DNA from: Pseudomonadota bacterium
GTDB lineage: Bacteria; Pseudomonadota; Gammaproteobacteria; Burkholderiales; Burkholderiaceae_C
DNA: 64,000 bases
NCBI GenBank assembly: GCA_040387875.1
Contig: JAZKCX010000039.1
Span: 2,127 to 66,126 of the forward strand
Direction of reading: 5' to 3'
Shown piece after piece: positions 1 to 64,000 of the stretch. Positions within the stretch are counted from its first letter, which is position 1. Each line of letters begins with the position of its first letter. The notes below the pieces were generated by a model. That model saw nothing but the letters and a program-made list of their open reading frames with translations. It made no database searches and was not told the origin of the DNA. The translations under genes were made by a program, and so were the position numbers.

Positions 1-1559
1 TCCTCTACATCGAAACACCCGAGACCCCGATGCATGTGGGCGGCCTGAACATCTGCGAACTGCCACCCGGCTACGAGGGCGACTTTTTCGAGGACGTGAA
101 AAAGCATGTACTGAACCGCCTGCACCTGGCTTCGGTGTTCCAGCGCAAGCTGGTGAACATGCCGTTTGAGCTGGCCAACCCGATCTGGGTCCATGACGAC
201 ACGCTGGACATCGACTACCACCTGCGCTCCACCGTGCTGCCCAGGCCCGGCAGCCGCGCCCAGCTCGACAAGCTGGTGGGCCGGCTGCATTCCAGCCTGC
301 TGGACCGCAGCCGCCCGCTGTGGGAGTTCTACGTCATTGAAGGCCTGCAGGCTCCGGCTGACGCGCCGCCCGGCAGCCGCCATGTGGCGTTTTATTCCAA
401 GGTCCACCATGCCGCGCTGGACGGCGCTGGCGGTATTGCACTGGCCGCTGCCACACTCGACGTCGGCCCCATTCCGCGTGAAGTGAAACCGCCGCCACGG
501 CGCGGCCCCACCGGCGACGCGCTAGGCATTGCCGAACTCACTGGCGCCGGCCTGAAAGCCACGGCCGCACAGGTGGCCAAGCTGGTCAAGACCCTGCCGC
601 TGGCTGCCGGTGCCGCCATTGCGTTGCTGCGCCAACCGGGCGAAGCCAAAACCAAGGGTGCACCCAAAAAAGCCGCCAGCAACTGGTTTGGCCCCAAAAC
701 ACCGATCAACGTGGCGGTGACCAACCAGCGGCTGTTTGCCAGCCTGTCGGTTCCGCTGGCCGAGATCAAGGCCATTGCCAAAGGCAACGAGGTCACGCTG
801 AACGACGTGGTGCTGGCGATTTGCTCCGGCGCGCTGCGCAACTACCTGGCCGACCGCGGCTGCGTGCCGACCGAGCCGCTCTTGGCGGCGGTACCGGTGA
901 GCCTGCGCGAAGCCGGCAACACCCAGCTCAACAACCAGGTCTCGATGATGCGCATTGGCCTGGCCAGCACCATTGCCGACCCGATGGAGCGGCTGCAGGC
1001 CATCAAGCAGGCATCGACCAAATCGAAGGCGCTCACCGGCAGCGTCAAGTCGGTGCTGCCCACCGACTTTCCGTCGCTGGGCGCGCCCTGGCTTATCAGC
1101 GGGCTGGCATCGCTGTTCGGCCGCTCACGGCTGGCCAACAAGATGCCGCCGATTGCCAACGTTGCCATCTCCAACGTGCCCGGCCCCAAGTTCGCGCTCT
1201 ACATGGCCGGCGCCAAACTGCTGACCTACTACCCGGTGTCGATTGCGGTGCACAGCATGGCGCTCAACATCACGGTGCAAAGCTACAACGGCGCGCTCGA
1301 CTTCGGCCTGACGGCCTGCCGCAAGGCTCTGCCCGATTTGCCCGAGCTGGCCAAACACATCCAGCTGGCGCACGAAGAGTTGCTGCGGCTCACACCCGCC
1401 ATCGTGGCTGACAACGCCGAGGCGTCTGCGCCTGCTGCGCCGGTGAAAGCCGCTGTGAAAAAAGCGCCCGCCAAAAAAGCGACTGTGGCAAAGAAGGTGG
1501 CGGCAAAAAAATCGCCAGCGGCCAAACCCGTACCGCGCAAACGCAAGGCCACGGCCTGA
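1..1559 (+). CDS. WS/DGAT family acyltransferase (wax ester synthase/diacylglycerol acyltransferase); 5' end lies outside the window
   Basis: The frame is open from the window edge (codons from nt 3). It carries the MHVGGL box, HHAALDGAG (the HHxxxDG active site), PLWEF and SNVPGP motifs typical of WS/DGAT. The C-terminus is a Lys/Ala/Pro-rich tail. Confidence 0.85.
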   Translation, partial: LYIETPETPMHVGGLNICELPPGYEGDFFEDVKKHVLNRLHLASVFQRKLVNMPFELANPIWVHDDTLDIDYHLRSTVLPRPGSRAQLDKLVGRLHSSLLDRSRPLWEFYVIEGLQAPADAPPGSRHVAFYSKVHHAALDGAGGIALAAATLDVGPIPREVKPPPRRGPTGDALGIAELTGAGLKATAAQVAKLVKTLPLAAGAAIALLRQPGEAKTKGAPKKAASNWFGPKTPINVAVTNQRLFASLSVPLAEIKAIAKGNEVTLNDVVLAICSGALRNYLADRGCVPTEPLLAAVPVSLREAGNTQLNNQVSMMRIGLASTIADPMERLQAIKQASTKSKALTGSVKSVLPTDFPSLGAPWLISGLASLFGRSRLANKMPPIANVAISNVPGPKFALYMAGAKLLTYYPVSIAVHSMALNITVQSYNGALDFGLTACRKALPDLPELAKHIQLAHEELLRLTPAIVADNAEASAPAAPVKAAVKKAPAKKATVAKKVAAKKSPAAKPVPRKRKATA

Positions 1560-1634
1560 ACACAACGCTTCTTTTTCAATAGCAATAAAACCAGCACGGG
1601 TGCCGGCCAGAGGCTTATTTTCCTTTAAACTGGA

Positions 1635-2345
1635 CTACCAGGGCAGCTTTTTACCCTGGTAATCCACAAAGCTGCCGCTGTCGGCTGGCGTCAGTTCATT
1701 GAGCACGTACAGCAGATCGCGCGCCGCTTCGTCAGGCGGCCGCACCTGCAAGCCCTTTTTGGCAAAGGGCTGTGAAAGCGCGGTGTCCACCGTACCCGGG
1801 TGCAGCGCAATGCACAACGCGTTACGGTTGCGCCGGGCCAGCTCAATCGAAGCAGTTTTCACCAACTGGTTCAGCGCCGCCTTGGACGCCCGGTAGCCGT
1901 ACCAGCCGCCCAGCGCGTTGTCACCCATGCTGCCGACCTTGGCCGAAATGAATCCCGCCACGCAACGCCCATTCGCCGGCAGCAGCGGAAAGAAATGTTT
2001 GAGTACCAGCGCCGGGCCAATGGTGTTGACCAGAAACACCTGCTGCAGATAGGCGGCATTGAGCTGCGACCAGCTGCGCTCCGGTTGACCGGTTGCGCCG
2101 TGCAGAAAACCGGTGGCCACCAGCAGCAGACGCAGTTCCAGCCCTTGCGCTTTGATCCCGGCAGCCGCAGCGGCCAGCGTGTTTTCATCGGCGTAGTCCA
2201 CGGCCGGCGTAGTGCGCCGCCCCAGCAGTTGCACCTGGGCATGGCGGCCATCGGCCTGCAACTGCGCGGCCAGCGCCGTGCCCAGGCCACCGCTGCCAAT
2301 CACCAGCGCCAGGCCTTTGTCCGCCGAAGTTTGCATCTCAGTCAC
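1635..2345 (-). CDS. short-chain dehydrogenase/reductase (SDR) family oxidoreductase
   Basis: N-terminal Rossmann motif VIGSGGLGTAL and catalytic YRASKAALN (YxxxK). The length of 236 aa fits SDRs. Confidence 0.8.
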   Translation of the reverse strand: MTEMQTSADKGLALVIGSGGLGTALAAQLQADGRHAQVQLLGRRTTPAVDYADENTLAAAAAGIKAQGLELRLLLVATGFLHGATGQPERSWSQLNAAYLQQVFLVNTIGPALVLKHFFPLLPANGRCVAGFISAKVGSMGDNALGGWYGYRASKAALNQLVKTASIELARRNRNALCIALHPGTVDTALSQPFAKKGLQVRPPDEAARDLLYVLNELTPADSGSFVDYQGKKLPW

Positions 2346-3759
2346 GCAGCAGCCGCACCTTCACGCTTTTGCCCTTGACTTTGCCGGCGTTGAGCCGGTC
2401 CATCGCGTCATTCGCAATCGCGCGGTCCACCGCCACAAAGGTGCAGAAGTCGGTGACGTTGATCTTGCCCACCTGCTCGCGGGTAAAACCGGCATCGCCC
2501 GTGAGTGCACCCAGCACATCGCCGGGCCGGATTTTTTCCTTGCGTCCGCTGAGGATCTGCAATGTGACCATCGGCGGCAGCAGCGGCGCGGTGCTGGCGG
2601 GCGTGAGTTCGTCCAGCTTGTGCCAGACCGAGGTGATGCTCTGGTACTGCTCGATGCGGCCGACAAAGCCCATTTCGTCCATGCTGGCCAGGCTCAGCGC
2701 CAGCCCTGCTTCGCCCGCACGACCGGTACGGCCAATGCGGTGCACATGCACTTCGGCATCGGGCGAAATATCCACATTGACCACCGCTTCAAGCTGTGTG
2801 ATGTCCAGCCCGCGCGACGCGACATCGGTTGCCACCAGCACCGAACAACTGCGGTTGGAAAACTGCGCCAGCACCTGGTCGCGTTCGCGCTGCTCCAGCT
2901 CGCCGTACAGCGCCAGTGCGCTGAAACCCTGGGCCTGCAACAGCGTGGCCAGCTCGCGGCACTGATGTTTGGTGTTGCAGAAGGCCAGCGTACTGACGGG
3001 GCGAAAGTGGTTCAGAATTTTCGCCACTGCGGGCAGCCGCTCGGCGCGGGTCACCTGGTAGAAGCGCTGCTCAATCCGGTTCTCGGCCTGCTTGTCCTGA
3101 ACCTTGATCTGTTGCGGCTCGCGCATGAACTGCTGCGCAATCTTCGCAATGCCCTCCGGGTAAGTGGCCGAGAACAGCAACGTCTGCCGCTCCTTGGGGA
3201 GCTGCTTGACCACTGTGGCGATGTCGTCGAAGAAACCCATGTCCAGCATGCGGTCGGCCTCGTCGAGTACCAGGGTGTTGAGCGCCGACACATCGAGCGA
3301 GCCGCGCTGCAGGTGGTCCATGATGCGGCCGGGCGTGCCCACCACCACATGCGCGCCGTGTTCGAGCGATGCGTTCTGCATTCGCAGCGGCACCCCGCCG
3401 CACAGCGTGACGATCTTGATGTTTTCCTCGGCCCGCGCAAGGCGGCGGATTTCCACCGTCACCTGATCCGCCAGCTCGCGGGTGGGGCACAGCACCAGCG
3501 TCTGGATCGCAAAGCGGCGCGGATTCAGATTGGCCAGCAAGGCTAACGCAAAGGCGGCGGTCTTGCCACTGCCGGTTTTGGCCTGGGCAATCAGGTCTTT
3601 GCCGAGCAACGCGGTGGGCAGGCTGGCAGCCTGGATCGGCGTCATCGCGGTGTAACCCAGCCGCTGCAGGTTCTCCAGCACCGCAGGGGCCAGCGGCAAC
3701 TGGCTGAAGGCCGGGCCAGCGGTATCTGCAGGGGTGGGGTTGGAAGGCGTGTTGGTCAT
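2338..3759 (-). CDS. dbpA: ATP-dependent DEAD-box RNA helicase DbpA
   Basis: Helicase motifs AKTGSGKT, PTRELA, DEADRMLDMGF, SAT and HRIGRTGRAG are present. A C-terminal ~70 aa DbpA-type RNA-binding domain follows (ILSGRKEKIRPGDVLGAL). Confidence 0.9.
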   Translation of the reverse strand: MTNTPSNPTPADTAGPAFSQLPLAPAVLENLQRLGYTAMTPIQAASLPTALLGKDLIAQAKTGSGKTAAFALALLANLNPRRFAIQTLVLCPTRELADQVTVEIRRLARAEENIKIVTLCGGVPLRMQNASLEHGAHVVVGTPGRIMDHLQRGSLDVSALNTLVLDEADRMLDMGFFDDIATVVKQLPKERQTLLFSATYPEGIAKIAQQFMREPQQIKVQDKQAENRIEQRFYQVTRAERLPAVAKILNHFRPVSTLAFCNTKHQCRELATLLQAQGFSALALYGELEQRERDQVLAQFSNRSCSVLVATDVASRGLDITQLEAVVNVDISPDAEVHVHRIGRTGRAGEAGLALSLASMDEMGFVGRIEQYQSITSVWHKLDELTPASTAPLLPPMVTLQILSGRKEKIRPGDVLGALTGDAGFTREQVGKINVTDFCTFVAVDRAIANDAMDRLNAGKVKGKSVKVRLLRD

Positions 3760-3818
3760 GCGTGATTATCGGGACTTGCAGGCGGGGTCGCTGCAAACGC
3801 AGGTAAGCTTGATCACAC

Positions 3819-4775
3819 ATGACAACCGCTTCTGCCGCCCCGCTCTCCATCAGCCCCACCGCCCCGCTGTTCATCGTGCACAACGCTGCGTCGGGCAGCC
3901 AGGACACCGACGCCACCCGCCAGACCATTGCCGAGGTGCTGAACGCCGCCGGCCGCACCCACCATCTGCGGGCGGTGGAAAGCGGCGCGCAGTTTCAGGC
4001 CACCGTGCGCCGGGCCGTGGCCGACGCCAAAGCCAGCGGCGGTGTGGTGGTAGCCGCCGGCGGCGACGGCACCATCAATGCGGTGGCGGCGGCCACGCTG
4101 GGCAGCGGCTGCCCTTTTGGCGTGCTGCCCCAGGGCACCTTCAACTATTTCAGCCGCACCCACGGCATTCCGCTGGATGCCGCCGAGGCCACGCAGCAAC
4201 TGCTCAGCCCACAGGCCTGGCCGGTGCAGGTGGGTTTGGTCAACGAGCGGGTGTTTCTGGTGAATGCCAGCCTGGGCCTGTACCCACAACTGCTGGAAGA
4301 CCGCGAGGCCTACAAAAGCCAGTTTGGTCGCAACCGTCTCGTGGCGCTGGGCGCTGGCCTGGTGACGCTGCTGCGCGAGCACCGGCAGTTGCGCCTGCGC
4401 ATAGAGCAGGCCGACTGCACCCGCATGCAGCGCACCCCCACGCTGTTTGTCGGCAACAACGCGCTGCAGCTGGCGCAGATTGGCATGCCTGAGGCGCCGC
4501 TGCTGGAGCAGGGCCTGCTGGCCGCGATTGTGCTGAAACCCGTGGGCACGCTGGCCATGCTGGGCCTGCTGGCGCGCGGCGCGCTGGGCCGGCTGGGCGA
4601 GGACGACAGCGTGGAGAGTTTTGCGTTTCGCTCCATCACCGTCACGCCGGCATTGCCCTATGGCACGCGGCGGGTAAAGATTGCTACCGACGGCGAAATC
4701 TGCTGGCTGAAAGCGCCGCTGGTTTTCAGGGTGGCGCCGGAGCCGCTGTATCTGCTCAAGCCTGCGCCGCAATGA
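3819..4775 (+). CDS. lipid kinase with a diacylglycerol-kinase catalytic domain (YegS/BmrU-like)
   Basis: GGDGTIN motif and VLPQGTFNYF are present, and the length is 318 aa. The stop overlaps the next gene's start (ATGA at 4772-4775). Confidence 0.75.
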   Translation: MTTASAAPLSISPTAPLFIVHNAASGSQDTDATRQTIAEVLNAAGRTHHLRAVESGAQFQATVRRAVADAKASGGVVVAAGGDGTINAVAAATLGSGCPFGVLPQGTFNYFSRTHGIPLDAAEATQQLLSPQAWPVQVGLVNERVFLVNASLGLYPQLLEDREAYKSQFGRNRLVALGAGLVTLLREHRQLRLRIEQADCTRMQRTPTLFVGNNALQLAQIGMPEAPLLEQGLLAAIVLKPVGTLAMLGLLARGALGRLGEDDSVESFAFRSITVTPALPYGTRRVKIATDGEICWLKAPLVFRVAPEPLYLLKPAPQ

Positions 4776-5578
4776 GTTTGCTTTTACACGTTTCTGATCC
4801 CCACTTCGGCACCGAGCGGCCGCAGGTGGTGGAGGCCTTGCTGCGGCTGGTGCAGGCCCACCCGCCCACGCTGGTGGTGTTGTCGGGCGACATTACGCAA
4901 CGGGCGACGCGCGCGCAGTTTGCGGCGGCCAAGAAATTTGTCGAGCGGCTGGGTGATGCACCGCTACTTACCATTCCGGGCAACCACGACATACCGCTGC
5001 TCAATCCGCTGGCCCGGCTTTGCTGGCCCTACCGCAACCACTGCCGCATTTTTGGGCCGGAGCTGCAGCCGCATTACGTATCGGACGACTGGCTGGTGCT
5101 GTGCCTGAACACCACCCGCAGCTACCGGCACCAGAACGGCGAGGTGTCGCGGGCGCAGATTGAGCGCGTCGCCCAGCGCCTGGCCCAGGCTACGCCCCAC
5201 CAGTTGCGGCTGGTGGTGACGCACCAACCGGTGGCCGTGACGCAGGCACACGACCGGCACGACCTGCTGCGCGGCCATGCCCAGGCGATAACGCGCTGGT
5301 CAGAAGCAGGTGCCGACATGGTGCTGGGCGGGCATATCCACCTGCCGTTTGTGCTGCCGCTGCACACGCAGCAAAGCCTGCCCCGGCCACTGTGGGCGGT
5401 GCAGGCCGGTACGGCGGTGTCGTCGCGGGTGCGCAGCGAGGCGGGCAATTCGGTGAATCTGATCTACCGTAGCGGTAATGCATCACGCCAAGCCCGTATT
5501 GAACGCTGGGACTATGCCGAGGCACGGCACAATTTCGAGTGTGTGACCACCACTTCCATCCAGCCCCATGCCCACTGA
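4772..5578 (+). CDS. metallophosphoesterase
   Basis: Calcineurin-like phosphoesterase motifs are present: HVSDPHFG, SGDITQ, GNHD and GGHIH. Confidence 0.8.
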   Translation: MSLLLHVSDPHFGTERPQVVEALLRLVQAHPPTLVVLSGDITQRATRAQFAAAKKFVERLGDAPLLTIPGNHDIPLLNPLARLCWPYRNHCRIFGPELQPHYVSDDWLVLCLNTTRSYRHQNGEVSRAQIERVAQRLAQATPHQLRLVVTHQPVAVTQAHDRHDLLRGHAQAITRWSEAGADMVLGGHIHLPFVLPLHTQQSLPRPLWAVQAGTAVSSRVRSEAGNSVNLIYRSGNASRQARIERWDYAEARHNFECVTTTSIQPHAH

Positions 5579-6398
5579 CGCTTCCCTGCTGACCGAAATG
5601 GTCTACGGCCTGGGTTCGGGTGCGCTCGCCGCTTTTTTTGTGGCGCTGGTGCTGCTGTGCTGGACCGCCACCGGCCTGTGGGGGCTGACCCAGCACTACT
5701 GGGTGCCACGGCTGCGCAGCAGTTGGCCCCCCACGCTGTTTCTGCTGGTGCATCTGATTTTTGGGTTTGCCCTGGTGGTAGCGGCTGCCGGTGTGTTTGC
5801 GCTGCTGGCACAGGGCCTGGGCGACGGCAGCAGCGTGGCCCGGCTGGATGAAGTTTTTTCAGGTGCCATCCGGCAGAACACCTCACGCGAGACGCTGCAG
5901 GCTTTTGCGCTGCTCACCCAATTTGGTGATACCGCCACGCTGCTGGTTTTGCTGCTGGTCGTGTCGGTTGCGCTGGCCCTGCTGAACCGCCAGTGGCTGG
6001 TGTTGCCCTGGGCGCTTGCGCTGCTGGGCAACTGGCTGCTGAACGCAACGCTGAAGAATTTTTTTGCGCGGGCGCGCCCCGTGCACGAACACGAGCTGGT
6101 GGTAACCCACGGCTGGAGTTTCCCCAGCGGCCACGCCTCGGGCGCCGTGGTGGCCTACGGCATGCTGGCCTATCTGGCGCTGCGGCTGCTGCCGGCGCAC
6201 TGGGTGCGGCGCGCCGGCCTGCCGCTACTGCTGGCCGCCATCACGATTGCTTTCACCACCGCCTGCAGCAGGGTATTTTTGCAGGTGCACTATGCCAGCG
6301 ACGTGATTGCGGGAGCGGCCTCGGGTCTGGCCTGGCTGCTGGTCTGCATCTGCAGCGCCGAGCTGGCCCGCCACTACCACCAGACCCGCAGGGCCTAA
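5568..6398 (+). CDS. PAP2-family phosphatase, membrane protein
   Basis: PAP2 motifs KxxxxxxRP (KNFFARARP), SFPSGHA and SRVFLQVHYASDV are present, with several hydrophobic helices. It overlaps the upstream gene by 11 nt. Confidence 0.8.
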   Translation: MPTDASLLTEMVYGLGSGALAAFFVALVLLCWTATGLWGLTQHYWVPRLRSSWPPTLFLLVHLIFGFALVVAAAGVFALLAQGLGDGSSVARLDEVFSGAIRQNTSRETLQAFALLTQFGDTATLLVLLLVVSVALALLNRQWLVLPWALALLGNWLLNATLKNFFARARPVHEHELVVTHGWSFPSGHASGAVVAYGMLAYLALRLLPAHWVRRAGLPLLLAAITIAFTTACSRVFLQVHYASDVIAGAASGLAWLLVCICSAELARHYHQTRRA

Positions 6399-6444
6399 GG
6401 CCTGCCGCCACTGGCCGGTATGGGCTTTGCGCCAGAATAGCTGC

Positions 6445-7947
6445 ATGCCCGACCTTCCCGATTTCATTGCACCACAGCGTTTTGGCGATGCCGCCGCCGC
6501 GTTGGCGCAGGTACAGCGCATCTACGACAGCAGCATCCAGCACCTGCGAAATGCCATGCGGCGTTTTGTGACCGAGCCCGGCAGCGCTGTGCCCGAAAAA
6601 CGGGTGCGGGCCTGCTACCCGCAGCTGCGGGTGCGCACCGAATCGACCCAGCGCTCGGCCCTGGCCGCCCATGCCGGACTGAGCTATGGTTTTGTGGCCG
6701 GGCCGGGACGTTTTGAGACCACTCTCACGCGGCCGGACCTGTACGCCGACTACTATCGTGAGCAGTTCAGCCTGCTGCTGGAAAACCATGCCGTAGAGCT
6801 GGAGGTGAGCACCAGCACACTGCCCATACCGCTGCACTTCTCGTTTGCCGAACACGAACACCTGGAGGGCAGCCTGGGGCCGGAGCGCCGCGCGCTGCTG
6901 CGCGACCTGTTTGACCTGCCCGACCTGGCCGCCATGGACGACGGCATTGCCAACGGCAGCTACGAGCCCGCCCCTGGCGAGCCGCAGCCACTGGCACTGT
7001 TCACCGCGCCGCGGGTGGACTACTCGCTGCACCGGCTGCGCCACTACACCGGCACCACGCCCGAGTGGTTTCAGAACTTTGTGCTGTTCACCAACTACCA
7101 GTTCTATATCGACGAGTTTGTGCGGCTGGGGCATGCCGAAATGGCGAATCCGCAGAGCGAATACATCGCGTTTGTCGAGCCGGGCAATGTGGTCACGCGC
7201 CGTACGGGTCTGCCTGCTGAAGCGACGGACGCGCTGGGCGCTGCCTTACCCAGACCACCCCAGATGCCTGCCTACCATCTGATGCGGGCCGACCGTAGCG
7301 GCATCACCATGGTCAATATCGGTGTTGGACCGGCCAATGCCAAGAACATCACCGACCACATTGCGGTGCTGCGGCCGCACGCCTGGCTGATGCTGGGCCA
7401 CTGCGCGGGTCTGCGCAACAGCCAGCAGTTGGGCGACTATGTGCTGGCCCACGGCTATGTGCGCGAGGACCATGTGCTGGACGAAGAATTGCCGCTGTGG
7501 GTGCCGATTCCGGCGCTGGCCGAAATCCAGCAGGCATTGGAAAAGGCGGTGGCTGATGTCACGCAAATGGAAGGCGCTGACCTCAAGCGCATCATGCGCA
7601 CTGGCACCGTGGCCAGCACCGACAACCGCAACTGGGAGCTGCTGCCCGGCAACCAGCCGCAGCGCCGCTTCAGCCAGAGCCGGGCGATTGCGCTCGACAT
7701 GGAAAGCGCCACCATTGCCGCCAACGGTTTTCGCTTCCGGGTGCCTTACGGCACACTTTTGTGTGTGAGCGACAAACCGCTGCACGGCGAAATCAAACTG
7801 CCGGGCATGGCCAACCACTTCTACCGCGAGCGGGTCGACCAGCATCTGCGCATCGGCATACGCGCCATCGAGCTGCTGCGCGAAAACGGGCTGGAGCAGT
7901 TGCACAGCCGCAAGCTGCGCAGCTTTGCCGAGGTGGCATTTCAATGA
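6445..7947 (+). CDS. amn: AMP nucleosidase
   Basis: This 500 aa protein has the nucleoside-phosphorylase-like C-terminal half (MVNIGVGPANAKNITDH, MESATIAANGF, CVSDKPLHGEIKLPG) that I recognise from Amn. I chose the internal ATG at 6445, because the upstream part of the ORF overlaps the PAP2 gene. Confidence 0.85.
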   Translation: MPDLPDFIAPQRFGDAAAALAQVQRIYDSSIQHLRNAMRRFVTEPGSAVPEKRVRACYPQLRVRTESTQRSALAAHAGLSYGFVAGPGRFETTLTRPDLYADYYREQFSLLLENHAVELEVSTSTLPIPLHFSFAEHEHLEGSLGPERRALLRDLFDLPDLAAMDDGIANGSYEPAPGEPQPLALFTAPRVDYSLHRLRHYTGTTPEWFQNFVLFTNYQFYIDEFVRLGHAEMANPQSEYIAFVEPGNVVTRRTGLPAEATDALGAALPRPPQMPAYHLMRADRSGITMVNIGVGPANAKNITDHIAVLRPHAWLMLGHCAGLRNSQQLGDYVLAHGYVREDHVLDEELPLWVPIPALAEIQQALEKAVADVTQMEGADLKRIMRTGTVASTDNRNWELLPGNQPQRRFSQSRAIALDMESATIAANGFRFRVPYGTLLCVSDKPLHGEIKLPGMANHFYRERVDQHLRIGIRAIELLRENGLEQLHSRKLRSFAEVAFQ

Positions 7948-8882
7948 GCGGCGCCACCGATCCTGGCCGCAGTTGCCCGCTGGCCTACCGCTACAGCGCC
8001 GCGGTGTTTGACCGCCCGCCCGAGTTGCAGACCGAGACCCTTTATGTGGTGGGCGGCTTGTACGGCAACATCTGTGCGCTCGACGCAATCGAGGCCTTGT
8101 TTGCACACGAGGTCGGCCCCAAACGCATGGTTTTTAATGGCGACTTTCACTGGTTTGACGCCGACGCTGCGCTGTTTGCACAGGTTGACCAGCGGGTGAC
8201 CGGACACTACGCGCTGCGCGGCAATGTAGAAACCGAACTCGCCAACGACGACGACTCGGCCGGCTGCGGCTGCGCCTACCCCGACGATGTGGACGACGGC
8301 GCGGTGGCCCGCTCCAACGCCATCCTGCTGCAACTGCGGGGGGTTGCCCGGCAGCACCCTGCGTTGCGCGCCCGGCTGGGCCAGTTGCCCATGCATGCGG
8401 TAGCGCAGGTGGGCGATAGCCGTATTGGCATCGTGCATGGCGATGCGGAGTCGCTGGCGGGCTGGCGGTTCGATCCCGCCGCACTGGACAACCCGGCCGG
8501 CCAGCCCTGGCTGCAGAAGGTGTTTGCGCAGGCGGGCGTGGATATCTTTGCGTCCAGCCACACCTGCGCACCGGCTTTGCGCAAACTCGCGCCGCGGGGC
8601 TTGGTGATCAACAACGGCGCCGCCGGCATGGCCAGCCTGCGCGGGCGCAGCAGCGGTTTGCTCACGCGCATTTCACTTCACCCCGCGCCCACCGCACTGC
8701 CGGTGGTGCAGCAAATACAGTCGGGGAACACCCACATCCAGTCGGTGCGGGTGGACTTTGACAACACCCGCTGGCAGCAGCAGTTTCTGGCGCTGTGGCC
8801 AGCCGGCAGCGCAGCCCATGTGTCGTACTGGCAGCGCATCACACGCGGTTTGCCAGGCGCGGAAGAACGCGCGCTGCTGTAA
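7944..8882 (+). CDS. divergent metallophosphoesterase-like protein (hypothetical)
   Basis: Its ATG overlaps the amn stop (ATGA at 7944-7947). Phosphoesterase-like motifs are degenerate: NGDFHWFD, RGNVE, VHGD and SSHTC. Confidence 0.5.
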   Translation: MSGATDPGRSCPLAYRYSAAVFDRPPELQTETLYVVGGLYGNICALDAIEALFAHEVGPKRMVFNGDFHWFDADAALFAQVDQRVTGHYALRGNVETELANDDDSAGCGCAYPDDVDDGAVARSNAILLQLRGVARQHPALRARLGQLPMHAVAQVGDSRIGIVHGDAESLAGWRFDPAALDNPAGQPWLQKVFAQAGVDIFASSHTCAPALRKLAPRGLVINNGAAGMASLRGRSSGLLTRISLHPAPTALPVVQQIQSGNTHIQSVRVDFDNTRWQQQFLALWPAGSAAHVSYWQRITRGLPGAEERALL

Positions 8883-8936
8883 GAACTTTCCTGTATTGAC
8901 CGACCTCTGTTTTTAACCTTTTTCCTTAGGTACCCC

Positions 8937-9809
8937 ATGCTGAAACACTGGCTCCGATGGCTGATGGCATTGACTCTTTCCGCACTGCTGGCGCAGACCG
9001 CCTACGCCCAGAACACCCTGCGCCTGGGCGTAGGCCTGTTCCAGCCCGACAAGGACAAAAACGACGCCACCTACCGACCGCTGGCCGACTACATCGCAGC
9101 CAAGCTCAAGCGGCCGGTGCAGCTGCGCACGGTGGACACCTGGGAAGGCCTGGCCAAGTCGCTGGCCAGCGGTGAAACGGACCTGGCGCTAATGGGCCCC
9201 TGGGGCTATGTGCTGGCCAACCACGAGGCCGGCGCGCAGGCAATCTCCACCATCCTGTACGAAGGCAAGCCCGAGTACTTTGCCATCATGGTGACCAACC
9301 CGAAGACGGGCATCAACAGCATTGACGACCTGAAGGGCAAAAGCTTTGCGTTTGGCGACAAGGGCTCCACCAGCGGCTACCTGATTCCCTTCCACGAGTT
9401 CCAGAAACGTGGCATCAACGTGGACACCCATTTCTCCAAAGTGCTCTACACCAAGCACCAGGCCATTGAAACCCAGGTGGCACGCGGCGAGCTGGACGCC
9501 GGCGCCGACTACAACCGCAACCGCGACGCGATGATCGACGACGGGCTGATCAAGGCCACTGAGAGCAAGATCATCTGGACCTCGGCTCCGCTGCCGAACG
9601 ACGCCTTTGCCGTAAGCGCCGTGCTGGCCAAAGACACTGCACTGGTAGCGCAACTGCGCGCTGCGCTCGAAGGTATTGGCGCCGAGCTCAAGACCAACCC
9701 GGCCCTGCTGCCCAAACGCTATACCGGTTTTGTGACCAAGGACAACAGCTACTACGCCCCCATCCGCGAGGCAGGCCTGGCCACCGGCAAGCTGGTGCCC
9801 AAACGCTAA
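8937..9809 (+). CDS. PhnD-like phosphonate/phosphite/phosphate ABC transporter substrate-binding protein
   Basis: A signal peptide ends in AYAQ. The GDKGSTSGYLIP motif and overall layout fit the PhnD family. Confidence 0.75.
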   Translation: MLKHWLRWLMALTLSALLAQTAYAQNTLRLGVGLFQPDKDKNDATYRPLADYIAAKLKRPVQLRTVDTWEGLAKSLASGETDLALMGPWGYVLANHEAGAQAISTILYEGKPEYFAIMVTNPKTGINSIDDLKGKSFAFGDKGSTSGYLIPFHEFQKRGINVDTHFSKVLYTKHQAIETQVARGELDAGADYNRNRDAMIDDGLIKATESKIIWTSAPLPNDAFAVSAVLAKDTALVAQLRAALEGIGAELKTNPALLPKRYTGFVTKDNSYYAPIREAGLATGKLVPKR

Positions 9810-9815
9810 AAACCA

Positions 9816-10694
9816 GTGGCAAATACGCGCCTGCGCGCGCTCACGCTGGTCTACCTGGCGGTGCTGGTGGCCTGCGTGGCCACGCTGGTGCTGCGTGGCG
9901 ATTTCAGCTTTGGCCGCAACCCCTGGCAGAACCTGGCGCGCACGCTGGCAGATTTTTCCAATCCGAGTTTTTTTGACGCCTGGATGGGCCCCGAGCGGTT
10001 GGAGTTCAAGGCCGACGACGGCCGTGTGCTGCGGGTGGAAAACCGGCGCGAGGTGGAGCGCGCCTATCTGGCCGGCATTGCCGGCGCCACCTGGACTACC
10101 TTTGTGATTGGCACGCTGGGCAGCGCGCTGGCCGCCGTGCTGGCATTGCCGCTGGGGCTGGTAGCGGCGCGCAATGCGCGGGCACCACCTTGGCTGGCCA
10201 GCCCGGCGCGGGCGCTGCTCAACAGCTTGCGTGCCATCCACACGCTGGTGTTTGGCCTGGTGCTTGTTGGCATCGTCGGGCTGGGGCCTATGGCCGGCAT
10301 TTTGGCGATTGCCGCGCACTCGCTGGGAACCTACGGCAAGCTGTATGCCGAGGCGATTGAGAACGCCGACGCCGCGCTGTTTGAAAGTGGCCTGGCACTG
10401 GGCTTTACCCCCTGGCAGGTGCTGGGCCATGCGATGCGGCGCGGCTTTTATCCGCAGTTCGCGTCTATCCACCTCTACCTGTGGGAGTTCAATGTGCGCG
10501 ACTCCACCGTGCTGGGTCTGATTGGCGCAGGCGGGCTGGGCCTGCTGGTGAGCGAAGCGGTGTCGCTGTTCCAGTGGGGGCGTCTGGCCACGCTGTTGAT
10601 CGTGCTGGTGGCATTGGTGGTGGCAATGGACCGGCTCAGCGCCCTTATCCGTAACCACGTGCTGCGGGCACCGGGCGTCAAGTACCAGGCCTGA
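9816..10694 (+). CDS. PhnE-like ABC transporter permease
   Basis: GTG start. EAIENAD...ALG and NVRDSTVLGLIGAGGLG motifs typical of PhnE permeases are present, along with hydrophobic helices. Confidence 0.7.
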   Translation: MANTRLRALTLVYLAVLVACVATLVLRGDFSFGRNPWQNLARTLADFSNPSFFDAWMGPERLEFKADDGRVLRVENRREVERAYLAGIAGATWTTFVIGTLGSALAAVLALPLGLVAARNARAPPWLASPARALLNSLRAIHTLVFGLVLVGIVGLGPMAGILAIAAHSLGTYGKLYAEAIENADAALFESGLALGFTPWQVLGHAMRRGFYPQFASIHLYLWEFNVRDSTVLGLIGAGGLGLLVSEAVSLFQWGRLATLLIVLVALVVAMDRLSALIRNHVLRAPGVKYQA

Positions 10695-11886
10695 GCGCTG
10701 GCATGCCTTCGCGCAGCAGCGCACGCATGGCCCACAGCCCCAGCAGCGGCCCCCAGCCCAGCCAGGGCAACAGCAACTCCAGCGGGTAGTGGCGCGAGAG
10801 TTCGACAAACAGCGTGATGCTGACCACCGAAATAGAAAATCCAATGCTGTTGGCAAGCGTCAGCACGCTACCGACCGAATGCACCGGTGCATTGCTGGCG
10901 GTCAGCGCCGAAAACTGCGGTGAGTCGCCCGAAACGCTGATGCCCCAGACCAGCAGCCACAGCGCAAACGCCAGGTCGCTGGCGCCAATCAGCCACGGTG
11001 CTAGCACACAGCACAGGCCGCTGGTCGCCAGCAGCGTGCCTGCCACCCGCGCACTGCCAAAACGCCGCGCCAGCAGGCCGCCCACCACGCAGCCTGCTGC
11101 GCCTGCGCCCAGCACCACAAAAGCCGCCAGCGACAGCGTGGCACCCTCGAGCCGCCGCGCCAGAATCAGCGGTACAAAAACCCACATGGTGTACAGCTCC
11201 CACATGTGGCCGAAGTAGCCCAGTACCGAGGCGCGCACCCTGGAGTCGGTCCACAGCACCGCCAGCGCACGCCACTGCAGCGCGCTGCGGCTGGCGGCAG
11301 CCCGCACGGGCGGGTCGGGCAAAAAGGCATACAGAAACACGCCGCCCAGCGCGGCCAGCAGCGCCACGCCCAGCATCACGCTGGGCCAGGGCAAATGGCT
11401 GCTGATGGCGCGCAGGCCATGCGGGCTGGCCGAGCCCAGTACCAGCGCGCCCAGCAGCAAGCCCAGCGCAGCCCCCAGCCCTTTCGAATACCACTGGGAC
11501 GCGATCTTCATGCCCACCGGGTAAATACCAGCCAGAAAGAAGCCGGTGGCGGCCCGCCACAGCAGCAGCGCGGTGAATTCGCCCACCATGGCCCACGCCG
11601 CTACCGTGCAGGCTGCGCCCGCCAGTGAACACAGCAGAAAAACTTTTTTGGGTGGGAAGCGGTCGGCAATGGCCAGCAGCGCAAACACCAGCGTGCCAAC
11701 AATGAAGCCCATCTGCAATGCGGAGGTGAGCGTGCCCACCGCCGTGGCGGGCCAGCCGAAATCGCGCTGCAGATCGGGCATCACCGCATTCACGGTGAAC
11801 CACAGCGAAGTACCGGCGAACTGCGCCAGCACGAGCACTGGCAGAACGTGCCGGGGGACGGCCCCGCTCACTGGCGTGTCAGGCAA
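10678..11886 (-). CDS. MFS transporter
   Basis: A 402 aa polytopic membrane protein of about 12 helices with two-fold MFS-like organisation. Confidence 0.75.
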
Positions 11887-13105
11887 CGCGGGGCTTTACT
11901 TTCGACGCGGCCAGTTTGGCATTGGTACGCGCCACTTCCACGTTGGCATCGAACGCCAGCGCCACGCCCATGCGGCGCTTGAGAAAACTCTCGGGTTTGC
12001 CGAACAGGCGGATGTCGGTATGGGGCACGCGCAGCGCGTCGGCTACGCCATCAAACACGATGCCTTTGGCATCGACACCGCCGTAGATCACCGCGCTGGC
12101 GCCGGGGCTCTTTAGGGCGGTATTGACCGGCAGGCCCAGAATGGCGCGGGCGTGCAGCTCGAACTGGGTCTGCCACTGGGTGGCCATGGTCACCATGCCG
12201 GTGTCGTGCGGGCGCGGGCTGACCTCGCTGAACCAGACGTTCTCGCCTTTGACGAACAGCTCAACACCAAAAATGCCCAGCCCGGAGGGCCTGCCGTCAA
12301 AGCCCACGCCGAGGTTGTCGGTCACCGCCTTGGCAATTTCGCGGCTGCGCTGCAGCGCCACCGGCGACATCGGGTGCGGCTGCCAGCTTTCCACATAATC
12401 GCCCGCCACCTGCACATGACCGATGGGTTCGCAGAAGTGGGTTTCGATTTGCCCGGAAGCGCCCACTGCACGCACGGTGAGCTGGGTAATCTCGTAGTCG
12501 AAATCAATAAAACCCTCAACGATGACGCGACCGTGGCTCACGCGGCCACCGGCCATTGCATAGTCCCAGGCCTTTTTCACATCGGCCGGGCCGCTGATCT
12601 TGCTCTGGCCCTTGCCCGAGCTGCTCATTACCGGCTTGACGATGTTGGGATAGCCAATTTTGGTGTCGATGGCCGCCTGCAGTTCTTCGAGCGAATCGCA
12701 GAACACATAAGGACTGGTCGGCAGGCCCAGGGTTTCGGCGGCCAGGCGGCGAATGCCTTCGCGATCCATCGTCAGGCGGGCGGCGCGGGCAGTGGGAATC
12801 ACGCGTACGGTGCCAGCGGCTTCGAGCTCTTCGAGCATGGCGGTGGCGATGGCCTCAATCTCGGGCACCACCAGATCGGGGCGCTCTTTTTCGATCAGCG
12901 CCTTCAGTTGCGCCGGGTCGCTCATGGTGATGGTGCGCGCATGGTGGGCCACCTGCTGGCCGGGCGCGTTGTCGTAGCGGTCGGTGGCGATGGTCTCCAC
13001 GCCCAGGCGCTGCAGCGCAATCAGCACTTCCTTGCCCAGCTCGCCGCTGCCCAGCAGCATGACTTTGGTGGCGTTGGGAGTGAGTGGGGTTCCGAAAGTG
13101 GTCAT
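11879..13105 (-). CDS. purT: formate-dependent phosphoribosylglycinamide formyltransferase (GAR transformylase 2)
   Basis: The sequence is collinear with E. coli PurT as I recall it: [58 protein letters not shown] and RLFGKPE. Confidence 0.9.
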
Positions 13106-13131
13106 GGTTTGAGAGCAGGGAGGATGGCAGG

Positions 13132-13977
13132 TTACAAAGTGTGGCCCATGGCTTCACCCAAGCGAATGGCGCGGGCAGGCGCCCAGTCGGCATTGAACTG
13201 CAGCGTGTTTTTGGGGAATAGCATGACGACGGTGGAGCCGAGCAGAAAGCGGCCCATCTCCTCGCCTTTTTTCAGGTGAACGGGCGGGTCGGCGTAGTCC
13301 CAGGCGCGCACGGTGCCAGGCCGGGGTGGGTTCACCAGCCCGTGCCAGACCGTGGCCATGCTGCCCACAATGGTGGCGCCCACCAGCGTGAGCACAAAGG
13401 GGCCATGGGCGCCCTCGAAATGGCAGACCACCCGCTCATTGCGCGCGAACAGCCCTGGCACGCCGCGTGCGGTGACCGGGTTCACCGAAAACAGATCGCC
13501 CGGTACATGAACCATGCGCAGCAGCCGGCCGTCGCAGGGCATGTGGATGCGGTGGTAGTCGCGCGGGCTGAGGTAGAGCGTGGCAAAGCTGCCGTCTGCA
13601 TACTGCGCGGCCAGCGCCGCATCGCCACCCAGCAGTGCGGTGGTGGAGTAGCTGTGGCCCTTGGCCTGGAAAATCTGGTCGCGCGCGATCGGGCCAAACT
13701 GGCTGATGGCGCCATCGACCGGGCAGATGAAAGCAGCTTCGGCCTGCGGCCGCGCATCGGGCCGCAGGGCGCGGGTGAAGAAGTCGTTGAAGCTGGTGTA
13801 ACTGGTGATGGCAGGCTCTGCGGCCTCGGCCATGTTCACGCTGTAACGCGCCACAAAGTCGCGAATGATCCACTGCGTAAGACTCCCCCAGCGGGCGCGG
13901 GCCACCCAGCCGGCGAACAGGGTCAGGGCCTGCTTGGGAAACAGGTACTGCGGCAACACCGCGAGGCGATCAGACAC
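13132..13977 (-). CDS. psd: phosphatidylserine decarboxylase proenzyme
   Basis: LGSTVV (the GST self-cleavage site) lies near the C-terminus. DYHRIHMP and the other conserved Psd blocks are present. Confidence 0.9.
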
Positions 13978-14084
13978 AGGCGCTACCGGTAGTCACTTTG
14001 GGGTCTGAATTATATCGGCCGGTGCCGGGCGGCCGCATGTCCCGCCACCGCGGCGGGGAGCAGGTGCTGCGGCACAATCGCCGC

Positions 14085-15035
14085 ATGCCCAGCCCCCTGT
14101 TTTCCGTCAACCACCTGAGCAAGCGCTACGGCAACAACACGGTGGTGGACGATGTGTCGTTCGACATTGCCCCGGGCGAGTGCCTGGGCGTGATTGGTCC
14201 CAACGGCGCCGGCAAAACCACCACCATACGCATGTGCCTGGGTCTGACCCCACCCGACGCGGGCCGCATTGTTTACTTTGCTGCCGACGGCAGCGGCATG
14301 GAAATGCCGCAGGACGCACTGGCCATCAAGGCCCAGCTGGGCGTGGTGAGCCAGTTCGACACGCTGGACCCCGACTTCAGTTGTGCCGAGAACTTGCTGG
14401 TCTATGGCCGCTACTTTGGCATGCGCGACGCCGCCATTCGCGCCCGCATTCCGCTGATGCTGGAATTTGCCGCACTGAGCCACAAGGCCGATGTGAAGCC
14501 GGGCGAACTGTCTGGCGGCATGAAGCGGCGCCTCAGCTTGGCCCGCGCTCTGGTGAACGACCCCCGCCTGCTGCTGCTCGACGAGCCCACGACCGGACTG
14601 GACCCGCAGGCCCGTCATCTGATGTGGGAGCGGCTGCAGGTGCTGCTGCAGCAAGGCAAATCCATCCTGCTGACCACCCACTTCATGGACGAAGCCGAAC
14701 GCCTGTGTTCCCGCCTGCTGGTGTTGGACCACGGCAAAAAAATCGCTGAAGGCAAGCCACGCGCGCTGATTGCGCAACATCTGGAACCCGACGTGGTGGA
14801 GGTCTATGGCAACGGTGCGCTGGCACTGGCCGAAAGCGCGGACCATGCACATCTGCGCGCCCTGGCGGCGCGGGTGGAGAAGAGTGGTGAGACAGTGTTT
14901 TTTTACACGCAAGACGCCAAGCCCTTGCTGCTGGCGCTCGATGCACATGCCGGGCTACGCACCTTGCACCGGCCGGCCAATCTGGAAGACCTGTTTTTGA
15001 AATTGACCGGGCGACAGATCAGGGAGGACGGCTGA
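14085..15035 (+). CDS. ABC transporter ATP-binding protein, ABC-2 exporter type (NodI-like)
   Basis: Walker [10 protein letters not shown], signature LSGGMKRR and Walker [13 protein letters not shown] are present. I chose the internal ATG at 14085. Confidence 0.85.
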
Positions 15036-15931
15036 TGGGGGAAAAAGAGAAAGAGAAGGCCATCGCCGCCGGGCCGCCCCAAGGCGATGACGGCCCCCCC
15101 GGGGGGCAGCGAACCACACGCAGTGGGGAGCGTGGGGGCCAGTCGATCTGGCGTACGCCTGAACTTTCGATGCGCTGGTGGCCGGTGTTCCTGCGCAACC
15201 TGCTGGTCTGGCGCAAGCTGGCCATTCCCAGTCTGGTCGGCAACATTGCCGAGCCGCTGATGTGGCTGGTGGCCTTCGGCTACGGCATGGGTGCGCTGGT
15301 GGGACAGATTACGGTGAACGGCACGGTGGTCCCCTACATCCTGTTTCTGGCCAGCGGCTCGATCTGCATGAGTGCAATGAACGCGGCCACCTTTGAGGCG
15401 CTGTATTCGGCCTTCTCGCGCATGCATGTACAAAAGACCTGGGACGGCATCATGAACGCACCAGTGAGCCTGGACAACATTGTGTTTGCCGAAATGTTGT
15501 GGGCGGGATTCAAATCGCTGTTCACCACCACAGCCATTCTGTGTGTGATGCTGGCGCTGGGCATCAGCCACAGCCCCAAACTCCTGCTGGCCTGGCCAGT
15601 GCTGCTGGGGGTGGGAATTACCTTCAGTTGCCTGGCGCTGGTCTTCAATGCGCTGGCCAAGGGCTACGACTTCTTCACCTACTACTTCACGTTGTTTTTA
15701 ACGCCAATGATGTTTTTAAGCGGCATCTTTTTTCCACGTGAGCAGTTGCCCGGGCTGGTGCGGACGGTGTCTGACTGGCTGCCGCTGACCCACGCGGTGG
15801 AGCTGGTGCGTCCGCTGTTCATGGACCAGTGGCCCCACCAGCCGCTGCAGCATGTGCTGATTTTGCTGGCCTACACCGTCGGCGGCTTCTGGCTGGCGCT
15901 GGGGCTGACGCGCAAGCGTTTTCGCGCCTGA
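15035..15931 (+). CDS. ABC-2 type transporter permease (NodJ-like)
   Basis: The ATG overlaps the upstream stop (ATGA). The protein has six hydrophobic helices. An alternative start at 15170 (MRWWPVF) would remove the charged N-terminal extension. Confidence 0.8.
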   Translation: MGEKEKEKAIAAGPPQGDDGPPGGQRTTRSGERGGQSIWRTPELSMRWWPVFLRNLLVWRKLAIPSLVGNIAEPLMWLVAFGYGMGALVGQITVNGTVVPYILFLASGSICMSAMNAATFEALYSAFSRMHVQKTWDGIMNAPVSLDNIVFAEMLWAGFKSLFTTTAILCVMLALGISHSPKLLLAWPVLLGVGITFSCLALVFNALAKGYDFFTYYFTLFLTPMMFLSGIFFPREQLPGLVRTVSDWLPLTHAVELVRPLFMDQWPHQPLQHVLILLAYTVGGFWLALGLTRKRFRA

Positions 15932-15945
15932 CGCAGCCATTCCGC

Positions 15946-16221
15946 TCAGTGCTGCAGACCGTCGGTATCGAGGTCGTCAAAACCGGCGAAGTCGGTTTCG
16001 GCAATTTCCGGCTCCGGGGGCAGCTCTTCAATCGCCGCATCCACCGTGGCATCGAAGTCTGCCAGCTCGGCCGGCAGCCGGGCCTTGACCACCTTGTCCA
16101 GTGGATGGTGCACTTTGTGCGCCAGCTTCTCCAGACTGGCGGAGCAGTGCATTTCATGCAGCACGGCCTCGGCGTTGAGCAGCATGGCGAACGGGTTGGC
16201 GAGGTGGGCTTGCAGTGGCAT
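15946..16221 (-). CDS. hypothetical small acidic protein
   Basis: The ATG at 16221 is preceded by a GGGAGA Shine-Dalgarno sequence. The product is 91 aa with an acidic C-terminus, and I recognise no family. Confidence 0.4.
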   Translation of the reverse strand: MPLQAHLANPFAMLLNAEAVLHEMHCSASLEKLAHKVHHPLDKVVKARLPAELADFDATVDAAIEELPPEPEIAETDFAGFDDLDTDGLQH

Positions 16222-16493
16222 GGTGATCTCCCTTGGTAGCTGTGTTTGTTGGCAATTCCAATGTAGATCGCGCCCCAAAAAATGCGGGTCGGCCAACAGA
16301 CAAATCACGTGTAAGCCGTTGTCTTACACCACGTACGAAGCAGCATTTCGTTCGTGCAATAGTGCCGTTTTCCACGAAAAGCTGCGGCACTTGTACCGCT
16401 TTTTCAGTCTTGTTTTTCAACGCGGTAACATCGCCGCCACGCTGCCCAGCGCCCGCTGCGGCGCCATTTAATTTTCAAACTTGCGGAGTTTTC

Positions 16494-17354
16494 ATGTCCT
16501 CTAAAGCATCTATCCAGACCGTCGGCATCATTGGCGCAGGCACCATGGGCAATGGCATTGCGCAGGCCTGCGCGGTGGCCGGCATCCATGTGGTGATGGT
16601 CGATATTTCCGAGGCCGCCGTTGCCAAGGGTGTGGCCACGGTGGGCAGCAGCCTGGACCGGCTCATCAAGAAGGAAAAGATGACGGCGTCCGAAAAAGAC
16701 GCTGCGCTGGCACGCATCCAGGGCTCGACCCGCTACGAAGACCTGGCCTCGGCGCAACTGGTGATTGAAGCGGCCACCGAGAACTTCGACCTCAAGGTCA
16801 AGATTCTGAAACAGCTCGACAGCATGCTGCCGGCCGAGGTGCTGATTGCGTCGAACACTTCGTCGATCTCCATCACCAAACTGGCGGCGGTGACCAGTCG
16901 GCCCGAGCGTTTTATCGGCATGCATTTTTTCAACCCGGTGCCGATGATGGCGCTGGTGGAAATCATCCGCGGCCTGCAGACCAGCGACGCCACCCACGCG
17001 GCGGTGCAGGCGCTGGCCGTGGCACTCGGCAAGTCGCCCATCACCGTGAAGAATGCGCCGGGCTTTGTGGTCAACCGCATTCTGGTGCCCATGATCAACG
17101 AGGCACTGTTTGTGCTGGCCGAAGGCCTGGCCACGCCGGAAGACATCGACGCGGGCATGAAGCTGGGCTGCAACCAGCCGATTGGCCCGCTGGCACTGGC
17201 CGACATGATTGGCCTGGATGTGTGTCTGGCGGTGATGGAGGTTTACCTGAACGAGTTTGGCGACTCCAAATACCGCCCCTGCCCGTTGCTGAAGGAAATG
17301 GTGGCCGCCGGCCGCCTGGGCCGCAAGACCGGCCGCGGCGTTTACAGCTACTGA
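16494..17354 (+). CDS. hbd: 3-hydroxybutyryl-CoA / 3-hydroxyacyl-CoA dehydrogenase
   Basis: GIIGAGTMGNGIAQ NAD-binding fold, SNTSSISIT, GMHFFNPVPMM and PGFVVNRIL are present. I chose the internal ATG at 16494. Confidence 0.9.
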   Translation: MSSKASIQTVGIIGAGTMGNGIAQACAVAGIHVVMVDISEAAVAKGVATVGSSLDRLIKKEKMTASEKDAALARIQGSTRYEDLASAQLVIEAATENFDLKVKILKQLDSMLPAEVLIASNTSSISITKLAAVTSRPERFIGMHFFNPVPMMALVEIIRGLQTSDATHAAVQALAVALGKSPITVKNAPGFVVNRILVPMINEALFVLAEGLATPEDIDAGMKLGCNQPIGPLALADMIGLDVCLAVMEVYLNEFGDSKYRPCPLLKEMVAAGRLGRKTGRGVYSY

Positions 17355-18256
17355 ACTTCGGACACCGCGGCCGTATGCGCCGCTGGTTGGAAGCGCGCGC
17401 GCAGATCGGCCAGCCCCAGCTCGCCGAGCAGCTGCTCCAGCCGGGCTGACGCACTGCGGCGCGGGCCGCTATGGCGCGTAGCGATGATGAGTTCGTTTTT
17501 CATCGAATGCTCCCAGCCCACCAGCTCGGTGACTGTGACCTGGTAGCCGCTGGCCTCCAGCTGCAGGCAGCGCAGCACGTTGGTGATCTGGCTGCCAAAT
17601 TCGCGGGTGTGCAGAGGGTGCCGCCAGATTTCACTCAGCGGCGTGCGCGACAGTTGCAGTGCCTTGTGCTGGCGCAGCACACCCGCCACCTCGGCCTGGC
17701 AGCAAGGCACCAGCACCATGAAACGCGCGTTCTTGTGCAGCCCAAAACGAATCGCGTCGTCGGTGGCGGTGTCGCAGGCGTGCAGCGCGGTGACCACATC
17801 CACCTGCGCCGGCAACTCCGGCGCCACCATGGATTGCTGCACCGACAGATTCAGAAAATCCATGCGCGCAAAACCGAGTTGCGCCGCCAGCGCCTTGGAT
17901 TTTTCTACCAGCTCAGGCCGCGTCTCTATGCCCACAACGCGGCCAGCGCTCAGGGCCTTGAAAAACAGGTCGTACAGAATGAAGCCGAGGTAGGACTTGC
18001 CGGCGCCGTGGTCTACCAGCGTGCCATCACCGCGTTCGTCCAGCACCTGCTGCAGCAAAGGTTCGATGAACTGGTAGAGGTGGTAGACCTGCTTGAGCTT
18101 GCGGCGCGAATCCTGGTTCAGCTTGCCGTCGCGGGTGAGGATGTGCAGCTCCTTGAGCAGCGCAATCGACTGGCCGGCGCGCACCTCGGGCAGGCCCGGT
18201 ACCGCCATATTGGCAGCGGGCGGAGTGGCAGGCGGTTTTTCTTTGGTGCGGGGCAT
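17348..18256 (-). CDS. class I SAM-dependent methyltransferase (family uncertain)
   Basis: A VDHGAGKSYLG (GxGxG-like) SAM-binding loop is followed by an acidic loop. The length is 302 aa. Confidence 0.6.
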   Translation of the reverse strand: MPRTKEKPPATPPAANMAVPGLPEVRAGQSIALLKELHILTRDGKLNQDSRRKLKQVYHLYQFIEPLLQQVLDERGDGTLVDHGAGKSYLGFILYDLFFKALSAGRVVGIETRPELVEKSKALAAQLGFARMDFLNLSVQQSMVAPELPAQVDVVTALHACDTATDDAIRFGLHKNARFMVLVPCCQAEVAGVLRQHKALQLSRTPLSEIWRHPLHTREFGSQITNVLRCLQLEASGYQVTVTELVGWEHSMKNELIIATRHSGPRRSASARLEQLLGELGLADLRARFQPAAHTAAVSEVQ

Positions 18257-18311
18257 GCGGTCATCATAGGCGACACCCCGGCAACATCTGGTGGAAATCG
18301 CTTACCCACTA

Positions 18312-18336
18312 TTTCAATTGCACACAATTTAATTGC
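18312..18336 (+). promoter_or_regulatory. candidate OhrR operator
   Basis: An AT-rich palindrome CAATT-T-AATTG (18325-18335) and a CAATTG palindrome (18315-18320) lie 18-40 nt upstream of the ohrR start. Confidence 0.4.
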
Positions 18337-18352
18337 CAGCTACAATCAGTCC

Positions 18353-18802
18353 ATGCCCACCGCCACGATGACGCCCGAAGAAGCCCTGTTGCTGGACAAC
18401 CAGCTCTGTTTTGCGCTGTATTCCAGCTCGCTGGCCATGACCAAGCTGTACAAGCCGCTGCTGGAGCCGCTGGGCCTGACCTACCCGCAGTACCTGGTGA
18501 TGCTGGTGCTGTGGGAGCGCGATGGCCTGGGCGTGTCAGAACTGGGCGAGCGCCTGTTTTTGGATTCCGGCACCGTCACCCCACTGCTTAAACGCATGGA
18601 GGCCGCCGGCCTGCTACAGCGGGTGCGTGCCAGCGACGACGAGCGCAAGGTGCTGGTCACGCTCAAGCCGCAGGGCCGCAAGCTTAAGACCAAAGGCGTA
18701 AAAATTCCTGGCTGTGTGGCCAGTGCCAGCCAGTGCGCACTGCCTGAGTTGCTGTCGCTCACCGCCCGATTACAAACCCTGCGCGGCAAACTGTCGCGCT
18801 GA
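18353..18802 (+). CDS. ohrR: MarR-family organic hydroperoxide resistance regulator OhrR
   Basis: [11 protein letters not shown] carries the sensing Cys. A winged-helix MarR core is present ([35 protein letters not shown]). The gene lies directly upstream of ohr. Confidence 0.85.
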
Positions 18803-18851
18803 ATTTTCCCAACCGCTTCGCCCCCGAAGCACCTACCCCAAGGAGTTCCCC

Positions 18852-19277
18852 ATGACCAAACCCGAAAAAATTGTCTACACCGCCCACGCCAGCGCCACCG
18901 GCGGCCGCGAAGGCCAGGCCAAATCCGACGACGGCTTTCTGGACGTCAAGCTGGTGCTGCCCAAGGAAATGGGCGGCGCGGGCGGCGGCGTCAACCCCGA
19001 GCAGATGTTTGCGGCCGGCTACGCCGCCTGTTTTCTGGGCGCAATGAAGTTTGTGGCCGGCAAGGAAAAAATTGCGCTGCCGGCCGACACCAAGGTCAAC
19101 GGCGCGGTGGGCATTGGCCCCATTCCTGAAGGCTTCAACATCAAGGTGGATCTGTCGGTGCACGTTCCCGGCATGGACCATGCGGCTGCCGAAACCCTGG
19201 TGGAAAAAGCGCATGGCGTGTGCCCCTATTCCAACGCCACCCGCGGCAATATCGACGTCACGCTGAAGGTAATCTAA
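18852..19277 (+). CDS. ohr: organic hydroperoxide resistance protein Ohr (OsmC/Ohr family peroxiredoxin)
   Basis: An AGGAG Shine-Dalgarno sequence precedes the start. The product is 141 aa, with both catalytic Cys in context (AAGYAACF and HGVCPYS). Confidence 0.9.
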
Positions 19278-19340
19278 GCCGCAGCTGACGATAGTTGCTA
19301 CTTAAAATATAGCAAACTATCAAGTATATACGCTGGCTAC

Positions 19341-19382
19341 AAAGCGTTTTGACTCTCAAATGCGGGTCAAAACGCTTTTTTT
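19341..19382 (+). terminator. rho-independent terminator after ohr
   Basis: A 13-bp stem AAAGCGTTTTGAC / GTCAAAACGCTTT is followed by a T-run. Confidence 0.6.
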
Positions 19383-19417
19383 GCGTCTGCGGAGGCTTGC
19401 AGCCCGACAATCGTTGC

Positions 19418-20458
19418 ATGTCAGCTGCGCACCCCATCACCCACCCCTTTGAAGCCCTCACGCCCGACCGCGTGTTGGACGCCCTTGCCAGCGTGGGCCT
19501 GTACGGCGACGGCCGGCTGATGGCGCTCAGCTCCTACGAAAACCGGGTGTACCTGGTGCACCTGGAATCTGCTGCCGCCGACGCCGTGGCGCCACCTGCC
19601 GTGGTCGTCAAGTTCTACCGACCCGGCCGCTGGAGCGATGCGCAGATTCTGGAAGAGCACGCCTTTGCCGCCGAGCTGATGGCGGCCGAGATTCCCGCCG
19701 TCGGGCCGCTGGTGCTGAACGGCAGCACGCTGCACGAGGCCGAGGGTTTTGCCTTCAGCGTGAGCCCGCGCCGGGGCGGCCGCGCACCCGAACTGGACGA
19801 CGACGAGGTGCTGGAATGGATTGGCCGTTTTCTGGCACGCATCCACAGCGTGGGCGCGCGCCAGCCCTTTGCCCACCGGCCTGCGCTGGACCTGCAGAGC
19901 TTTGGCACCGCCTCACGCGACTGGCTGCTGGAAAGCGCCATGATCCCCATGGACGTGCAGACAGCCTGGCAAACCGCCTGCTCAACCGCTCTGGATTTAA
20001 TAGCTAAAACCCCATTAACAGCGCCGGCTACCGGCCAAAATATTGCGAAAATACGGCTGCACGGCGACTGCCATCCTGGCAACATCCTCTGGACCCCCAC
20101 CGACCTGCCCGGTGGCGGCCCGCACTTTGTCGACCTGGACGACGCCCGCACCGGCCCGGCCGTGCAAGACCTGTGGATGTTGCTCAGCGGCGACCGGCGC
20201 CAGCAGCAGCGCCAGCTCGGCGCACTGGTAGACGGCTACGAGCAGTTCCGGGAATTCGACCGCCGCGAGCTGGCCCTGATCGAGCCGCTGCGCACCCTGC
20301 GCCTGATCCACTACAGCGCCTGGCTGGCCCGCCGCTGGGACGACCCGATCTTCCCCATCAACTTCCCCTTCTTCGGCAGCAGCGACTACTGGCAAGGCCA
20401 GGTGCAGATGCTGGAAGAGCAGATTGAGGCCATGCAGGAGCTGCCGCTCGTAGCCTGA
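19418..20458 (+). CDS. srkA: stress-response serine/threonine kinase SrkA (YihE/RdoA family)
   Basis: The N-terminus matches YihE-like proteins (L.SYENRVY, VKFYRPGRW, RLHGDCHPGNILW). I chose the internal ATG at 19418, downstream of the ohr terminator. Confidence 0.8.
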   Translation: MSAAHPITHPFEALTPDRVLDALASVGLYGDGRLMALSSYENRVYLVHLESAAADAVAPPAVVVKFYRPGRWSDAQILEEHAFAAELMAAEIPAVGPLVLNGSTLHEAEGFAFSVSPRRGGRAPELDDDEVLEWIGRFLARIHSVGARQPFAHRPALDLQSFGTASRDWLLESAMIPMDVQTAWQTACSTALDLIAKTPLTAPATGQNIAKIRLHGDCHPGNILWTPTDLPGGGPHFVDLDDARTGPAVQDLWMLLSGDRRQQQRQLGALVDGYEQFREFDRRELALIEPLRTLRLIHYSAWLARRWDDPIFPINFPFFGSSDYWQGQVQMLEEQIEAMQELPLVA

Positions 20459-20563
20459 GGGCGCCCGCAGCAGAAGCGGAACTATGTCACGGTCCTCCGG
20501 GAAGGCACCAACATCCGGCAAACGCATACTTCCGTATTATTGGGAGCTCTCACAAGGATTTGT

Positions 20564-22057
20564 ATGGCTTCCACCCCAGAAACGCCTGCCCTCGTTCCTG
20601 CTTCGTCCCCGGGCACCGCGCCTTTGGTGGCCCAGGCGGCCACTCCGCCCGCGCCGGTGGCACCTGTGCTGGTCACGCCCAATACGGCGGTGCTGGGCGT
20701 GTTGTCCGGCATTGCGCCCGGCACCGAAGTCTTCCGTGGCGCGGCGCGGTTTGCGCCCGAACGGCTGGAGCCCCTGTTTGCCGGTGACCGCCTCACGGTT
20801 CCTGCGGGCGGCGCAACCAACGTCACTTTCTACGGCCAGGGCGTGAACAAAACCCCGGTCAACGGCGTCTTCTACGGCGGTACCGACGCCGTGCTTACAG
20901 CAGCCTCGGTGTCGCCCGGCGTTCGCCAGTTGCAGGTAGAACTCAGCAGCGGCGACCTGCTGGTCGCGGTGCCCGAAGCCGCCGACACCGGCGCCGTGGC
21001 CGTGGTCAAAAAAGGGGCTGCTGCAGCGGCGGCGTCCGGCGGCAGCGGGCTGGCAGACAACGCCGGCTTGCTGGGCCTGTTTGCCCTCGCCAGCGGGGTG
21101 AGCGGCGGCGGTAGCAGCGATTCGACATCGGACAGCGGCGGTTTTTCTGCCAGCGATTCGGGCAGCACCTCCTCCTTCAACAGCTCAGGCAATTCCGACA
21201 GCACCGCTTTCGCGCCTGCGGACACCTCCAACAACACGGGCGCCAGCCCGCCCGCCAGCACCGCCGATCCGGTAGCCGGCAACGAAGAGGCCACACCGCC
21301 CGATGCATTGGGCGATGAAGGTGGCAGCGTAGTGGGCGACTTGACTGGCGCCCTGCCCGGCGCCGAAGGCGAAGAAGGCGCCGAGGGCGGCAGCCCGCTG
21401 GACGCTTTGACTGGCGGCCTCGGAGGTGAAGGCGGCGGTCCGCTCGGCGCTTTGACCGGTGGTCTGGGTGGCGAGGGTGGCGGCCCACTGGGCGCCCTGA
21501 CGGGCGGCTTGGGTGGCGAAGGCGGGAGCCCACTGGATGCCCTGACCGGCGGCCTCGGTGGCGAGGGTGGCGGCCCGCTCGGCGCGCTGACCGGCGGCTT
21601 GGGCGGCGAGGATGGCGGCCCACTGGGCTCCGTGACCGGCTTGCTCGGTGGTGAAGGCGGCAGCCCCTTGGACGCTTTGACTGGCGGCCTGGGCGGCGAA
21701 GGCGGTAGCCCGCTAGACGCCCTCACGGGTGGCTTGGGTGGCGAGGGCGGAAGCCCACTGGATGCCCTGACCGGCGGCCTGGGCGGTGAAGGCGGTGGCC
21801 CGCTGGGCCCGGTGACTGGCTTGCTAGGTGGTGAAGGCGGCAGTCCTCTGGACGCACTGACCGGCGGCCTCGGTGGTGAAGGTGGCAGTCCGCTGGGCGC
21901 CTTGACTGGCACCAACCCGCTCAGTGGCGGCGTTACCAATGCGCTGCCTGTCGGTGAGGCCGGTGGGTTAGTCGACGACGGAATGTTCTCTGGCGGTCCG
22001 CCTCCCGTAGGCAGCATGCCCCCGCAACAGGGCGACCCTTTTACTGGATTCGGTTAG
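20564..22057 (+). CDS. repetitive Cys-free acidic protein, paralog P1 of the T1SS-linked cargo family
   Basis: The ATG at 20564 has an AAGGA Shine-Dalgarno sequence 5 nt upstream. The N-terminal 150 aa aligns with the proteins at 57881-59755 and 60224-61642 (GVLS..G.E..RG..R....L..GDR..VP.GG.ANV.F...P.NGVF.GG..AV...SPGV.Q..V....GD..VA.P). A KK-hydrophobic segment follows, then a Ser/Asp-rich tract, then 12 tandem 15-aa Gly-rich repeats. Confidence 0.75.
   Translation: MASTPETPALVPASSPGTAPLVAQAATPPAPVAPVLVTPNTAVLGVLSGIAPGTEVFRGAARFAPERLEPLFAGDRLTVPAGGATNVTFYGQGVNKTPVNGVFYGGTDAVLTAASVSPGVRQLQVELSSGDLLVAVPEAADTGAVAVVKKGAAAAAASGGSGLADNAGLLGLFALASGVSGGGSSDSTSDSGGFSASDSGSTSSFNSSGNSDSTAFAPADTSNNTGASPPASTADPVAGNEEATPPDALGDEGGSVVGDLTGALPGAEGEEGAEGGSPLDALTGGLGGEGGGPLGALTGGLGGEGGGPLGALTGGLGGEGGSPLDALTGGLGGEGGGPLGALTGGLGGEDGGPLGSVTGLLGGEGGSPLDALTGGLGGEGGSPLDALTGGLGGEGGSPLDALTGGLGGEGGGPLGPVTGLLGGEGGSPLDALTGGLGGEGGSPLGALTGTNPLSGGVTNALPVGEAGGLVDDGMFSGGPPPVGSMPPQQGDPFTGFG
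21386..21910 (+). repeat. about 12 tandem 45-bp coding repeats (GGSPLDALTGGLGGE units) inside P1
   Basis: Counted by hand from the translation (aa 283-457 of the 505-aa ORF). The units differ by synonymous and G/S, D/G substitutions. Confidence 0.9.
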
Positions 22058-22086
22058 ACAACGGCCACGGGATGGTCACGGCCATG

Positions 22087-22112
22087 AAAAAAGCCACCTT
22101 CGGGTGGCTTTT
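22087..22112. terminator. bidirectional rho-independent terminator between P1 and the convergent lipoprotein gene
   Basis: An A-run is followed by the stem AGCCACC / GGTGGCT with loop TTCG, then a T-run. Confidence 0.6.
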
Positions 22113-22459
22113 CATTTGACTTTGCGCTTTGGATCATTCGGGTCATACAGCACCGTGCCGGTGCCCACGCCGACCCCAGCCCGTACACCGCTGTTGCCCA
22201 CCTCGGTGCCTACGCCCACGCCGGCCCCACCGGTTACCTGGCCGTTTTGGTTCACGCCCACACCCACCGCCACCGGGCCCGAACCCGCAGACACCCCCGC
22301 ATTGACACCGCCGCTGCCTACCCCCACGCCTATCGATACGCCGCGGAAGATGGGCACGCTGAAGCCCACGCCTGCGCCCACCGAGCCACAGCCGGCCAGG
22401 GCGGCCGACGCCAGCAGTGCAAACAGCAGCCGGGAGTGGGGGAAAGCCTGTGTCAACAT
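22112..22459 (-). CDS. glycine-rich lipoprotein
   Basis: A signal peptide with lipobox LAGC is followed by a (G-V/A/S-G) rich glycine-zipper-like body. The length is 115 aa. Confidence 0.7.
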   Translation of the reverse strand: MLTQAFPHSRLLFALLASAALAGCGSVGAGVGFSVPIFRGVSIGVGVGSGGVNAGVSAGSGPVAVGVGVNQNGQVTGGAGVGVGTEVGNSGVRAGVGVGTGTVLYDPNDPKRKVK

Positions 22460-22477
22460 GCCGCCATATTACGCCGC

Positions 22478-24445
22478 TCAGACCAGCAGCGCATTGACTC
22501 TTTTCACATAAGCGGCCGGATCGTCGGGCAGCCCGCCTTCGGCCAGCAGGGCCTGGTCAAACAATATGTGCGCCAGGTCGTCAAACAGCGGCGAGCCAGC
22601 GAGCTTTTTCACCAGCGCGTGTTCGGCATTGACTTCCAGCACCGGCTTGACTTCGGGCGCCTTCTGGCCGGCCTGTTTCAGCATGCGGGCGAGCTGGGTG
22701 CTCATGCCACCGTCCTGCACCACCAGGCAGGCCGGCGAATCGACCAGGCGGGTGGTCACGCGCACGTCCTGCGCCTTGTCTTTCAGCGTGAGCTTGAGCT
22801 GGGCCAGGATGGGCTTGAAGGTCTCGGCTGCGTCTTCGGCGGCTTTCTTTTCGGTGTCGTCCTGCAGCTTGCCCAGATCCACCGCGCCCTTGGCCACGCT
22901 TTGCAGCGGCGTGCCGTCAAACTCGTGCAGGTAGTTCAGCGCCCACTCGTCCACCCGGTCGGTCATCAGCAGCACCTCAATGCCTTTTTTCTTGAACACT
23001 TCCAGGTGCGGGCTGTTGCGGGCGGCGGCTGCGGTTTCGGCAGTGATGTAATAAATCGCTTCCTGGCCCTCTTTCATGCGGGCCTTGTAGTCGGCCAGCG
23101 AAACCGAGACCGTATCGCTGGTGGTGGAGGCATAACGCACCAGCTTGGCGAGGCGCTCGCGGTTGGCGAAGTCTTCGCCGAAACCTTCCTTCAGCACCGC
23201 GCCAAATTCTGCGTAGAACTTGCCGTACTGGCCGGCCTTGGCCTTGTCTTCATCGCTGGGCACGTCGGTCACGCCATCGGCGCCGGCAGTGGCGGGCTGG
23301 TCGTGTTTGGCCAGGTCTTCCAGCATGCCCAGCACGCGCCTGGTCGAGCCTTCGCGGATGGCTTTGACGTCGCGGCTTTCCTGCAGCAGCTCGCGGCTGA
23401 CGTTGAGCGGCAGGTCGCTTGAATCGACCACGCCTTTCACAAAGCGCAGGTAGGACGGCATTAGCGCCTCGGCGTCGTCCATGATGAAGACGCGCTTGAC
23501 GTAGAGCTTGACGCCAGCCACCTTCTCGCGCTGGTACAAATCCATCGGCGCCTTGGCCGGGATGTACAGCAGCTGGGTGTATTCGGTACTGCCTTCCACC
23601 CGGTTGTGGCTCCAGGCCAGCGGGTCGTCCTGGTCGTAGCTGATCTGTTTGTAGAAATCCCTGTACTGCTCGGGTGTGATGTCTTTTTTGGGCCGCGACC
23701 ACAGCGCGCTGGCCTGGTTGACGGTTTCCCATTCACCGGTTTTTTCCATGCCGCCGGGTTGATGACCACCGGAGGGGTCGTTTTCTATAGGTTCGCCCTC
23801 TTTCCATTCCTCTTTTTCCATCAGGATGGGCAGCGAAATATGGTCTGAGTACTTGCTGATGATGCCCTTCACCGACCAGGCATTGAGGTAGTCTTCGGCG
23901 TCGTCGCGCAGGTGCAGAATCACGCTGCTGCCGCGCTGCGGGCGGTTAATGGTTTCCACCTCAAAATCGCCGGCGCCGCCGCTGGTCCAGCGCACGCCTT
24001 GGTCTGCCGGCAGACCGGCCCGGCGCGACTCCACGGTGATCTTGTCGGCCACGATGAAGCCGGAATAAAAGCCCACGCCAAACTGGCCGATGAGCTGCGC
24101 GTCGGCCTTTTGCTCGCCGCTCAGTTTGCCCATGAATTCGCGGGTACCGCTTTTGGCAATGGTGCCCAGGTTGTCGATGGCCTCCTGCTCCGACAGGCCG
24201 ATGCCGTTGTCGGTAATCGTCAGGGTTTTGGCCGCGGTGTCGATGGCCACACGCACTTCCAGATTCGGCGCGTCCTCATACAGCGCGGCGTTGTTCAGCG
24301 CCTCAAAACGCAGCTTGTCGCAGGCATCGGACGCGTTGGAAATCAGCTCGCGCAGGAAGATTTCCTTGTTGGAGTACAGCGAGTGGGTGACGAGGTGCAG
24401 CAGTTGGGCTACTTCGGCCTGGAAGGAAAGTTTTTGCTTGCTCAT
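22478..24445 (-). CDS. htpG: molecular chaperone HtpG (Hsp90)
   Basis: [32 protein letters not shown] (the GHKL ATPase N-terminus) and [10 protein letters not shown] are present. I chose the internal ATG at 24445, giving 655 aa. Confidence 0.95.
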
Positions 24446-24555
24446 GGTGAAACTGGAAGTGTCCCGAGGTTGGAAGTTAGGTGCCCGCCAGCTGAACAGC
24501 GGGCCAGGCGGAATTATGGGCGCTGCGCCCGTTTTCAAGGCAGCAGCCGCGCCGG

Positions 24556-25398
24556 CTAGAAGCGTTCGTGCGGGCCCAGGTAACGCCATGCGCCAATCGG
24601 CAGGTTACCCAGCACGACATGGCCAATGCGAATGCGTTTGAGGCCCACCACTTTCAGGCCCACCTGTTCGCACATGCGGCGAATCTGCCGCTTCTTGCCT
24701 TCGGTCAGCACAAAACGCAGTTGCTCGGGGTTTTGCCAATCCACTTTGGCGGGCCGCAGCGGCTGGCCGTCCAGGCTCAGGCCGTGGCGCAGGCGGGCCA
24801 GCTGGGCAGTTGGAAAGGCTGCCTGCACGTTGTTTTCTACCGGCGCGCCGGCGCCCTCGTAAATCACGCGCACCAGATACTCTTTTTCCACCTCGGAGTT
24901 CTCGCCAATGAGCTGGCGCGCCACCCGGCCGTCCTGCGTCAATACCAACAGGCCGATGGAATCGATATCCAGCCGTCCTGCCGGCGCCAGCCCGCGCAGT
25001 TGCGGCGGCGAAAACCGGTTGCGGCTGGGGTCTTCGCGCCAGTGGGTACGGGGGTTGATGAGCACAATGGCCGGCTCGTGGCCATCCTCGGCCTGGCCGC
25101 TGACATAGCCCATGGGCTTGTTGAGCAAAATCGTGACACGGTTTTCCTGCTGGCCGCGGGCCTTGGGGTCGACCTCGATGTGGGCGTCGGGCGCCACCTG
25201 CAGGCCCATGGGGGCTATGGCGCCGTTCACCTTGACCCAGCCCATCGCAATCCAGTCGTCGGCCTCGCGGCGCGAGCACAGGCCCAGCTCGGCCATGCGT
25301 TTGTTCAGGCGGCTGGTGGCCGGTGCAGATAGTGGGGGCACGGAGGGCGAGGCTTGCAGGGCACGGCGCGGTGGCGGGGGGCGGCGGAAGTCGGTCAT
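24556..25398 (-). CDS. pseudouridine synthase, RsuA/RluB/RluF family
   Basis: An S4 domain ([18 protein letters not shown]) and the catalytic [17 protein letters not shown] motif are present. The start choice at 25398 is uncertain. Confidence 0.8.
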
Positions 25399-25426
25399 GA
25401 AGCCGCTATTTTGCCGTTTTGGCTTT

Positions 25427-26161
25427 TCACCGCTCCAGCGCGCGCCCCGGCCGTTGGGCCAGTCCGTAGCGCAAAGCATGCAGGTCCAGCACCCGCAGGC
25501 CCCCATATTCCACCCGAATGCTGCCCTGCGCTTCCAGCGTGGCCAGCGCCTCGTTCACCCGCTGGCGCGACAGACCCACCAGGTAGGCCAGCTCCTGCTG
25601 GGTGATGCGCAAAATCTGCCCCACGCTGGGGTAGAGCACCGGATTGAACAGTGCCGCCAGGTTGCGCGCCACCCGCACATCGGGACTTCCGAGCCGGTCG
25701 ATCTCGCGGGCCGCAATGAACTGGGCCAGCCGCTCGTTGAGCTGGTTCATCACAAAACGGTTGAAGGCAATCGAATGGTCAAGCAGCCAGTGGAAGGTTT
25801 CCACCGGCACACCGGCCACCACACTGCGGCGCAGCGGCTGGATGTTGTAGCGGTAGCTTTCGCGCTTGAGCAAGGTGCCCTCGCCAAACCAGCCACCGGT
25901 GGGAATGCCGGCAAAAGTCATGGACTGGCCCTGGTCGTTGTCGGTGCTCATCTTGAGCAGGCCCTCGACCACGCCAAACCAGTAATTGCCCGGCCGGCCG
26001 ACGCGGCACAACAAATCGGTGGGCTGGGCGTCGCTGACACGCAGCTCGGCCAGTACCCGTTTGCGCTCCTGCAGCGCGAGCAGGCCAAACCACGGAATGC
26101 CCTGAAGCTCGGTTTCTGTCGGCAATCGACGGCGCTGATGGAGGCTGAGGTCGGTACTCAT
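25427..26161 (-). CDS. Crp/Fnr family transcriptional regulator
   Basis: An N-terminal cNMP-binding-like beta roll and a C-terminal HTH (ITQQELAYLVGLSRQRVNEALATLE) are present. Confidence 0.8.
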   Translation of the reverse strand: MSTDLSLHQRRRLPTETELQGIPWFGLLALQERKRVLAELRVSDAQPTDLLCRVGRPGNYWFGVVEGLLKMSTDNDQGQSMTFAGIPTGGWFGEGTLLKRESYRYNIQPLRRSVVAGVPVETFHWLLDHSIAFNRFVMNQLNERLAQFIAAREIDRLGSPDVRVARNLAALFNPVLYPSVGQILRITQQELAYLVGLSRQRVNEALATLEAQGSIRVEYGGLRVLDLHALRYGLAQRPGRALER

Positions 26162-26278
26162 GGGCGGAAATGAAGAAATTGATGTAAAGCCGGGAAACCC
26201 CCACTAGGGGTCACCCTAGGATTGTCGGCGAAACGACAAAATAACGTCAAACATTTGCTTACTATCCGTCGTGAAATT

Positions 26279-26297
26279 TGTCACACCTCCGTTGACA
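26279..26297. promoter_or_regulatory. inverted repeat TGTCA-N9-TGACA in the divergent promoter region
   Basis: The repeat lies between the Crp/Fnr regulator gene and the CoA-ligase/ABC cluster. The 9-nt spacing is atypical for CRP/FNR boxes, so this is only a candidate. Confidence 0.25.
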
Positions 26298-26328
26298 CGA
26301 ATTCCCTTTTTTGAATCAAGGATGCGGG

Positions 26329-28272
26329 ATGCAGACCACGTTCCCTCAACTGCTGTTGAAACATGCCGCCGAGCGCCCCCAGGCGCCAGCCATGCGCGAG
26401 AAAGAATACGGTATCTGGCAAACCCGGACCTGGAACGACATGGCCGTGATGGTGGAGCAGATTGCCTGCGGCCTGCATCTGGCAGGGCTGCAGCGCGGCG
26501 AGCACATGGTGCTGATCGGCTCCAACCGGCCACGCCTGTACGCCACCATGCTGGCAGTCCAGTCGCTTGGCGCCATTCCGGTGCCGCTGTACCAGGACGC
26601 TGCCGGCCCGGAGTGCGTGTTTCCTATCAATAACACCGGCACCCGCTTTGCGCTGGTGGAAGACCAGGAACAGGTCGACAAGCTGATGGAAATCCGCGAA
26701 TCCTGCCCGGCCATCAGCCATGTTTACTACGATGAACCGCGTGGCTTGCGCAACTACAGCGAGCCGGGCCTGGCATCGCTCGATTCGCTGATCGAGGCCG
26801 GCAAGGCTTTTGCAGCCAGCAATGCCGGCTTTTTCAAGGCCGAGATTGCCAGGACGGTGGAGACCGACGTAGCCGCGATGTTCTACACCTCGGGTACCAC
26901 AGGCAACCCCAAAGGCGTGGTCCACACCCACTTCACGCTGCTGAACCGTGGCAAGGCCGCCGCCGATTTTGAGCGCCTGGGCCCTAACGAAGACGTGCTG
27001 GCTTACCTGCCGCCCGCGTGGATTGGCCAGAACATCTTTTCCTACGCCCAGTGGCTGGCCTGCGGTTACGTGGTGAACTGCCCGGAATCGGCCGCCACCG
27101 TGATGATTGATTTGAAGGAAGTCGGCCCGACGTATTACTTCGCACCGCCCCGTGTGTTTGAAGGCCTGCTGACCAGCGTGATGATCCGCATGGAAGACGC
27201 CGGCGCCCTCAAGCGCAAGATTTTCCACACCGCCATGGACCTGGCCAAACGCGTGGGCCCGGCCCGCATGGATGGCCTGCCGGTCAGCACGATGGACCGT
27301 ATCAAGTACGCCATTGGCGACTTCATGGTCTATGGCCCGCTGCGCAACAACCTGGGCATGAGCCGCGTCAAGGTGGCCTATACCGCCGGCGAGGCAATTG
27401 GCCCGGACCTGTTTACCTTCTACCGCTCCATCGGCATCAACCTCAAGCAACTCTACGGCTCGACCGAGACCGCTGTGTTTGTCTGCGTACAGCCCGACAA
27501 CCAGGCCCGCGCCGACACGGTGGGCGTACCGCTGGCGGGTGTGGAGATCAAGCTGGAAAACGGCGAGCTGATGGTCAAGTCGCCCGGTCTGCTCAAGGAG
27601 TACTACAAGAATCCTGCTGCCACCGCCGAAGTGCTGACGGCCGACGGCTGGTACCACACCGGTGACGCCGGCTTCCTCGACAACGAAGGCCACCTGAAGA
27701 TCATCGATCGCGCCAAGGATGTGGGACGCATCATGGGTGGTGCCCACGATGGCGCCATGTTCGCGCCCAAGTATGTGGAGAACAAACTCAAGTTTTTCTC
27801 GCACATCAAGGAAGTGGTGGCGCTGGGCGACAAGCGCGAGTTTGCCTGCGTGATGATCAACATCGATTTCGACGCAGTGGCCAACTGGGCCGAGCGGCGC
27901 AACCTGCCTTACGCCGGCTACGCCGACCTGGCGCAAAAGCCCGAGGTCTACGGCCTGATCAAGGACTGCGTGGAGCAGGTCAATGCCGACCTGAGCCGCG
28001 ACGCCATGCTGGCGGGAAGCCAGGTCAGCCGCTTTCTGGTGCTGCACAAGGAACTCGACGCAGACGATGGCGAGCTCACCCGCACCAACAAGGTCCGCCG
28101 CGGCTTCATTGCCGACAAATACCAGCCTCTGGTCGACGCGCTGTACGGCGGCAAGACCGAGCAGTTCATTGAAACCCAGGTCAAATTTGAAGACGGTCGC
28201 ACCGGCAGCATCAGCGCCACGCTCAAGATCGTTGACACCAAGACTTTCACGCCCGTGAAGGCAGCAGCATGA
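26329..28272 (+). CDS. AMP-binding acyl-CoA synthetase (long-chain-fatty-acid--CoA ligase-like)
   Basis: The adenylate-forming motifs FYTSGTTGNPKGV, YGSTET and TGDAG are present. The stop overlaps the next gene. Confidence 0.85.
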   Translation: MQTTFPQLLLKHAAERPQAPAMREKEYGIWQTRTWNDMAVMVEQIACGLHLAGLQRGEHMVLIGSNRPRLYATMLAVQSLGAIPVPLYQDAAGPECVFPINNTGTRFALVEDQEQVDKLMEIRESCPAISHVYYDEPRGLRNYSEPGLASLDSLIEAGKAFAASNAGFFKAEIARTVETDVAAMFYTSGTTGNPKGVVHTHFTLLNRGKAAADFERLGPNEDVLAYLPPAWIGQNIFSYAQWLACGYVVNCPESAATVMIDLKEVGPTYYFAPPRVFEGLLTSVMIRMEDAGALKRKIFHTAMDLAKRVGPARMDGLPVSTMDRIKYAIGDFMVYGPLRNNLGMSRVKVAYTAGEAIGPDLFTFYRSIGINLKQLYGSTETAVFVCVQPDNQARADTVGVPLAGVEIKLENGELMVKSPGLLKEYYKNPAATAEVLTADGWYHTGDAGFLDNEGHLKIIDRAKDVGRIMGGAHDGAMFAPKYVENKLKFFSHIKEVVALGDKREFACVMINIDFDAVANWAERRNLPYAGYADLAQKPEVYGLIKDCVEQVNADLSRDAMLAGSQVSRFLVLHKELDADDGELTRTNKVRRGFIADKYQPLVDALYGGKTEQFIETQVKFEDGRTGSISATLKIVDTKTFTPVKAAA

Positions 28273-29051
28273 GCAAGAAAATCGGCGACGTCATTCTGGA
28301 CGTCAACAACATCAGTTTGCGCTTCGGCGGCGTCAAAGCGCTGACTGACATCTCGTTCAACGTGAAAGAGCACGAGATCCGCGCCATCATCGGACCCAAC
28401 GGCGCCGGCAAAAGCTCCATGCTGAATTGCATCAACGGCGTCTATTCGCCGCAGGAAGGCACGATCAGCTTCATGGGCCAGACCTTCAAGCACATGAGCA
28501 GCCGCCAGGTGGCCGAGATGGGTCTGGCACGGACCTTTCAGAACCTGGCGCTGTTCAAGGGCATGAGCGTGCTCGACAACATCATGACCGGGCGCAACCT
28601 GCGCATCAAAAGCAACCTGTTCATGCAGGCGCTGCGCATTGGGCCTGCAGAAAAAGAAGAGATGCAGCACCGCGAGTATGTGGAGCACATCATCGACTTT
28701 CTGGAAATCCAGGCCTATCGCAAAACGCCTGTGGGCCAATTGCCTTATGGCCTGCAGAAGCGTGTGGATCTGGCGCGGGCACTGGCGCTCGAACCCAAAG
28801 TGCTGCTGCTGGACGAGCCCATGGCGGGCATGAACGTTGAGGAGAAGCAGGACATGTGCCGCTTCGTGCTCGACGTCAATGACGAATTCGGAACCACCAT
28901 CGTGCTGATTGAGCACGACATGGGCGTGGTGATGGACATTTCCGACCGGGTGGTGGTGTTGGACTACGGCAAAAAAATCGGCGATGGCACGCCGGAAGAA
29001 GTCCGCAACAACCCCGAAGTCATCAGCGCCTATCTCGGCACCAGTCACTGA
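28269..29051 (+). CDS. ABC transporter ATP-binding protein (LivG-like)
   Basis: Walker A GPNGAGKSS, the signature region LPYGLQKRVDLARAL and Walker B VLLLDEPMAGM are present. Confidence 0.85.
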   Translation: MSKKIGDVILDVNNISLRFGGVKALTDISFNVKEHEIRAIIGPNGAGKSSMLNCINGVYSPQEGTISFMGQTFKHMSSRQVAEMGLARTFQNLALFKGMSVLDNIMTGRNLRIKSNLFMQALRIGPAEKEEMQHREYVEHIIDFLEIQAYRKTPVGQLPYGLQKRVDLARALALEPKVLLLDEPMAGMNVEEKQDMCRFVLDVNDEFGTTIVLIEHDMGVVMDISDRVVVLDYGKKIGDGTPEEVRNNPEVISAYLGTSH

Positions 29052-29059
29052 GCAACACC

Positions 29060-29989
29060 ATGGCATTCTTTCTAGAAACCCTTTTCAGCGGCCTGATGGT
29101 CGGCATGCTTTATTCGCTGGTGGCGCTCGGCTTTGTGCTGATTTTCAAGGCCTCCGGTGTCTTCAACTTCGCGCAGGGCGCGATGGTGCTGTTTGCCGCG
29201 TTGGCGATGGCCCGGTTTTCGGAATGGATTCCGAAGTGGACCGGTATCGACAGCCTGATCTTCGCCAACGTGGCGGCCTTCATCATTTCCGCGCTCATCA
29301 TGTTCACGATGGCCTGGCTGGTCGAACGGCTGGTGCTGCGGCATCTGGTGAACCAGGACAGCGCAACCCTGCTGATGGCCACGCTGGGCATCGCCTACTT
29401 CCTTGAAGGTTTTGGCCAGACGCTGTTTGGCAGCCAGATTTACCAGATCAACGTGGGCATGCCCAAAGAGCCGCTGATCGCTTTTGAATCTGTTTTCCCG
29501 GGCGGCATTCTGCTGAGCAAGGAAGATATGGTGGCGGCAGGCATCGCCGTGGTGCTGGTGACCCTGCTGTCCGTCTTCTTCCAGAAAACGTCTACCGGCC
29601 GCGCACTGCGCGCGGTGGCAGACGACCACCAGGCAGCGCAGTCCATCGGTATTCCGCTGAACCGCATCTGGGTCATTGTGTGGTGTGTGGCCGGTCTGGT
29701 GGCTTTGGTGGCCGGCATCATCTGGGGCTCCAAACTGTCGGTGCAGTTCTCGCTGACCACCATCGCACTGCGCGCCCTTCCCGTGTTGATTCTGGGCGGC
29801 CTGACCTCGGTGCCTGGCGCCATTGTGGGCGGCCTGATCATCGGCGTGGGCGAAAAGCTGTCGGAAGTTTTCCTGGGCCCCTATATCGGCGGCGGTATCG
29901 AAATCTGGTTTGCCTATGTGCTGGCCCTGGTGTTTCTGCTGTTCCGTCCGCAAGGACTGTTTGGCGAAAAGATCATCGACCGGGTATGA
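29060..29989 (+). CDS. branched-chain amino acid type ABC transporter permease (LivH-like)
   Basis: A polytopic protein with AFFLETLFSGLMVGMLYSLVALG at the N-terminus and GGLTSVPGAIVGG near the C-terminus. Confidence 0.85.
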   Translation: MAFFLETLFSGLMVGMLYSLVALGFVLIFKASGVFNFAQGAMVLFAALAMARFSEWIPKWTGIDSLIFANVAAFIISALIMFTMAWLVERLVLRHLVNQDSATLLMATLGIAYFLEGFGQTLFGSQIYQINVGMPKEPLIAFESVFPGGILLSKEDMVAAGIAVVLVTLLSVFFQKTSTGRALRAVADDHQAAQSIGIPLNRIWVIVWCVAGLVALVAGIIWGSKLSVQFSLTTIALRALPVLILGGLTSVPGAIVGGLIIGVGEKLSEVFLGPYIGGGIEIWFAYVLALVFLLFRPQGLFGEKIIDRV

Positions 29990-30047
29990 CGCCCCCGCCT
30001 GATTGCGCAGCGTGCTCTAGCCCACCGATTCCGTTCGAGAGAAAACC

Positions 30048-31124
30048 ATGATTTACCGCGAAAACGGCCAGTTCAAGACGTCCTACAAGGCCGACCAACA
30101 GATCTTCCCGATCACCCAGGACCGCTGGGCGATTTTGGCCCTCATAGCTTTTGCAGTGATCGGCGTGCCGTTTCTGGCCGACGAATACATGCTGCGCGCC
30201 ATCATCATTCCGTTTGTGATCCTGTCACTGGCGGCGCTGGGCGTGAACATTCTGGTGGGCTACTGCGGCCAGATTTCCGTGGGCTCCGGCGCTTTCATGG
30301 CGGTAGGGGCCTACGCGGCCTACAACTTCATGATTCGCATCGACGGCATGCCGCTGGTGCCCGCCCTGTTGTTGGGTGGCGTTGCCGCCACCGCGGTGGG
30401 CATGCTGTTCGGCATTCCCAGCCTGCGCGTCAAGGGGCTGTACCTGGCCATTGCCACGCTGGCGGCCCAGTTCTTCTGCGACTGGCTGTTCCTGCGCGTG
30501 AAGTGGTTCACCAACGACTCGTCTTCGGGAACCGCTTCGATTTCCAATCTGCAGGTGTTTGGCCTGCCGATTGAAACCCCGCTGAGCAAGTACCTGTTCT
30601 GCCTGGGCTTCCTGATTATTTTTGGTCTGCTCGCCAAGAACCTGGTCCGTAGCGCGATTGGCCGCGAATGGATGGCCATTCGCGACATGGACGTAGCGGC
30701 GGCCGTTATCGGCATTCGCCCGATGTACGCCAAGCTGTCGGCGTTTGCCGTGAGCTCCTTCATCGTCGGCGTAGCGGGCGGGCTGTGGGGCTTTGTGCAC
30801 CTAGGTTCGTGGGAGCCGGCGGCGTTCTCGGTGGACCGCTCCTTCCAGCTTTTGTTCATGGTCATCATCGGCGGTTTGGGCTCCATCATGGGCAGCTTCT
30901 TCGGCGCGGCTTTCATCGTGATCCTGCCGATTTTCCTGAACCAGTTCGTGCCGTTTCTCGGCGGCATCTTCGGCATCTCGGTGGACACCGCGACCGTATC
31001 GCACGTCGAGTTCATGGTCTTCGGCGCGCTGATCGTCTGGTTCCTGATCGTCGAGCCGCACGGCCTGGCGCGTCTGTGGAGCATGGGCAAACAGAAGTTG
31101 CGGCTGTGGCCATTCCCCCACTGA
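30048..31124 (+). CDS. branched-chain amino acid type ABC transporter permease (LivM-like)
   Basis: A polytopic protein with the YCGQISVGSGAFMAVGAY motif typical of LivM. Confidence 0.85.
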   Translation: MIYRENGQFKTSYKADQQIFPITQDRWAILALIAFAVIGVPFLADEYMLRAIIIPFVILSLAALGVNILVGYCGQISVGSGAFMAVGAYAAYNFMIRIDGMPLVPALLLGGVAATAVGMLFGIPSLRVKGLYLAIATLAAQFFCDWLFLRVKWFTNDSSSGTASISNLQVFGLPIETPLSKYLFCLGFLIIFGLLAKNLVRSAIGREWMAIRDMDVAAAVIGIRPMYAKLSAFAVSSFIVGVAGGLWGFVHLGSWEPAAFSVDRSFQLLFMVIIGGLGSIMGSFFGAAFIVILPIFLNQFVPFLGGIFGISVDTATVSHVEFMVFGALIVWFLIVEPHGLARLWSMGKQKLRLWPFPH

Positions 31125-31248
31125 CGGCGGTGGATTCAAACGGTTGACAGGATTTCTAATCGCTAGTACCTAGTTGCAAGTACTAATGACTTTTTAAGCG
31201 GCAACGGTTGTACTCAAACGCTTTTTTCATTTTTTCAAGGAGAGTCTC

Positions 31249-32586
31249 ATGAAGCTTCGCAATCTCGTTCTGGCGGTAACCATCGCCGCCGCCGGCGCCT
31301 CGTCGGTGTTGGTGGCATCGACTGCATTCGCCCAGTCCAAAGAGCAGTTTTTCCCGGTGCTCGCTTACCGTACCGGCGCTTACGCTGCCAACGGCATTCC
31401 GTTCGCCAACGGCTATGTCGATTACCTCAAACTGGCTTCCGCCAAGAATGAACTCAACGGCGTCAAGATCAGCTACGAAGAATGTGAAACCGGCTACGCC
31501 ACCGACCGCGGTGTCGAATGCTACGAACGCCTGAAGGGCAAAAACGGTGGTGCCACCACGTTCCAGCCGCTGTCCACCGGCATCACCTTCGCGCTGACCG
31601 AAAAAGCCCCCATCGACAAGATCCCACTGATCACTGCAGGCTACGGCCGCAGCGAATCGGCTGACGGTGGTGTGTTCAAGTGGAACTTCCCATTGACCGG
31701 CACCTATTGGGTGGCCGCTGACGTGCTGGTGCAGCACATCGCCAAAAAAGAAGGCGGCGCGGACAAGCTCAAGGGCAAGAAAATCGCTCTGGTCTACCAC
31801 GACAGCCCCTATGGCAAGGAACCCATCGCGCTGCTGCAGGAACATGCCCGCAGCTACGGTTTCGAGCTGAGCCTGCTGCCTGTCACGCACCCCGGTGTCG
31901 AGCAGAAGGCGACCTGGCTGCAAGTGCGCCAGAACAAGCCCGACTATGTTTTCCTGTGGGGCTGGGGTGTGATGAACTCCACCGCCATCAAGGAAGCGCA
32001 AGCCACCGGCTACCCGCGCGAGAAGATGTACGGCGTGTGGTGGGCAGGTGCCGAGCCTGACGTCCGCGACGTTGGCGACGCATCCAAGGGCTACAACGCG
32101 CTGGCTCTGCAGCACGGCCCGGCCTATGAAGCCAAGGTGGTGAAAGACATCCGCGCCATGGTGCACGACAAAGGCCAGGGCACCGGACCCAAAGACGAAG
32201 TCGGCCAGGTGCTGTACATGCGTGGCGTGTTCGCTGCCTACCTCGCGGTCGAAGGCGTCAAACGCGCCCAGGAACGTTATGGCAAGGGCAAAAACATGAC
32301 CGGCGAGCAAGTGCGCTGGGGTCTGGAAAACCTGGCACTCGACCAGAAGAAAATTGACGCTGCCGGTTTTGCGGGCGTGCTCAAGCCCATCAGCACTTCG
32401 TGCAAGGACCACATGGGCGCTGCATGGGCCCGCGTACAGACCTGGGACGGAAAGAACTGGAACTTCACTTCCGACTGGTACCAGGGCGATGACCAGGTCA
32501 TCAACCCCATGGTCAAGGCTGCTGCCGACAAGTACGCCGCAGAAAAGAAGATCACCCGCCGCACCGCCGCGGACTGCCAGTCCTGA
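31249..32586 (+). CDS. ABC transporter substrate-binding protein (LivK/Leu-Ile-Val-binding family)
   Basis: A signal peptide ends in AFAQ. The product is a 445 aa periplasmic type-I binding protein encoded inside the ABC operon. Confidence 0.85.
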   Translation: MKLRNLVLAVTIAAAGASSVLVASTAFAQSKEQFFPVLAYRTGAYAANGIPFANGYVDYLKLASAKNELNGVKISYEECETGYATDRGVECYERLKGKNGGATTFQPLSTGITFALTEKAPIDKIPLITAGYGRSESADGGVFKWNFPLTGTYWVAADVLVQHIAKKEGGADKLKGKKIALVYHDSPYGKEPIALLQEHARSYGFELSLLPVTHPGVEQKATWLQVRQNKPDYVFLWGWGVMNSTAIKEAQATGYPREKMYGVWWAGAEPDVRDVGDASKGYNALALQHGPAYEAKVVKDIRAMVHDKGQGTGPKDEVGQVLYMRGVFAAYLAVEGVKRAQERYGKGKNMTGEQVRWGLENLALDQKKIDAAGFAGVLKPISTSCKDHMGAAWARVQTWDGKNWNFTSDWYQGDDQVINPMVKAAADKYAAEKKITRRTAADCQS

Positions 32587-32602
32587 TCGTTTCTCCCAAA
32601 GC

Positions 32603-32682
32603 CCGTCTGCCCTGCAAAGGGCAGACGGCCGGGGCTCCGCGAGGAGTCCTCGCCACAGCGCCGCGTGCGGCGTTGTGGCGAG
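32603..32682 (+). other. two intercistronic GC-rich hairpins downstream of the binding-protein gene
   Basis: Hairpin 1 is CCGTCTGCCC / GGGCAGACGG (32603-32628). Hairpin 2 is CTCGCCACA / TGTGGCGAG (32649-32682). Neither is followed by a T-run, so they look like mRNA-stabilising or attenuating structures. Confidence 0.35.
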
Positions 32683-32700
32683 CCTAAAGACCTACTACCC

Positions 32701-33510
32701 ATGACAGCACCAAACATTGTTCTCAACGTCAACGGCATCGAGGTGATCTACAACCATGTGATCCTCGTGCTCAAAGGCGTATCCCTGACCGTGCCCGAAG
32801 GCGGCATTGTGGCCATTCTGGGCGGCAATGGCGCGGGTAAAACCACCACCCTGCGCGCGGTATCCAACCTGCTCAAAGGCGAGCGCGGCGAAGTCACCAA
32901 GGGCTCCATCGAGCTCAAGGGCGAACGCATCGAAAACCTTTCGCCTGCCGATCTGGTGCAGCGGGGCGTGGTGCAGGTCATGGAAGGTCGCCATTGTTTT
33001 GCCCACCTGACCATTGAAGAGAACTTGCTCACCGGCGCCTACACCCGCACCAGCAAAGGCGAAATCGCCGCCAACCTGGACAAGGTCTACAACTATTTTC
33101 CGCGCCTGAAGACACGCAAGTCTTCGCAGGCTGCCTACACCTCTGGCGGCGAGCAGCAGATGTGCGCCATTGGCCGCGCGCTGATGGCCAACCCCAGCAT
33201 GGTGCTGCTTGACGAGCCTTCCATGGGCCTGGCACCGCAAATCGTGGAAGAAGTGTTTGAGATCGTAAAAGACCTCAACGCCAAGGAAAAAGTGACCTTT
33301 CTGCTGGCCGAACAGAACACCAACATGGCGTTGCGCTATGCCGACTACGGCTACATCATGGAGTCGGGCCGTGTGGTGATGGACGGCGCCGCCAAAGAAC
33401 TGGCCAGCAACGAAGACGTGAAAGAGTTCTACCTGGGAATGGGCGGCGGCGAGCGCAAGTCGTTCAAGGACGTCAAGAGCTACAAACGCCGCAAACGTTG
33501 GCTGGCTTGA
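32701..33510 (+). CDS. ABC transporter ATP-binding protein (LivF-like)
   Basis: Walker A GGNGAGKTT, signature TSGGEQQM and Walker B MVLLDEPSMGLAP are present. I chose the ATG at 32701. Confidence 0.85.
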   Translation: MTAPNIVLNVNGIEVIYNHVILVLKGVSLTVPEGGIVAILGGNGAGKTTTLRAVSNLLKGERGEVTKGSIELKGERIENLSPADLVQRGVVQVMEGRHCFAHLTIEENLLTGAYTRTSKGEIAANLDKVYNYFPRLKTRKSSQAAYTSGGEQQMCAIGRALMANPSMVLLDEPSMGLAPQIVEEVFEIVKDLNAKEKVTFLLAEQNTNMALRYADYGYIMESGRVVMDGAAKELASNEDVKEFYLGMGGGERKSFKDVKSYKRRKRWLA

Positions 33511-33523
33511 GAGAAGCATTGCC

Positions 33524-34771
33524 ATGAACGATTTTTTCGATCCTCTCGAAACGCGCAGCCCCGCCGAACGAGAAGCCGCGCTGCTGGCAGCGCTGCCCTC
33601 GCACATCACCTTTGCCAAGGAAAATTCACAGGCTTTCGGTCGCCTGTTTGCCGATGTGGACCCCCAGGCAGTGACCAGCCGCGAAGCGCTCGCCAAGCTG
33701 CCAGTGACCCGTAAATACGAATTGCTTGACCTGCAGAAGCAGCACCGTGCCACCGATATTTTTGGCGGCTTTGCCACGGTGGTCTACGGCGCCGGTATGC
33801 CGCGCATCTTTGCCAGCCCCGGTACGCTGTACGAGCCCGAAGGCCACCGCGAGGATTACTGGCGCGCCGCCCGTGCGCTGTTCGCGGCGGGTTTCCGTCC
33901 GGGCGAGTTGCTGCACAACTGTTTCAGCTACCACTTCGTACCCGCTGGCTCCATGATGGAGACCGGCGCCCACTACCTGGGCTGTACCGTGTTCCCCGGC
34001 GGTACCGGCCAGACCGAGCAGCAGGTCCAGGCCATGTCCGAACTCAAGCCTTCGGGTTATGCCGGCACACCCAGCTTTCTGAAAATCATTCTGGAAAAAG
34101 CGGCCGAGATGGGCGTAGCCCTGCCCAGCCTGAAGAAGGCGCTGGTGTCCGGCGAGGCCTGCCCGCCCAGCCTGCGCGACTGGTTCAGCGCCCACAACGT
34201 CGATGCCTACCAGTGCTACGCCACCGCCGACCTGGGCCTGATTGCCTACGAAACCAGCGCCCGCGAAGGCCTGGTGCTCGACGAACAGGTGCTGGTGGAA
34301 ATTGTGCGTCCCGGTACCGGCGATCCGGTGCCCGAGGGCGAGGTGGGCGAGCTGGTGGTGACCACCTTCAACCGCGACTACCCATTAATTCGTTTTGGCA
34401 CCGGCGACCTGTCTGCAGTGCTGGCTGGCCACTGCCCCACGGGCCGCACCAATACCCGCATCAAGGGCTGGATGGGCCGGGCCGACCAGACCACCAAGAT
34501 CCGCGGCATGTTTGTGCACCCCGGCCAGGTGGCCGATATTGCCAGGCGTTTTCCTGAAGTCGTCAAGGCGCGGCTGGTTGTCACAGGCGAGATGGCCAAC
34601 GACAGCATGACGCTCAAGGTCGAGTCTGCCAACGGCAGCCAGGACCTGCAAACCCGCCTGGGTGAGGCCATTCGCGATGTGACCAAGCTGCGCGGCACGG
34701 TCGAGATGGTGACGCCGGGCAGCCTGCCGAACGACGGCAAGGTCATCGAAGACGCACGCAGCTACAAATAA
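33524..34771 (+). CDS. phenylacetate-CoA ligase family protein (PaaK-like adenylating enzyme)
   Basis: The 415 aa length and PaaK-like blocks fit this family (SSGTTG replaced by FASPGT, YGAGMPRIF, GWMGRADQTTKIRGMFVHP). Confidence 0.8.
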   Translation: MNDFFDPLETRSPAEREAALLAALPSHITFAKENSQAFGRLFADVDPQAVTSREALAKLPVTRKYELLDLQKQHRATDIFGGFATVVYGAGMPRIFASPGTLYEPEGHREDYWRAARALFAAGFRPGELLHNCFSYHFVPAGSMMETGAHYLGCTVFPGGTGQTEQQVQAMSELKPSGYAGTPSFLKIILEKAAEMGVALPSLKKALVSGEACPPSLRDWFSAHNVDAYQCYATADLGLIAYETSAREGLVLDEQVLVEIVRPGTGDPVPEGEVGELVVTTFNRDYPLIRFGTGDLSAVLAGHCPTGRTNTRIKGWMGRADQTTKIRGMFVHPGQVADIARRFPEVVKARLVVTGEMANDSMTLKVESANGSQDLQTRLGEAIRDVTKLRGTVEMVTPGSLPNDGKVIEDARSYK

Positions 34772-34894
34772 CCCTGCGCGCAGGTATTGCACCTGCGCGA
34801 CAGGGCATTGGTAGTTCCCGTAGTGCGCAGGGCGGGGATGGTGGCTAACATCAGGCCACTCATCCCAACTTCCCGTTTCTCAGGAGTCTTCCCC

Positions 34895-35875
34895 ATGCGC
34901 TTTACCCTTTCTCTGGTTGCCGGCTGTCTGGCAGCTTTTTCTGCCGTCTCTGCAGACTTTCCCATCAAGGACAAGGTCATCACCATTGTGGTGCCGTTCA
35001 GCGCCGGTGGCCCAACCGACCGCGTAGCGCGCGACCTTGCCGAAGCTCTGCGCAAGCCGCTGGGTGGCGTCAGTGTGGTGGTCGACAACGCGGCAGGTGC
35101 GGGCGGCTCGATTGGCGCCAACAAGGTGGCCAAGGCCACGCCCGACGGTCACACCATCCTGCTGCACCACATCGGCATGTCGACCATGCCCACGCTGGTA
35201 CGCAACATTCCGTTCAAGGTGGAGAGCGACTTTGAATACCTTGGCATGGTCAACGATGTGCCCATGACGCTGATTGCCAAACCCAGCATGGCCGCCACCA
35301 ATTTCAAGGAACTGTCGGCCTGGATGACGCAGAACAAGGGCAAGATCAACCTGGGCAACGCTGGCATTGGTTCGGCCTCGCATCTGTGTGGCCTGCTGTT
35401 CCAGAACGCACTGCAGAACGAAATGACCACCGTCCCCTACAAAGGCACGGCGCCGGCCATGACCGACCTGATTGGTGGCCAGATTGACTTGATGTGCGAC
35501 CAGACCACCAACACCAGCACACAGATCGAGGCCAAAAAGGTCAAGGCCTATGCCGTCACCACCCTGAAGCGCCTGAGCACGCCCGCGCTGAAAGACATTC
35601 CGACCATGGACGAGTCGGGCCTGAAGAACTTCCAGGTCACCATCTGGCACGGTCTGTACGCGCCCAAGGGCACCCCCGCCGACGTGACGACCAAGCTCAA
35701 CGACGCGCTGAAGGTCGCCCTGAAAGATCCTGAGTTCATCAAGAAGCAGGAAGGCCTGGGCGCCGTCGTGGTGACCGACAAACGCATGGAGCAGGCGGAG
35801 CACAAGAAATTTGTGGCCGCCGAAATCGCCAAGTGGAGCCCGGTAATCAAGGCCGCTGGCGTTTACGCAGACTAA
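34895..35875 (+). CDS. Bug-family (TctC-like) tripartite tricarboxylate transporter substrate-binding protein
   Basis: A signal peptide and the Bug-family blocks VVPFSAGGPTD, VVDNAAGAGG, VPYKGTAPAMTDLIGGQID and GLYAPKGTP are present. Confidence 0.85.
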   Translation: MRFTLSLVAGCLAAFSAVSADFPIKDKVITIVVPFSAGGPTDRVARDLAEALRKPLGGVSVVVDNAAGAGGSIGANKVAKATPDGHTILLHHIGMSTMPTLVRNIPFKVESDFEYLGMVNDVPMTLIAKPSMAATNFKELSAWMTQNKGKINLGNAGIGSASHLCGLLFQNALQNEMTTVPYKGTAPAMTDLIGGQIDLMCDQTTNTSTQIEAKKVKAYAVTTLKRLSTPALKDIPTMDESGLKNFQVTIWHGLYAPKGTPADVTTKLNDALKVALKDPEFIKKQEGLGAVVVTDKRMEQAEHKKFVAAEIAKWSPVIKAAGVYAD

Positions 35876-35904
35876 AGCCCGAGGCGGCGCTGGCCGCCCT
35901 CAGC

Positions 35905-36222
35905 TCAAACGCCCCAGACAATTTCCTTGTCTTCTTTTTCGCAGCGTTTGAGCATGGCCACAAAGGGTGCTGCGCGCTGGCGCAGCGACACAGCCTCGGG
36001 TTTGGCAGCATCCCGGGGCTGTTCTTTTTTCAAGGCCTCGGCCCGGGCTTGCTCGTCGCTGGCAATCGCAGCTTCCAGGGCAGCGGCAGCAGCGGCCATT
36101 TCTTCGGGCAGGATGATGCCCTTGGGGCCTGCATCCTTGCCGATAAGCTGCAAAACCTGGCGGCCGTTGGGCTCCAGCATGATCAGGTCGCCAGCGGCAG
36201 CAGATTTGAATTTATAAAGCAT
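35905..36222 (-). CDS. DUF1840-like small protein
   Basis: The MLYKFKSAAAGDLIMLEPNG N-terminus is what I associate with DUF1840. I chose the internal ATG at 36222, giving 105 aa. Confidence 0.55.
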   Translation of the reverse strand: MLYKFKSAAAGDLIMLEPNGRQVLQLIGKDAGPKGIILPEEMAAAAAALEAAIASDEQARAEALKKEQPRDAAKPEAVSLRQRAAPFVAMLKRCEKEDKEIVWGV

Positions 36223-36337
36223 CGTGAACCGCGAAAAATGAACAGAAGCGCCCATTGTGCGCCAGCCCATCCAGCCGCCACCCCGGGAAAAGTCGCCAAC
36301 AGGGTGTAAGGAAAAATCGATGCTGCGCACCTTGACC

Positions 36338-36922
36338 TCAGGCCGGCGCGCACACCACCACAGCCCCGGCATGCAGCATGCCGCCGCGCAGCACACGGGC
36401 CGTGAGCCCACCGTGGCCGCGCAGCGCGTTGTAGGCGCCTGTGCCCAGCACCTCCTCCATGCGCGAGCAAGGCTCGCAGGGGCCCGAGACTTCGAGCACC
36501 ACATCACCAATGCGCAGCACCAGGGGCTGGTCCCTGAACAGGCTGCGGGCAGCGATCAGATTGAGGCCAGAGACGACCAGGTTGCGCCGCAACAGCGCAG
36601 GGTCGATGCTGGTTTGGCCCATGAGTGCGGCGACGACCGCCAGGTGCTCGGCCTGCAGCAAACTCACCTGGCGCTTGTGGCCGCCCGCCGTGGGCGCCGG
36701 CCCCAGCGCGCTGCGGTCACCCGCCAATCCGCTGTCGGCAATGGCCAGCGCCTCTGGCACCTTGAGCACCGCCACCCTGCGTGCGGGCCGCAAAAAAATG
36801 GCCTCCATCCGGCCCGGCCACGGAAACTGGCGGCTCAGTGCGCGCAGGTCGTTGGCGCCTGCGGACAGCATGGTGGGCTGGGTCTCTGGCAGGGGCGGCG
36901 CAGTGCAGTAGCCGCCACCCAC
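36338..36922 (-). CDS. MOSC domain-containing protein
   Basis: The block GDVVLEVSGPCEPCSRME carries the conserved MOSC Cys. An alternative ATG lies at 36871. Confidence 0.7.
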   Translation of the reverse strand: MGGGYCTAPPLPETQPTMLSAGANDLRALSRQFPWPGRMEAIFLRPARRVAVLKVPEALAIADSGLAGDRSALGPAPTAGGHKRQVSLLQAEHLAVVAALMGQTSIDPALLRRNLVVSGLNLIAARSLFRDQPLVLRIGDVVLEVSGPCEPCSRMEEVLGTGAYNALRGHGGLTARVLRGGMLHAGAVVVCAPA

Positions 36923-36925
36923 ACG

Positions 36926-37279
36926 TCAGGAATTCTTCTGCTCGGGCGCGTCCAGCGCGGGCATTTCGGCGGGCTCGCCGTCCTCGTCCGTGGTCTCGAC
37001 CGCATCCAGAAATTCGCTCTGAAACACTTCGAAGAGGCGCGAAAAAGCCTCTTGGGGATCCTTGCCCTGGCGTTCGTAAGCGCCCGCAATATCGCGTGCC
37101 ACGCCTGCCAGTAACAGGCCCCAGGTGCCTGGGTCTTCCCACAGCATCTTGAGTTTGGACTGCTGCGCTTGGTTGGAGCCTACCCATACGCGCAAGACCT
37201 CTACCGCACCTTCTTCGATGGCCAGCGGCGGAGGTGGAATTTCTGCCAGATCTGTCAAGGGGGCTGCTTCATCCGTCAT
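36926..37279 (-). CDS. hypothetical protein (DUF5076-like)
   Basis: VEVLRVWV......WEDPGTWGLLLAGVARDIAGAY resembles DUF5076 as I recall it. The tail is acidic. Confidence 0.45.
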   Translation of the reverse strand: MTDEAAPLTDLAEIPPPPLAIEEGAVEVLRVWVGSNQAQQSKLKMLWEDPGTWGLLLAGVARDIAGAYERQGKDPQEAFSRLFEVFQSEFLDAVETTDEDGEPAEMPALDAPEQKNS

Positions 37280-37403
37280 GGGAGACTCCTGGTATCGGTG
37301 GTTGCTGGGGCACCGGCCGCCAAGGCTGCGGTGCTACCCCACAATTATTGCAGCCTGTGTGACTCTCGTGGTTAACCCGGAGCCAGCCTGGCCGGACCGA
37401 TTT

Positions 37404-40400
37404 TCAGGTGGGCAGTGCCGCCGGTTGGGCCTGACCGCGCCCGCGCAAACGGCGCACCGTGCGGCCCAGCCAATGCTCCAGATCATCGATATAGGTAAAC
37501 ACCGCCGGCACCACCAAAAGGCTCAGCAGTGTAGAGGTGATCAGCCCGCCAATCACCGCAATCGCCATCGGCGAGCGAAAGCTCGGGTCGGCGCCCCAGC
37601 CCAGAGCCAGCGGCATCATGCCGGCGCCCATGGCGATGGTGGTCATGATGATGGGCCGGCTACGCTTGTGGCAGGCATCCACCAAGGCATCAAAGCGGTT
37701 CATGCCAGCCTGGCGCGCAAGAATGGCGTAGTCCACCAGCAGAATGGAGTTTTTGGTAACGATGCCCATCAGCATGATGAGGCCGATCATTGACGGCATC
37801 GACAACGCCTGTCCGGTGACCAAGAGCGCCACAAAAGCGCCGCCAATCGACAGCGGCAGCGCGGCAAGAATCGTGACCGGCTGCATGAAGTCCTTGAACA
37901 GCAACACCAGCACCCCGTAGATGCAGAGCACGCCAATCAGCATGGCTATACCAAAGCTGGCAAAAAGCGCCTGCATTTCCTGTGCGTCGCCCAGCTCGGC
38001 AATCTGCACTGCGGCCGGCAGGCCTTTCATGGAGGGCAGCGCGCGCGCCTCGGCGTTGAGCTCGCCCAGCGTGCGCGAGCCCAGCTCCACATCGAGCGTG
38101 ACGTTGCGGCTGCGATTCAGCCGGTCGATTTGTGCCGGCCCGCTTTCCATGCTGATGCTGGCAACGTTGCCCAGCAGTACGGGACCGTTTTTGCCGGGCA
38201 CCGTCAGGCGTTCGATGGCAGCCAGATCGGCCCGCACCGCATCCGGCAGCTTGACGCGGATCGGCACCTGGCGTTCGCTCAGGTTGAGTTTGGTGAGCGC
38301 GGTGTCGTAGTCGCCGGCAGTAGCCACCCGCACGGTCTCGGCAATGCTGGCGGCGGTCACGCCCAGGTCGGCGGCGCGGGCAAAGTCGGGCCGCACAATG
38401 ATTTCGGGCCGCACCAGCGAAGCACTGGAGCTGACGTTGCCAATACCCTGCAGCGTGCGCAGTTCACGCTCGACCTTTTGTGCGGCGGCATTGAGTGCCA
38501 CCGGGTCTTCGCTGCGCAGCACCAGCTGCATCTTCACGCCGGTGTCGGGCGGGCCCACGTTGAAACGGGCACCGGGAATATCGGAGAGCTTCTGGCGAAT
38601 CTGCGACTCGATTTCCCCCAGCGACTCCGACCGGTCGGTGCGGTGCACCGTGGTAAGCGTGAGCACGGCACGGCGTGCTTCGGCTGCGGCGCCGGGCGCA
38701 AAAGCATCGCCGCTGGAGCCGCCGCCCACCGAGCTGAAAACACCGGTGATGCCTTTCACGCCCGTGGCCGCCACGCGGGCCCGCTCGGCGACGCCCAGGG
38801 TTTCGGCCAGCGTGCTACCAGGCGGCAGTTCAATGTTGATCTGCGTCTGCGCGCGGTCCGCGGCCGGCACGAACCCCGTGGGTAGCAGGCCCACCAGGGC
38901 GATCGAGCCAATAAAAAACAGCGCCGACGCAATAGCGGTAAACAGCCGGTGCCGCAGGCACCACTGCATGGTGGTCATGTAGCGCTGCATGATCCAGCCG
39001 TCTTTCTGCTCAGTCTCCTGGGTTGGCTTGAGCAGATAGGCCGCCATCATCGGCGTGAGCAGCCGCGCCACCATCAGCGAAGCCAGAATCGCCAGCACAG
39101 CCGTCCAGCCGAACTGCTTGAAAAACAGCCCCGGAACACCGCCCATGAAGGCGGTGGGCAAAAACACCGCCACCAGCGCAAAAGTGGTGGCAATCACCGC
39201 CATGCCAATCTCGTCGGCCGCTTCCATCGCGGCCTGCATCGGTGTTTTGCCCATACGCAGATGGCGCGCGATGTTTTCGATTTCCACAATCGCATCGTCC
39301 ACCAGCACGCCGACCACCAGCGCCAGCGACAGCAGCGTTACGGTGTTGAGCGTGTAGCCAAAATATTTGAGGCCGAGGAAGGTGGGGATGACCGACAGCG
39401 GCAGCGCGGCAGCGGCTACCAGTGTGGCGCGCCAGTCGCGCAGAAACCACCAGACCACCAGCACCGCCAGGAAAGCGCCTTCGTAGAGCAGCTCCATGGA
39501 GCCCTCAAAGTTTTCTTCTACCGGGAAAGCGTTGTCAATGGCCTGGTTGATGGTGACATTGGGGTTGCCAGCCTTCAGTTCCTCCACCGCTGCGCGCACG
39601 CCTTTGGCGACATCGACCTCGCTCGCGCCCTTGGTACGGAATACCTCAAAACCCACCACCGGCTTGCCGTCCTGCAGCGCCACCGCGCGCGACTCGGCCA
39701 CGCCGTCGGTAATCGTTGCTACCTGGTCAAGCCGGATGTGCCGGCCGTCGGCCAGTGGTAGGTCCACCAGCGCCAGCTCGGCGGCGGTCTTGACGGTGGC
39801 AATGGTGCGCACCGACTGCTCGGCACCGCCCACATCGCCACGGCCGCCGGGTGCCTCTTGCTGCACCAGCTTGAGCCGGCGCGAGACATCCACGGCTGCG
39901 ACATTGAGCGCGGCCATCTTGGCGGCGTCCAGCTCGACGCGCACCTCGCGGCTGGCCCCGCCCATGCGCTTGACCGCGCCCACGCCCGGCACATTCAGCA
40001 GGCGTTTGGCCACGGTGTTGTCGACAAACCAGCTCAGCTCCTGGGTATCGAGCTTGCCGGCGCTGCCATTGGCTCCCACGGTGGCAGCGGCAGTAAAGGT
40101 GAGTACCACCCGGCCGGCAGTGGAGGCCTTGGTCACGGTGGGGTCGCGCAGCTCGCTGGGCAGGTCGGCCCGCACGCGGGCCACGGCGTCGCGCACGTCG
40201 TTCACCGCTTCGGAAATGTTCTTCTCCAGAACAAACTCCACCGTGATGGCGACCTCGCCGTCGAGCACTTTGCTGTAGAGGTTTTTCACACCCTGCAGCG
40301 TGGCCACCGAATCTTCGATTTTGCGCGCCACCTCGGTTTCGAGTTGCGCAGGCGCCGCGCCCGGCAGCGAGGCGCTGACGGTGACGATGGGCAGCTCGAT

Positions 40401-40517
40401 GTCGGGGAAGTCCTGCACTGCGTTGGACTTGAAGGCCAGCAGCCCGGCCAGCGTCAGCAGCACAAACAGCATGATCGCCGGGATGGGGTTGCGAATCGAC
40501 AGCGCAGAAAAGTTCAT
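37404..40517 (-). CDS. RND efflux transporter permease (AcrB/HAE1 family)
   Basis: A 1037 aa protein with the canonical N-terminus MNFSALSIRNPIPAIMLFVLL, 12 TM helices and two large periplasmic loops. Confidence 0.95.
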   Translation of the reverse strand: MNFSALSIRNPIPAIMLFVLLTLAGLLAFKSNAVQDFPDIELPIVTVSASLPGAAPAQLETEVARKIEDSVATLQGVKNLYSKVLDGEVAITVEFVLEKNISEAVNDVRDAVARVRADLPSELRDPTVTKASTAGRVVLTFTAAATVGANGSAGKLDTQELSWFVDNTVAKRLLNVPGVGAVKRMGGASREVRVELDAAKMAALNVAAVDVSRRLKLVQQEAPGGRGDVGGAEQSVRTIATVKTAAELALVDLPLADGRHIRLDQVATITDGVAESRAVALQDGKPVVGFEVFRTKGASEVDVAKGVRAAVEELKAGNPNVTINQAIDNAFPVEENFEGSMELLYEGAFLAVLVVWWFLRDWRATLVAAAALPLSVIPTFLGLKYFGYTLNTVTLLSLALVVGVLVDDAIVEIENIARHLRMGKTPMQAAMEAADEIGMAVIATTFALVAVFLPTAFMGGVPGLFFKQFGWTAVLAILASLMVARLLTPMMAAYLLKPTQETEQKDGWIMQRYMTTMQWCLRHRLFTAIASALFFIGSIALVGLLPTGFVPAADRAQTQINIELPPGSTLAETLGVAERARVAATGVKGITGVFSSVGGGSSGDAFAPGAAAEARRAVLTLTTVHRTDRSESLGEIESQIRQKLSDIPGARFNVGPPDTGVKMQLVLRSEDPVALNAAAQKVERELRTLQGIGNVSSSASLVRPEIIVRPDFARAADLGVTAASIAETVRVATAGDYDTALTKLNLSERQVPIRVKLPDAVRADLAAIERLTVPGKNGPVLLGNVASISMESGPAQIDRLNRSRNVTLDVELGSRTLGELNAEARALPSMKGLPAAVQIAELGDAQEMQALFASFGIAMLIGVLCIYGVLVLLFKDFMQPVTILAALPLSIGGAFVALLVTGQALSMPSMIGLIMLMGIVTKNSILLVDYAILARQAGMNRFDALVDACHKRSRPIIMTTIAMGAGMMPLALGWGADPSFRSPMAIAVIGGLITSTLLSLLVVPAVFTYIDDLEHWLGRTVRRLRGRGQAQPAALPT

Positions 40518-40522
40518 GCGGC

Positions 40523-40556
40523 ATTAGACCACATAAATCAAACGATTGATTAAATT
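40523..40556 (-). promoter_or_regulatory. 34-bp operator/promoter element, copy 1 (ATTAGACCACATAAATCAAACGATTGATTAAATT)
   Basis: It lies 5 nt upstream of the RND permease ATG. It matches 45286-45319 at 33 of 34 positions and contains a near-perfect copy of the 16-bp palindrome AATCAATCGATTGATT. Confidence 0.55.
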
Positions 40557-40708
40557 GGTATGACTTTCCAGCCCTCTTTATCCTATTTTTTTAAAGGCCA
40601 TTTTCTGGCTTGTCACGCTTTGCCACCCTGACCCGACCAAAGGAGCAGGTAGACGCCAACCGTGGCTGCTACCCCTAACCAGAAACCAAGTCTTGAAAGG
40701 ACTCCATC

Positions 40709-41011
40709 ATGAAAACCTTGTTCATCGCACTCGCCATCACCTCTGCTTCCATGACCGCTTTTGCCGGCTCCGGCAACGACAGCGCACAAGTTGCCCAGGC
40801 AACGTCCGGCCAGACCAGCCGTGTGGAAGCCACCGTCAAGCACAGCGCTCCCGCTCCTGTCATCCAGTCCAACTTCGGCGAACGCACCTACGACGGCGCC
40901 ACCCCCGCCAGCTTTGGCAAGACCCGCGCACAGGTGATGGCCGAGACCCGGGAAGCCATCCGTACCGGCGAACTGCGCTACGTTGACGAAGCTTTCCAGC
41001 GCAACCTGTAA
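40709..41011 (+). CDS. DUF4148-like small periplasmic protein
   Basis: An AAAGGA Shine-Dalgarno sequence and a signal peptide are present. The C-terminal block KTRAQVMAETREAIRTGEL is typical of DUF4148. Confidence 0.6.
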   Translation: MKTLFIALAITSASMTAFAGSGNDSAQVAQATSGQTSRVEATVKHSAPAPVIQSNFGERTYDGATPASFGKTRAQVMAETREAIRTGELRYVDEAFQRNL

Positions 41012-41147
41012 AGCGCAGCCGCCTCTGTACTGCACGCTGTGCATGTAAGAAAGCGCTGCCCCATGCGTCTAAGTTGCACCAAGACCGGTCATGCCAGGAC
41101 ATCCTCCGCTGTGGACGGATGCCTGGCCCGGCCGCAAGGACCGCACC

Positions 41148-41744
41148 ATGACGCCTACCGGGCTGGAAGCCGAACTGCCGGCACTGCGCAGCCAGTTGAT
41201 GCGGCATGCGCGCCTGGTGGTACGCGACGCAGCACTGGCCGAAGACCTGGTGCAGGACACCTTGCTGGCGGTAGTGCAACAGCACGCCGAACGCCGGGGC
41301 GATGCCAAGCTGGCGACCTGGGCCATTGCAATTTTGAAGAACAAGGTGGCCGACTGGTACCGCTCGCCGCAAAGCTGGCGCCTGGTCCCGTTGCAGGACG
41401 ACAGCGACGCCCTCGGTGAAGCCGTGGACGGCCTGTACAGCAGCAGCGGCCACTATGCCGAGACGGTACCGGCCTGGCAACAGCCCGACAACCGTACCGA
41501 ACAAAAACAGATGATGAGCACACTGGAGGGATGCATGGCCTGCCTGCCAACACAGACCGGGCGCGTTTTCATGATGCGTGAATGGCTCGGCTTTGAGTCG
41601 TCCGAAATCTGCACGCGCCTGAAAATCAGTCCCGAGAACTGCCGCACCCTGCTGCACCGCGCCCGCATGGGCCTGCGGCTGTGCATGGAGAAAAACTGGC
41701 TGGGCCAGAAGGCCGCAGCGGGCATGGCGGAGGCATCGGCATGA
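41148..41744 (+). CDS. ECF-type RNA polymerase sigma-70 factor
   Basis: Region 2 (AEDLVQDTLLAVV) and region 4 HTH (SSEICTRLKISPENCRTLLHRARMGLR) are present. AAGGA lies 7 nt upstream of the ATG at 41148. Confidence 0.85.
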   Translation: MTPTGLEAELPALRSQLMRHARLVVRDAALAEDLVQDTLLAVVQQHAERRGDAKLATWAIAILKNKVADWYRSPQSWRLVPLQDDSDALGEAVDGLYSSSGHYAETVPAWQQPDNRTEQKQMMSTLEGCMACLPTQTGRVFMMREWLGFESSEICTRLKISPENCRTLLHRARMGLRLCMEKNWLGQKAAAGMAEASA

Positions 41745-41944
41745 ACTGGCTGGTCTCGTGCAAGCAGGCCGCCGAGCTGCTGTCCATCTCGCAGGACGAA
41801 CCCCTGGGCCTGATCAGCCGGCTGCGGCTGCGCGCCCATTTGTCGATGTGTGAAAACTGCCGCCAGGTGGAGGCACAGTTCAACTCCCTGCGCTCCCTCA
41901 CCGGCCAGTGGATGGAAGACGAGGCGGGTCAGCGCAAAGACTAA
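41741..41944 (+). CDS. zf-HC2 anti-sigma factor-like small protein
   Basis: The ATG overlaps the sigma gene stop (ATGA). The H-x3-C-x2-C motif (HLSMCENC) is present. At 67 aa the protein has no TM segment. Confidence 0.6.
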   Translation: MNWLVSCKQAAELLSISQDEPLGLISRLRLRAHLSMCENCRQVEAQFNSLRSLTGQWMEDEAGQRKD

Positions 41945-41947
41945 CGC

Positions 41948-43132
41948 CTATTTTTTAGGAGCAGAAGACGTAGCACTGGCGCCGGCCAGAGGCTTATTTG
42001 GCTCAGAAATAGCGGCTGCAGCCACGTTTTTGACCAAATCGCCGTCGTTCAGGAAACCGGCACCGCTGGCCACCAGCACCGCATCCGGCGCAATGCCGCC
42101 CAGCACTTCCACCCGGTCGCCCAGCCGGCGGCCAGTCTGCACCTTGAGCTGGGACACGCGGTTGTCCGCGCCCAGCCGGAAAACGTAGCTGAAGCCGTCG
42201 CGCACCACCACCGATTGCTGCGGTACCGTCAGCGCGGCGGACGCGCCCATCTCGAACTCGCCCTTCGCAAACATCCCGGCCTGAACCGGCGCCGACGCTC
42301 CAGCGCTGGTTGGCAAATCCACATAAACCAGCGCCGCCCGGGTTTGCGGGTCGACCGTGGGCGCCACCATGCGCACCTTGCCCTGGAGCTGCGTGCCGTT
42401 GGCCGCAGTGACCTTGGCGGTAGTGCCAGGAATCAGCCTACCGAGTTCGGTGGATGTCACCTCGGCCCGCCACTCCAGCCGGCCCTGGCGGATCAGCCGG
42501 AACAGCTCGGTGCCGCTGGCCACCACCGCGCCTACCGTGGCGGTACGTGAAGAGATCACGCCCGCATCGGGCGCCAGCACCTGGGTTTGCCTCAAACGCA
42601 GTTGCTGCACCGCCAGGCTGGCACGTGCCGCCTCGACCCTGGCCTGGGCTGTCTGCGCGGTGGTGAGGTACTGGTTGATCTGCTGGGTGCTGAGCGCGCC
42701 GGTGCTTTGCAGGGTGCGGGCGCGTTCGGCGTTGTTGGTGGCGTCGGCGGCATTGGCGTCGGCCTCGGCCAGCGCGGCCTTGGCCTGGGCCAGATCGGCC
42801 AACACCGGTTCGCTGGCAAAGCTGGCCAGCACCTGGCCGGCGCGCACCCGGTCGCCCACATTGGCGCGCACTTCGCGCAGCCGCAGGCCGCTGGCCTCGC
42901 TGCCGACGATGGCCTCCTGCCAGGCGGTGATGTTGCCGTTGGCCGCCAGGGCAATGGGCAAACTGGCCTGCTGCGGCTGGGCAGTGGTGACAGTGAGCGC
43001 AGGTTTGGGCGGGGTGGTCTTTTTCTCGTCCGCTGCCGTAGATTTGGAAGAAAAAAGCACGAACGCCAGCGCCAGTATTACGACAGCCGCTATCGCATAA
43101 ATAGCAAGAGAATTGCGTTTGAAGAAGGTCAT
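41948..43132 (-). CDS. RND efflux periplasmic adaptor (membrane fusion protein)
   Basis: An N-terminal anchor, a coiled-coil hairpin (AQAKAALAEADANAADATNNAERARTLQ) and beta-barrel blocks are present. The last 19 codons derive from a REP-like element. Confidence 0.9.
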   Translation of the reverse strand: MTFFKRNSLAIYAIAAVVILALAFVLFSSKSTAADEKKTTPPKPALTVTTAQPQQASLPIALAANGNITAWQEAIVGSEASGLRLREVRANVGDRVRAGQVLASFASEPVLADLAQAKAALAEADANAADATNNAERARTLQSTGALSTQQINQYLTTAQTAQARVEAARASLAVQQLRLRQTQVLAPDAGVISSRTATVGAVVASGTELFRLIRQGRLEWRAEVTSTELGRLIPGTTAKVTAANGTQLQGKVRMVAPTVDPQTRAALVYVDLPTSAGASAPVQAGMFAKGEFEMGASAALTVPQQSVVVRDGFSYVFRLGADNRVSQLKVQTGRRLGDRVEVLGGIAPDAVLVASGAGFLNDGDLVKNVAAAAISEPNKPLAGASATSSAPKK

Positions 43133-44592
43133 GGATTTCTGCTGCTCGCTGCTGCCGTGGGTGTGGCGTTGTTCAGTGCGGTGTCGGTGGCGTTCCAGCC
43201 GCCGCCCATGGCGCGGTACAGCGCCACCCAGGCAGCGCGGCGCTCGCGTTGCAGGCTGGCCAGCGCGGTGTCGGCAGCCAGCGCGGTGCGGCGTGCGTCT
43301 TCCAGCTCCACCAGGCTGGCCAGTCCGCTCTGGTAGCGGGCCTCGGTACCTTTGAACGATGCGCGGTAGCCTTCGCTGGCAACCTTGGCGTCGTCGCTGC
43401 GCTGGGCCGTGCTTTGCAGGTTGACCAGCGCTTCTTCGACCTCGCGCACCGCCTGGCGCACCTTGCTGCGGTAGAGCGCAGCGGCCTCCACATAGCGGGC
43501 CTCGGCCGACGCCACGTTGGCGGCGCTGCGGCCGCCGTCAAACAGCGGCAGGCTCAGCGCGAGGGGGCCAATCGCCCAGGTGTCGGTATCAAAGGTCATG
43601 CCGGCCGCGCGGTAACGCAGCGCGCCGATGGAGCCGCGCAGCGTGAGCCGCGGGTAGCGCTGGGCCTGGGCGCTGCCCAGATCGGCGCTGGCGGCGGCCA
43701 CTTCGCGTTCGGCGTTGAAGATGTCGGGTCGCTGGCCGAGCGCCTGCGCTGGCACAGACGCTACCGAAACAGGAGCAAAGTCTTGAATATCCGCACCGGC
43801 TACTGGCAGTTTTGATCTTAAATCTGGCTCCTGCCAGCCGCTCAGGGCCACCAGGCCCTTGATGTCGATGTCGCAGAGTGCGCGCTGCTGGGTGGCGCGG
43901 CCACGGCCTTCGGCAGCGCTGGCGCGGGCCAGTGCGGCTGCGGCCGGGGCCTGAAAACCGGCCTGGGCGGCAAGCTCCGCGAGCCGGGCAGTCTCGCCGC
44001 GCGAGGCGGCGTCGGCCTGGCTGATCTGCAGCAGGCGCTCACAACTGCGCAGGCTGCTGTACAGGTTGGCGACTTCCGCCGCCACCGACACGCGGGCATC
44101 GTGCCACTGCGCCTGGGCGCCGTCGAGCCGGGCCTGGGCGGCGTCGCGGCTGGCGCGGTTGGCACCAAACAAATCTATCTCCCAGGCGGCCTGCAGGCCA
44201 CCGGTGATGGTGGTGGCCACAATGTCGGGCGGCGGGCTGCCGGGGGCAATGACGGTTTGCACCGGCTCGCGGCTGGCGCTCAGGTTGGCGTCGAGCGTCG
44301 GCAGCAATGCCGCCCCAGCGGTGGTGCGGCTGGCGCGGGCCTGGGCAATGCGCGAGGCGGCGGTGGCTACCGTGGGGCTTTGCTGCTGGGCCGACTCGAT
44401 CAGCGCCACCAGCAGCGGGTCGCCCTGCTGTTGCCACCACTGCGACAGATCGGTCAGCGAGCCCTGGTGCGGCAGCGGCGCCTGCCACTGCGTGGGAATC
44501 TCCGGTACGGGCTGCGGACTCGCCATGGGCGCAGCGCAGCCGGCCAGCGCCAGCAGCACGGCGAGGGCGGAGAGGGTTTTGGCAGAGGTCAA
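43129..44592 (-). CDS. efflux outer membrane factor lipoprotein, NodT/OprM family
   Basis: Lipobox LALAGCA and two TolC-like repeat halves are present. The gene overlaps both neighbours by 4 nt. Confidence 0.9.
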   Translation of the reverse strand: MTSAKTLSALAVLLALAGCAAPMASPQPVPEIPTQWQAPLPHQGSLTDLSQWWQQQGDPLLVALIESAQQQSPTVATAASRIAQARASRTTAGAALLPTLDANLSASREPVQTVIAPGSPPPDIVATTITGGLQAAWEIDLFGANRASRDAAQARLDGAQAQWHDARVSVAAEVANLYSSLRSCERLLQISQADAASRGETARLAELAAQAGFQAPAAAALARASAAEGRGRATQQRALCDIDIKGLVALSGWQEPDLRSKLPVAGADIQDFAPVSVASVPAQALGQRPDIFNAEREVAAASADLGSAQAQRYPRLTLRGSIGALRYRAAGMTFDTDTWAIGPLALSLPLFDGGRSAANVASAEARYVEAAALYRSKVRQAVREVEEALVNLQSTAQRSDDAKVASEGYRASFKGTEARYQSGLASLVELEDARRTALAADTALASLQRERRAAWVALYRAMGGGWNATDTALNNATPTAAASSRNP

Positions 44593-45278
44593 ACGCGGCC
44601 TTTCGCAGGTGGCAGGGCGGCACGGCGCGCCACCTCGCTCGCTACCATGGCTTCGGCATAGCCCACCATGCGCTGGGCAAACAGGTCAATTGCCTCGGGC
44701 GCGGCAATCAGCCCCGGCCGGATGGCCTGCATCACGTCGCGGCCCACAAACATGTGCACGCCCAGCCCGACGATGGAAAACGCCAGCCGGTGGATATCGT
44801 CATCGGCCTGCGTGACGCCCAGATGGCGGCACAGCACGGCCACCAGCGCCGCATGGGCGGGCTTGATGCCGTTGTCAATTTCTTCGGCCCAGATGCCGGT
44901 GGGCTCGACCATTTCGCGGAAATGCAGCCGCATGCACTGCTGCACCAGCTCGCCCTGCTTGAGCGGCTCCATAAAACCGCCCAGCAGGCCCTGCAACGCC
45001 TGCCGCAGCGTGAAATCGGGGCTGTCGTAACGGGTGGTGTCGTCGCAGGGGCCGCCCATGGGCTCGTTGAATGCCGCCTTGTACAGGCCGGCCTTGTCGC
45101 CAAAGTAGTAGCTGATGGCGCCGATGTTGGCGCCGGCGGCCTGCGCAATTTCGCGGGTGGAAGTCTTGGCAAAACCTTTTTCGGCAAACAGCGCCAGCGC
45201 CGCGTGCAGCAAGCGCTGGCGCGACACCGCGCCGTCACTGCGCTGGGCGGGGGTTTCGGTACGTGCGGAGGAATCCAT
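44589..45278 (-). CDS. TetR/AcrR family transcriptional regulator
   Basis: The N-terminal HTH is LLHAALALFAEKGFAKTSTREIAQAAGANIGAISYYFGDK. It is the first gene of the tetR-OMF-MFP operon. Confidence 0.85.
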   Translation of the reverse strand: MDSSARTETPAQRSDGAVSRQRLLHAALALFAEKGFAKTSTREIAQAAGANIGAISYYFGDKAGLYKAAFNEPMGGPCDDTTRYDSPDFTLRQALQGLLGGFMEPLKQGELVQQCMRLHFREMVEPTGIWAEEIDNGIKPAHAALVAVLCRHLGVTQADDDIHRLAFSIVGLGVHMFVGRDVMQAIRPGLIAAPEAIDLFAQRMVGYAEAMVASEVARRAALPPAKGRV

Positions 45279-45285
45279 GGGGTCG

Positions 45286-45319
45286 ATTAGACCACATAAA
45301 TCAATCGATTGATTAAATT
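45286..45319 (-). promoter_or_regulatory. 34-bp operator/promoter element, copy 2 (ATTAGACCACATAAATCAATCGATTGATTAAATT)
   Basis: It lies 7 nt upstream of the tetR ATG and carries the perfect 16-bp palindrome AATCAATCGATTGATT. Confidence 0.55.
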
Positions 45320-45335
45320 CGGGGGATTGGAAAAC

Positions 45336-47186
45336 TTAGCCGGACTCGATTTTTCGCTTTTCCACCCTGCAGAATTGGTAGGCGTAACCTTTCGCACCGA
45401 TAAACGCCTTCTGCAGGATGCAACTACCTGCGTTGATGGAAAAACCACGGCTTTCGGCTGTTTTTGACGCGCCCTCCAGAAGCGTTGTGTTTTCCGATTC
45501 CAACTCCTGTTGTCGTTGCGGATACAACTGGAATTCACACGTCACATCACTGGAATTTTGTTTGACTCGGGGAATGACCGCCCCGGCGAGCTCGGTAGTT
45601 CGATTGATATAGCGGGTCACCAATTTGCACGCTGTACTGCCAGTGCGGATCTGGTTGCGTTGCAACCAACGGTTCAGTCTGGAAAGCCTGTGGGCGCGCG
45701 CATCCACACGCCCTTGAACAATTGCGTACAAACCCCCTGGACGACTGTCAACGAGGGATTCCGCACGCTCCCAGAAAACTTTTGATTGTGAAATTTCAGT
45801 GAGCGATACAAACACCAGCTGTTCAGGGAAGGCGGGCGTGATCCAGGCAAAAGGAGGGCCGATCAACAACACCATCGATGAATCGGGCTGGCTGATCTTG
45901 GGCACCTCCACTGCATAGCTTTCGCTGGACCACGGCGCATGGCCCCACGTTTCAAACCGCACTAGCGTTACCAGCATCGAAAACACCAGCATCATTGGCA
46001 CAAACCGGTTTGCCTTTGTAGGGCCGACGAGCGCCCTGAAAGCCAACCAGCACGCGATCGGCAACAACATTTCTATTGATACCGCATACCGACCAATGCT
46101 GAACAACAACATCCAAGTGAAGTAGCTGGTGGCCAGGAATATCAGGAAAGGACGAATACCATGGGATTCCCCTGTGGCGGGCAATCCTTCCGCGCGATTC
46201 GATCTTGCACCGGAGATTTTCCTGAGAAGATTTCGGAAAAACCAGACCCAGAGCAGGGTGTAGCTGATCGGCCATAGCCACAGCGTCAGCTTTATTTCAC
46301 CCATCCGCTGCGGCGAGACGGCTACCACATAGGGGTAAAAAATGGCTTCGACAATGCTGCGTGGCATCCAGCTTGTATCGCGCAGGGAGCTTTGTTCAAA
46401 AAGCTCTGACCGAAAAACCGAATTGAACATCGGAAATACCGGGTTTCCGAAATGCTGCCACATCGTCAAATACCAAAACCCGCCCGTCACCGCCATGCCG
46501 AACAACACGCCCAGGCCAAAAATGGTCGTCACCGCCAGGCGCTGTGGTAACGGTAGCCTGAGACAGAGCAGGCTGACAAAAATACCCACCGCGTAGATCG
46601 CATTGGTTAATTTGAGCCCGGCACCCATACCCACCAGCAGGGCGGCCAGAAAGCAGATGCCCAGGCCACTTCGCCAATCTGATTCCAGTGTTTTCCACGA
46701 CTTGAGAATCAGATACAGCGCACCCAGATTCAGCAAGGCTGTTGTGTTGTCGCCCATGGTGTTACCCAACTCGGACAGGAAGGTCGGTGCAAGACACCCG
46801 CCCAGTGCCAGCAACACCACCACATGCGTTTTCGTATCGGTGGGCAGTAACAGGCGCGCAATGGCCAGCAACAAGCCAAAATTCAGCCCATGTAGACACC
46901 CCATGATGAAACCTGTCGCGGGGGGCCACAGGTATTTGGACATCCAGTAATAAGGAATATCCAGCAGCGGATTGAAGTAACTTTGGATTCCCGCAGGCGC
47001 CAGATCAGTGCCTGTTCGGTTGGTCAGATAGGCCCATGGGTTGTAGACATGGTAATTCTGAAGATCCCAGTTGGCATCCTGTCCTGCATACAGCGAAAGC
47101 AGGCCAAACAGCGCAGCACCCACAGCCCACAAAGGAATCTCGTACCCACACAGTCTTGGCGCCAGAAATGCAGATGGTCTGATCAT
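45336..47186 (-). CDS. polytopic membrane protein, candidate GT-C-fold glycosyltransferase (GT87/DUF2029-like, uncertain), with a ~190 aa C-terminal soluble domain
   Basis: A 616 aa protein with about 11-12 hydrophobic helices in the first ~420 aa. An acidic/aromatic loop (DANWDLQNYHVYNPWAY) follows helix 1, as in GT-C enzymes. The gene is clearly lower in GC than its neighbours. Confidence 0.45.
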   Translation of the reverse strand: MIRPSAFLAPRLCGYEIPLWAVGAALFGLLSLYAGQDANWDLQNYHVYNPWAYLTNRTGTDLAPAGIQSYFNPLLDIPYYWMSKYLWPPATGFIMGCLHGLNFGLLLAIARLLLPTDTKTHVVVLLALGGCLAPTFLSELGNTMGDNTTALLNLGALYLILKSWKTLESDWRSGLGICFLAALLVGMGAGLKLTNAIYAVGIFVSLLCLRLPLPQRLAVTTIFGLGVLFGMAVTGGFWYLTMWQHFGNPVFPMFNSVFRSELFEQSSLRDTSWMPRSIVEAIFYPYVVAVSPQRMGEIKLTLWLWPISYTLLWVWFFRNLLRKISGARSNRAEGLPATGESHGIRPFLIFLATSYFTWMLLFSIGRYAVSIEMLLPIACWLAFRALVGPTKANRFVPMMLVFSMLVTLVRFETWGHAPWSSESYAVEVPKISQPDSSMVLLIGPPFAWITPAFPEQLVFVSLTEISQSKVFWERAESLVDSRPGGLYAIVQGRVDARAHRLSRLNRWLQRNQIRTGSTACKLVTRYINRTTELAGAVIPRVKQNSSDVTCEFQLYPQRQQELESENTTLLEGASKTAESRGFSINAGSCILQKAFIGAKGYAYQFCRVEKRKIESG

Positions 47187-47564
47187 GTTTTATCGGGGAA
47201 AATTTGTGGCTTGCTGGCTGGGCAGCTTTGTGCAGCTGAAACGCCGCAACTGATCTTAGTTCGAGAATAGCCCATCAATCCCGCCAACGCTATGCCGACG
47301 GTCGCGTGCAATGGCGTTGCTGCCGCGCGTCCCAATTGCGTTGGGGGAACTATGGAAGCTGCGCGCCAAGACGCGCAGCTCCACTTTTCTCGCTCTGGTG
47401 GCGTGAAGCTCTCGCCGCGACTTTACTTTTGGTCAGCGCCGAAAGTAGCCGTGTGCACCGCTGTGGATCTCACCAGGCAGGAGGGCAACCTGTCAGGGGA
47501 GCGATCTGGTTTCACCAGCGCAGGTTGGCAAAGCTTCTCCGGTAGCAAGCGCCCGGCAGCAATA

Positions 47565-48062
47565 TCAGTTCAGCAGGCGCTTGGCTTCGAGCCGGCCGCA
47601 CTTGTCCTGAATCACCACGTTGCTGTCGATGACGCGGTTTTTGCCTTCGCGGGAGCTCACGTCCAGCAGCATGCGGGCCGGAATGGCGCGGCAGCCGATG
47701 GGCTCGCACAGGGCTTCTTCGCCGTTTTTCACCAGCGAGGCCTCGACCACAAAATCGCCGCCCGAGGCAATCGTCAGTCCGCCGAACTTCACTTCCTTGG
47801 TGTTGCGGAAATACACAAACTGTTCGGTGGTGGCCTTGCCCAGTTTCACCATGGCCGATTTGCTGTCGATCACCACCGCCACGATTTTCTGCTCGGGCAG
47901 CTTGACGATATCGACCGAACAACCTGCCGAGCGGGCATTGAACTTGGCCTTATCCGCATCGGAAATGAACTGCAGGCTGAGGTCGGGCGCCTGGGCCTGG
48001 GCAGCAAAGGCGGTGGCAAGGGCGAGTGCAACGACGGCAATTGAATGCGTCCGGAAGTTCAT
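47565..48062 (-). CDS. hypothetical secreted protein
   Basis: The ATG at 48062 has a GGAG Shine-Dalgarno sequence. A signal peptide ends in AQAQA, and the mature part carries 4 Cys. I recognise no family. Confidence 0.5.
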   Translation of the reverse strand: MNFRTHSIAVVALALATAFAAQAQAPDLSLQFISDADKAKFNARSAGCSVDIVKLPEQKIVAVVIDSKSAMVKLGKATTEQFVYFRNTKEVKFGGLTIASGGDFVVEASLVKNGEEALCEPIGCRAIPARMLLDVSSREGKNRVIDSNVVIQDKCGRLEAKRLLN

Positions 48063-48319
48063 TCTGGCTCCTGGGCAAGTGGCAAGGGCGCGTCGGGCTT
48101 TTGGCCCTTCCACCCCGGTATTCTGGCTGATATTTGCGGAAGGTCCTTTCCGCACGGTCTGCGGGCTGACTGCATCCCACCGTCGTCGCTTTCACAGGTA
48201 ATCAAATGTAAGCCCTCGAAGCATAGGCCACAACCGTGGCGGCCCCCTGCGGTAAATGGGGAACGGGCGGCCCAGCAGAGCGGTTGACCGGCACGAAGCC
48301 GGGTACCACCGGCGGGCGC

Positions 48320-50281
48320 CTACGCCAGCGAACGGAAAAGCGCCTCGAGCTTGCGCGCAGACTCTGCGGGGTTGGTGGCGGGGCTGTCTTCCAGCCGCTG
48401 CCGCATGCCCTGGCGCAGTGCTTCGAGTTCCTGCGGATGGCTGGCGTAGTGTTTGCAGCGGGCCACATATTCGTCGGTGCTGTGGGCGACCAGCTCGGTC
48501 AACGCCAGCGAAGTAAGCAGCGAAAGACTCACGCGCGAGACGTGGGTCTTGCCGGCCAGGGTGATCACGGGAATGCCCATCCACAGCGCCTCGATGGTGG
48601 TGGCGGTGCCGTGGTAGGGATAGGGGTCCAGCGCAATATCGGCCTGCTGGTACAGCGCCAAGTGCTGCGCAAAACCCATGCGCGCGTGCATCTGTACCCG
48701 GCCCAAATCAAAACCCATGCGCTCAAAACGCTGCAGTTGCTCGGTCTTGAGCACCGCGTCGGACAGCGGCGCGGCTTTCACAATCAGCCGGGTCTCGGGC
48801 ATCTCCTGCATGATGCGCGACCACAGCGCCAGGGTCTCATCGGACAGCTTAGCGAGGTTGTTGAAGCTGGCCAGCGTGAGGTAGCCGTTGCGCAGCAGCG
48901 GTGTGGGCCCGCAGGGCGGCAGTTCGGGTGGCTTGCGGATACACAGGAAGGGCGCCGGCATGCGCAGCAACTTTTCTGAATGGATCGCATCGGCCAGCTC
49001 GGGCGGGTCGGCAATCGCATCCGAGATGCGGTAGTCCATGGTCGAAAGACCCGTGGTGTTGGGATAGCCCAGGTAAGTCATCTGCACCGGCGCCAGACGC
49101 TGCCCGAAAATCGGCAGGCGGCTGTCGCCTGTATGGCCCGACAGGTCGATCAGCACATCGACCTTGTCGGCAACAATCTGCGCCGCAAGTTCTTTGTTGC
49201 TGCTGCGGCCCAGCTCGCGCCAGCGGTCGCCAAAATGCTGCTTGAGCTGCTCGGTCAGGCCGTCCGACTTGTCTCCGGCGTTGTAGAGCACGATATCGAA
49301 CTGTTTGCGGTCGTGCTGCATCAGCACCGGCGCAATGATCTGGCCGACCGGGTGCTGGTAGAAATCGGGGCTGACGTAGCCCACGCGCAGCTTGCGCTTG
49401 CCGAGGGCGAGCTTGGGTTTGGCAACCGCATCCGCCGTACCGGTGTGCCAGCCACGCGTCCACGCGACGTGTTCGCTGTAGATGTAAGCCGGGTCGTGCG
49501 CCTGGTAGTTGAGCATCAGCAGGTAGTTGGACACCGCCGTGGTGTTGGACGGGTTGCCCTGGGCACTGGAACGGAACAGCTCGGTGGCACGCGCAATATC
49601 GCCATTGCGGTAACACATGCCGCCCAGAAAGGTGCTTGCAGGCGTGTAGTCGGGAAACTTTTCCAGGCACTCGGTCCAAAGCGCCCGCGCTTCGGCGAGC
49701 TGGCCGGTTTCCTGATGGGCCCGGCCCAGCAGAAAGTAGCTGCGGTCGGAGTGTTCCGCCGCATGGAAGACCTTGCAAAAAGGCAAGGCATCGCTCCAGC
49801 GGTTTTGCCGGGCCAGGAGCTCGATCAGGTTGGACTGCGCCAGCCGCATGCCGGGCTGCAGGATAACGGCCTCGGTCAGGTGTTCCAGCGCTGCTTCAAA
49901 CTCGTGCAGTTCGGTCAGCACATAGCCCAGGTTGTTACGGGCCTGGCCCACCTCAGGCCGCAAGGCCACCGCACGGCTGTAGCACATTTTGGCGGCGGGG
50001 AAATCACGCAGCGTCGAATAACAGTTGCCCAGCGACAGCACTGCGTCGTAGCCCAGCTTGTCCTGGTCAAACAATGGCCGCAGCAAAAAGATCGCGTCTA
50101 CCGAGCGACCATTTTTGTTGAGATAGTCCGAGAGTGCGGCATGCGCTTCGGTGTTGTCCGGAGCGAAGGCGAAGGCCCGCAGGTAGGCAGCCTTGACGCT
50201 GTCAATGGAGGTGCCAGGCTGCTGCGACAGGCGCCGGGCCTGCAGCAGTGCCGCCGCAAAGCGTACTTCGTCGTTGTTCAT
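48320..50281 (-). CDS. TPR-repeat protein with a C-terminal GT41 (SPINDLY/OGT-type) glycosyltransferase domain
   Basis: The N-terminal ~280 aa are TPR repeats. The C-terminal half is collinear with OGT catalytic lobes ([75 protein letters not shown]). Confidence 0.8.
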
Positions 50282-50515
50282 GCGTTGGTGTCTGATGAAG
50301 CAGGTGAACGGGGTGGCGGGCACACGCCCGCGTGCCCCCGCCTGCCATTATGCGGACTTCGCAACCAGTGTTTTGCCTGCGTGCCAGCGCCACCGCAGCG
50401 GCCAAAAAAATCCTGTAAGAAAGGGCGGCCTGTCCCTACAAAGAAGCACCGCAACCTGAATGATCAGTACCGTGCGGTGTCGTTCAGTCATCTCAATTTC
50501 CTATTGGAGTTTTCA

Positions 50516-50803
50516 ATGATCGCTAACCAAGCCAAGTTCGCCGCTTCCTTCGCCCTGACCGCCGCCACGCTCGCGCTGGCCGCAACCGCCTTCGCCGCCG
50601 ACGCCCCCAAGGGCTCCAGCGGCAAGGCCGTCGCCGCCAAAGACAAGGTGCATTGCTACGGCCTGCATGAGTGCAAGGGCAACAGCGCCTGCAAGACCGC
50701 AGAGCACAGCTGCAAAGGCCAGAATGCCTGCAAGGGCCATGGCTTTGTGGCTTCGACCGCATCGCAGTGCCTGACCAAGGGCGGCACCATCGGCGACCTG
50801 TAA
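50516..50803 (+). CDS. DUF2282-type Cys-rich precursor peptide with a Sec signal peptide (bufferin BufA-like)
   Basis: A GGAG Shine-Dalgarno sequence lies 6 nt upstream. The product is 95 aa, with a signal peptide ending in AFA-ADA. The core [33 protein letters not shown]...QCLTKGG has 6 Cys. The gene lies immediately upstream of the DUF692 gene. Confidence 0.75.
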
Positions 50804-50875
50804 TCTGGTCTGACCTTGCCCCTGACATCCTGCCTGCAAGGGCGGGATGTTTTTTCATTTCCGGGTGTCTTCACC

Positions 50876-52600
50876 ATGCCTAAAAACCTCTACTCCCTGA
50901 CGGTGCCACACGCCGGTTTCGGTCTGGGTTTGCGAACCACCCACTACCCCGATTTTCTTGCATGCAGGCAGCCACTGGACTGGCTGGAAATCATCACGGA
51001 CAACTACCTGGTGGATGGCGGCAAGCCGCTGGTGACGCTGGACGCGATCCGCCGCGACTACCCCCTTGCCATGCATGGCGTGGCCCTGTCACTGGGTGCG
51101 CCTGCGGGCCACGACCGCGCCTATCTGAAGAAGGTCAAGGCGTTGGCAGACCGCATTGATCCCCTCTGGATTTCCGACCACCTGTGCTGGATCGGGCCGG
51201 AGCCGCAGCAACTGCACGACCTCTATCCCCTGCCTTACACCGAAGAAGCCGCACGCCACCTGATAACGCAGATCCGCCAGGTCCAGGACGTATTGCAGCG
51301 CCGCCTGGTAGTGGAGAACGTCTCCAGCTACATTGATTTCGCCTACTCGGCAGCCACCGAATGGGAGTTTCTGAGCCATATCGCGAACGAGGCCGATTGT
51401 TCCCTGCTGGTCGATATCAACAACATCTATGTCAGCAGCGTGAACCACGGCTTTGACCCCCTCGCCTATTTGCGTGGCCTGCCGGCGCAGCGTATTCAGC
51501 AGTTCCATCTGGCTGGCCATTCCAACGAGGGCACCCACATTGTTGACACCCACGACCACCCGGTGGCCGAGCCCGTGTGGGAACTCTACGCGCAGGCGTG
51601 CCAGATGTTTGGCCCAGTGACCACCATGATCGAGCGGGACGACCACATCCCGCCTTTGCGGGAGTTGATTGAAGAGCTGGACCGTGCCCGTGGCATTGCC
51701 GCCGCCCTGGAGAACGAACAGCCCCGCAGCGCGTACCATGCCTCGGCGTTGCGCTGGGCTGCGCCCCTCGCAGCACAAGACCCGGGCTTGCAGGCAATGC
51801 GGCAGCGCATGGCCACCTACGTCTTGGGCCCCGCTAACGGCACCGAAGCCATGGCGCCTATGGTGCGCCAAGCGCCGGGTGTGGATGTGCCTCTGCGCCT
51901 TTCCATCTACCACCACGCCTACCGCGCCCGGCTGGCCGAAGTGCTGGCGGACACCTTTGAGAAAACCGTGCTCTATATGGGCTCGGACAGTTTCACGCAG
52001 CATGCCCGTACGTTTGCGGAGCAAAACCCGCCGCTCACCCGAAGCCTGGGTCGGTACGGCGCGAGCTTTCCGGCCTACCTGGCGGCGCTTTATCCCCACA
52101 ACCCGGAGTTGCGCGAGCTGGCCTACCTGGACTGGGACTTGCGCAGCTGTTTTGACGGTGCCGATGCGCCCGCCCTGGATGCGGCGGCCGCGGCGGCCGA
52201 CGCACAGCAATCGTGGTTGCTCCATACGCCCGCAATACACCCCAGTCTGGTGCTGCGCGAAATTACCAGCAACGTGGTGCAGCTCTGGAAGTCCATCGAC
52301 GAAGACCAGGAGGTTCCCGCACCGGTCTATCGCGATACCCCCATGGCTTTGGCAGTCTGGCGCAAAGGGCTGCAGCCACACTTCAAAACGGTAGAGGGCA
52401 TGCAGGCCGTCTGGCTGCGCCGGCTGATGGCAGGTGCGTCCCTGTCGCAAGCCTGTGGTGAATTTGAGGGCACAGAGCACATGCCTGAGATCGCCGTATT
52501 CGGCCAGTGGCTGGCTGAATGGCTGGAAGACGAACTGCTGAGCCCACCACCGCTGCTGCAGCCATTGGCACACGCTGCAGCAGCAGAAGCCGTCAGTTAA
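50876..52600 (+). CDS. fused DUF692 (MNIO, MbnB/BufB-like) and DUF2063 (MbnC/BufC-like) protein
   Basis: Residues 1 to about 285 are DUF692-like (GFGLGLRTTHY, LEIITDNY, HGVALSLG, SDHLCW, ENVSSY, DINNIYVS, FHLAGH, IERDDHIPPL). Residues from about 310 to the end are DUF2063-like (RLSIYHHAYRARLAEVLADTF, RSLGRYGASFPAYL). The ORF is continuous at 574 aa. Confidence 0.8.
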   Translation: MPKNLYSLTVPHAGFGLGLRTTHYPDFLACRQPLDWLEIITDNYLVDGGKPLVTLDAIRRDYPLAMHGVALSLGAPAGHDRAYLKKVKALADRIDPLWISDHLCWIGPEPQQLHDLYPLPYTEEAARHLITQIRQVQDVLQRRLVVENVSSYIDFAYSAATEWEFLSHIANEADCSLLVDINNIYVSSVNHGFDPLAYLRGLPAQRIQQFHLAGHSNEGTHIVDTHDHPVAEPVWELYAQACQMFGPVTTMIERDDHIPPLRELIEELDRARGIAAALENEQPRSAYHASALRWAAPLAAQDPGLQAMRQRMATYVLGPANGTEAMAPMVRQAPGVDVPLRLSIYHHAYRARLAEVLADTFEKTVLYMGSDSFTQHARTFAEQNPPLTRSLGRYGASFPAYLAALYPHNPELRELAYLDWDLRSCFDGADAPALDAAAAAADAQQSWLLHTPAIHPSLVLREITSNVVQLWKSIDEDQEVPAPVYRDTPMALAVWRKGLQPHFKTVEGMQAVWLRRLMAGASLSQACGEFEGTEHMPEIAVFGQWLAEWLEDELLSPPPLLQPLAHAAAAEAVS

Positions 52601-54314
52601 TCAGCGGCCGGTAGTAATTGGCCGGTGGCGGAGCAACGTCTTCGACCGGCGGCCGGGACTCCACAGGCGGAGGCGGCTGCACCGCAGGCCGGAATTCGCG
52701 TGCCGGTGGCGAGCTGACCAGCGGCCGCAACTCGACCGCTGGCCGGGGTGGTACGGGTGCCGCCAGGCGAGGCTCAATGTCCAGCGCGGCCACCGGTGCG
52801 CCAAGCGCGGAGCTGCGCTTGAGCACCGGACTGCGTGGTTCTGGCGGGAGGGGCACCGAAGCCGTGTTGCAGTTGGCGTTGTCGGTACGGCAGACCGACT
52901 CGCGCAGGCTTTCTGAAAATATGTCGTTGGCATCGGCTTTGGACACCACGCTGTGAATCCAGCCGTTGTCGCTGACGCCATCGACCAGCAACCTGCCGGA
53001 AGTCCTGGCCAGCCGGAATTCGGCAATGCGCAGATCAAACACGCCGTCTGCCAGATCCAGCAGCAGATTGAAATGCTCAAGCTGAGCGTCCAGCACATTG
53101 GGCAGTGTTTCGCGGCCAAACCCGAGCAGCCGGCGTTTGGACTGGTAGGCGAGACCCGCCTCGCTCACCGCTTCCATCAGTTGCTTGACCCGATCCGCGC
53201 CGGAAGAGGTACGCCCCCAGGAAGCAGATGTCACCTCCACCAGATTGGCGCGCGCAGCCTCCAGCCGGGCCTCTTGTGCGCCTACTTCCACCAGCGCCGC
53301 CTTGATGCGCGACTGCACATCAAAGCCGTTACCCAGGTTGAAGTTCAACTCCAGCGCTGCCCGCGTGGGCTCGGTTGTCAGGTCGCGGTTGTCTTTGGTA
53401 CGGGACACCACTGCATCCAGCGTGGGAAAGCGGCCGGATTTTTCACGGTCCACGTTCGCCTTGGCGCGCTCTATGCGGCCGCGGGCCTCGCCCAGCTCGG
53501 CGCTGTTGGCCTCGGCAATCTGAATGGCCTGGGCCAGCGAACCCACCGCCCACTCCTTGGGCGTGGCCAGCGTCGGCAACCCGGCGGCATTGGGCACAAA
53601 CTTGAAATAGGTTTCAAACTTGGCCAGCGCATCGATCAGCAGGGCATCAAATTCCTGCCGCTTGGCGGCTGCGCCCGACCGGCGCGATGCCGCAAGGCGC
53701 GCATCACCCTGACCGGCAGCACCCAGCTCGACCTTGCGCTGTTCGGCGCGGGTCAACTCATCAAGAACCAGCGTGGAGCGGGCGGCAATGCGCTTTTTCA
53801 GATCAAAGCGCTGCACCTGGAGGTAAGTCGTGATGCCATCAAGCACCACCTTCTGGCTGGCAACCCGCAAACCCTCTTCCAGCGCACTGGAGTTGGCAGT
53901 GGCAGCCCGCTCGCGGGCATTGATGCCACCGGCATCCAACAGGCTGACCCGCGCGCTGGCGGTCAGGGCTGTAAAGCGCTGCGAGGACGTGTTGCCGGGA
54001 GACGTAAAGGTGCTGGAGCGACCGGTCGCAGTGGCCAGTGAAAAACGTGGAAACCGGGCCCGTTTGGCGGCTTCGGTCTCAAACCCGCTGCTGGCCAGAC
54101 TGGCCTGCGCGGCCAGAACCTCGGGATGGTCCTGGGCCATATTGAGTATGCCCAGCTTGACCTTGTCCGAGTACTCGACCGTACCCAGCGAACGGCCTGA
54201 GAGTGTGGTGGAGGGCGCCAGAACCGGCGCGCCATCGTCCTGCGCATGCGCGTTGAGGGCGGCCACGAACAGGGCAACCGCAAGATGCAGCGGAGAGGGT
54301 CTGAACACGTTCAA
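52593..54314 (-). CDS. TolC-family outer membrane protein of the T1SS, with a 90-aa Pro-rich C-terminal extension
   Basis: The TTG start overlaps the MFP stop (TTGA). A signal peptide ends in AHAQ, and two TolC repeat halves are present. The tail is rich in Pro and Arg. Confidence 0.85.
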   Translation of the reverse strand: MNVFRPSPLHLAVALFVAALNAHAQDDGAPVLAPSTTLSGRSLGTVEYSDKVKLGILNMAQDHPEVLAAQASLASSGFETEAAKRARFPRFSLATATGRSSTFTSPGNTSSQRFTALTASARVSLLDAGGINARERAATANSSALEEGLRVASQKVVLDGITTYLQVQRFDLKKRIAARSTLVLDELTRAEQRKVELGAAGQGDARLAASRRSGAAAKRQEFDALLIDALAKFETYFKFVPNAAGLPTLATPKEWAVGSLAQAIQIAEANSAELGEARGRIERAKANVDREKSGRFPTLDAVVSRTKDNRDLTTEPTRAALELNFNLGNGFDVQSRIKAALVEVGAQEARLEAARANLVEVTSASWGRTSSGADRVKQLMEAVSEAGLAYQSKRRLLGFGRETLPNVLDAQLEHFNLLLDLADGVFDLRIAEFRLARTSGRLLVDGVSDNGWIHSVVSKADANDIFSESLRESVCRTDNANCNTASVPLPPEPRSPVLKRSSALGAPVAALDIEPRLAAPVPPRPAVELRPLVSSPPAREFRPAVQPPPPVESRPPVEDVAPPPANYYRPLIN

Positions 54315-55642
54315 GGCTCCTGGAATGCTTCACGCTGGGCCTTCAGCACCGGCCTGAGAATGTACCAAATGAAGGGGTCACGCCCGACCAGCAGATCGAC
54401 CTCAACCTCCATACCCGCCGTGATGGCCCGCTCGGGAATGCCCACGTACTCCTTGTCGGTACTGATCAGCAGCCGGTAGTAGGAGCGCACAGTGGGGTTG
54501 GTCGGGTCGCTGTCGGCATCGGCACCGACAAGGTTGACTTTCCCATTCACCGCGCCATAGCGCAGGAAATCGTAGGCGCTCACTTTGACGCGTGCTGTCT
54601 GTCCGGTGTTGACATAACCACGGTCACTGGGATTGAGCTTGGCTTCGATGATGATCTGCTTCTGGTCAGGCACCACTTCCATGATCTGCTCACCCGGCTT
54701 CACCACCCAGCCCGGGCTGGGGTTGCGCAGCCCCTTGATGATGCCGTCGGCCGACGCGCGCACGACCGTGCGCGAACGCTGGATTTTGGCACGTGAAAGG
54801 TCTTCGCTCAGACTCGCAATCTGCCGCTCGGCAGTGGCCAGTTCGTCAGAGGCTCGCCGGCGGTAACGGCCCTGCGCCTCGACAATTTTGCCTTGCGCTT
54901 CCGTAATGGCGGAACCGGCAGAGACCAACGCCTGCCGGGCGGTAGCAAGGTCGCCCCGTACGGCCTCCATCTGGCGCTGCTTTTCCAGGACCTCGAGTTG
55001 CGGAATCAGTTTTTCGTCCAGCAGTTGCTGGGACAGATCGACTTCTTTTTTGTAGAGCGCCAGCCGCGACGTCAGCCCATTGACCCGCTCCTGCTGCTCG
55101 ACCAGCTTGCTGCGGGCCTGCGCCAATTGCGACTCTGCGGTGTCCACCACGCCTTTTTGCTCCAGCGAGCGGGCTTCAAAAGCGCCCGATTCGGCCTGGA
55201 AGACCGATTCGTCAATGTCTTTGCCCAGCGCCGCGCGGGTAAAAGGTTTGCCCTGGCTTTCGGCCAGCAGGCGCGTACGCGTGGCCTGCAACGAGGCGTA
55301 GCGAACCGTCAGTTCTTCGAGGTTCAGGCTGTTACCGCCCAGATCAATTTCTACCAGCGGTTGGCCCGATTTGACTTTTTCACCTTCCTTAACAAGTACC
55401 GCACTGACAATACCACCCTCCAGGTGCTGCACCACCTTGACCTGGTCGGAGGGAATCACTCTGCCCGGCGCAATCACCACCGACTCCACCGGGAACCCCA
55501 GACCGAACGCGGCGAGAACAACCACCCCGCCCCACAAAAGCCATGAGGTGATGGATTTTTTTCTGGAATAGGGAAGCGCTTTGGTGGAGCTTGCAGGATT
55601 CTGCAAAACCAGCGGGAGGGTATTGGCGTTCTTGGAGTCCAT
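54311..55642 (-). CDS. HlyD-family type I secretion periplasmic adaptor
   Basis: An N-terminal TM, the HLEGGIV motif, a long coiled coil and a C-terminal barrel are present (443 aa). Confidence 0.9.
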   Translation of the reverse strand: MDSKNANTLPLVLQNPASSTKALPYSRKKSITSWLLWGGVVVLAAFGLGFPVESVVIAPGRVIPSDQVKVVQHLEGGIVSAVLVKEGEKVKSGQPLVEIDLGGNSLNLEELTVRYASLQATRTRLLAESQGKPFTRAALGKDIDESVFQAESGAFEARSLEQKGVVDTAESQLAQARSKLVEQQERVNGLTSRLALYKKEVDLSQQLLDEKLIPQLEVLEKQRQMEAVRGDLATARQALVSAGSAITEAQGKIVEAQGRYRRRASDELATAERQIASLSEDLSRAKIQRSRTVVRASADGIIKGLRNPSPGWVVKPGEQIMEVVPDQKQIIIEAKLNPSDRGYVNTGQTARVKVSAYDFLRYGAVNGKVNLVGADADSDPTNPTVRSYYRLLISTDKEYVGIPERAITAGMEVEVDLLVGRDPFIWYILRPVLKAQREAFQEP

Positions 55643-55676
55643 GGCTTCAATTCAAAGGTAGTGCGCTGATGCTGGA

Positions 55677-57530
55677 TCAGCTGTCCGCCGGCTCGGCAGG
55701 CGCAGAGGATTTCGGCGCGGCAGAAATTGCTGCGGTTGCCGCAGGCGCCGGCAACTTGACGCCGAACAGCTTGGGCACCATCACCGATGCGGAGCCACTC
55801 TCGACATTGCCCGCCCCGGTGACGTAATGCACCTGGCTGGCACTGGCCACAATACGCAGCGAGTGCGTCACCACAATGATGGTGCGGCTGCGGGCCGCAG
55901 CCATCAGCGCGGCAATCAGCGCCGTCTCCGCCTGGTAATCCAGGTCATTGCTGGGCTCATCCAGAATCACAACAGCCGGATCGCGCAGGAACAACTGGGC
56001 CAGCGCAAGCTTGCGGCGTTCACCCATGGACAGGCCCATGCCGCCCTCACCCAGCACCGTGCGGTATCCTGCTGGCAAGCGCGAAATAAAGTCGTGTGCA
56101 CCGGACAGGCGGCAGGCTGCAACAATTCTTTCGTCGGTCTGGTCGGGGGCGGCGCGGCGGAGGATTTCAATCAGCTCTCCGCCAAAAAGATATACCTCTT
56201 GCGACAGGATACTGATCCACTGAACCAGCTCTTCCCGGGCAAACTGCGACAGGTCATATTCATCAACCGAGATTTTTCCGTTGGTGGGGCTATACAGGCC
56301 CGCAACCAGTTTGACCAGCGTAGATTTGCCGGCGCCGTTTTTACCGACAATCACATGCAGACCACCGGGCCCGATTTCGAGATTGACGTTCTCCAGCACG
56401 GAGGCGGAGTTTTCGTTGAACTGAAAGCTGACTTCCTGCAGCCGGATTGCCCCGCGCGGCTTGGGCAACACAATGCCACCCGGGCGGCGATCCGTTGGTT
56501 CATTGAAGACGTTTTCAAGCCGCTTTGCGGCCTCGGTGGCGGTTGCAAGAGATCGCCAGTTGGAAGCCAGCCCCGCGACGGGAGACAGGGCTTTGGACGA
56601 CAACATGCTGGCGGCAATCAGACCGCCGACAGTCATCCATTGCTGCATGACTGCCAGAGCCCCGACCGACACCACCACAACGGAGAAAACCGACAGCATC
56701 ACAGTGGTCAGCTCCCGGGCGCGCTCTATCTCGCCGTTTTTTCGGAAACTCTCGCTGAGCCAGGCGTTGTAGTTCTGTTGCCACATCGCTACGACAGGCT
56801 GGTTGTGCCCCAGACTTTTCAGGGTTTCACGGGCCCGGCAAATCTCTGACGTCACCTGGTCCAGGCTACGTCCGCGGAGCACTTCTTCGACACGCCCGGC
56901 GCGTACTTCATCAGCCCACCACCAGGCAAAAAACGCAAGTACTCCCAAAAACAGCAAAAGCACTGGCAACAGCGGCCATGCCACCATGCCAATAATGACG
57001 AGTGCAAAAAGAGCCACGGGCATGTCAAAGATGGAGGTCATCAGCCCACCGGTCACTGTTGCACGCACTGCGCCCACGTCGCGGAACAACAAAAACCATG
57101 CTGTGGCAGGCCGGGACTCCAGCATGCGCAAAGGCCGCTGCAGCATGGACTGCAACAAGGCGTTCGACACCCCATGGTCAACAATTGCGCCGGCATCGCG
57201 CAGCGACCGGGACCGCTTATTGCGCAGCCACAACTCAATCAGCAAAAACACAAAAATACCGGCCAGCAGGGCGACCAGTGTGGAGTAGCCACTGCGACCA
57301 ATCACGCGGTCGTACACCTGTAGCGTGAAAATTGACGGCAACAACCCGAACAGACTGATGGGCAGCGACCACCAAGCCGCCTGCTTCACCAAGGGGTAGG
57401 CACTGGTAAATGCGTCGTGCAGCGCGCCACCGTAGGGAGTGACCGCAGAGTCGGTAGCCGTCTTGTTCACTAACTGACGGGGCAACAGGAATTTGAGCAT
57501 GGTTGTTACAGGAAGATAGTCGAGCGCCAA
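55677..57530 (-). CDS. type I secretion system ABC permease/ATPase (PrtD/HasD-like, no C39 peptidase domain)
   Basis: The TMD carries LQVYDRV. Walker A GKNGAGKST, signature LSMGERRK, Walker B VVILDEPSNDLD and H-loop VTHS are present. The maximal ORF starts at TTG 57530, and the first ATG is at 57500. Confidence 0.9.
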   Translation of the reverse strand: MALDYLPVTTMLKFLLPRQLVNKTATDSAVTPYGGALHDAFTSAYPLVKQAAWWSLPISLFGLLPSIFTLQVYDRVIGRSGYSTLVALLAGIFVFLLIELWLRNKRSRSLRDAGAIVDHGVSNALLQSMLQRPLRMLESRPATAWFLLFRDVGAVRATVTGGLMTSIFDMPVALFALVIIGMVAWPLLPVLLLFLGVLAFFAWWWADEVRAGRVEEVLRGRSLDQVTSEICRARETLKSLGHNQPVVAMWQQNYNAWLSESFRKNGEIERARELTTVMLSVFSVVVVSVGALAVMQQWMTVGGLIAASMLSSKALSPVAGLASNWRSLATATEAAKRLENVFNEPTDRRPGGIVLPKPRGAIRLQEVSFQFNENSASVLENVNLEIGPGGLHVIVGKNGAGKSTLVKLVAGLYSPTNGKISVDEYDLSQFAREELVQWISILSQEVYLFGGELIEILRRAAPDQTDERIVAACRLSGAHDFISRLPAGYRTVLGEGGMGLSMGERRKLALAQLFLRDPAVVILDEPSNDLDYQAETALIAALMAAARSRTIIVVTHSLRIVASASQVHYVTGAGNVESGSASVMVPKLFGVKLPAPAATAAISAAPKSSAPAEPADS

Positions 57531-57754
57531 AGTTGGCGTTTCACGGGCCTGTTGGGTGGGTTACTGCCGAGGCCTACGACTAAAGAGTGACATACAAAAC
57601 AACGATTGCGAGTGTACGCCGACTGTACCGTGCTGGGCCTGGAATAGGCACCGGTTTTTCCCTCCTATTGTTCCATCTCGTGCGCGATGGCCGGCAGTAG
57701 GAACAGCAAGGGAGGTAGACCCGACCCGGTACAACGGGTGGCTCACACTCCATG

Positions 57755-57796
57755 AAAAAAGCCGCCGTACTGCCCTGAGGCAGCCGTGCGGCTTTT
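57755..57796 (-). terminator. rho-independent (bidirectional-looking) terminator between cargo gene P2 and the ABC gene
   Basis: The sequence AAAAAA-GCCGCCGTACTGCC-CTGA-GGCAGCCGTGCGGC-TTTT lies 85 nt downstream of the P2 stop. Confidence 0.6.
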
Positions 57797-57880
57797 AGAA
57801 CTGTGCAGCAATGGGCTGCTGCGAATTCTTGAGGGCAGGGAGTTGCAACCCCCTTAACGCCCCGTAACTAGCAAATCAAA

Positions 57881-59755
57881 TCAGCGGTCCAGCAAACCAC
57901 CCAGTGCACCAGTGACAGGGTTGGCTTCTGCGCCGCCCAGGCTGGTCACGGGGATAGGCAGGCCACCGCCCAAACCACCACCCAGCGACCCAAGCAGATC
58001 GCCCGGGATCAGGTCCGTTGGTACCGGCAGGCCACCGCCAGCTCCGCCCAGAGAACCGACCAGCTCAAGAACGGGTTCGAGCAAGCCGCCCGCGCCGCCT
58101 GTGAGCAGATCGGTAGGTACAGGCAGGCCACCAGCGCCGGCGCCCAGCAAGTCGGTAGGAACCGGCAAGCCCCCACCGCCCAGCGAGCCGAGCAGGGAAG
58201 TCAGCGGGCCGAGAGCGCCGCCGGCATCACCACCCAGCAAGCCGCCGAGACCACCCAAACCACCCGCGTCAAGCGCGCTTGCGCCCGTGGTTGCGCCGCC
58301 GCCGATGACGCCGCCACCCAGCAGTGCAAGAACCGGCGCAAGGAGGCCGCCACCGTCAAGCGAACCGGTACCGCCGAGCAGACCGCCAAGCAGGTTGCCG
58401 CCCACCTGTGCGCCGCCTTCGCCACCACCTGCGCCAACGCCGCCGGAGACAGAGCCCAGACCGCCATTGAGGAAGTTGCTCAAACCGTTTGTCAGCTGAT
58501 CAACCTGCAGATTCGCGGGTCCGATCAGCGATTCCGTAGCGCCTTCGCCCAGGATTCCGTCGACGATGGGTTGCAGAACATCGTTGCCTACGGAGGTGAC
58601 GCTGAAGCCCAAGTTGTCCACCGGGTCGAGCTGATTGGGGGCGTCGAATCCAGGGTCAATACCGAGGGACTCGGTGATGTCGTTACCAGTGTCCGTAACG
58701 GTTTTGACCAGATCGTCCAGAGGTTGCAGCGAACCACCGATGCCAGCGCCTGCAGCGCCCAGTGCACTGCCGTCCAATGCATCGGTCAAGTTGTCGACCA
58801 ACTGCGCCGTAGGATCCAGGAGACCAGGCTTTTGCGCACCTGGACCGGTACCCGTACCGGTGCCGGAGCCAGTGTCCGTACCGGTATTGGTACCCGTATC
58901 GGTTCCCGTGTCTGTACCGGTGTTGGTTCCAGTATTGGTGCTGGTGTTAGTGCCCGTATCGGTACTGGTATTGGTTCCGGTATTGGTGCTCGTGCTCGTG
59001 CCAGTACTGGTACTCGTGCTCGTATTCGTACCAGTGTTGGTGCCCGTGGTAGTACCGGTGCTGGTGCCGGTATCCGTACCCGTGTTCGTGCCCGTGTTGG
59101 TATTGGTGCTTGTGCCCGTGCCTGTACCGGTCGCTGTTGCGGTGCTGGTATCTGTGCCGGTTCCAGTGCTGGTGCCCGATCCCGTACCGGTTCCGGTGTT
59201 GGTGCCGCCCGAGCCGCCGTCGTCGTCATCGTTCAGCGCAGCGGCCAAACCGGCCAGACCCAGAAGTGCCAGAGGCAACCATCCCAGACCTTCGGTACCT
59301 GCAGCGCCCTTTTTCTTCACAGCAACCGATGCGGCATCGGTGGCGTCGGGTGCGGCCACGAACAGGTCGCCCGTGGCCATATCGACCGTCACTTGCTCAA
59401 CACCGGGGGACAGCGTCTTGACACCAATAACCGCATCCGATCCACCGGAGAAAACGCCGTTCAACGGGGTTTTGCTGCCGCCAGGGCCGGGGAAAGTTAC
59501 GTTGGCCGAGCCGCCTTGCGGAACAATAACGCGGTCACCAGCCAACAGCGAAGTATTTCCTTCGGCCGCAAACCTTGCGCTTCCGCGCACAACTTCCACG
59601 CCGGGAGTAGCACCAGACAGAACGCCTAAGCCTCCCGCCTGAGAAGCTGCTACGGGAGCGGCAGACGCGGCAGCAGGGCTTGCCTGGGCGAGGGTCGTGA
59701 TGTCTTCACCAGCGGTCAACGGGCCTTTCAGGCTCGTTTCTTGAGTTGCGATCAT
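57881..59755 (-). CDS. T1SS-linked repetitive Cys-free acidic protein, paralog P2
   Basis: The ATG at 59755 is preceded by AAGGA. There is no signal peptide. The layout is: conserved N-terminal domain, KKK-hydrophobic-DDDD segment, a 119-aa X-Thr array, an acidic D/L-rich domain shared with P3, then a Gly-rich C-terminus with [10 protein letters not shown] repeats. Confidence 0.8.
58847..59203 (-). repeat. X-Thr dipeptide array in P2 (60 consecutive units, 6-nt period)
   Basis: Hand check of aa 196-314 of the 635-aa ORF. Every even position is Thr, twice Ser, with no register shift. The odd positions are only G, N, S, D, A or T. Confidence 0.9.
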
Positions 59756-60137
59756 AAAAAATCCTTTGGAAAGCAGGATATGGGGCACTAAAACAATGCC
59801 TTGATTATAGTTATCGGGCAGGGAGTGGAGAAACTTTAATGCTTTTGTTTATGGCAATTCTCATCAAATTGTGTGACTTAATTCATGAAATCGATTGCAA
59901 AGTATCTACCCGCTTGTCCCAGAGAGGGATTTAGTCACCGATTAGGGTAAAGTTTAAGTGGGGCAGATGGTTGGAGTAATACTAATGTTTGGAGAGCCAA
60001 AACCGGCACCCCAAAAGCCCGCCATGGCAGTGTTTCTAAAGGGTGAAACTCGATGCTGCAACAGGCTTGGATGGCCAAAGCAGGAGTTCAGCGTCGACCT
60101 ATTAAAAGCATTACTTCAAAAGCACAAAACAAAATGC

Positions 60138-60166
60138 AAAATGGCTGCCTACGAGGCAGCCATTTT
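60138..60166 (-). terminator. rho-independent terminator after cargo gene P3
   Basis: The sequence AAAATGGCTGCCT-ACG-AGGCAGCCATTTT lies 58 nt downstream of the P3 stop. Confidence 0.6.
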
Positions 60167-60223
60167 GGCGAGAAGACAAAGCGCACCAAACCTATGTGAA
60201 ATTTGCGTGCGCCAAGCCTCGAT

Positions 60224-61642
60224 TTACAACATCGACAATATGGGCGCCAGCGGAGATGGGTTGCTGGCCGCATCGGTGGAGCTGGAGATTGGCGGTATGG
60301 CCCCTGGCGTGCTGCCGTTGCCGGACACGTTCTCCACAAACTCGGAGCCTGAACCCACAACCACGCCAGGTGTGTTTTCTCCGGTCGCGGTATTTCCAAG
60401 GGCACCCACCGGCGCCAAAACGCTACCAGCACCGCCCAAACTACCGAACATGCCGGTCAGCGGCCCCAGCAAACCACCCACTCCTGCAGTCTCGCCCACA
60501 CCCAGCAGACCCGAAGAGCCCAGCGCGTTGGTCAGCCCATCCGTCACGAAATCGACCTGCAGGTCTGCGGGACTGATCAGGGTTGCCGTTACGCCATTGC
60601 CCAGGATGGAATCCACCAGCGGAGTGACCGGAACAGACACCACGCCGCCGGTGACATCCGCGGCAAGTGCATCCACTGAATCCAGAGAGTTGGGGTCATC
60701 GGCAAAAAACTCTTCGCCAACGACAGGCGCCAACAGGCCGTTGCCAGCATCGGTAACCGATGCAACCAAGTCATCTACCGGTTGCAAAGATGTACCCAAA
60801 CCACTTGCCAACCCGCCGAGCTCCGCTTTTGCGGCGCCGTCGGCCGGCGCTTCTGCAGCGCCGCTGGGCCCTTCAAGGGCATCGGTCAGATTGTCAACCA
60901 GCGTCGCGGTTGGATCGAGGAACCCCATGCCCTCTGCACCCGTCCCCGTATCGGTGCCAGTTCCGGTCCCGGTATCGGTGCCAGTCCCGGTGCCCGTGCC
61001 AGTGTCCGTACCAATTCCGGTTCCGGTATCCGTGCCAATACCTGTGCCCGTACCCGTATCGGTGCCAACACCGGTACCCGTGCCAGTGCCGGTGTCGGTA
61101 TTGTCCCCACCGCCTCCACCACTACCAGCGAGACCGGCCAGTCCAAGCAAGCCCAAAGGCAGCAGCCAACCCAGCCCGCCGTCGGCCACAGCAGCCTTTT
61201 TCCTGACCAGCAAGGACGACTCGATCTGGGTGAAATCCGGGGGAGCAACAATAAAGTCACCAGCAGCCAGGTCAACCACCACCTGGTCAACACCCGGGGC
61301 AATGGTCTTGACGCCGATCACCGCCTCAGAACCACCAGAAAAGACCCCCACCAAAGGATTGGGATTGCTGGCAGAAGCGGGAAAAGCCACATTGGCCGAC
61401 CCACCTTCGGGCACGATGACCCGGTCACCCAACTGCAGCGCAGCGGACCCTTCGGCAGGCAAGCGGGTTCCTCCGCGGACGATTTCCACGCCCTTAGAGG
61501 CATCGGACAGCACGCCCAGCATGGGCACCGCCTGGGGGGTTGCCGCAGCCGTAGCAGCAGGGGCAACCGCAGCCTGCGCCACCAAGGCATCCAGGCCTGG
61601 TGAGCTTAGAACTTCGGCACTCGTATTAGGGGTAGATTCCAT
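60224..61642 (-). CDS. T1SS-linked repetitive Cys-free acidic protein, paralog P3
   Basis: The ATG is preceded by an AAGAGG Shine-Dalgarno sequence. It has the same architecture as P2: N-terminal domain, RKK-hydrophobic-GGGGGD segment, a 54-aa X-Thr array, the shared [14 protein letters not shown] domain and a Gly-rich tail. Confidence 0.8.
60941..61102 (-). repeat. X-Thr dipeptide array in P3 (27 units)
   Basis: aa 181-234. The even positions are Thr, apart from V192, I202 and I210, which are also beta-branched. Confidence 0.85.
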
Positions 61643-61844
61643 GGGAAACCTCTTAATTGCTCAGAATAACGTCGTACAAGTATACGTAAGGCACGAATCA
61701 AGGCGTACCAGGTCGTACAACCGACTCGCAATTATGTGATTTATTTGCTGTTCCGGGAATTAATTGCCGGAGCGAAAAATAATACGCTCGCGAAATGTGC
61801 TTCAAATTCAATCAAAAACCTATACAAAACCCGCAATTGAAGCC

Positions 61845-62807
61845 CTAGCGTTGCCCGGTGAAACGCTCACGCAGCGCGGAAAGTTCGCCCACAACGCCCC
61901 GGCGGAATACCAGCACACACAACACAAAAATGGCACCCATGATGACAGTGACCCAAGAGCCCACCTTGTCTGCGAGCTGATTCTGCAACGCAACAATCAC
62001 CGTGGCGCCCACCGCAGGCCCGAGTACGGTACCCAGCCCACCGAGCAGCGTCATCAGCACCACCTCGCCCGAGGTATGCCAGTGCGCATCGGTTAAAGAA
62101 GCCAGCTGAAACACCAGCGCCTTGATAGAGCCCGCCATCCCGGCAAGCGCCGCCGAAATGACAAATGCCAGCAACTTGTAGCGATCTACGTCGTAACCCA
62201 GCGATATTGCGCGTGGCTCGTTTTCACGAATCGCCTTCAAAATCTGGCCGAAGGGCGAGTGGATAGTCCGGTAGATCAGCGCAAAACCCAACATAAACAG
62301 ACCAAATACAAAGAAATACATGCTGATGTTGTCGGAAAGGTCAATCAGTCCGAAAAGGCGGCCACGTGGCACCCCCTGCAGGCCATCCTCACCCCCAGTT
62401 TGCGGCAGCTGCAGCACCAAAAAGTAAACCAGCTGGGCCAGCGCCAGCGTGATCATGGCAAAGTAAATACCCGCCCTGCGGATAGCCAGCAGGCCAAAAA
62501 CCAAACCCAGAAAACCTGCTACCACCGTCCCCGCCAGCACACCCAACTCAGGCGTCCAGCCTTGTTCTTTGCAAAGCCAGGCACACACATAGGCCGCCCC
62601 GCCAAAAAAAGCGGCATGTCCAAAAGACAAAAGACCGGCAAAACCCAGCAGCAGATTGAATGCGCAGGCAAACAGCGCAAAACACAACACTTTCATGAGA
62701 AAGGTTGGGTAGAACAAAAAAGGCGCAATGCTGCCCAGCACCAGCATGCCAGCGAACATCCAAATAGCGCGGCGCGATGCAGCAGAAGTCGACAAGGGTT
62801 TCGTCAT
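61845..62807 (-). CDS. branched-chain amino acid type ABC transporter permease (LivM-like)
   Basis: A polytopic protein with the LLSFGHAAFFGGAAY motif. I chose the ATG at 62807. Confidence 0.85.
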   Translation of the reverse strand: MTKPLSTSAASRRAIWMFAGMLVLGSIAPFLFYPTFLMKVLCFALFACAFNLLLGFAGLLSFGHAAFFGGAAYVCAWLCKEQGWTPELGVLAGTVVAGFLGLVFGLLAIRRAGIYFAMITLALAQLVYFLVLQLPQTGGEDGLQGVPRGRLFGLIDLSDNISMYFFVFGLFMLGFALIYRTIHSPFGQILKAIRENEPRAISLGYDVDRYKLLAFVISAALAGMAGSIKALVFQLASLTDAHWHTSGEVVLMTLLGGLGTVLGPAVGATVIVALQNQLADKVGSWVTVIMGAIFVLCVLVFRRGVVGELSALRERFTGQR

Positions 62808-62817
62808 GAACTCTCTT

Positions 62818-63702
62818 TCAGGCCTGCTTGCCGAACAGGCCCGCCGGACGCAGCAACAACACGATGACCATGATGACAAAAATCACCACGGCCGAGGCTT
62901 CCGGGTAAACCACTTTGGTCAGCCCCTCCACCACCCCCAGCCCCAAGCCGGTAACGATGGAGCCGAGAATGGACCCCATGCCGCCAATCACCACCACCGC
63001 AAACACCACAATAATGAGGTTGGAACCCATCAGCGGGTTGACCTGCACGATGGGCGCTGCAAGTACGCCGGCAAAAGCGGCCAGCGCCACGCCCACACCA
63101 TAGGTTGCGGTTATCAGCAGCGGCACATTGATACCCAGCGCCTGCACCAACTGCGGCCGCTCGGTGGCGGCACGCAAGGTGGCTCCCAGCCGGGTTTTTT
63201 CGATCAGATACCAGGTTGTCAGGCAGACCGCGACCGACGCCACAACCACCCAGCCCCGGTAAATGGGCATGTACATGAAGCCCAGGTCCATGCCGCCCTG
63301 CAGGGCTTCCGGCACCTCGTAGGAATCCCCTGAAATGCCGTAAAAATTGCGAAACAGACCTTCTGCGATGAGCGCCAGACCAAAAGTCAGCAGCAAACCA
63401 TACAAATGGTCGAGCTGGTAAAGATGCCGCAGCAGCAGCCGCTCAATGGCCACGCCCAGCGCCCCCACAATTAACGGCGACAACACCAGCGCAAACCAGT
63501 AGTTGATGCCGAATTTGGTCAAACCGATCCACGCGACAAACGCGCCGATCATGTACAGCGCACCGTGCGAGAAATTGATGATGTTGAGCAAGCCAAAAAT
63601 AATGGCCAGCCCCAAACTCAGGGTCGCGTAGAACGACCCGTTGATCAGCCCCAGCAACAACTGTCCAAACAGTGCCTGGGACGATATACCGAAAATTTCC
63701 AT
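62818..63702 (-). CDS. branched-chain amino acid type ABC transporter permease (LivH-like)
   Basis: The ATG at 63702 has a GGAG Shine-Dalgarno sequence. N-terminal LLLGLINGSFYATLSLGLAIIFG and C-terminal GGMGSILGSIVTG blocks are present. Confidence 0.85.
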   Translation of the reverse strand: MEIFGISSQALFGQLLLGLINGSFYATLSLGLAIIFGLLNIINFSHGALYMIGAFVAWIGLTKFGINYWFALVLSPLIVGALGVAIERLLLRHLYQLDHLYGLLLTFGLALIAEGLFRNFYGISGDSYEVPEALQGGMDLGFMYMPIYRGWVVVASVAVCLTTWYLIEKTRLGATLRAATERPQLVQALGINVPLLITATYGVGVALAAFAGVLAAPIVQVNPLMGSNLIIVVFAVVVIGGMGSILGSIVTGLGLGVVEGLTKVVYPEASAVVIFVIMVIVLLLRPAGLFGKQA

Positions 63703-63781
63703 CACCACTCCTGAGCGCAAGGCGCCTCTGCGGTGATGCCGGCCACCCGGCCCGCACCACCTTCCCGCGAAACTACCGCGC

Positions 63782-64000
63782 TTACTTCTTTACCAAGGGG
63801 CAGCGCGAGGCCGACAGCGGCTGGAAGGCTTCTGCCGCAGGAATCGTCGCCCGTACGTGGTAGTAGTCCCATGGCGTTTTGGATTCGGCTGGCTTCTTGA
63901 CCTGCAGCAAATACATGTCGTGCACCATGCGACCGTCGTCACGGATCGAACCGTTCTTGGCAAAAAAATCATTGACGGGCGTTTTCTTCATCTGCGCCAT
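63782..64000 (-). CDS. ABC transporter substrate-binding protein (Liv-type), C-terminal fragment; the 5' part lies outside the window
   Basis: The frame is open to the window edge. The fragment lies upstream of the LivH/LivM-like genes on the same strand. Only 72 aa are visible, so the family call is contextual. Confidence 0.5.
   Translation of the reverse strand: MAQMKKTPVNDFFAKNGSIRDDGRMVHDMYLLQVKKPAESKTPWDYYHVRATIPAAEAFQPLSASRCPLVKK

Follow-up and report, generated by a model that had tools for sequence, protein, structure and literature searches.

Two tandem genes coding for acidic, low-complexity proteins, named P3 and P2, lie next to the genes of a type I secretion system (T1SS) in the window, i.e. 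the whole stretch of 64,000 nucleotides that was analysed. This arrangement raises the question of whether P3 and P2 are the cargo of the neighbouring pump and, if so, of their fate once exported.

Organization of the locus and class of the pump

The ORF listing contains the five same-direction genes of the original prediction, all on the minus strand like the features of this cluster described below: P3 (60224..61642; 472 aa), P2 (57881..59755; 624 aa), an ABC permease/ATPase (55677..57530 for the longest ORF), a HlyD-family type I secretion adaptor (54311..55642) and a TolC-like outer-membrane factor (52593..54314). The start Met of P3 and that of P2 are common to their orthologues, and the NCBI annotation of P3, which begins at Met41, is probably too short. 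For the ABC gene, the length of the annotated orthologue (607 aa) suggests that the real start is the ATG at 57500. The TTGA stop/start overlap of 4 nt between the adaptor and TolC genes was also recovered (...CCTTGAACG).

A terminator-like hairpin with a U-tract is located 3' of P3 (60137..60167; folding energy -22.9 kcal/mol, z=-5.8) and another one 3' of P2 (57751..57796; -29.8 kcal/mol, z=-2.9), and the gap to the next gene is 468 nt after P3 and 350 nt after P2. Since P3 and P2 each carry their own hairpin, the tight operon is limited to ABC-HlyD-TolC, and the hairpins together with the gaps indicate about three transcription units in the cluster. The secretion operon first proposed is retained for the pump genes, and P3 and P2, which precede it, are separate units that are not co-transcribed with the pump, a point which counts against their being its cargo. 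The Rfam scan of positions 52000-62500 gave no match, the sigma-70 promoter scan remained at background level, and no regulatory motif, searched as k-mers in common, was found upstream of P3, P2, the ABC gene and a third paralog described below. A gene coding for a TPR and GT41 glycosyltransferase protein (48320..50323, minus strand; Pfam) could be an accessory gene, although this is uncertain; a homologue is found directly 3' of TolC in one related locus, and six other loci have a GT2-TPR gene amid their cargo genes.

All three parts of a T1SS (ABC, MFP and OMF) are encoded at the locus. The ABC protein carries the Pfam domains ABC_membrane and ABC_tran, and its best NCBIfam matches are the LssB, PrtD and HlyB permease/ATPases of T1SS (E 1e-110 to 1e-88), with scores under the subfamily cut-offs of the three profiles alike (321.6 bits against PrtD, for a curated cut-off of 510.15). 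The top profile of the core is LssB-type, and the JGI/KEGG label of the orthologues is 'LapB'. The matches begin at position 140 of the LssB profile, 147 of HlyB and 11 of PrtD; the alignment with HlyB starts from residue 162, and that with Aquifex PrtD covers residues 27-559. Even in the longest ORF, only about 50 residues stand ahead of the membrane domain, too few to accommodate a C39 or C39-like domain. Profile match starts, alignments and N-terminal length are therefore in agreement with the predicted lack of such a domain, and these comparisons support the assignment of the pump to the T1SS class that is devoid of it (HasD/PrtD/LipB type). The adaptor exceeds the cut-off of TIGR01843 (341 bits for 208.65) and covers positions 2-421 of the 422 in this profile. 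The TolC gene product passes Pfam OEP (107 bits, in two stretches) and reaches 116 bits with TIGR01844, under the cut-off of 225; it ends with a Pro/Arg-rich C-terminal tail of about 120 aa.

Composition, modules and distribution of the P2/P3 family

Residue counts agree with the proposed absence of cysteine, scarcity of basic residues and strong acidity of the two proteins: P3 has no Cys, 9 K+R, 49 D+E and 18% Gly, P2 has no Cys, 12 K+R, 53 D+E and 24% Gly, and their net charge is near -40. By inspection, their N-termini are acidic or neutral and have no signal-peptide-like n/h region, as expected of proteins without a Sec signal peptide. The canonical RTX nonapeptide GGxGxDxUx, searched in its strict form by regex, is absent from both, and at E<=0.1 neither HemolysinCabind nor any adhesin-type Ig or cadherin repeat of Pfam was detected. 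The profile-HMM scans of P2, P3 and the third paralog against Pfam and NCBIfam highlighted only composition-driven 'serine-rich' noise and no family match, and no search assigned P2 or P3 to a characterised family using another export route. When P2 and a profile of the N-terminal domain were searched against the sequences of the PDB, they gave chance matches or weak composition matches to TxT antifreeze proteins.

Downstream of an N-terminal domain and a hydrophobic segment, both considered in the next section, P3 consists of a low-complexity (Thr-Gly/Asp)n spacer (60935..61123; TRF arrays at 60939-61100) and of an acidic helical module, 'LDPxxxLVDNLTD...QVDFxTDGL' (aa 237-372; 60527..60934, delimited by a module HMM). 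The family HMMs recognise P3 with E=2e-51 for the N-domain and E=2e-44 for the module. Beyond the N-domain, the AF2 model of P3 is disordered or helical, the helices of the acidic module being predicted with a pLDDT of 50-80. P2 follows the same plan with a (Thr-Xaa)n spacer (aa 175-307; 58835..59233; TRF arrays at 58854-59131) and an acidic helical module (aa 308-427; 58475..58834; module HMM E=1.5e-40), to which is added a Gly/Leu-rich region with 10-letter repeats, read from the translation (57962..58474). In the P3 homologues, poly-Pro or collagen-like sequence stands in place of (Thr-Gly/Asp)n, and the spacers of the whole family are of (TG)n, (DA)n, (PTE)n, poly-Pro and collagen-like types. 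An ice-binding role of the TxT-like repeat was rejected on this ground: a segment whose place is taken in homologues by any of the last four types behaves as a spacer.

The proteins end with a motif composed of LPISS (in its general form [LIA]P-x-[ILV][ST]S), about 20 residues and a hydrophobic GLL-type end. It reads AIPPISS...PLAPILSML in P3 (60227..60301), and LPIPVTS... with 13 further letters at the end in P2 (57884..57961). It is kept in at least 20 of 30 family members and persists in relatives devoid of the N-domain, of a signal peptide and of the hydrophobic segment; it is a candidate secretion signal.

An exhaustive profile search among 1.84 billion proteins collected 49 clusters of this rare family, essentially all from Comamonadaceae/Burkholderiaceae, and no description of it was found in the literature searched. 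Nearly all members examined (29/30) are Cys-free, with 1-17 K+R and a net charge of -23 to -191. The two tandem cargo genes first recognised are not the only ones in the window: a third paralog of 505 aa, located at 20540..22057 on the plus strand among housekeeping genes, was detected with the N-domain HMM (E=8.5e-33). It is made up of the N-domain, a Ser/Thr-rich spacer and 12 repeats of 15 aa, GGEGGSPLDALTGGL (TRF: 45 nt x 11.8 copies).

Conserved linkage between this family and T1SS genes, the lack of which would have weakened the original prediction, was found at two levels. Searches for related loci, one of them built on a 5-sequence alignment, revealed the syntenic P2/P3 and pump locus in six or more related metagenome-assembled genomes. 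In addition, family members adjoin orthologous ABC-HlyD-OEP genes in Variovorax paradoxus and Corticibacter populi, and in Hydrogenophaga crassostreae the orthologous pump adjoins a form of the family without N-domain; the flanking genes differ in each case. Adjacency to the pump in differing gene surroundings supports the cargo status of the family. Against it, most paralogs and three distant members adjoin no T1SS, and several paralogs are paired instead with a divergent GerE-type regulator. Taking together genomic linkage, composition and C-terminal motif, it is likely that P2, P3, the third paralog and their relatives are cargo of the adjacent ABC-HlyD-TolC pump.

That the T1SS exports some other substrate, P2 and P3 being cytoplasmic or membrane-associated low-complexity scaffolds that are its neighbours by chance, would agree with the separate transcription units and with the many members unlinked to a T1SS but is highly improbable, given that family and pump are adjacent in four genera with differing flanking genes, that the cluster holds no other candidate cargo and that the fold matched by the N-domain is T1SS-specific.

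An N-terminal domain of plug-like predicted fold and a proposed model of retained export

To characterise the N-terminal domain of P3 (aa 43-148; 61199..61516) and of P2 (aa 44-148; 59312..59626), which are 62% identical, two separate AF2 models were compared with known structures by Foldseek: one of full-length P3, the other of the P2 N-domain with a deeper alignment. Both domains are predicted as all-beta, with a pLDDT >90 over aa 41-130 of P3 and in the core of the P2 domain. Among 350,542 chains, the best match of both was 5ix9, a small beta-sandwich, superposed over 67-69 of 76 residues (P3: prob 1.00, TM(target) 0.67, rmsd 2.5 A; P2: prob 0.98, TM(target) 0.68, rmsd 2.4 A), and every other match had an rmsd >6 A. 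The E-values for 5ix9 with the two models, 0.07 and 0.63, are not significant, and sequence identity to the N-domains is 17-18%. 5IX9 is the RIN domain of the type I-secreted adhesin MpIBP, described as a plug that lies in the periplasm and exceeds the TolC pore in size (PMC5550230). It served as template for the retention module of LapA, in which a flexible stretch rich in Gly follows the module and is threaded through LapE (bioRxiv 10.1101/198937). Modules left as unrecognised by the original prediction therefore include one that resembles, in its predicted fold, the retention/plug domain of T1SS adhesins (match E 0.07-0.63). This likeness appears at the structural level: the retention-module models of NCBIfam/Pfam gave no match to the N-domain at E<=0.1, nor did the PDB sequences contain one. 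It also modifies the claim of an undescribed system: given the fold match, the system would rather be a variant of retained type I secretion than an entirely undescribed one.

On these grounds we infer a model, with a probability of roughly 0.55, in which the cargo is exported C-terminus first and kept at the surface by the N-domain acting as a plug. The ABC protein without C39-like domain would recognise the conserved C-terminal region of about 30 residues, and the unfolded, Cys-free and very acidic chain would thread out with its C-terminus leading. The N-terminal beta-sandwich of about 100 residues would fold before entering the channel and, like the RIN/retention module of MpIBP/LapA, would be too big to pass, so that the protein would remain caught in the TolC-like channel, with its Gly/Ala/Leu segment and its low-complexity spacer of 65-170 residues lying in the passage. 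Exposed at the cell surface would be the acidic helical modules together with the Gly/Leu repeats. Relatives without the N-domain would be released. P2 and P3 are thus probably displayed on the cell surface by a route so far undescribed.

The same cargo evidence is compatible with proteins that are fully secreted, then released or re-attached outside via the conserved N-domain, with no plug in the channel. The S-layer proteins Sap of Campylobacter fetus and RsaA of Caulobacter are T1SS-exported and combine an LPS-binding conserved N-terminus with a variable remainder. Multiple paralogs with a conserved N-terminus and a hypervariable passenger fit a surface-coat family of this kind; moreover, the ABC protein has no equivalent of the LapB-type N-terminal domain that accompanies retained adhesins, and the Foldseek E-values are weak. 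We regard this alternative as unlikely: the sole low-rmsd structural neighbour is, in both models, the periplasmic plug 5ix9, and the N-domain is followed, as in LapA, by a Gly-rich/low-complexity stretch able to span a TolC-type channel.

The Gly/Ala/Leu-rich hydrophobic segment suggests yet another topology. It is located at aa 155-173 of P3 (61124..61180), with RKK before and GGGGGD after, and spans 19 residues in P2 (59234..59290), between KKK and NDDDD; AF2 modelled it as a helix in both proteins. In most members, the flanks of the hydrophobic ~18-mer have a net positive charge upstream and a negative one downstream, and this R/K-K/hydrophobic/acidic pattern, which looks like an N-in/C-out signal anchor, counts against the cargo/plug model. 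P2 and P3 could accordingly be bitopic inner-membrane proteins inserted via Sec/YidC, with a cytoplasmic N-domain, a Gly/Ala/Leu transmembrane helix, a TonB/TolA-like Pro/Thr-rich periplasmic spacer and a periplasmic C-terminal part, the proximity of the T1SS being incidental or reflecting a non-cargo role. The Pro-rich spacers of many homologues and the paralogs paired with the GerE-type regulator instead of a T1SS would suit this topology. The segment is, however, marginal as a membrane anchor. Its summed Hessa dG is +3.5 in P3 and +5.3, weaker still, in the third paralog; the median of 30 members is +2.8 kcal/mol, with values <= +1 in 3/30, whereas bona fide TM helices of the same window range from -1.9 to +1.1 (+1.1 for the single-pass anchor of HlyD and <= +0.9 for the others). 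Relatives sharing the C-terminal modules have neither hydrophobic segment nor signal peptide, the recurrence of orthologous T1SS genes beside the family in different genera would be hard to explain, and extreme acidity, lack of Cys and a conserved C-terminal motif suit a T1SS cargo. A bitopic insertion is therefore improbable, even more so than re-attachment from outside.

Returning to the retained cargo, a broader and more tentative reading is that the family could represent an unrecognised class in Comamonadaceae: short non-RTX T1SS cargo, plugged in the TolC-like channel and forming a polyanionic surface brush, with hypervariable mucin-like spacers that may be glycosylated and, as passengers shown outside, acidic helical or Gly-Leu repeats. 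To our knowledge, retained ('two-step') type I secretion has so far been tied to giant RTX adhesins. These adhesins fold outside the cell in a Ca2+-dependent manner, use a dedicated LapB-type ABC protein and are released under the control of LapG/LapD. If the reading is true, retention in the channel could be uncoupled from three things, namely the RTX/Ca2+ folding ratchet, the LapB-type ABC and the control by LapG/LapD, and the plug would be a portable anchoring device, used in a compact family without the other parts of the LapA system; how export is driven and rectified in the absence of an RTX ratchet would then become a question. Paralog families of at least 3-6 members per genome would share one pump, modification of the cargo might be the role of the linked TPR-glycosyltransferases, which are of type GT41 in this locus and GT2 in sister lineages, and a rare non-RTX cargo class would be added for pumps without C39-like domain. 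The family is present in cultured Variovorax and Hydrogenophaga, so that these predictions are directly testable. Its proteins are probably a major, fast-evolving surface component of common freshwater/soil Comamonadaceae, and as such would matter for attachment, grazing and interactions with phages.

Comparison with known systems

The tandem-repeat (TRP) effectors of Ehrlichia are strongly acidic, carry Ser/Thr-rich tandem repeats without canonical RTX and are exported by T1SS via a C-terminal signal. P2 and P3 are like them by description only: the sequences are unrelated, and the TRP proteins are host-targeted, belong to obligate intracellular bacteria and have no N-terminal retention-like domain.

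The pump itself resembles those of HasDEF-HasA, PrtDEF and LipBCD, in which the ABC protein has no N-terminal appendix and an uncleaved C-terminal signal is expected. The present ABC protein and Aquifex PrtD align over their full length. HasA/HasD provides a case of non-RTX cargo using an ABC without C39-like domain (PMC8277102). HasA, the PrtDEF proteases and the LipBCD lipase are nevertheless compact enzymes or a hemophore, released to the medium and most of them with RTX repeats, and they have no N-terminal plug-like domain, no low-complexity spacers and no C-terminal motif of the P2/P3 type.

As for the LapA/MpIBP-type adhesins, they count thousands of residues whereas the P2/P3 family ranges from 430 to 1050 aa, without Ig-like extender array, C-terminal RTX beta-roll or any Pfam domain, and with an additional Gly/Ala/Leu hydrophobic segment. 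The LapB-type ABC has its own N-terminal domain of about 125 aa (bioRxiv 10.1101/198937), which is lacking in the ABC protein of the present pump. The known cargos with a retention module rely on such an ABC and, once outside the cell, on RTX folding that depends on Ca2+; the absence of both features here counts against the plug model. A LapG-regulated adhesin was considered and rejected: the di-alanine LapG cleavage site [T/A/P]AA[G/V], expected after the module, is not conserved (GAAG in P2, KAAV in P3, and QAG, SAG, TAG or SGG in homologues), and the genes inspected, both in the window and at the related loci, include neither LapG nor LapD. What P2 and P3 may have in common with LapA/MpIBP is a predicted N-terminal beta-sandwich whose fold resembles that of RIN (5IX9), followed by Gly-rich/flexible sequence, and, as predicted for their export, a C-terminal route through ABC-MFP-TolC-like genes ending in tethering at the outer-membrane channel.

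Genes of the pump and the two adjoining proteins

Five co-oriented genes were found on the minus strand, as originally predicted: P3 (61642-60224, 472 aa), P2 (59755-57881, 624 aa), an ABC permease/ATPase (57530-55677, 617 aa as the longest ORF), a HlyD-type adaptor (55642-54311, 443 aa) and a TolC-type channel (54314-52593, 573 aa), the adaptor stop sharing the expected TTGA with the TTG at which the channel gene begins. The adaptor matches TIGR01843, the profile of type I secretion adaptors, with 341 bits for a curated cut-off of 208.65. The top families of the ABC protein are three permease/ATPase subfamilies of type I secretion systems (T1SS), LssB, HlyB and PrtD, whose profile matches begin at model positions 140, 147 and 11, respectively; among solved structures, HlyB was aligned from residue 162 and Aquifex PrtD over 27-559. 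With these starting points, the lack of a C39 or C39-like domain that had been claimed for this protein is genuine and not an artefact of the start codon. Annotated orthologues of 607 aa suggest that ATG 57500 is its true start.

The ABC, HlyD and TolC genes alone form a tight operon, whereas P3 and P2 are separate transcription units, each followed by a strong hairpin with a U-tract (60167-60137, -22.9 kcal/mol, z=-5.8 for P3; about 57796-57751, -29.8 kcal/mol, z=-2.9 for P2) and by an AT-rich gap to the next gene (468 and 350 nt, respectively). The TolC-like protein carries a Pro/Arg-rich C-terminal tail of ~120 residues (…PPPPVESRPPVEDVAPPPANYYRPLIN; 52593-52960, minus strand, residues ~450-573), which is absent from typical TolC proteins, present in L001 and shorter in L008 (handles of this form denote related loci in other genomes or MAGs). 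A second TolC-like gene of the window encodes the OEP (487 aa) of a separate RND efflux operon (37404-44592, minus strand), with an AcrB-type pump of 1037 aa and a HlyD_D23 adaptor of 394 aa.

P3 and P2 are, as described, free of cysteine, poor in basic residues (9 and 12) and strongly acidic (49 and 53 acidic residues), with a glycine content of 18% and 24%. No strict RTX nonapeptide occurs in either protein, in agreement with the original prediction, and Pfam and NCBIfam scans at E<=0.1 yielded composition-driven noise and no known family.

Architecture of the family and fold of its N-terminal domain

The N-terminal regions of P2 and P3 are 62% identical. In the family alignment (A1), a variable Ala-rich leader with a short LLAQA motif precedes an all-beta domain of ~100 residues (the N-domain), followed by a basic patch (either RKK or KKK), a hydrophobic stretch of ~18 residues rich in Gly, Ala and Leu, and a run of acidic residues or Gly. 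The spacer that comes next is hypervariable and of low complexity: (Thr-Gly/Asp/Asn)n in the window proteins, whereas other members have poly-Pro, PT-rich, collagen-like, (DA)n or (PTE)n sequence. It leads to the acidic helical module, ~120 residues long and present once to three times (LQPVDxLV ... PNxLDPVD ... QVDFxTDGL) and then to Gly/Leu-rich repeats, and a C-terminal signature, [LIA]P-x-[ILV][ST]S, lies 20-30 residues before a hydrophobic GLL-type end. In most members the leader motif reads h-h-A-Q-A (LVAQAA, TLAQAS, LLAQAT) and stands ~20 residues from the N-terminus, before the beta-domain; in P3 it falls within aa 1-40 (61523-61642), which like its equivalents is disordered in the AlphaFold2 prediction. 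The NCBI start of P3, Met41, would cut this motif off.

An AlphaFold2 model of P3 built with the family alignment is all-beta with pLDDT >90 for residues 41-130 and of low confidence outside the N-domain, the helices of the helical module reaching pLDDT 50-80. When this model was searched with Foldseek against 350,542 PDB chains, one credible neighbour was obtained, 5ix9, annotated 'Cell surface anchoring domain' (prob 1.00, TM(target) 0.67, rmsd 2.5 Å over 67/76 residues, E=0.07). For the P2 N-domain, an independent second model from a deeper alignment of 28 sequences again placed 5ix9 first (prob 0.98, TM 0.68, rmsd 2.4 Å, E=0.63). The likeness lies at the fold level only, with weak E-values, and sequence models of retention modules did not match the family. 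The view that these modules are unlike known T1SS cargo holds for Pfam and NCBIfam but probably not for the fold of the modelled N-domain.

An exhaustive HMMER search of 1.84 billion representative proteins with the N-domain profile gave only 49 clusters at E<=1e-3, all with the domain at residues ~40-180, and no database source searched gave a name to the family members. When one genome per species was scanned, the domain was confined to MAGs of uncultured Burkholderiaceae/Comamonadaceae, which carry several paralogs each. A third member (20540-22057, plus strand, 505 aa, N-domain profile E=8.5e-33) is encoded in the window itself, at ~36 kb from the pump and flanked by an APH-type kinase gene and htpG. 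Its N-domain is combined with a spacer rich in Ser and Thr and with twelve tandem GGEGGSPLDALTGGL repeats of 15 residues (45 nt x 11.8 copies), and the LPISS-type C-terminal motif is absent. At L020 1060-9079, the distant member P0059 adjoins an RCC1/WD40-repeat protein of 2198 aa, and the other genes around it (HU, Peptidase_M15, thymidylate kinase and gyrB) are reminiscent of a phage or a reduced genome.

Linkage of the family to the pump and neighbouring genes

The order LivM - P3-like - P2-like - ABC - HlyD - TolC was found in at least six related MAGs, a recurrence that, taken alone, is mere orthologous synteny. Other paralogs are located at different sites, in many cases with a divergent GerE-type regulator as neighbour, and no T1SS was detected within 10 kb of three distant members, whose contexts are short contigs. 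This GerE/LuxR-type regulator (L004 8711-9316, L007 3478-4110, L003 8709-9296) is ~200 aa long and has no Pfam match in its N-terminal part. It forms divergent pairs with family paralogs at two separate loci, is flanked in L007 by two divergent family genes and has no homologue in the window.

The decisive test of linkage was a search from the pump side, among the neighbours of ABC orthologues (52-70% identical, all about 600-615 aa) in cultured Comamonadaceae. Beside the orthologous pump, Variovorax paradoxus encodes a protein of 1053 aa that matches both the N-domain (E=5e-53) and the helical module (E=3e-27) and has a (DA)n spacer of ~170 residues, GGDLL repeats and a ...TPITS...ILHGLLG end; its gene, at about 247.1-250.3 kb of JAUSXG010000001.1 in assembly GCA_030815855.1, lies upstream of OmpA-like, Mur-ligase-like, ABC, HlyD and OEP genes and adjoins Tad pilus genes. 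At the same position in Corticibacter populi, a cargo-like gene is broken by the contig end within a (PTE)n spacer, which is followed by helical modules, GGLLGEDGLL repeats and an LPIST motif. After the pump of Hydrogenophaga crassostreae, on CP017476.1, stands a 533-aa acidic protein without N-domain, with six GGVLDPVTDVVDGLVGGVG repeats and a GGGLLGGLLR end. The linkage of family and T1SS, for which a survey of other genomes had been proposed, thus persists across genera and different flanking genes. The cargo gene is separated from ABC by two genes in Variovorax, Corticibacter and Lampropedia (L026 5949-9637; L027 2916-6608; L029 276-3943), one of the OmpA family (~170 aa) and one of ~1000 aa with C-terminal Mur-ligase M/C domains, and the cluster borders Flp/Tad pilus genes.

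Stand-alone proteins in which the helical module is joined to the C-terminal motif alone (L012 12073-12888; L018 4063-5385) have no signal peptide and no hydrophobic segment, which points to a putative C-terminal, signal-peptide-independent export route. Together with L028 14794-16392 they have the C-terminal motif in combination with the module or with LDPVTD repeats; as all three lack the N-domain, a hydrophobic segment and a signal peptide, they may represent cargo that is freely released.

The cargo/T1SS cluster is repeatedly accompanied by a TPR-glycosyltransferase: a GT41 type at 48320-50323 (minus strand), with a homologue directly after TolC in L009, the closest relative (12090-12278), and a GT2-TPR between or beside cargo genes in six sister loci (L001/L014, L002, L008, L010, L015 and L016; L001 11385-12395, L008 11368-12468). 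Considering the Thr-, Ser- and Pro-rich spacers, glycosylation of the putative cargo is a reasonable hypothesis. A TPR-only protein lies 3' of the paralog in L003-L006. At 50516-52600 (plus strand), a 95-aa precursor with a signal-peptide-like start, 6 Cys and no Pfam match precedes a single ORF of 594 aa fusing MbnB/TglH/ChrH (DUF692) with DUF2063/HvfC_N; we take this region to be a bufferin-like RiPP cluster, and the fusion also flanks the T1SS in related MAGs. Two minus-strand ORFs, 45336-47186 (616 aa) and 47565-48155 (196 aa), have no Pfam match; in the latter, a hydrophobic stretch resembling a signal peptide (IAVVALALATAFAAQAQA) lies ~37 residues from the GTG given as its start.

Proposed export and retention compared with known systems

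We infer the export, retention and function of the family from its sequence, predicted structure and gene neighbourhood, and we consider it probable (about 0.8) that its members are cargo of the adjoining pump. The C-terminal motif would engage the ABC exporter and the unfolded polyanionic chain would leave C-terminus first. The N-terminal beta-sandwich would be unable to enter the channel, leaving the spacer within it and the acidic helical and Gly/Leu passengers displayed on the surface, and forms without N-domain would be released. The stretch from the beta-domain to the first helical module, at least about 65-80 residues, is by standard per-residue lengths estimated to be long enough for a TolC-type channel of roughly 140 Å. 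We lean towards retention rather than full release or external re-attachment. It is improbable that the family proteins are TonB-like bitopic inner-membrane proteins with an N-in/C-out signal anchor, which the basic-hydrophobic-acidic pattern around the Gly/Ala/Leu stretch resembles, because the summed Hessa insertion free energy of this stretch has a median of +2.8 kcal/mol in 30 members (<= +1 in 3/30; -1.9 to +1.1 for genuine membrane helices of the window's ABC, HlyD and LivM proteins), and because relatives without N-domain and the T1SS linkage across genera also count against it.

Retention of P2 and P3 would work in the same way as that of LapA and MpIBP. The 5IX9 structure shows the N-terminal RIN domain of MpIBP, an adhesin exported by type I secretion; RIN has been described as a periplasmic plug that is Ca2+-independent and too big for the TolC pore (PMC5550230). 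For the LapA retention module, 5IX9 served as the modelling template, and a flexible and poly-Gly sequence after it is threaded through the TolC-like LapE (bioRxiv 10.1101/198937). Unlike LapA and MpIBP, the P2/P3 family has no RTX beta-roll, Ig extenders or conserved LapG site, its ABC protein has no LapB-type N-terminal domain and no LapG or LapD gene was present in the loci inspected; it thus lacks most of the features of membership in the LapA/MpIBP family. With HasDEF and PrtDEF the pump shares the class of ABC protein without C39-like domain; the cargo is otherwise unrelated to theirs, and HasA is a precedent for a non-RTX cargo in this class (PMC8277102).

Follow-up and report, generated by a model that had tools for sequence, protein, structure and literature searches.

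The question raised by this locus is whether an MNIO enzyme (DUF692) and its DUF2063 partner are here united in one natural polypeptide, as had been proposed in an earlier note on the 64,000-nucleotide stretch of DNA that was analysed (the window), and, if so, what kind of bufferin system that polypeptide serves. The layout of open reading frames (Table 1) confirmed the coordinates given in the earlier note, together with the gap of 72 nt between the end of bufA2 and the ATG of bufBC and the convergent TolC gene that comes next. The longest frame for bufBC runs from 50816 to 52600 (+) and opens with TTG; the N-termini of homologues align to the ATG at 50876, which gives a protein of 574 aa.

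Table 1. Features of the bufferin locus, in positions of the window.
Feature	Position	Strand	Remarks
bufA2 precursor ORF	50516..50803	+	95 aa
Hairpin followed by T-run	50824..50861	+	12-bp stem 50824-50851; in the bufA2-bufBC spacer
bufBC fused maturase	50876..52600	+	one continuous ORF, 574 aa
MNIO (DUF692, BufB-type) TIM-barrel domain	50918..51697	+	residues 15-274
Interdomain linker, Ala-rich	51713..51787	+	about residues 280-304; 25-30 aa; poorly conserved
DUF2063 helical domain (PF09836, also HvfC_N) of PME-type 1 module	51803..52081	+	residues 310-402
RRE-like winged-helix region of partner module	52193..52543	+	about residues 440-556; boundaries approximate
TolC-like ORF, convergent	52593-54314	-	directly 3' of bufBC

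Models for BufA2 and BufB both scored above their NCBIfam cut-offs, which bears out the assignment of the locus to the bufferin-type RiPPs. Very probably it is an ordinary, minimal biosynthetic locus of the Buf2 type, consisting of bufA2 and one further gene, a natural bufB-bufC fusion; it is otherwise an unremarkable member of a very large RiPP family. Relatives at 84%, 67% and 66% identity share this layout, and in none of the seven fused loci examined does a gene on the same strand stand directly 3' of bufBC. The absence of a DoxX gene 3' of the fusion, where the convergent TolC-like ORF is located instead, was correctly noted; however, it is not the oddity it had been taken for, since the characterized buf2 operon of C. 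vibrioides likewise has no bufD, and in buf1 modification proceeds without DoxX (PMC11626156). There is no copper-related gene or regulator next to bufA2-bufBC, whose neighbours encode a TPR/GT41 protein and components of a type I secretion system; the remaining neighbours either received no family assignment or belong to that secretion system. The idea of a copper island was unsupported, the nearby RND pump scoring best as a multidrug-type pump. A functional tie to the convergent TolC/HlyD/ABC genes was considered also, but the synteny, although kept at 66-84% identity, is missing in the distant fused loci L002-L006, and is most simply attributed to shared ancestry.

The precursor had been described in the earlier note as a DUF2282 protein. 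No match to the DUF2282 family (PF10048) was obtained among Pfam families at E <= 0.01 or even at E <= 10; instead, the protein is a member of the BufA2 / Buf_6-12Cys family, scoring 97.8 bits with the NCBIfam model NF050166 (Cu_RiPP_BufA2; cut-off 60). With neither a PF10048 match nor a DoxX (BufD) gene in the operon, the locus lacks the marks of the Buf1 subfamily and its gig-like operons. The core of BufA2 contains six Cys in repeated C-K-G-type motifs, with a spacing that is common to more than 70 related precursors, and the same 6-Cys pattern occurs in precursors adjoining fused and split enzymes alike. No EGKCG repeats are present. The N-terminus, read by eye, has K7 in a basic n-region, then a hydrophobic stretch, with AFA|AD at residues 25-29, from which a Sec signal peptide of about residues 1-27 is predicted.

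An HMM check of the maturase placed both domains in one chain, with PF05114 and PF09836 each above the Pfam cut-off. The PF05114 match (residues 15-274) is very strong (E 3.5e-104; 348 bits, cut-off 25), and within the MNIO models the N-terminal half exceeds the cut-off for the BufB equivalog (NF050167, 358.5 bits against 310) while falling below those for HvfB (NF003818, 254.9 against 360) and MbnB (TIGR04159, 70.4 against 325). The set of iron-site residues is complete (H67, H102, E147, D180, N183, H211, D224, H226 and E253), aligns with the metal-site motifs of MbnB, TglH and 3bww, and is invariant at all nine positions across 45 fused homologues. Foldseek comparison of this half retrieved 3bww (TM 0.87), as well as TglH (8hi7_B) and MbnB (7dz9/7tcr).

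The partner that forms the C-terminal half is of PME-type 1 and comprises a DUF2063 domain and an RRE-like domain. The PF09836 match scored 57.2 bits (cut-off 27.2), and residues 305-309 form a conserved L-x-x-x-Q motif that corresponds to the N-terminus of stand-alone BufC proteins. Searched against the PDB as a single sequence, this half gave no meaningful match, and a profile was needed to reach 3DEE: the C-domain profile of stand-alone partners matches the C-terminal domain of that structure (NGO1945) with an E of 1e-5. Foldseek, in turn, retrieved TglI (8hi7_A) with an E of 1.4e-4. The HvfC model NF050145 scored 17.7 against a cut-off of 142 on the bufBC protein, and the MbnC family gave no match. 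In the AlphaFold2 model of the 574-aa protein (pLDDT 82.4, pTM 0.77), the RRE-like region, presumed to be the part that binds the precursor, forms a three-stranded sheet with helices at pLDDT 87-96. The sole internal weak stretch of the model, residues 281-300 (pLDDT 59), falls in the linker, which lies close to the nt 51,700-51,800 estimated in the earlier note and which, over residues 276-304, contains 9 Ala and 3 Pro. The pTM of 0.77, taken by itself, suggests that the two domains may pack against each other in a defined manner.

Of the systems with which the locus may be compared, the closest is C. vibrioides buf2 (BufA2 CCNA_03001, BufB2 CCNA_03000, BufC2 CCNA_02999), which likewise combines a 6-Cys precursor family with a Sec signal peptide, a BufB-type MNIO and a DUF2063+RRE partner, lacks DoxX, and has a predicted product and role as here, a likeness that is one of family and description rather than of directly compared sequences. 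There, however, enzyme and partner are two proteins encoded by two genes, as opposed to the one chain of bufBC. The oxazolin/HvfABC pathway is set apart by HvfB and HvfC scores below the cut-offs and by a precursor without EGKCG repeats, and methanobactin MbnABC by the sub-threshold MbnB score and the lack of an MbnC match. MbnBC (methanobactin) and TglHI (3-thiaglutamate) share with bufBC the MNIO fold, the iron-site residues and an RRE-like peptide-binding domain in the partner, but are two-chain enzymes whose substrates bear leader peptides instead of signal peptides, with different chemistry (oxazolone/thioamide formation and beta-carbon excision, respectively). The founding PF09836 structure, NGO1945 (PDB 3DEE), is a stand-alone protein of 249 aa whose profile is matched by the C-terminal half of bufBC (DUF2063 and RRE-like). 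One known natural MNIO protein with a peptide-recognition domain of its own in the same chain has, according to a paper that cites it, a fused RRE only, and is set apart by that description from the complete DUF2063+RRE partner present here.

HvfBC/MbnBC and the bufferins characterized in C. vibrioides suggest a course for the reaction. In C. vibrioides, modification needs both BufB and BufC and turns Cys into 5-thiooxazole; the product is exported via Sec and gives protection against copper (PMC11626156). Here, the RRE/DUF2063 module would bind the unexported precursor in the cytoplasm, possibly with its signal peptide included, and bring its Cys residues to the mixed-valent di-iron centre of the MNIO domain, which would oxidise each target Cys (-4 Da) to 5-thiooxazole. 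The modified peptide would then exit via Sec, with removal of the signal peptide, and the mature bufferin would buffer excess copper in the periplasm. The fusion would fix a 1:1 stoichiometry and a permanent contact between enzyme and partner. It is unlikely that the fused clade carries out another chemistry or serves another metal, such that the modification is not 5-thiooxazole or the metal not copper: the protein passes the cut-off for the BufB equivalog, no difference is seen between precursors from fused and from split loci, and all PME1-dependent MNIOs characterized so far yield 5-thiooxazoles (PMC13097082), even if the Buf2 modification was without direct structure determination as of the 2025 survey, copper genes are missing from the vicinity of bufA2-bufBC, and the literature ties some bufferins to mercury and gold.

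Possible expression signals were sought around the two genes. A GGAG is located 6 nt 5' of the bufA2 ATG; a sigma-70 promoter scan 5' of bufA2 found nothing. The hairpin in the spacer is the only strong terminator-like site within 50200-52800, folds with -29 kcal/mol (z = -2.9) and has counterparts in the orthologous loci L001 and L082, where stems of different sequence stand at the same place. It may act as a partial terminator or attenuator, or else stabilise the mRNA, and would thereby lead to more precursor than enzyme; together with the lack of a clear ribosome-binding site 5' of bufBC, it would probably hold enzyme levels far under those of the precursor. A conserved TGTAAGAAAGG block was observed also, in a comparison of two sequences only.

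Whether the continuous ORF is made and used as one chain bears directly on the question posed at the outset. The CDS that GenBank annotates on this contig comprises just the C-terminal 263 aa, starting at the internal Met312 (MES2423282.1, 'DNA-binding domain-containing protein'), so that at least one pipeline did not accept the long ORF. That start, an in-frame ATG just past the linker, could in principle yield a separate BufC-like protein alongside the long product and render the enzyme partly two-chain; such dual expression is quite unlikely, given that Met312 is not conserved, homologues having L, M or I at this position, that no sign of a conserved internal ribosome-binding site was seen (although not in a systematic scan), and that an engineered HvfBC fusion functions as a single chain.

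The union of the MNIO enzyme and its DUF2063 partner in one polypeptide, as first proposed, is upheld by homologues. Both domains are present in one chain in 120 of the 120 best database matches (57-99% identity), which come from independent assemblies of NCBI, JGI, ENA and Logan and include the isolate genome of Hylemonella gracilis. Cultured carriers include H. gracilis Niagara R and Hydrogenophaga palleronii. Their linkers range from 19 to 39 residues in 20 distinct lengths, every one of which is in frame, and the 574-aa protein recurs on a second NCBI contig, where the linker has two substitutions and no indels. A sequencing or assembly frameshift joining what are actually two overlapping genes, the arrangement in most bufferin loci, is highly improbable despite the origin of the window in a metagenome-assembled genome, the short GenBank CDS and the fact that split relatives are, at their ATGA overlap, one frame shift away from the fused form, because these homologues are consistently fused and in frame, form a separate clade and, since their linker exceeds the split junction by about 25 residues, differ by more than a 1-nt error would yield. 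The fusion is thus confirmed as real and not a frameshift artefact.

A survey of fused against split architectures showed the former in 7 of 80 related species-level loci among the matches listed, with at least 3 full-length fused proteins among the 150 nearest 50%-identity clusters; fusion is therefore the minority architecture. Nor is it a singular event of this locus, since the uniformly fused best matches, already in public databases, belong to a large old clade; NCBI gives one member the name 'MNIO family bufferin maturase'. Neighbour-joining analysis of the MNIO domain placed the fused proteins of Burkholderiales in a single clade, separate from the split ones, and the architecture is inherited across that clade. 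In split Burkholderiales relatives, the bufB stop and the bufC start are joined by an ATGA overlap exactly at the position of the linker, and the fusion most likely arose through loss of this overlap, which couples the two genes. A possible second, alphaproteobacterial fusion (L012) was encountered also, tentatively, in one MAG, where the tail of BufB is oddly short.

Papers on bufferins, thiooxazoles, RREs and heteromeric enzymes, the supplementary material of the 2025 survey and full-text searches of the openly accessible literature yielded no account of a natural fusion between an MNIO enzyme and its partner. The single-chain maturase is undescribed in the literature but visible in databases. 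The balance leans somewhat towards the view that natural single-chain MNIO-PME1 maturases constitute an old, selectively maintained Burkholderiales clade, perhaps with one further independent fusion, that is absent from the bufferin and MNIO literature.

The proposal in the earlier note that a natural fusion points to a 1:1 complex and offers a convenient single-chain enzyme is a reasonable one, and was independently borne out in 2026 by engineered HvfBC. Work with MNIO enzymes is difficult, as their complex with the partner is weak or requires co-expression; indeed, an HvfB-HvfC fusion, which is active and exceeds the co-expressed pair, had to be engineered to obtain a stoichiometric, highly active enzyme for spectroscopy (bioRxiv 10.64898/2026.07.17.739211). 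That construct, from the oxazolin pathway of Haemophilus influenzae, has the same order as bufBC, with the MNIO C-terminus joined to the PME1 N-terminus in a 1:1 ratio, but is man-made and linker-free, belongs to the HvfB subfamily and acts on an EGKCG-repeat substrate, whereas bufBC is natural, bears a linker and scores below the HvfB cut-off.

The maturase described here is a useful but not startling variant of the known bufferin system. A stable natural fusion indicates that this topology is physiological and supports a 1:1, intramolecular working unit, and the fused clade supplies many sequence-diverse single-chain candidates for structures with bound BufA2 substrate. Surveys that expect the partner to be encoded by the gene following that of the MNIO enzyme (PMC12452194) would miss fused loci, and the fusion is relevant to genome mining and to annotation, as the short GenBank call illustrates. 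If the view of an old, maintained clade is true, the fused maturases would be nature's counterpart of engineered HvfBC and evolutionary proof of an obligate 1:1 enzyme-partner unit in which the C-terminus of B lies beside the N-terminus of C; they would also supply, ready-made, a well-behaved enzyme with which to study, by structural and spectroscopic means, the formation of 5-thiooxazole and the way in which a signal-peptide-bearing substrate is withheld from Sec.

The bufBC reading frame is open throughout in the six-frame ORF list (table), and translation is taken to begin at the ATG rather than at the upstream TTG, since the N-termini of 44 homologues line up with the ATG. Searching a 5.8-billion-protein collection returned 2,258 significant hits, the best 120 of which are proteins of 548-640 aa with 57-99% identity to bufBC, originating from NCBI, JGI, ENA and Logan assemblies, among them the genome of the Hylemonella gracilis isolate. 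Both Pfam domains are present in every one of these 120 homologues, as also judged with purpose-built HMMs of the two halves. The interdomain segment in the same proteins varies from 19 to 39 residues, takes 20 different lengths and is always in frame, a pattern that marks an interdomain linker under selection and not a recurrent sequencing error. Additionally, the 574-aa protein recurs on a second NCBI contig, differing there by two amino-acid substitutions within the linker and by no indel, and the layout of the locus is identical in relatives at 84%, 67% and 66% identity. Together these observations argue against a frameshift artefact, which was the chief way in which the finding could fail, and they confirm the single-polypeptide fusion proposed in the earlier note, the coordinates and gene layout of which also proved correct.

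Features of the bufferin locus and its surroundings
Feature	Position (nt)	Strand	Remarks
RND efflux trio	37404-44592	-	NodT-type outer-membrane protein, adaptor, AcrB-family permease
616-aa ORF	45336-47186	-	resembles polytopic membrane protein
196-aa ORF	47565-48155	-	no Pfam family
TPR + GT41 glycosyltransferase-like gene	48320-50323	-	upstream of bufA2, divergent
Conserved upstream block	50414-50424		about 100 nt upstream of bufA2 start
bufA2, 95-aa precursor	50516-50803	+	ends 72 nt upstream of bufBC ATG
Spacer hairpin	50824-50861		12-bp GC-rich stem and T-run; z = -2.9
bufBC long ORF	50816-52600	+	uninterrupted from TTG; ATG at 50876 gives 574 aa
Type I secretion operon	52593-57530	-	TolC-like, HlyD-like, ABC; converges on bufBC
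TolC-type outer-membrane protein, 573 aa	52593-54314	-	convergent; 8-nt overlap with bufBC stop
635-aa ORF	57881-59788	-	far sub-threshold NCBIfam match to serine-rich protein model
593-aa ORF	59958-61739	+	no Pfam family

The GenBank record of the same contig (a 'Pseudomonadota bacterium' MAG with locus tags V4562_) lists the precursor as MES2423281.1 (V4562_02550), and the next accession, MES2423282.1, is a 263-aa 'DNA-binding domain-containing protein' corresponding exactly to residues 312-574 of bufBC (nt 51809-52600). This shorter CDS is regarded as an annotation shortfall rather than as evidence of two genes. Its start, Met 312, is not conserved among homologues. A minor product initiated internally may, with low probability, be made besides the full chain.

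Domain searches with Pfam placed PF05114 (MbnB_TglH_ChrH, formerly DUF692) at residues 15-274 (E 3.5e-104) and PF09836 (DUF2063) at residues 310-402 (57.2 bits; gathering score 27.2), in agreement with the two domains originally recognised. The N-terminal half scores 358.5 bits on the NCBIfam BufB equivalog 'MNIO family bufferin maturase' (cut-off 310), with the HvfB, ApyH, MbnB and ChrH NCBIfam models all falling well under their cut-offs. The metal-binding residues of MbnB, TglH and the 3bww protein lie within the motifs HG, SDHL, EN, DxNN, HLAGH, DTHD and ERD; their counterparts in bufBC are H67, H102, E147, D180, N183, H211, D224, H226 and E253, none of which varies across 45 aligned fused homologues. 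An AlphaFold2 model built on the 45-homologue alignment has a mean pLDDT of 82.4 and a pTM of 0.77, residues 281-300 forming its sole internal low-confidence stretch. Foldseek comparison with the PDB matched the N-terminal half to 3bww (TM 0.87 on target), TglH and several MbnB chains, and the C-terminal half to TglI, the partner of TglH. A single-sequence search of PDB sequences with the C-terminal half gave no match; a profile built from this half and 45 stand-alone relatives matched the C-terminal RRE-like domain of NGO1945 (3DEE), the structure on which PF09836 was founded, with E 1e-5. On these results the C-terminal half makes up a full PME-type 1 partner, comprising DUF2063 and RRE-type domains.

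The precursor had been assigned to DUF2282, for which no Pfam match was obtained even at E <= 10; it reaches instead 97.8 bits with the BufA2 equivalog of NCBIfam, whose cut-off is 60. Its six Cys residues follow the pattern C-x5-C-K-G-x3-C-K-T-x5-C-K-G-x3-C-K-G...C, which is the same in precursors adjoining fused and split relatives. These features place it in the Buf2 (Buf_6/12Cys) branch rather than in DUF2282/Buf1. The lack of a following DoxX gene, to which the earlier note had attached significance, was correctly observed but is no anomaly, since bufD/doxX is lacking from the buf2 operon characterized in Caulobacter vibrioides and DoxX is unnecessary for modification or copper protection in buf1 (PMC11626156); indeed, no same-strand gene follows the maturase gene in any of the seven fused loci inspected. 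Six related loci (L026, L031, L054, L067, L069 and L071) encode BufA2 variants with 11-13 Cys in duplicated or extended cores, some with lipoprotein-type signal peptides (LAGC), in line with the lipoprotein and 12-Cys subtypes that the 2025 survey describes. Over-extended ORF calls may account for some of the longer variants. On every feature that sequence can address, the locus groups with the Buf2 bufferin family, and the sequence tests for the Buf1/DUF2282, HvfABC/oxazolin and methanobactin systems place it outside them.

The frequency of the fusion was estimated in two ways. Scanning one genome per GTDB species gave at least 573 related stretches, and the best 80 comprised seven loci with a single fused ORF, 70 with split genes and three cut by a contig end. 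Searching with the partner half alone against 1.84 billion proteins (50%-identity representatives) gave 5,193 hits at E <= 1e-3, the best 150 of which contained three full-length fused proteins (579, 524 and 567 aa) and two apparent fragments, all others being stand-alone partners of 240-300 aa. Both figures are rough and cover the best-ranked matches; by them the fused form is a small minority of bufferin maturases. Six of the fused loci (L001-L006) are from Burkholderiaceae, Acidovorax, Hydrogenophaga palleronii and similar organisms, and the seventh, L012, from an alphaproteobacterial MAG. In a neighbour-joining tree of the MNIO domain all Burkholderiales fused proteins, including the divergent P0130 and P0194, form one clade apart from the split forms, and L012 nests among split alphaproteobacterial loci. 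The latter tentatively suggests a second, independent fusion event, tentatively because it concerns one MAG in which the BufB tail appears shortened or re-framed; the fused bufB-bufC ORF (L012:3046-4699), which accompanies two tandem BufA2-like precursor genes, one with 5 Cys only, may instead be an assembly error.

In the closest split relatives (Dechloromonas, Aquabacterium, Roseateles, Methylibium, Thiobacillus, Pelomonas and Rubrivivax) the end of bufB and the start of bufC share a 4-nt ATGA overlap, and BufC opens with a conserved L-x-x-L-Q motif whose counterpart in the fused protein is residues 305-309. Most simply, an indel or frame change would have removed this overlap, after which the linker grew. 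Another easy route is offered by the distant split loci L009, L010, L011, L017 and L020, where bufB and bufC are in the same frame with a single stop codon between them, such that one point mutation, or readthrough, would join the two.

The spacer between bufA2 and bufBC contains a hairpin, and stems of different sequence, preserved by compensatory changes, occupy the same position in the orthologous loci L001 and L082, the T-run being weaker in L082. A GGAG lies 6 nt upstream of the bufA2 start, and no obvious Shine-Dalgarno sequence precedes bufBC. The hairpin and the latter observation point to more precursor than enzyme being made, a ratio that the hairpin may set by acting as an attenuator or partial terminator. 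Further upstream, the block TGTAAGAAAGG is identical in L082 (a 67%-identity ortholog) amid diverged flanks, in a comparison of two sequences. The block may serve as a promoter or as the site of a regulator; a search of this region gave no sigma-70-like promoter. The synteny with the type I secretion operon and the TPR/GT41 gene is kept in relatives at 66-84% identity and is absent from more distant fused loci. The TolC-like protein has a proline-rich C-terminal tail of ~110 aa. The RND trio, 6-13 kb from the bufferin genes, scores highest as multidrug-type, not CusCBA/CzcCBA, and thus provides no clear metal context. The ORFs of 616, 196, 635 and 593 aa matched no Pfam family and reached no NCBIfam cut-off.

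The locus combines three modules of assigned family, intact metal-site residues and a covalent link that has persisted in evolution. In characterized systems BufB and BufC act in the cytoplasm to turn Cys residues of the precursor into 5-thiooxazoles; after export by Sec and loss of the signal peptide, the product binds copper in the periplasm, protecting from excess copper (PMC11626156). Buf2 products show the -4 Da per Cys and 305 nm band of Buf1, their structure being unsolved (PMC12452194), and the PME1-dependent MNIOs studied to date all install 5-thiooxazoles (PMC13097082). By analogy, the bufBC chain would modify BufA2 Cys residues to 5-thiooxazoles in the cytoplasm, and the modified peptide would be exported by Sec, lose its signal peptide and bind copper in the periplasm. 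When the C-terminus of HvfB was linked straight to the N-terminus of HvfC, the resulting chain had a higher activity than the two proteins co-expressed (bioRxiv 10.64898/2026.07.17.739211), so that a natural fusion with this order is plausible in mechanism and probably an advantage.

Unlike in any characterized system, the MNIO and a complete PME1 partner here form one polypeptide. The only departures from a two-protein arrangement that the same preprint lists are MovX, with a fused RRE, and ChrH, with an extra domain. No mention of a natural MNIO-DUF2063 fusion was found in the bufferin papers, the 2025 MNIO landscape survey, the thiooxazole/captophorin paper, the RRE survey or a heteromeric-enzyme review, nor by full-text searching, a coverage that excludes most subscription journals. 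The architecture is plain to see in public databases: hundreds of entries carry both Pfam domains as precomputed annotation, UniRef has an entry dating from 2014-era Hylemonella, and a 572-aa member bears the NCBI name 'MNIO family bufferin maturase'. It is therefore with moderate confidence that the natural single-chain fusion is considered undescribed. The fusion and bufferin assignment of the earlier note stand, its precursor family and the weight it placed on DoxX and on rarity do not, and a Rosetta-stone fusion of two obligate partners would be unsurprising to a specialist. Its practical value is as a natural single-chain enzyme, parallel to the just-published engineering trick. Moreover, the MNIO landscape survey found partners via the gene after the MNIO gene (PMC12452194), a procedure by which fused proteins would be overlooked, and mining and annotation pipelines have a blind spot for fused maturases.

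Follow-up and report, generated by a model that had tools for sequence, protein, structure and literature searches.

A Comamonadaceae protein family with a predicted retention-module-like fold, often encoded beside a type I secretion system

Retention of a type I secretion system (T1SS) substrate at the cell surface, or two-step type I secretion, is to our knowledge so far known only for giant RTX adhesins. These adhesins combine a retention module that can be recognized from sequence with a LapB-type transporter and a LapG/LapD release switch, and LapA-type proteins exceed 1,000 aa and carry C-terminal RTX nonapeptide repeats. [quoted passage not shown] Neither LapA nor MpIBP has a transmembrane segment after the plug (PMC5550230), so a hydrophobic helix at that position, as described below, is without precedent in the retention model. 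A further comparison is offered by engineered eGFP–HlyA, in which a folded N-terminal domain blocks completion of C-terminus-first export and stalls the substrate in the translocator, leaving a protein that spans the apparatus with its C terminus at the surface (Lenders et al. 2015, PMC4648471). Here we analyse three paralogous proteins, P1, P2 and P3, encoded in one stretch of 64,000 nucleotides (the window), whose N-terminal domain has, by prediction, the plug fold of LapA-type substrates. Two of them, P2 and P3, also share the gene setting of such substrates, and the proteins differ from these in size, sequence and transporter class.

Three paralogs and a neighbouring T1SS

An N-terminal block of about 100 aa had been proposed in the initial annotation to be common to the three proteins, and both tblastn and a three-way alignment bear this out. 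In P2 the block (59339-59632, minus strand) corresponds to residues 53-150 of the open reading frame 57881-59788(-), running from GLGVLSG to VAAPDA, and a tblastn search of the window with this block recovers exactly two further copies, one in P3 at 61190-61519(-) (62% identity, E = 5e-37) and one in P1 at 20693-20986(+) (59% identity, E = 1e-32). The similarity of the three blocks is far beyond chance, and the alignment reproduces the consensus quoted earlier (GVLS, G.E, RG, GDR, VP.GG, NV.F, GVF.GG, PGV.Q and GD..VA.P). The P2 reading frame opens on GTG, and its true start is probably ATG 59755, ahead of which lies the ribosome-binding site AAAGGA. Coordinates of all features are collected in Table 1.

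Immediately downstream of P3 and P2, on the same strand, comes a complete T1SS composed of an ABC permease/ATPase, an HlyD-family adaptor and a TolC-family channel, and no other candidate substrate is encoded between them and these genes in the window. The ABC protein aligns to positions 140-666 of the 696 in the LssB model TIGR03375 (E = 1e-110; 371 bits against a cutoff of 693) and to PrtD (E = 9e-96). Just about 36 residues precede the TIGR03375 match and the P2 stop codon lies 350 bp upstream; the predicted transporter lacks the C39-like N-terminal domain of about 125 aa found in the LapB/LssB type. P1 has an APH-family kinase and HtpG as neighbours, with no T1SS genes adjoining. Among the 60 related Comamonadaceae loci with a full 10-kb flank, sought with a 4-sequence alignment, 43 have an orthologous ABC gene downstream on the same strand, and these linked loci span Variovorax, Hydrogenophaga, Xenophilus, Comamonas and uncultured lineages. 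The remaining loci are unlinked paralogs, as P1 is, and the genes of the relatives P0012 and P0037 likewise lie away from any T1SS.

Table 1 Features of the P1, P2 and P3 genes and of the adjoining T1SS genes, in window coordinates
Feature	Position	Strand	Basis or remark
P1 gene	20540..22057	+	Probable start ATG 20564; 505 aa
P1 β domain	about 20693-20980	+	tblastn, alignment
P1 VKK	21005-21013	+	
P1 hydrophobic segment, weaker	21047-21100	+	
TolC-family outer-membrane channel	52593..54314	-	PF02321 OEP, E 1e-30; TIGR01844, E 1.5e-33
T1SS HlyD-family periplasmic adaptor	54311..55642	-	TIGR01843, E 1e-101, above curated cutoff
T1SS ABC permease/ATPase, without N-terminal C39-like domain	55677..57530	-	TIGR03375, PrtD, Pfam ABC_membrane and ABC_tran
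P2 gene	57881..59788	-	ORF and translation; GTG 59788 is the ORF start; 635 aa (624 aa from ATG 59755)
P2 Gly/Leu-rich acidic tail	57884..58468	-	Candidate T1SS C-terminal signal region
P2 conserved C-terminal module, LLDPTA to QVDQLTNGL, residues 323-440	58469..58822	-	Family-wide conservation
P2 low-complexity (T/S/N/D-G)n stalk, residues 191-322	58823..59218	-	Translation
P2 DDDD, residues 187-190	59219..59230	-	Acidic C-flank of helix
P2 hydrophobic Gly/Ala/Leu helix, 18 aa, residues 168-185	59234..59287	-	Candidate membrane anchor
P2 KKK-GAAG, residues 158-164	59297..59317	-	Basic N-flank of hydrophobic helix
P2 N-terminal β-sandwich domain, residues 53-150	59339..59632	-	AF2 and Foldseek; RIN-like plug fold (predicted)
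Hairpin, terminator-like, 3′ of P3	60137..60167	-	14-bp stem, then T run
P3 gene	60224..61642	-	472 aa
P3 helical module	60521-60922	-	AF2 helical bundle, pLDDT 80-89
P3 TG stalk	60923-61102	-	Disordered in AF2
P3 hydrophobic helix	61124-61177	-	
P3 RKK	61196-61204	-	
P3 β domain, about residues 41-137	61232-61522	-	Alignment, full-length AF2 model

Exhaustive HMMER searching recovered the family as 48 representative clusters among 1.84 billion proteins; a word-indexed protein search gave one relative. P1, P2 and P3 are members of a small Comamonadaceae family of acidic, Cys-free, non-RTX proteins. The family carries no earlier annotation, and experiments on any of its members would break new ground. 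P0036, P0047 and P0048, repeat proteins that match the middle of the profile, were treated as unrelated repeats, and the DDxP proteins of Variovorax (PMC7730722) form a different family.

Composition beyond the hydrophobic helix is distinctive. This part of P2 has a pI of about 4, three Lys or Arg residues in 445 aa, no Cys and no RTX motif; across the family the pI is again about 4, with 0-7 Lys or Arg per 150-530 aa, and 25 of 26 proteins are Cys-free. Among the 26 full-length members none carries the strict RTX motif, and the loose form GGxGxD is seen at most once per protein. The leaders do not look like Sec-type signal peptides, and a conserved [LV][LV]AQA was rejected as a signal-peptidase site because a hydrophobic core is missing ahead of the motif. 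Hydrophobic C-terminal ends of the P-x-x-G-L-L type recur across the family. The general traits of T1SS substrates are thus present, namely gene linkage, acidity, Cys poverty and the lack of a Sec signal, together with a putative C-terminal signal.

Between the helix and the C-terminal module, relatives have other stalks in place of the one in P2: some are rich in PT, some are collagen-like, and some consist of (DA)n or (SD)n. Stalk length ranges from about 25 to more than 500 aa, the shortest stalks measuring 25-38 aa and the very long ones, which count as extracellular-type parts, being the (DA)n stalk in the relative L079 and the (SD)n stalk in L075. A GT41-like gene lies 7.5 kb away, and the T/S-rich stalk may be glycosylated. 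For the C-terminal helical module, Pfam gave no match and a Foldseek search with the P3 model found no PDB neighbour.

Fold and sequence of the N-terminal domain

AlphaFold predicts the N-terminal domain as about 11 strands with zero helix, in agreement with the β-rich character first read from its sequence pattern, at a pLDDT of about 90 for P2 (4 sequences) and of 86-98 in the full-length model of P3 (25 sequences). P2 and P3 were modelled separately, and in Foldseek searches of the PDB both predicted models returned the MpIBP plug 5IX9 first. The P2 domain matched with probability 0.99, a modest E of 0.4, a target-normalised TM-score (TMt) of 0.64 and an rmsd of 2.8 Å over 68 columns; the full-length P3 model matched with probability 1.00, an E of 0.068, also modest, a TMt of 0.71 and an rmsd of 2.5 Å over 70 columns (70 of 76 residues). 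Every other match to either model had a TMt of at most 0.24.

Curated sequence models do not recover this relationship, and profile-profile comparison gives a weak signal. The retention-module model NF033682 (retention_LapA) gave no match at E ≤ 10 for the whole proteins or at E ≤ 1 for the isolated N-terminal domains; a LapA-like sequence, run as a positive control against the same NCBIfam library, scored E = 3.5e-33. Alignment of the family with 94 real retention modules by hhalign gave weak matches, with a probability of 5-26% and P of 0.008-0.0007 over 32 aligned columns, and scores of 21.6-23.8 as against 8.5-16.3 for 20 column-shuffled controls and 15.3 for a reversed control. The proposed likeness to the LapA-type retention module thus stands for the fold, where 5IX9 is the top match for both models, and fails for sequence membership, where neither NF033682 nor Pfam matches. 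The models support a resemblance of the N-terminal domain to the LapA/MpIBP plug at the level of fold only.

The parallel suggestion of a FecR-like domain found no support. Pfam FecR (PF04773) gave no match at E ≤ 1 for the whole proteins or the isolated N-terminal domains, and FecR- or PupR-type structures are absent from the top 50 Foldseek matches. FecR domains show a similar short-strand pattern (G..V...G.....L..GD.v), but they form the periplasmic portion of anti-sigma factors, on the C-terminal side of a transmembrane helix, whereas the β domain here precedes its helix. The retention-module profile itself matched a PF04773 protein, P0156, at E = 7.6e-7, so the FecR and retention-module families may be related to each other. 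Several other matches were set aside: Cupin_3 (E = 0.004, sub-threshold in Pfam/NCBIfam) and sub-threshold, low-complexity matches to serine-rich, Sdr and FliH models were rejected as compositional, and a PDZ match (ZASP/Cypher, E = 0.004-0.009, profile search of PDB sequences) was marginal and had no Foldseek support. An RxxxR in the second strand was considered as a PilZ-like c-di-GMP motif, and neither a PilZ match nor, via Foldseek, a PilZ structure was found.

The hydrophobic helix and the LapG question

Directly after the β domain, all three paralogs contain a basic patch followed by Ala-Ala, present exactly as quoted in the initial annotation, which read it as a possible LapG-like processing site. 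The family does not support that reading. The canonical LapG dialanine motif, [T/A/P]AA[G/V] (Smith et al., 10.1101/198937), is absent from P2 (GAAG), P3 (KAAV) and P1 (poly-Ala, then Ser), and just 6 of the 30 family members contain it; Ala-Ala itself is missing altogether from 11. What is conserved instead is a hydrophobic Gly/Ala/Leu helix preceded by a K/R pair and followed by an acidic cluster, together a candidate membrane-anchor signature. All 30 complete N-terminal regions keep the hydrophobic segment. Averaged over 17 residues, its hydropathy reaches 1.6 or more in 27 of them, and the net charge is positive ahead of the segment in 21 and negative behind it in 28. The helix is Gly-rich and moderately hydrophobic, with a mean Kyte-Doolittle hydropathy of 1.86-1.88 in P2 and of 1.2-1.4 in the weak P1 segment, and AF2 places a low-confidence helix at residues 160-174 of P3. 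One putative membrane-inserted segment of some 17-20 hydrophobic residues, flanked by charges in the positive-inside sense, is also what a bitopic (signal-anchor) inner-membrane protein would have.

Since the KK-Ala-Ala patch appears to be a flank of the helix and not a conserved LapG site, release, if any, would not proceed through the LapG/LapD circuit. In LapA-type systems the genes of LapG (PF06035) and LapD (PF16448) often lie near lapEBC. Pfam scans of the unassigned window reading frames gave neither of them, the remaining reading frames being judged by eye, which is consistent with the earlier remark that the window holds no homologue of either; nor did they turn up in the gene clusters that recur as neighbours across 75 related loci.

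A proposed tethered substrate and its alternatives

We infer that P1–P3 family proteins are T1SS substrates, and that they are retained and not released. Specifically, we give a probability of roughly one half to the reading that they are non-RTX substrates tethered by a RIN-like plug and an anchor helix, with a stalk and displayed helical C-terminal modules. Such proteins would be exported C-terminus-first by the adjacent ABC/HlyD/TolC system, and export would be incomplete, the N-terminal β-sandwich and the following hydrophobic helix failing to leave the cell side. Through the channel would run the low-complexity stalk, and the helical C-terminal modules and the Gly/Leu tail would be displayed outside the cell, with the KK-Ala-Ala patch serving as the cytoplasm-type flank of the anchor helix.

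The proteins resemble the LapA/MpIBP arrangement in the N-terminal position of the domain, in its predicted fold (TMt 0.64-0.71), a small β-sandwich of the Ca-independent type, in the Gly-rich or low-complexity sequence that follows and could thread TolC, in a gene that adjoins a T1SS, and in the local pattern G.R...L..G(D/E).V.(VP/TG)..G.a.V.f. They differ in having a leader of 40-50 aa ahead of a domain that is about 25 aa longer, in the hydrophobic helix with its KK and DDDD flanks where RIN has no transmembrane sequence, in the lack of an NF033682 match, of a conserved [TAP]AA[GV] and of any visible lapG or lapD, in an ABC protein without the LapB-type N-terminal domain, and in a length of 470-635 aa without RTX repeats. 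Compared with engineered eGFP–HlyA, the P1–P3 family would be a natural case with a putative topology of this kind, a dedicated hydrophobic helix and variable stalks.

The family also poses the question of where the tether would be held, whether in the inner membrane or at the mouth of TolC that faces the periplasm. The charge flanks of the helix slightly favour the inner membrane with a cytoplasmic N-terminal domain, by analogy with stalled eGFP–HlyA. A LapA-like plug in the periplasm is favoured by the fold analogy and by the shortest stalks: with 25-38 aa, such a stalk could not bridge the distance between the inner membrane and the cell surface unless the first module remained unfolded. 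The boldest version, a natural stalled substrate with its RIN-like domain folded in the cytoplasm, the KK-flanked helix in the inner membrane at the ABC protein, the stalk in the HlyD/TolC tunnel and the acidic helical modules on the surface, is tentative and, as a whole, unlikely.

An unlikely alternative is that these are bitopic inner-membrane proteins inserted through Sec/YidC, with a cytoplasmic N-terminal domain, a signal-anchor helix and a periplasm-spanning stalk with modules in the manner of TonB or TolA, the T1SS exporting something else or merely interacting with them. TonB and TolA do share an N-in signal-anchor-like helix, a Pro-rich or extended spacer and a C-terminal folded module, and such proteins would account for the conserved helix with its positive-inside and acidic-outside flanks, for the Pro-rich or otherwise rigid, TonB-like spacers, for the unlinked paralogs and members without a nearby T1SS, and for the Pal/OmpA lipoprotein gene found in Variovorax-type loci. 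Yet TonB and TolA are nearly devoid of an N-terminal cytoplasmic domain, are not linked to a T1SS and are not depleted in Lys and Arg, and no sequence or fold similarity was found between them and the P1–P3 family. The gene position directly upstream of ABC-HlyD-TolC, the usual layout of a T1SS substrate, recurs across genera in those 43 of 60 loci, and no rival substrate candidate lies between the genes in the window. Also against bitopic proteins are the acidic, Cys-free and very K/R-poor C-terminal part with its conserved end, the match of the N-terminal fold to a T1SS plug and not to any cytoplasmic domain, and the Calx-beta domain, itself an extracellular-type part, in the relative P0023.

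That the proteins are instead fully secreted effectors we hold to be quite unlikely. The β-sandwich would then be a binding domain, its likeness to RIN convergent, and the helix would insert into a target membrane or self-assemble after release, as in RTX toxins. T1SS systems can export hydrophobic helices, such as the hydrophobic domain of HlyA; the ABC protein belongs to the domain-less class, which secretes small released substrates; and sequence homology to retention modules is not demonstrable. Three observations argue the other way: the one outstanding fold match, obtained with both models, is to a domain known to act in retention, the stalk of about 25 to more than 500 aa directly after the helix suits a spacer that links an anchor to a displayed part, and the charge asymmetry around the helix follows the rule of the producer's own membrane.

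Very improbable is a classical LapA-type system, in which the plug would be periplasmic and a LapG-like BTLCP protease from elsewhere in the genome would cut the Ala-Ala under LapD-like c-di-GMP control, for although the RIN-like fold, the T1SS linkage and an Ala-Ala in all three window paralogs fit it, the canonical motif is found in 0 of 3 paralogs and is rare in the family, Ala-Ala itself is often missing, PA1874, with a degenerate motif, is not cut by LapG, PF06035 and PF16448 were not found in the scanned window frames or the conserved neighbours of the 75 loci, and the proteins have fewer than 1,000 aa, no RTX repeats and an ABC partner without the LapB-type N-terminal domain.

If the tethered-substrate reading is correct, the plug fold would occur in a lineage invisible to current family models, on proteins a tenth the size of the giant adhesins, paired with a different ABC class and a membrane-type helix; the search space for retained T1SS substrates would widen, and the family would offer a very small candidate scaffold for surface display. 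As a stalled tether, the N-terminal region of about 190 aa would constitute a compact anchor that needs neither LapG nor LapD and is paired with a domain-less ABC protein. The plug fold would then be used well beyond the giant RTX adhesins.

Three paralogues and their relatives

A tblastn search of the window with the N-terminal 150 aa of P2 returned two further copies, P3 and P1. A three-way alignment of these paralogous proteins gave the same consensus for the ~100-aa N-terminal block as the initial annotation, and recovered the strings that it had quoted after the domain, a basic patch followed by Ala-Ala, in all three. P1, P2 and P3 share one layout: a leader of 40–50 aa rich in Ala, Pro and Thr; a ~100-aa β-domain; a K/R-K-K patch with a short spacer of Gly, Ala and Ser; a ~18-aa hydrophobic segment rich in Gly, Ala and Leu (mean Kyte–Doolittle hydropathy 1.9 in P2, 1.5–1.7 in P3 and 1.2–1.4 in P1); a cluster of acidic residues or Gly (DDDD in P2); a low-complexity Thr/Gly stalk (~130 aa in P2, ~60 aa in P3); a conserved module that extends from LLDPTA to QVD.LTDGL and is predicted in P3 to form a helical bundle (pLDDT 80–89); and a C-terminal tail rich in Gly and Leu. 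The region past the hydrophobic segment has a pI of ~4, 0–3 Lys plus Arg, no Cys and no RTX nonapeptides. The leader, which has no signal-peptide core, carries the motif [ILV][ILV]AQA, strictly matched in 17 of 41 family leaders and nearly so in further ones; as no hydrophobic core precedes it, the motif is not a Sec signal. Opposite P2 and P3, three long ORFs on the plus strand encode PV or GT repeats and were rejected as genes, being antisense shadows of these repeat-rich sequences.

Coordinates of features in the window and in related loci
Feature	Position	Strand	Remarks
P2 ORF	57881-59788	-	635 codons; likely true start ATG 59755, AAAGGA ribosome-binding site ahead
P2 residues 53-150	59339-59632	-	β-domain interval of the initial annotation
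P3	60224-61642	-	62% identity, E 5e-37 (tblastn)
P1	20540-22057	+	59% identity, E 1e-32 (tblastn); likely start ATG 20564
[ILV][ILV]AQA, P3 residues 20-24	61571-61585
[ILV][ILV]AQA, P1 residues 29-33	20624-20638
[ILV][ILV]AQA, P2 residues 32-36	59681-59695
Hairpin after P3	60137-60167		14-bp, with T run
Rejected ORFs	58571-59642; 59958-61739; 60782-61603	+	antisense to P2 and P3
ABC permease/ATPase	55677-57530	-	T1SS; directly downstream of P2
HlyD-family adaptor	54311-55642	-	TIGR01843, E 1e-101
TolC-family channel	52593-54314	-
Bufferin-type RiPP cluster	50543-52600	+	adjoins TolC gene
BufA2 precursor	end of ORF 48980-50803	+	NF050166, E 9e-27
Fused MbnB/DUF692 + DUF2063 gene	50816-52600	+
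TPR + GT41 glycosyltransferase	48320-50323	-	O-GlcNAc-transferase-like
616-aa ORF	45336-47186	-
Pal/OmpA and unannotated-protein interval, related loci	L023:13056-16739; L079:13687-16139; L075:14800-18556; L064:13739-15454

A word-indexed protein search returned one relative, a truncated Hydrogenophaga MAG protein, and HMMER, run exhaustively over 1.84 billion representatives, returned 48 at E ≤ 1e-3, nearly all with the domain at residues ~40–185. The family has no Pfam or NCBIfam assignment, and we found no description of it in the literature searched. When one genome was scanned for each species, 75 related loci were located, all in Comamonadaceae (Variovorax, Hydrogenophaga, Xenophilus, Comamonas and uncultured lineages recorded as "Burkholderiaceae"), usually with 2–3 paralogues per genome; the closest locus is 86% identical. 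All 30 complete N-regions keep the hydrophobic segment, and in 27 its mean hydropathy over 17 residues is 1.6 or higher; the flank before it has a net positive charge in 21 of the 30, and the flank after it a net negative charge in 28. The stalk varies by member, being PT-rich or poly-Pro, made of collagen-like GXY repeats or, in the database member P0023, including a Calx-beta domain. In members of 1269 and 1609 aa from Xenophilus and Comamonas (L079:9812-13618 and L075:9881-14707) the hydrophobic helix leads straight into a perfect (DA)n or (SD)n repeat several hundred residues long, which recalls the SD-repeat stalks of staphylococcal surface proteins, and many copies of a GGDLLGGVLGEDGLVGGLL repeat lie near the C-terminus.

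Other members outside the window are shorter or more divergent. P0034, P0039 and P0044–P0046 (140–217 aa) have the β-domain without helix or stalk, and the conserved ...VGFYCYS-type motif at their C-terminal end includes Cys. P0037, the most divergent full-length member, has no leader; its neighbours (L010:1-15445) encode HU, an M15 peptidase, thymidylate kinase, gyrase B and an RCC1-repeat protein. The 4.3 kb upstream and 10 kb downstream that this locus covers contain no T1SS, and its source could be a phage or an organism of quite another kind.

Resemblance to retention modules

The initial annotation had likened the N-terminal domain to the retention module of LapA-type adhesins, a likeness upheld by predicted fold but not by the sequence model. 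AF2 models the P2 N-region as all-β (pLDDT ~90); the closest PDB structure to this model is 5IX9, an entry with the annotation "Cell surface anchoring domain" (probability 0.99, TMt 0.64, rmsd 2.8 Å over 68 columns). In a separate full-length model of P3 (25 sequences; domain pLDDT 86–98) 5IX9 is again the first match (E 0.068, probability 1.00, TMt 0.71, rmsd 2.5 Å, 70/76 residues), all other Foldseek matches having TMt ≤0.24. This entry is the MpIBP N-terminal plug, RIN, described as a novel β-sandwich too large for TolC passage (PMC5550230), and the retention module of LapA was modelled on it (10.1101/198937). Chance selection of 5IX9 from 350,542 chains by both paralogues is very unlikely, which supports a resemblance of the modelled domain to the RIN plug at the level of fold.

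Searches of the paralogues against NF033682 (retention_LapA) and Pfam FecR gave no match. The positive control, a LapA-like N-terminus that closely matches real sequences, reached E 3.5e-33 with NF033682 and E 1.6e-11 with PDB 5IX9. As for the FecR-like alternative, the Foldseek lists for the P2 and P3 models contained no FecR- or PupR-type structure. We collected 107 real retention-module proteins, aligned 93 with the 5IX9 sequence and compared them by hhalign with the 30-sequence family alignment. The full alignment gave a probability of 5% (P 0.008) and the β part alone 26% (P 0.0007), over 32 columns around G.R...L..GD.v.VP..G.a.V.f; the score exceeded all 20 column-shuffled controls and the reversed control. 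This profile–profile similarity is suggestive of homology, short of proof.

Linkage to a type I secretion system

The gene order substrate–ABC–MFP–OMP, the usual T1SS arrangement, is found in the window with nothing else between substrate and transporter genes. Among the 60 related loci with a full 10-kb flank, 43 have ABC orthologues (65–92% identity) downstream on the same strand, and the remaining 17 are unlinked, P1-like paralogues. The window ABC protein aligns to the LssB/LapB model TIGR03375 at positions 140–666 only, which leaves it without the N-terminal C39-like domain by which the LapB subgroup of ABC transporters is defined (Smith et al., 10.1101/198937).

Between the substrate and ABC genes, loci of Variovorax, Xenophilus and Comamonas encode a ~170-aa Pal/OmpA lipoprotein and an unannotated, apparently cytoplasmic protein of 570–1070 aa, which has no Pfam match and in some cases continues into a fused Mur-ligase-like C-terminus; L064 (Hydrogenophaga electricum) has this protein without the lipoprotein, and the window lacks both. 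The close relative L015 has a DUF692-like gene after TolC, as the window does. The GT41 glycosyltransferase gene lies 7.5 kb from P2, and that its product modifies the Thr/Ser-rich stalks is pure speculation. The 616-aa ORF has no Pfam match and a weak NCBIfam match to an XrtX-associated membrane protein (E 0.02); it lies at the lowest GC of the window (0.56 at 46–48 kb) and may therefore be an acquired island.

Proposed tethering during export

Beyond sequence, predicted fold and synteny, what follows is what we infer. The evidence favours a family of T1SS substrates tethered by an N-terminal plug and helix. The proteins would be exported C-terminus first, and the plug and helix would stay behind, leaving the stalk inside the channel and the acidic helical modules outside. 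The N-terminus may lie in the periplasm or in the cytoplasm. A LapA-like, periplasmic position agrees with the fold analogy to LapA, and also with the distance from domain end to first module, at least ~55 aa in every member and long enough to span TolC, a channel of ~14 nm. A cytoplasmic N-terminus with the helix in the inner membrane agrees with the charge asymmetry around the helix and has a precedent in eGFP-HlyA, in which the substrate is arrested inside the translocator by the folded domain at its N-terminus (PMC4648471), although the shortest stalks, 25–38 aa, would require the first module to stay extended within the tunnel.

Two rivals are a Sec-inserted, TonB-like inner-membrane protein with no tie to the T1SS and a wholly released effector whose helix acts on some other membrane. 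The LapG-regulated model first proposed fares poorly at its cleavage site. The published motif is [T/A/P]AA[G/V] (10.1101/198937), and the degenerate site of PA1874 is uncleaved; K-GAAG in P2, KK-AAV in P3 and poly-Ala then Ser in P1 all differ from it, and among 30 family members it occurs in 6, with Ala-Ala wholly missing in 11. Conserved instead are a basic pair, the hydrophobic helix and an acidic cluster, so the "basic patch then Ala-Ala" is best read, from these sequences, as the spacer and positively charged flank that accompany an anchor helix in a protein rich in Ala, rather than a site of processing. As the initial annotation had stated, the window ORFs scanned contain no LapG or LapD (PF06035, PF16448, GGDEF/EAL), and the conserved neighbour clusters of related loci likewise contain neither LapG (PF06035) nor LapD (PF16448).

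In most defining traits the family departs from LapA-type proteins: it differs in sequence model, dialanine site, RTX repeats, size and LapB-type ABC, and in having no lapG/lapD among the neighbouring genes scanned. Conversely, its leader, anchor helix and variable stalks are missing from LapA-type proteins, the LapA and MpIBP modules having no leader with [ILV][ILV]AQA. Most plausibly, the family nonetheless acts as a retention module does, as a plug of the T1SS.
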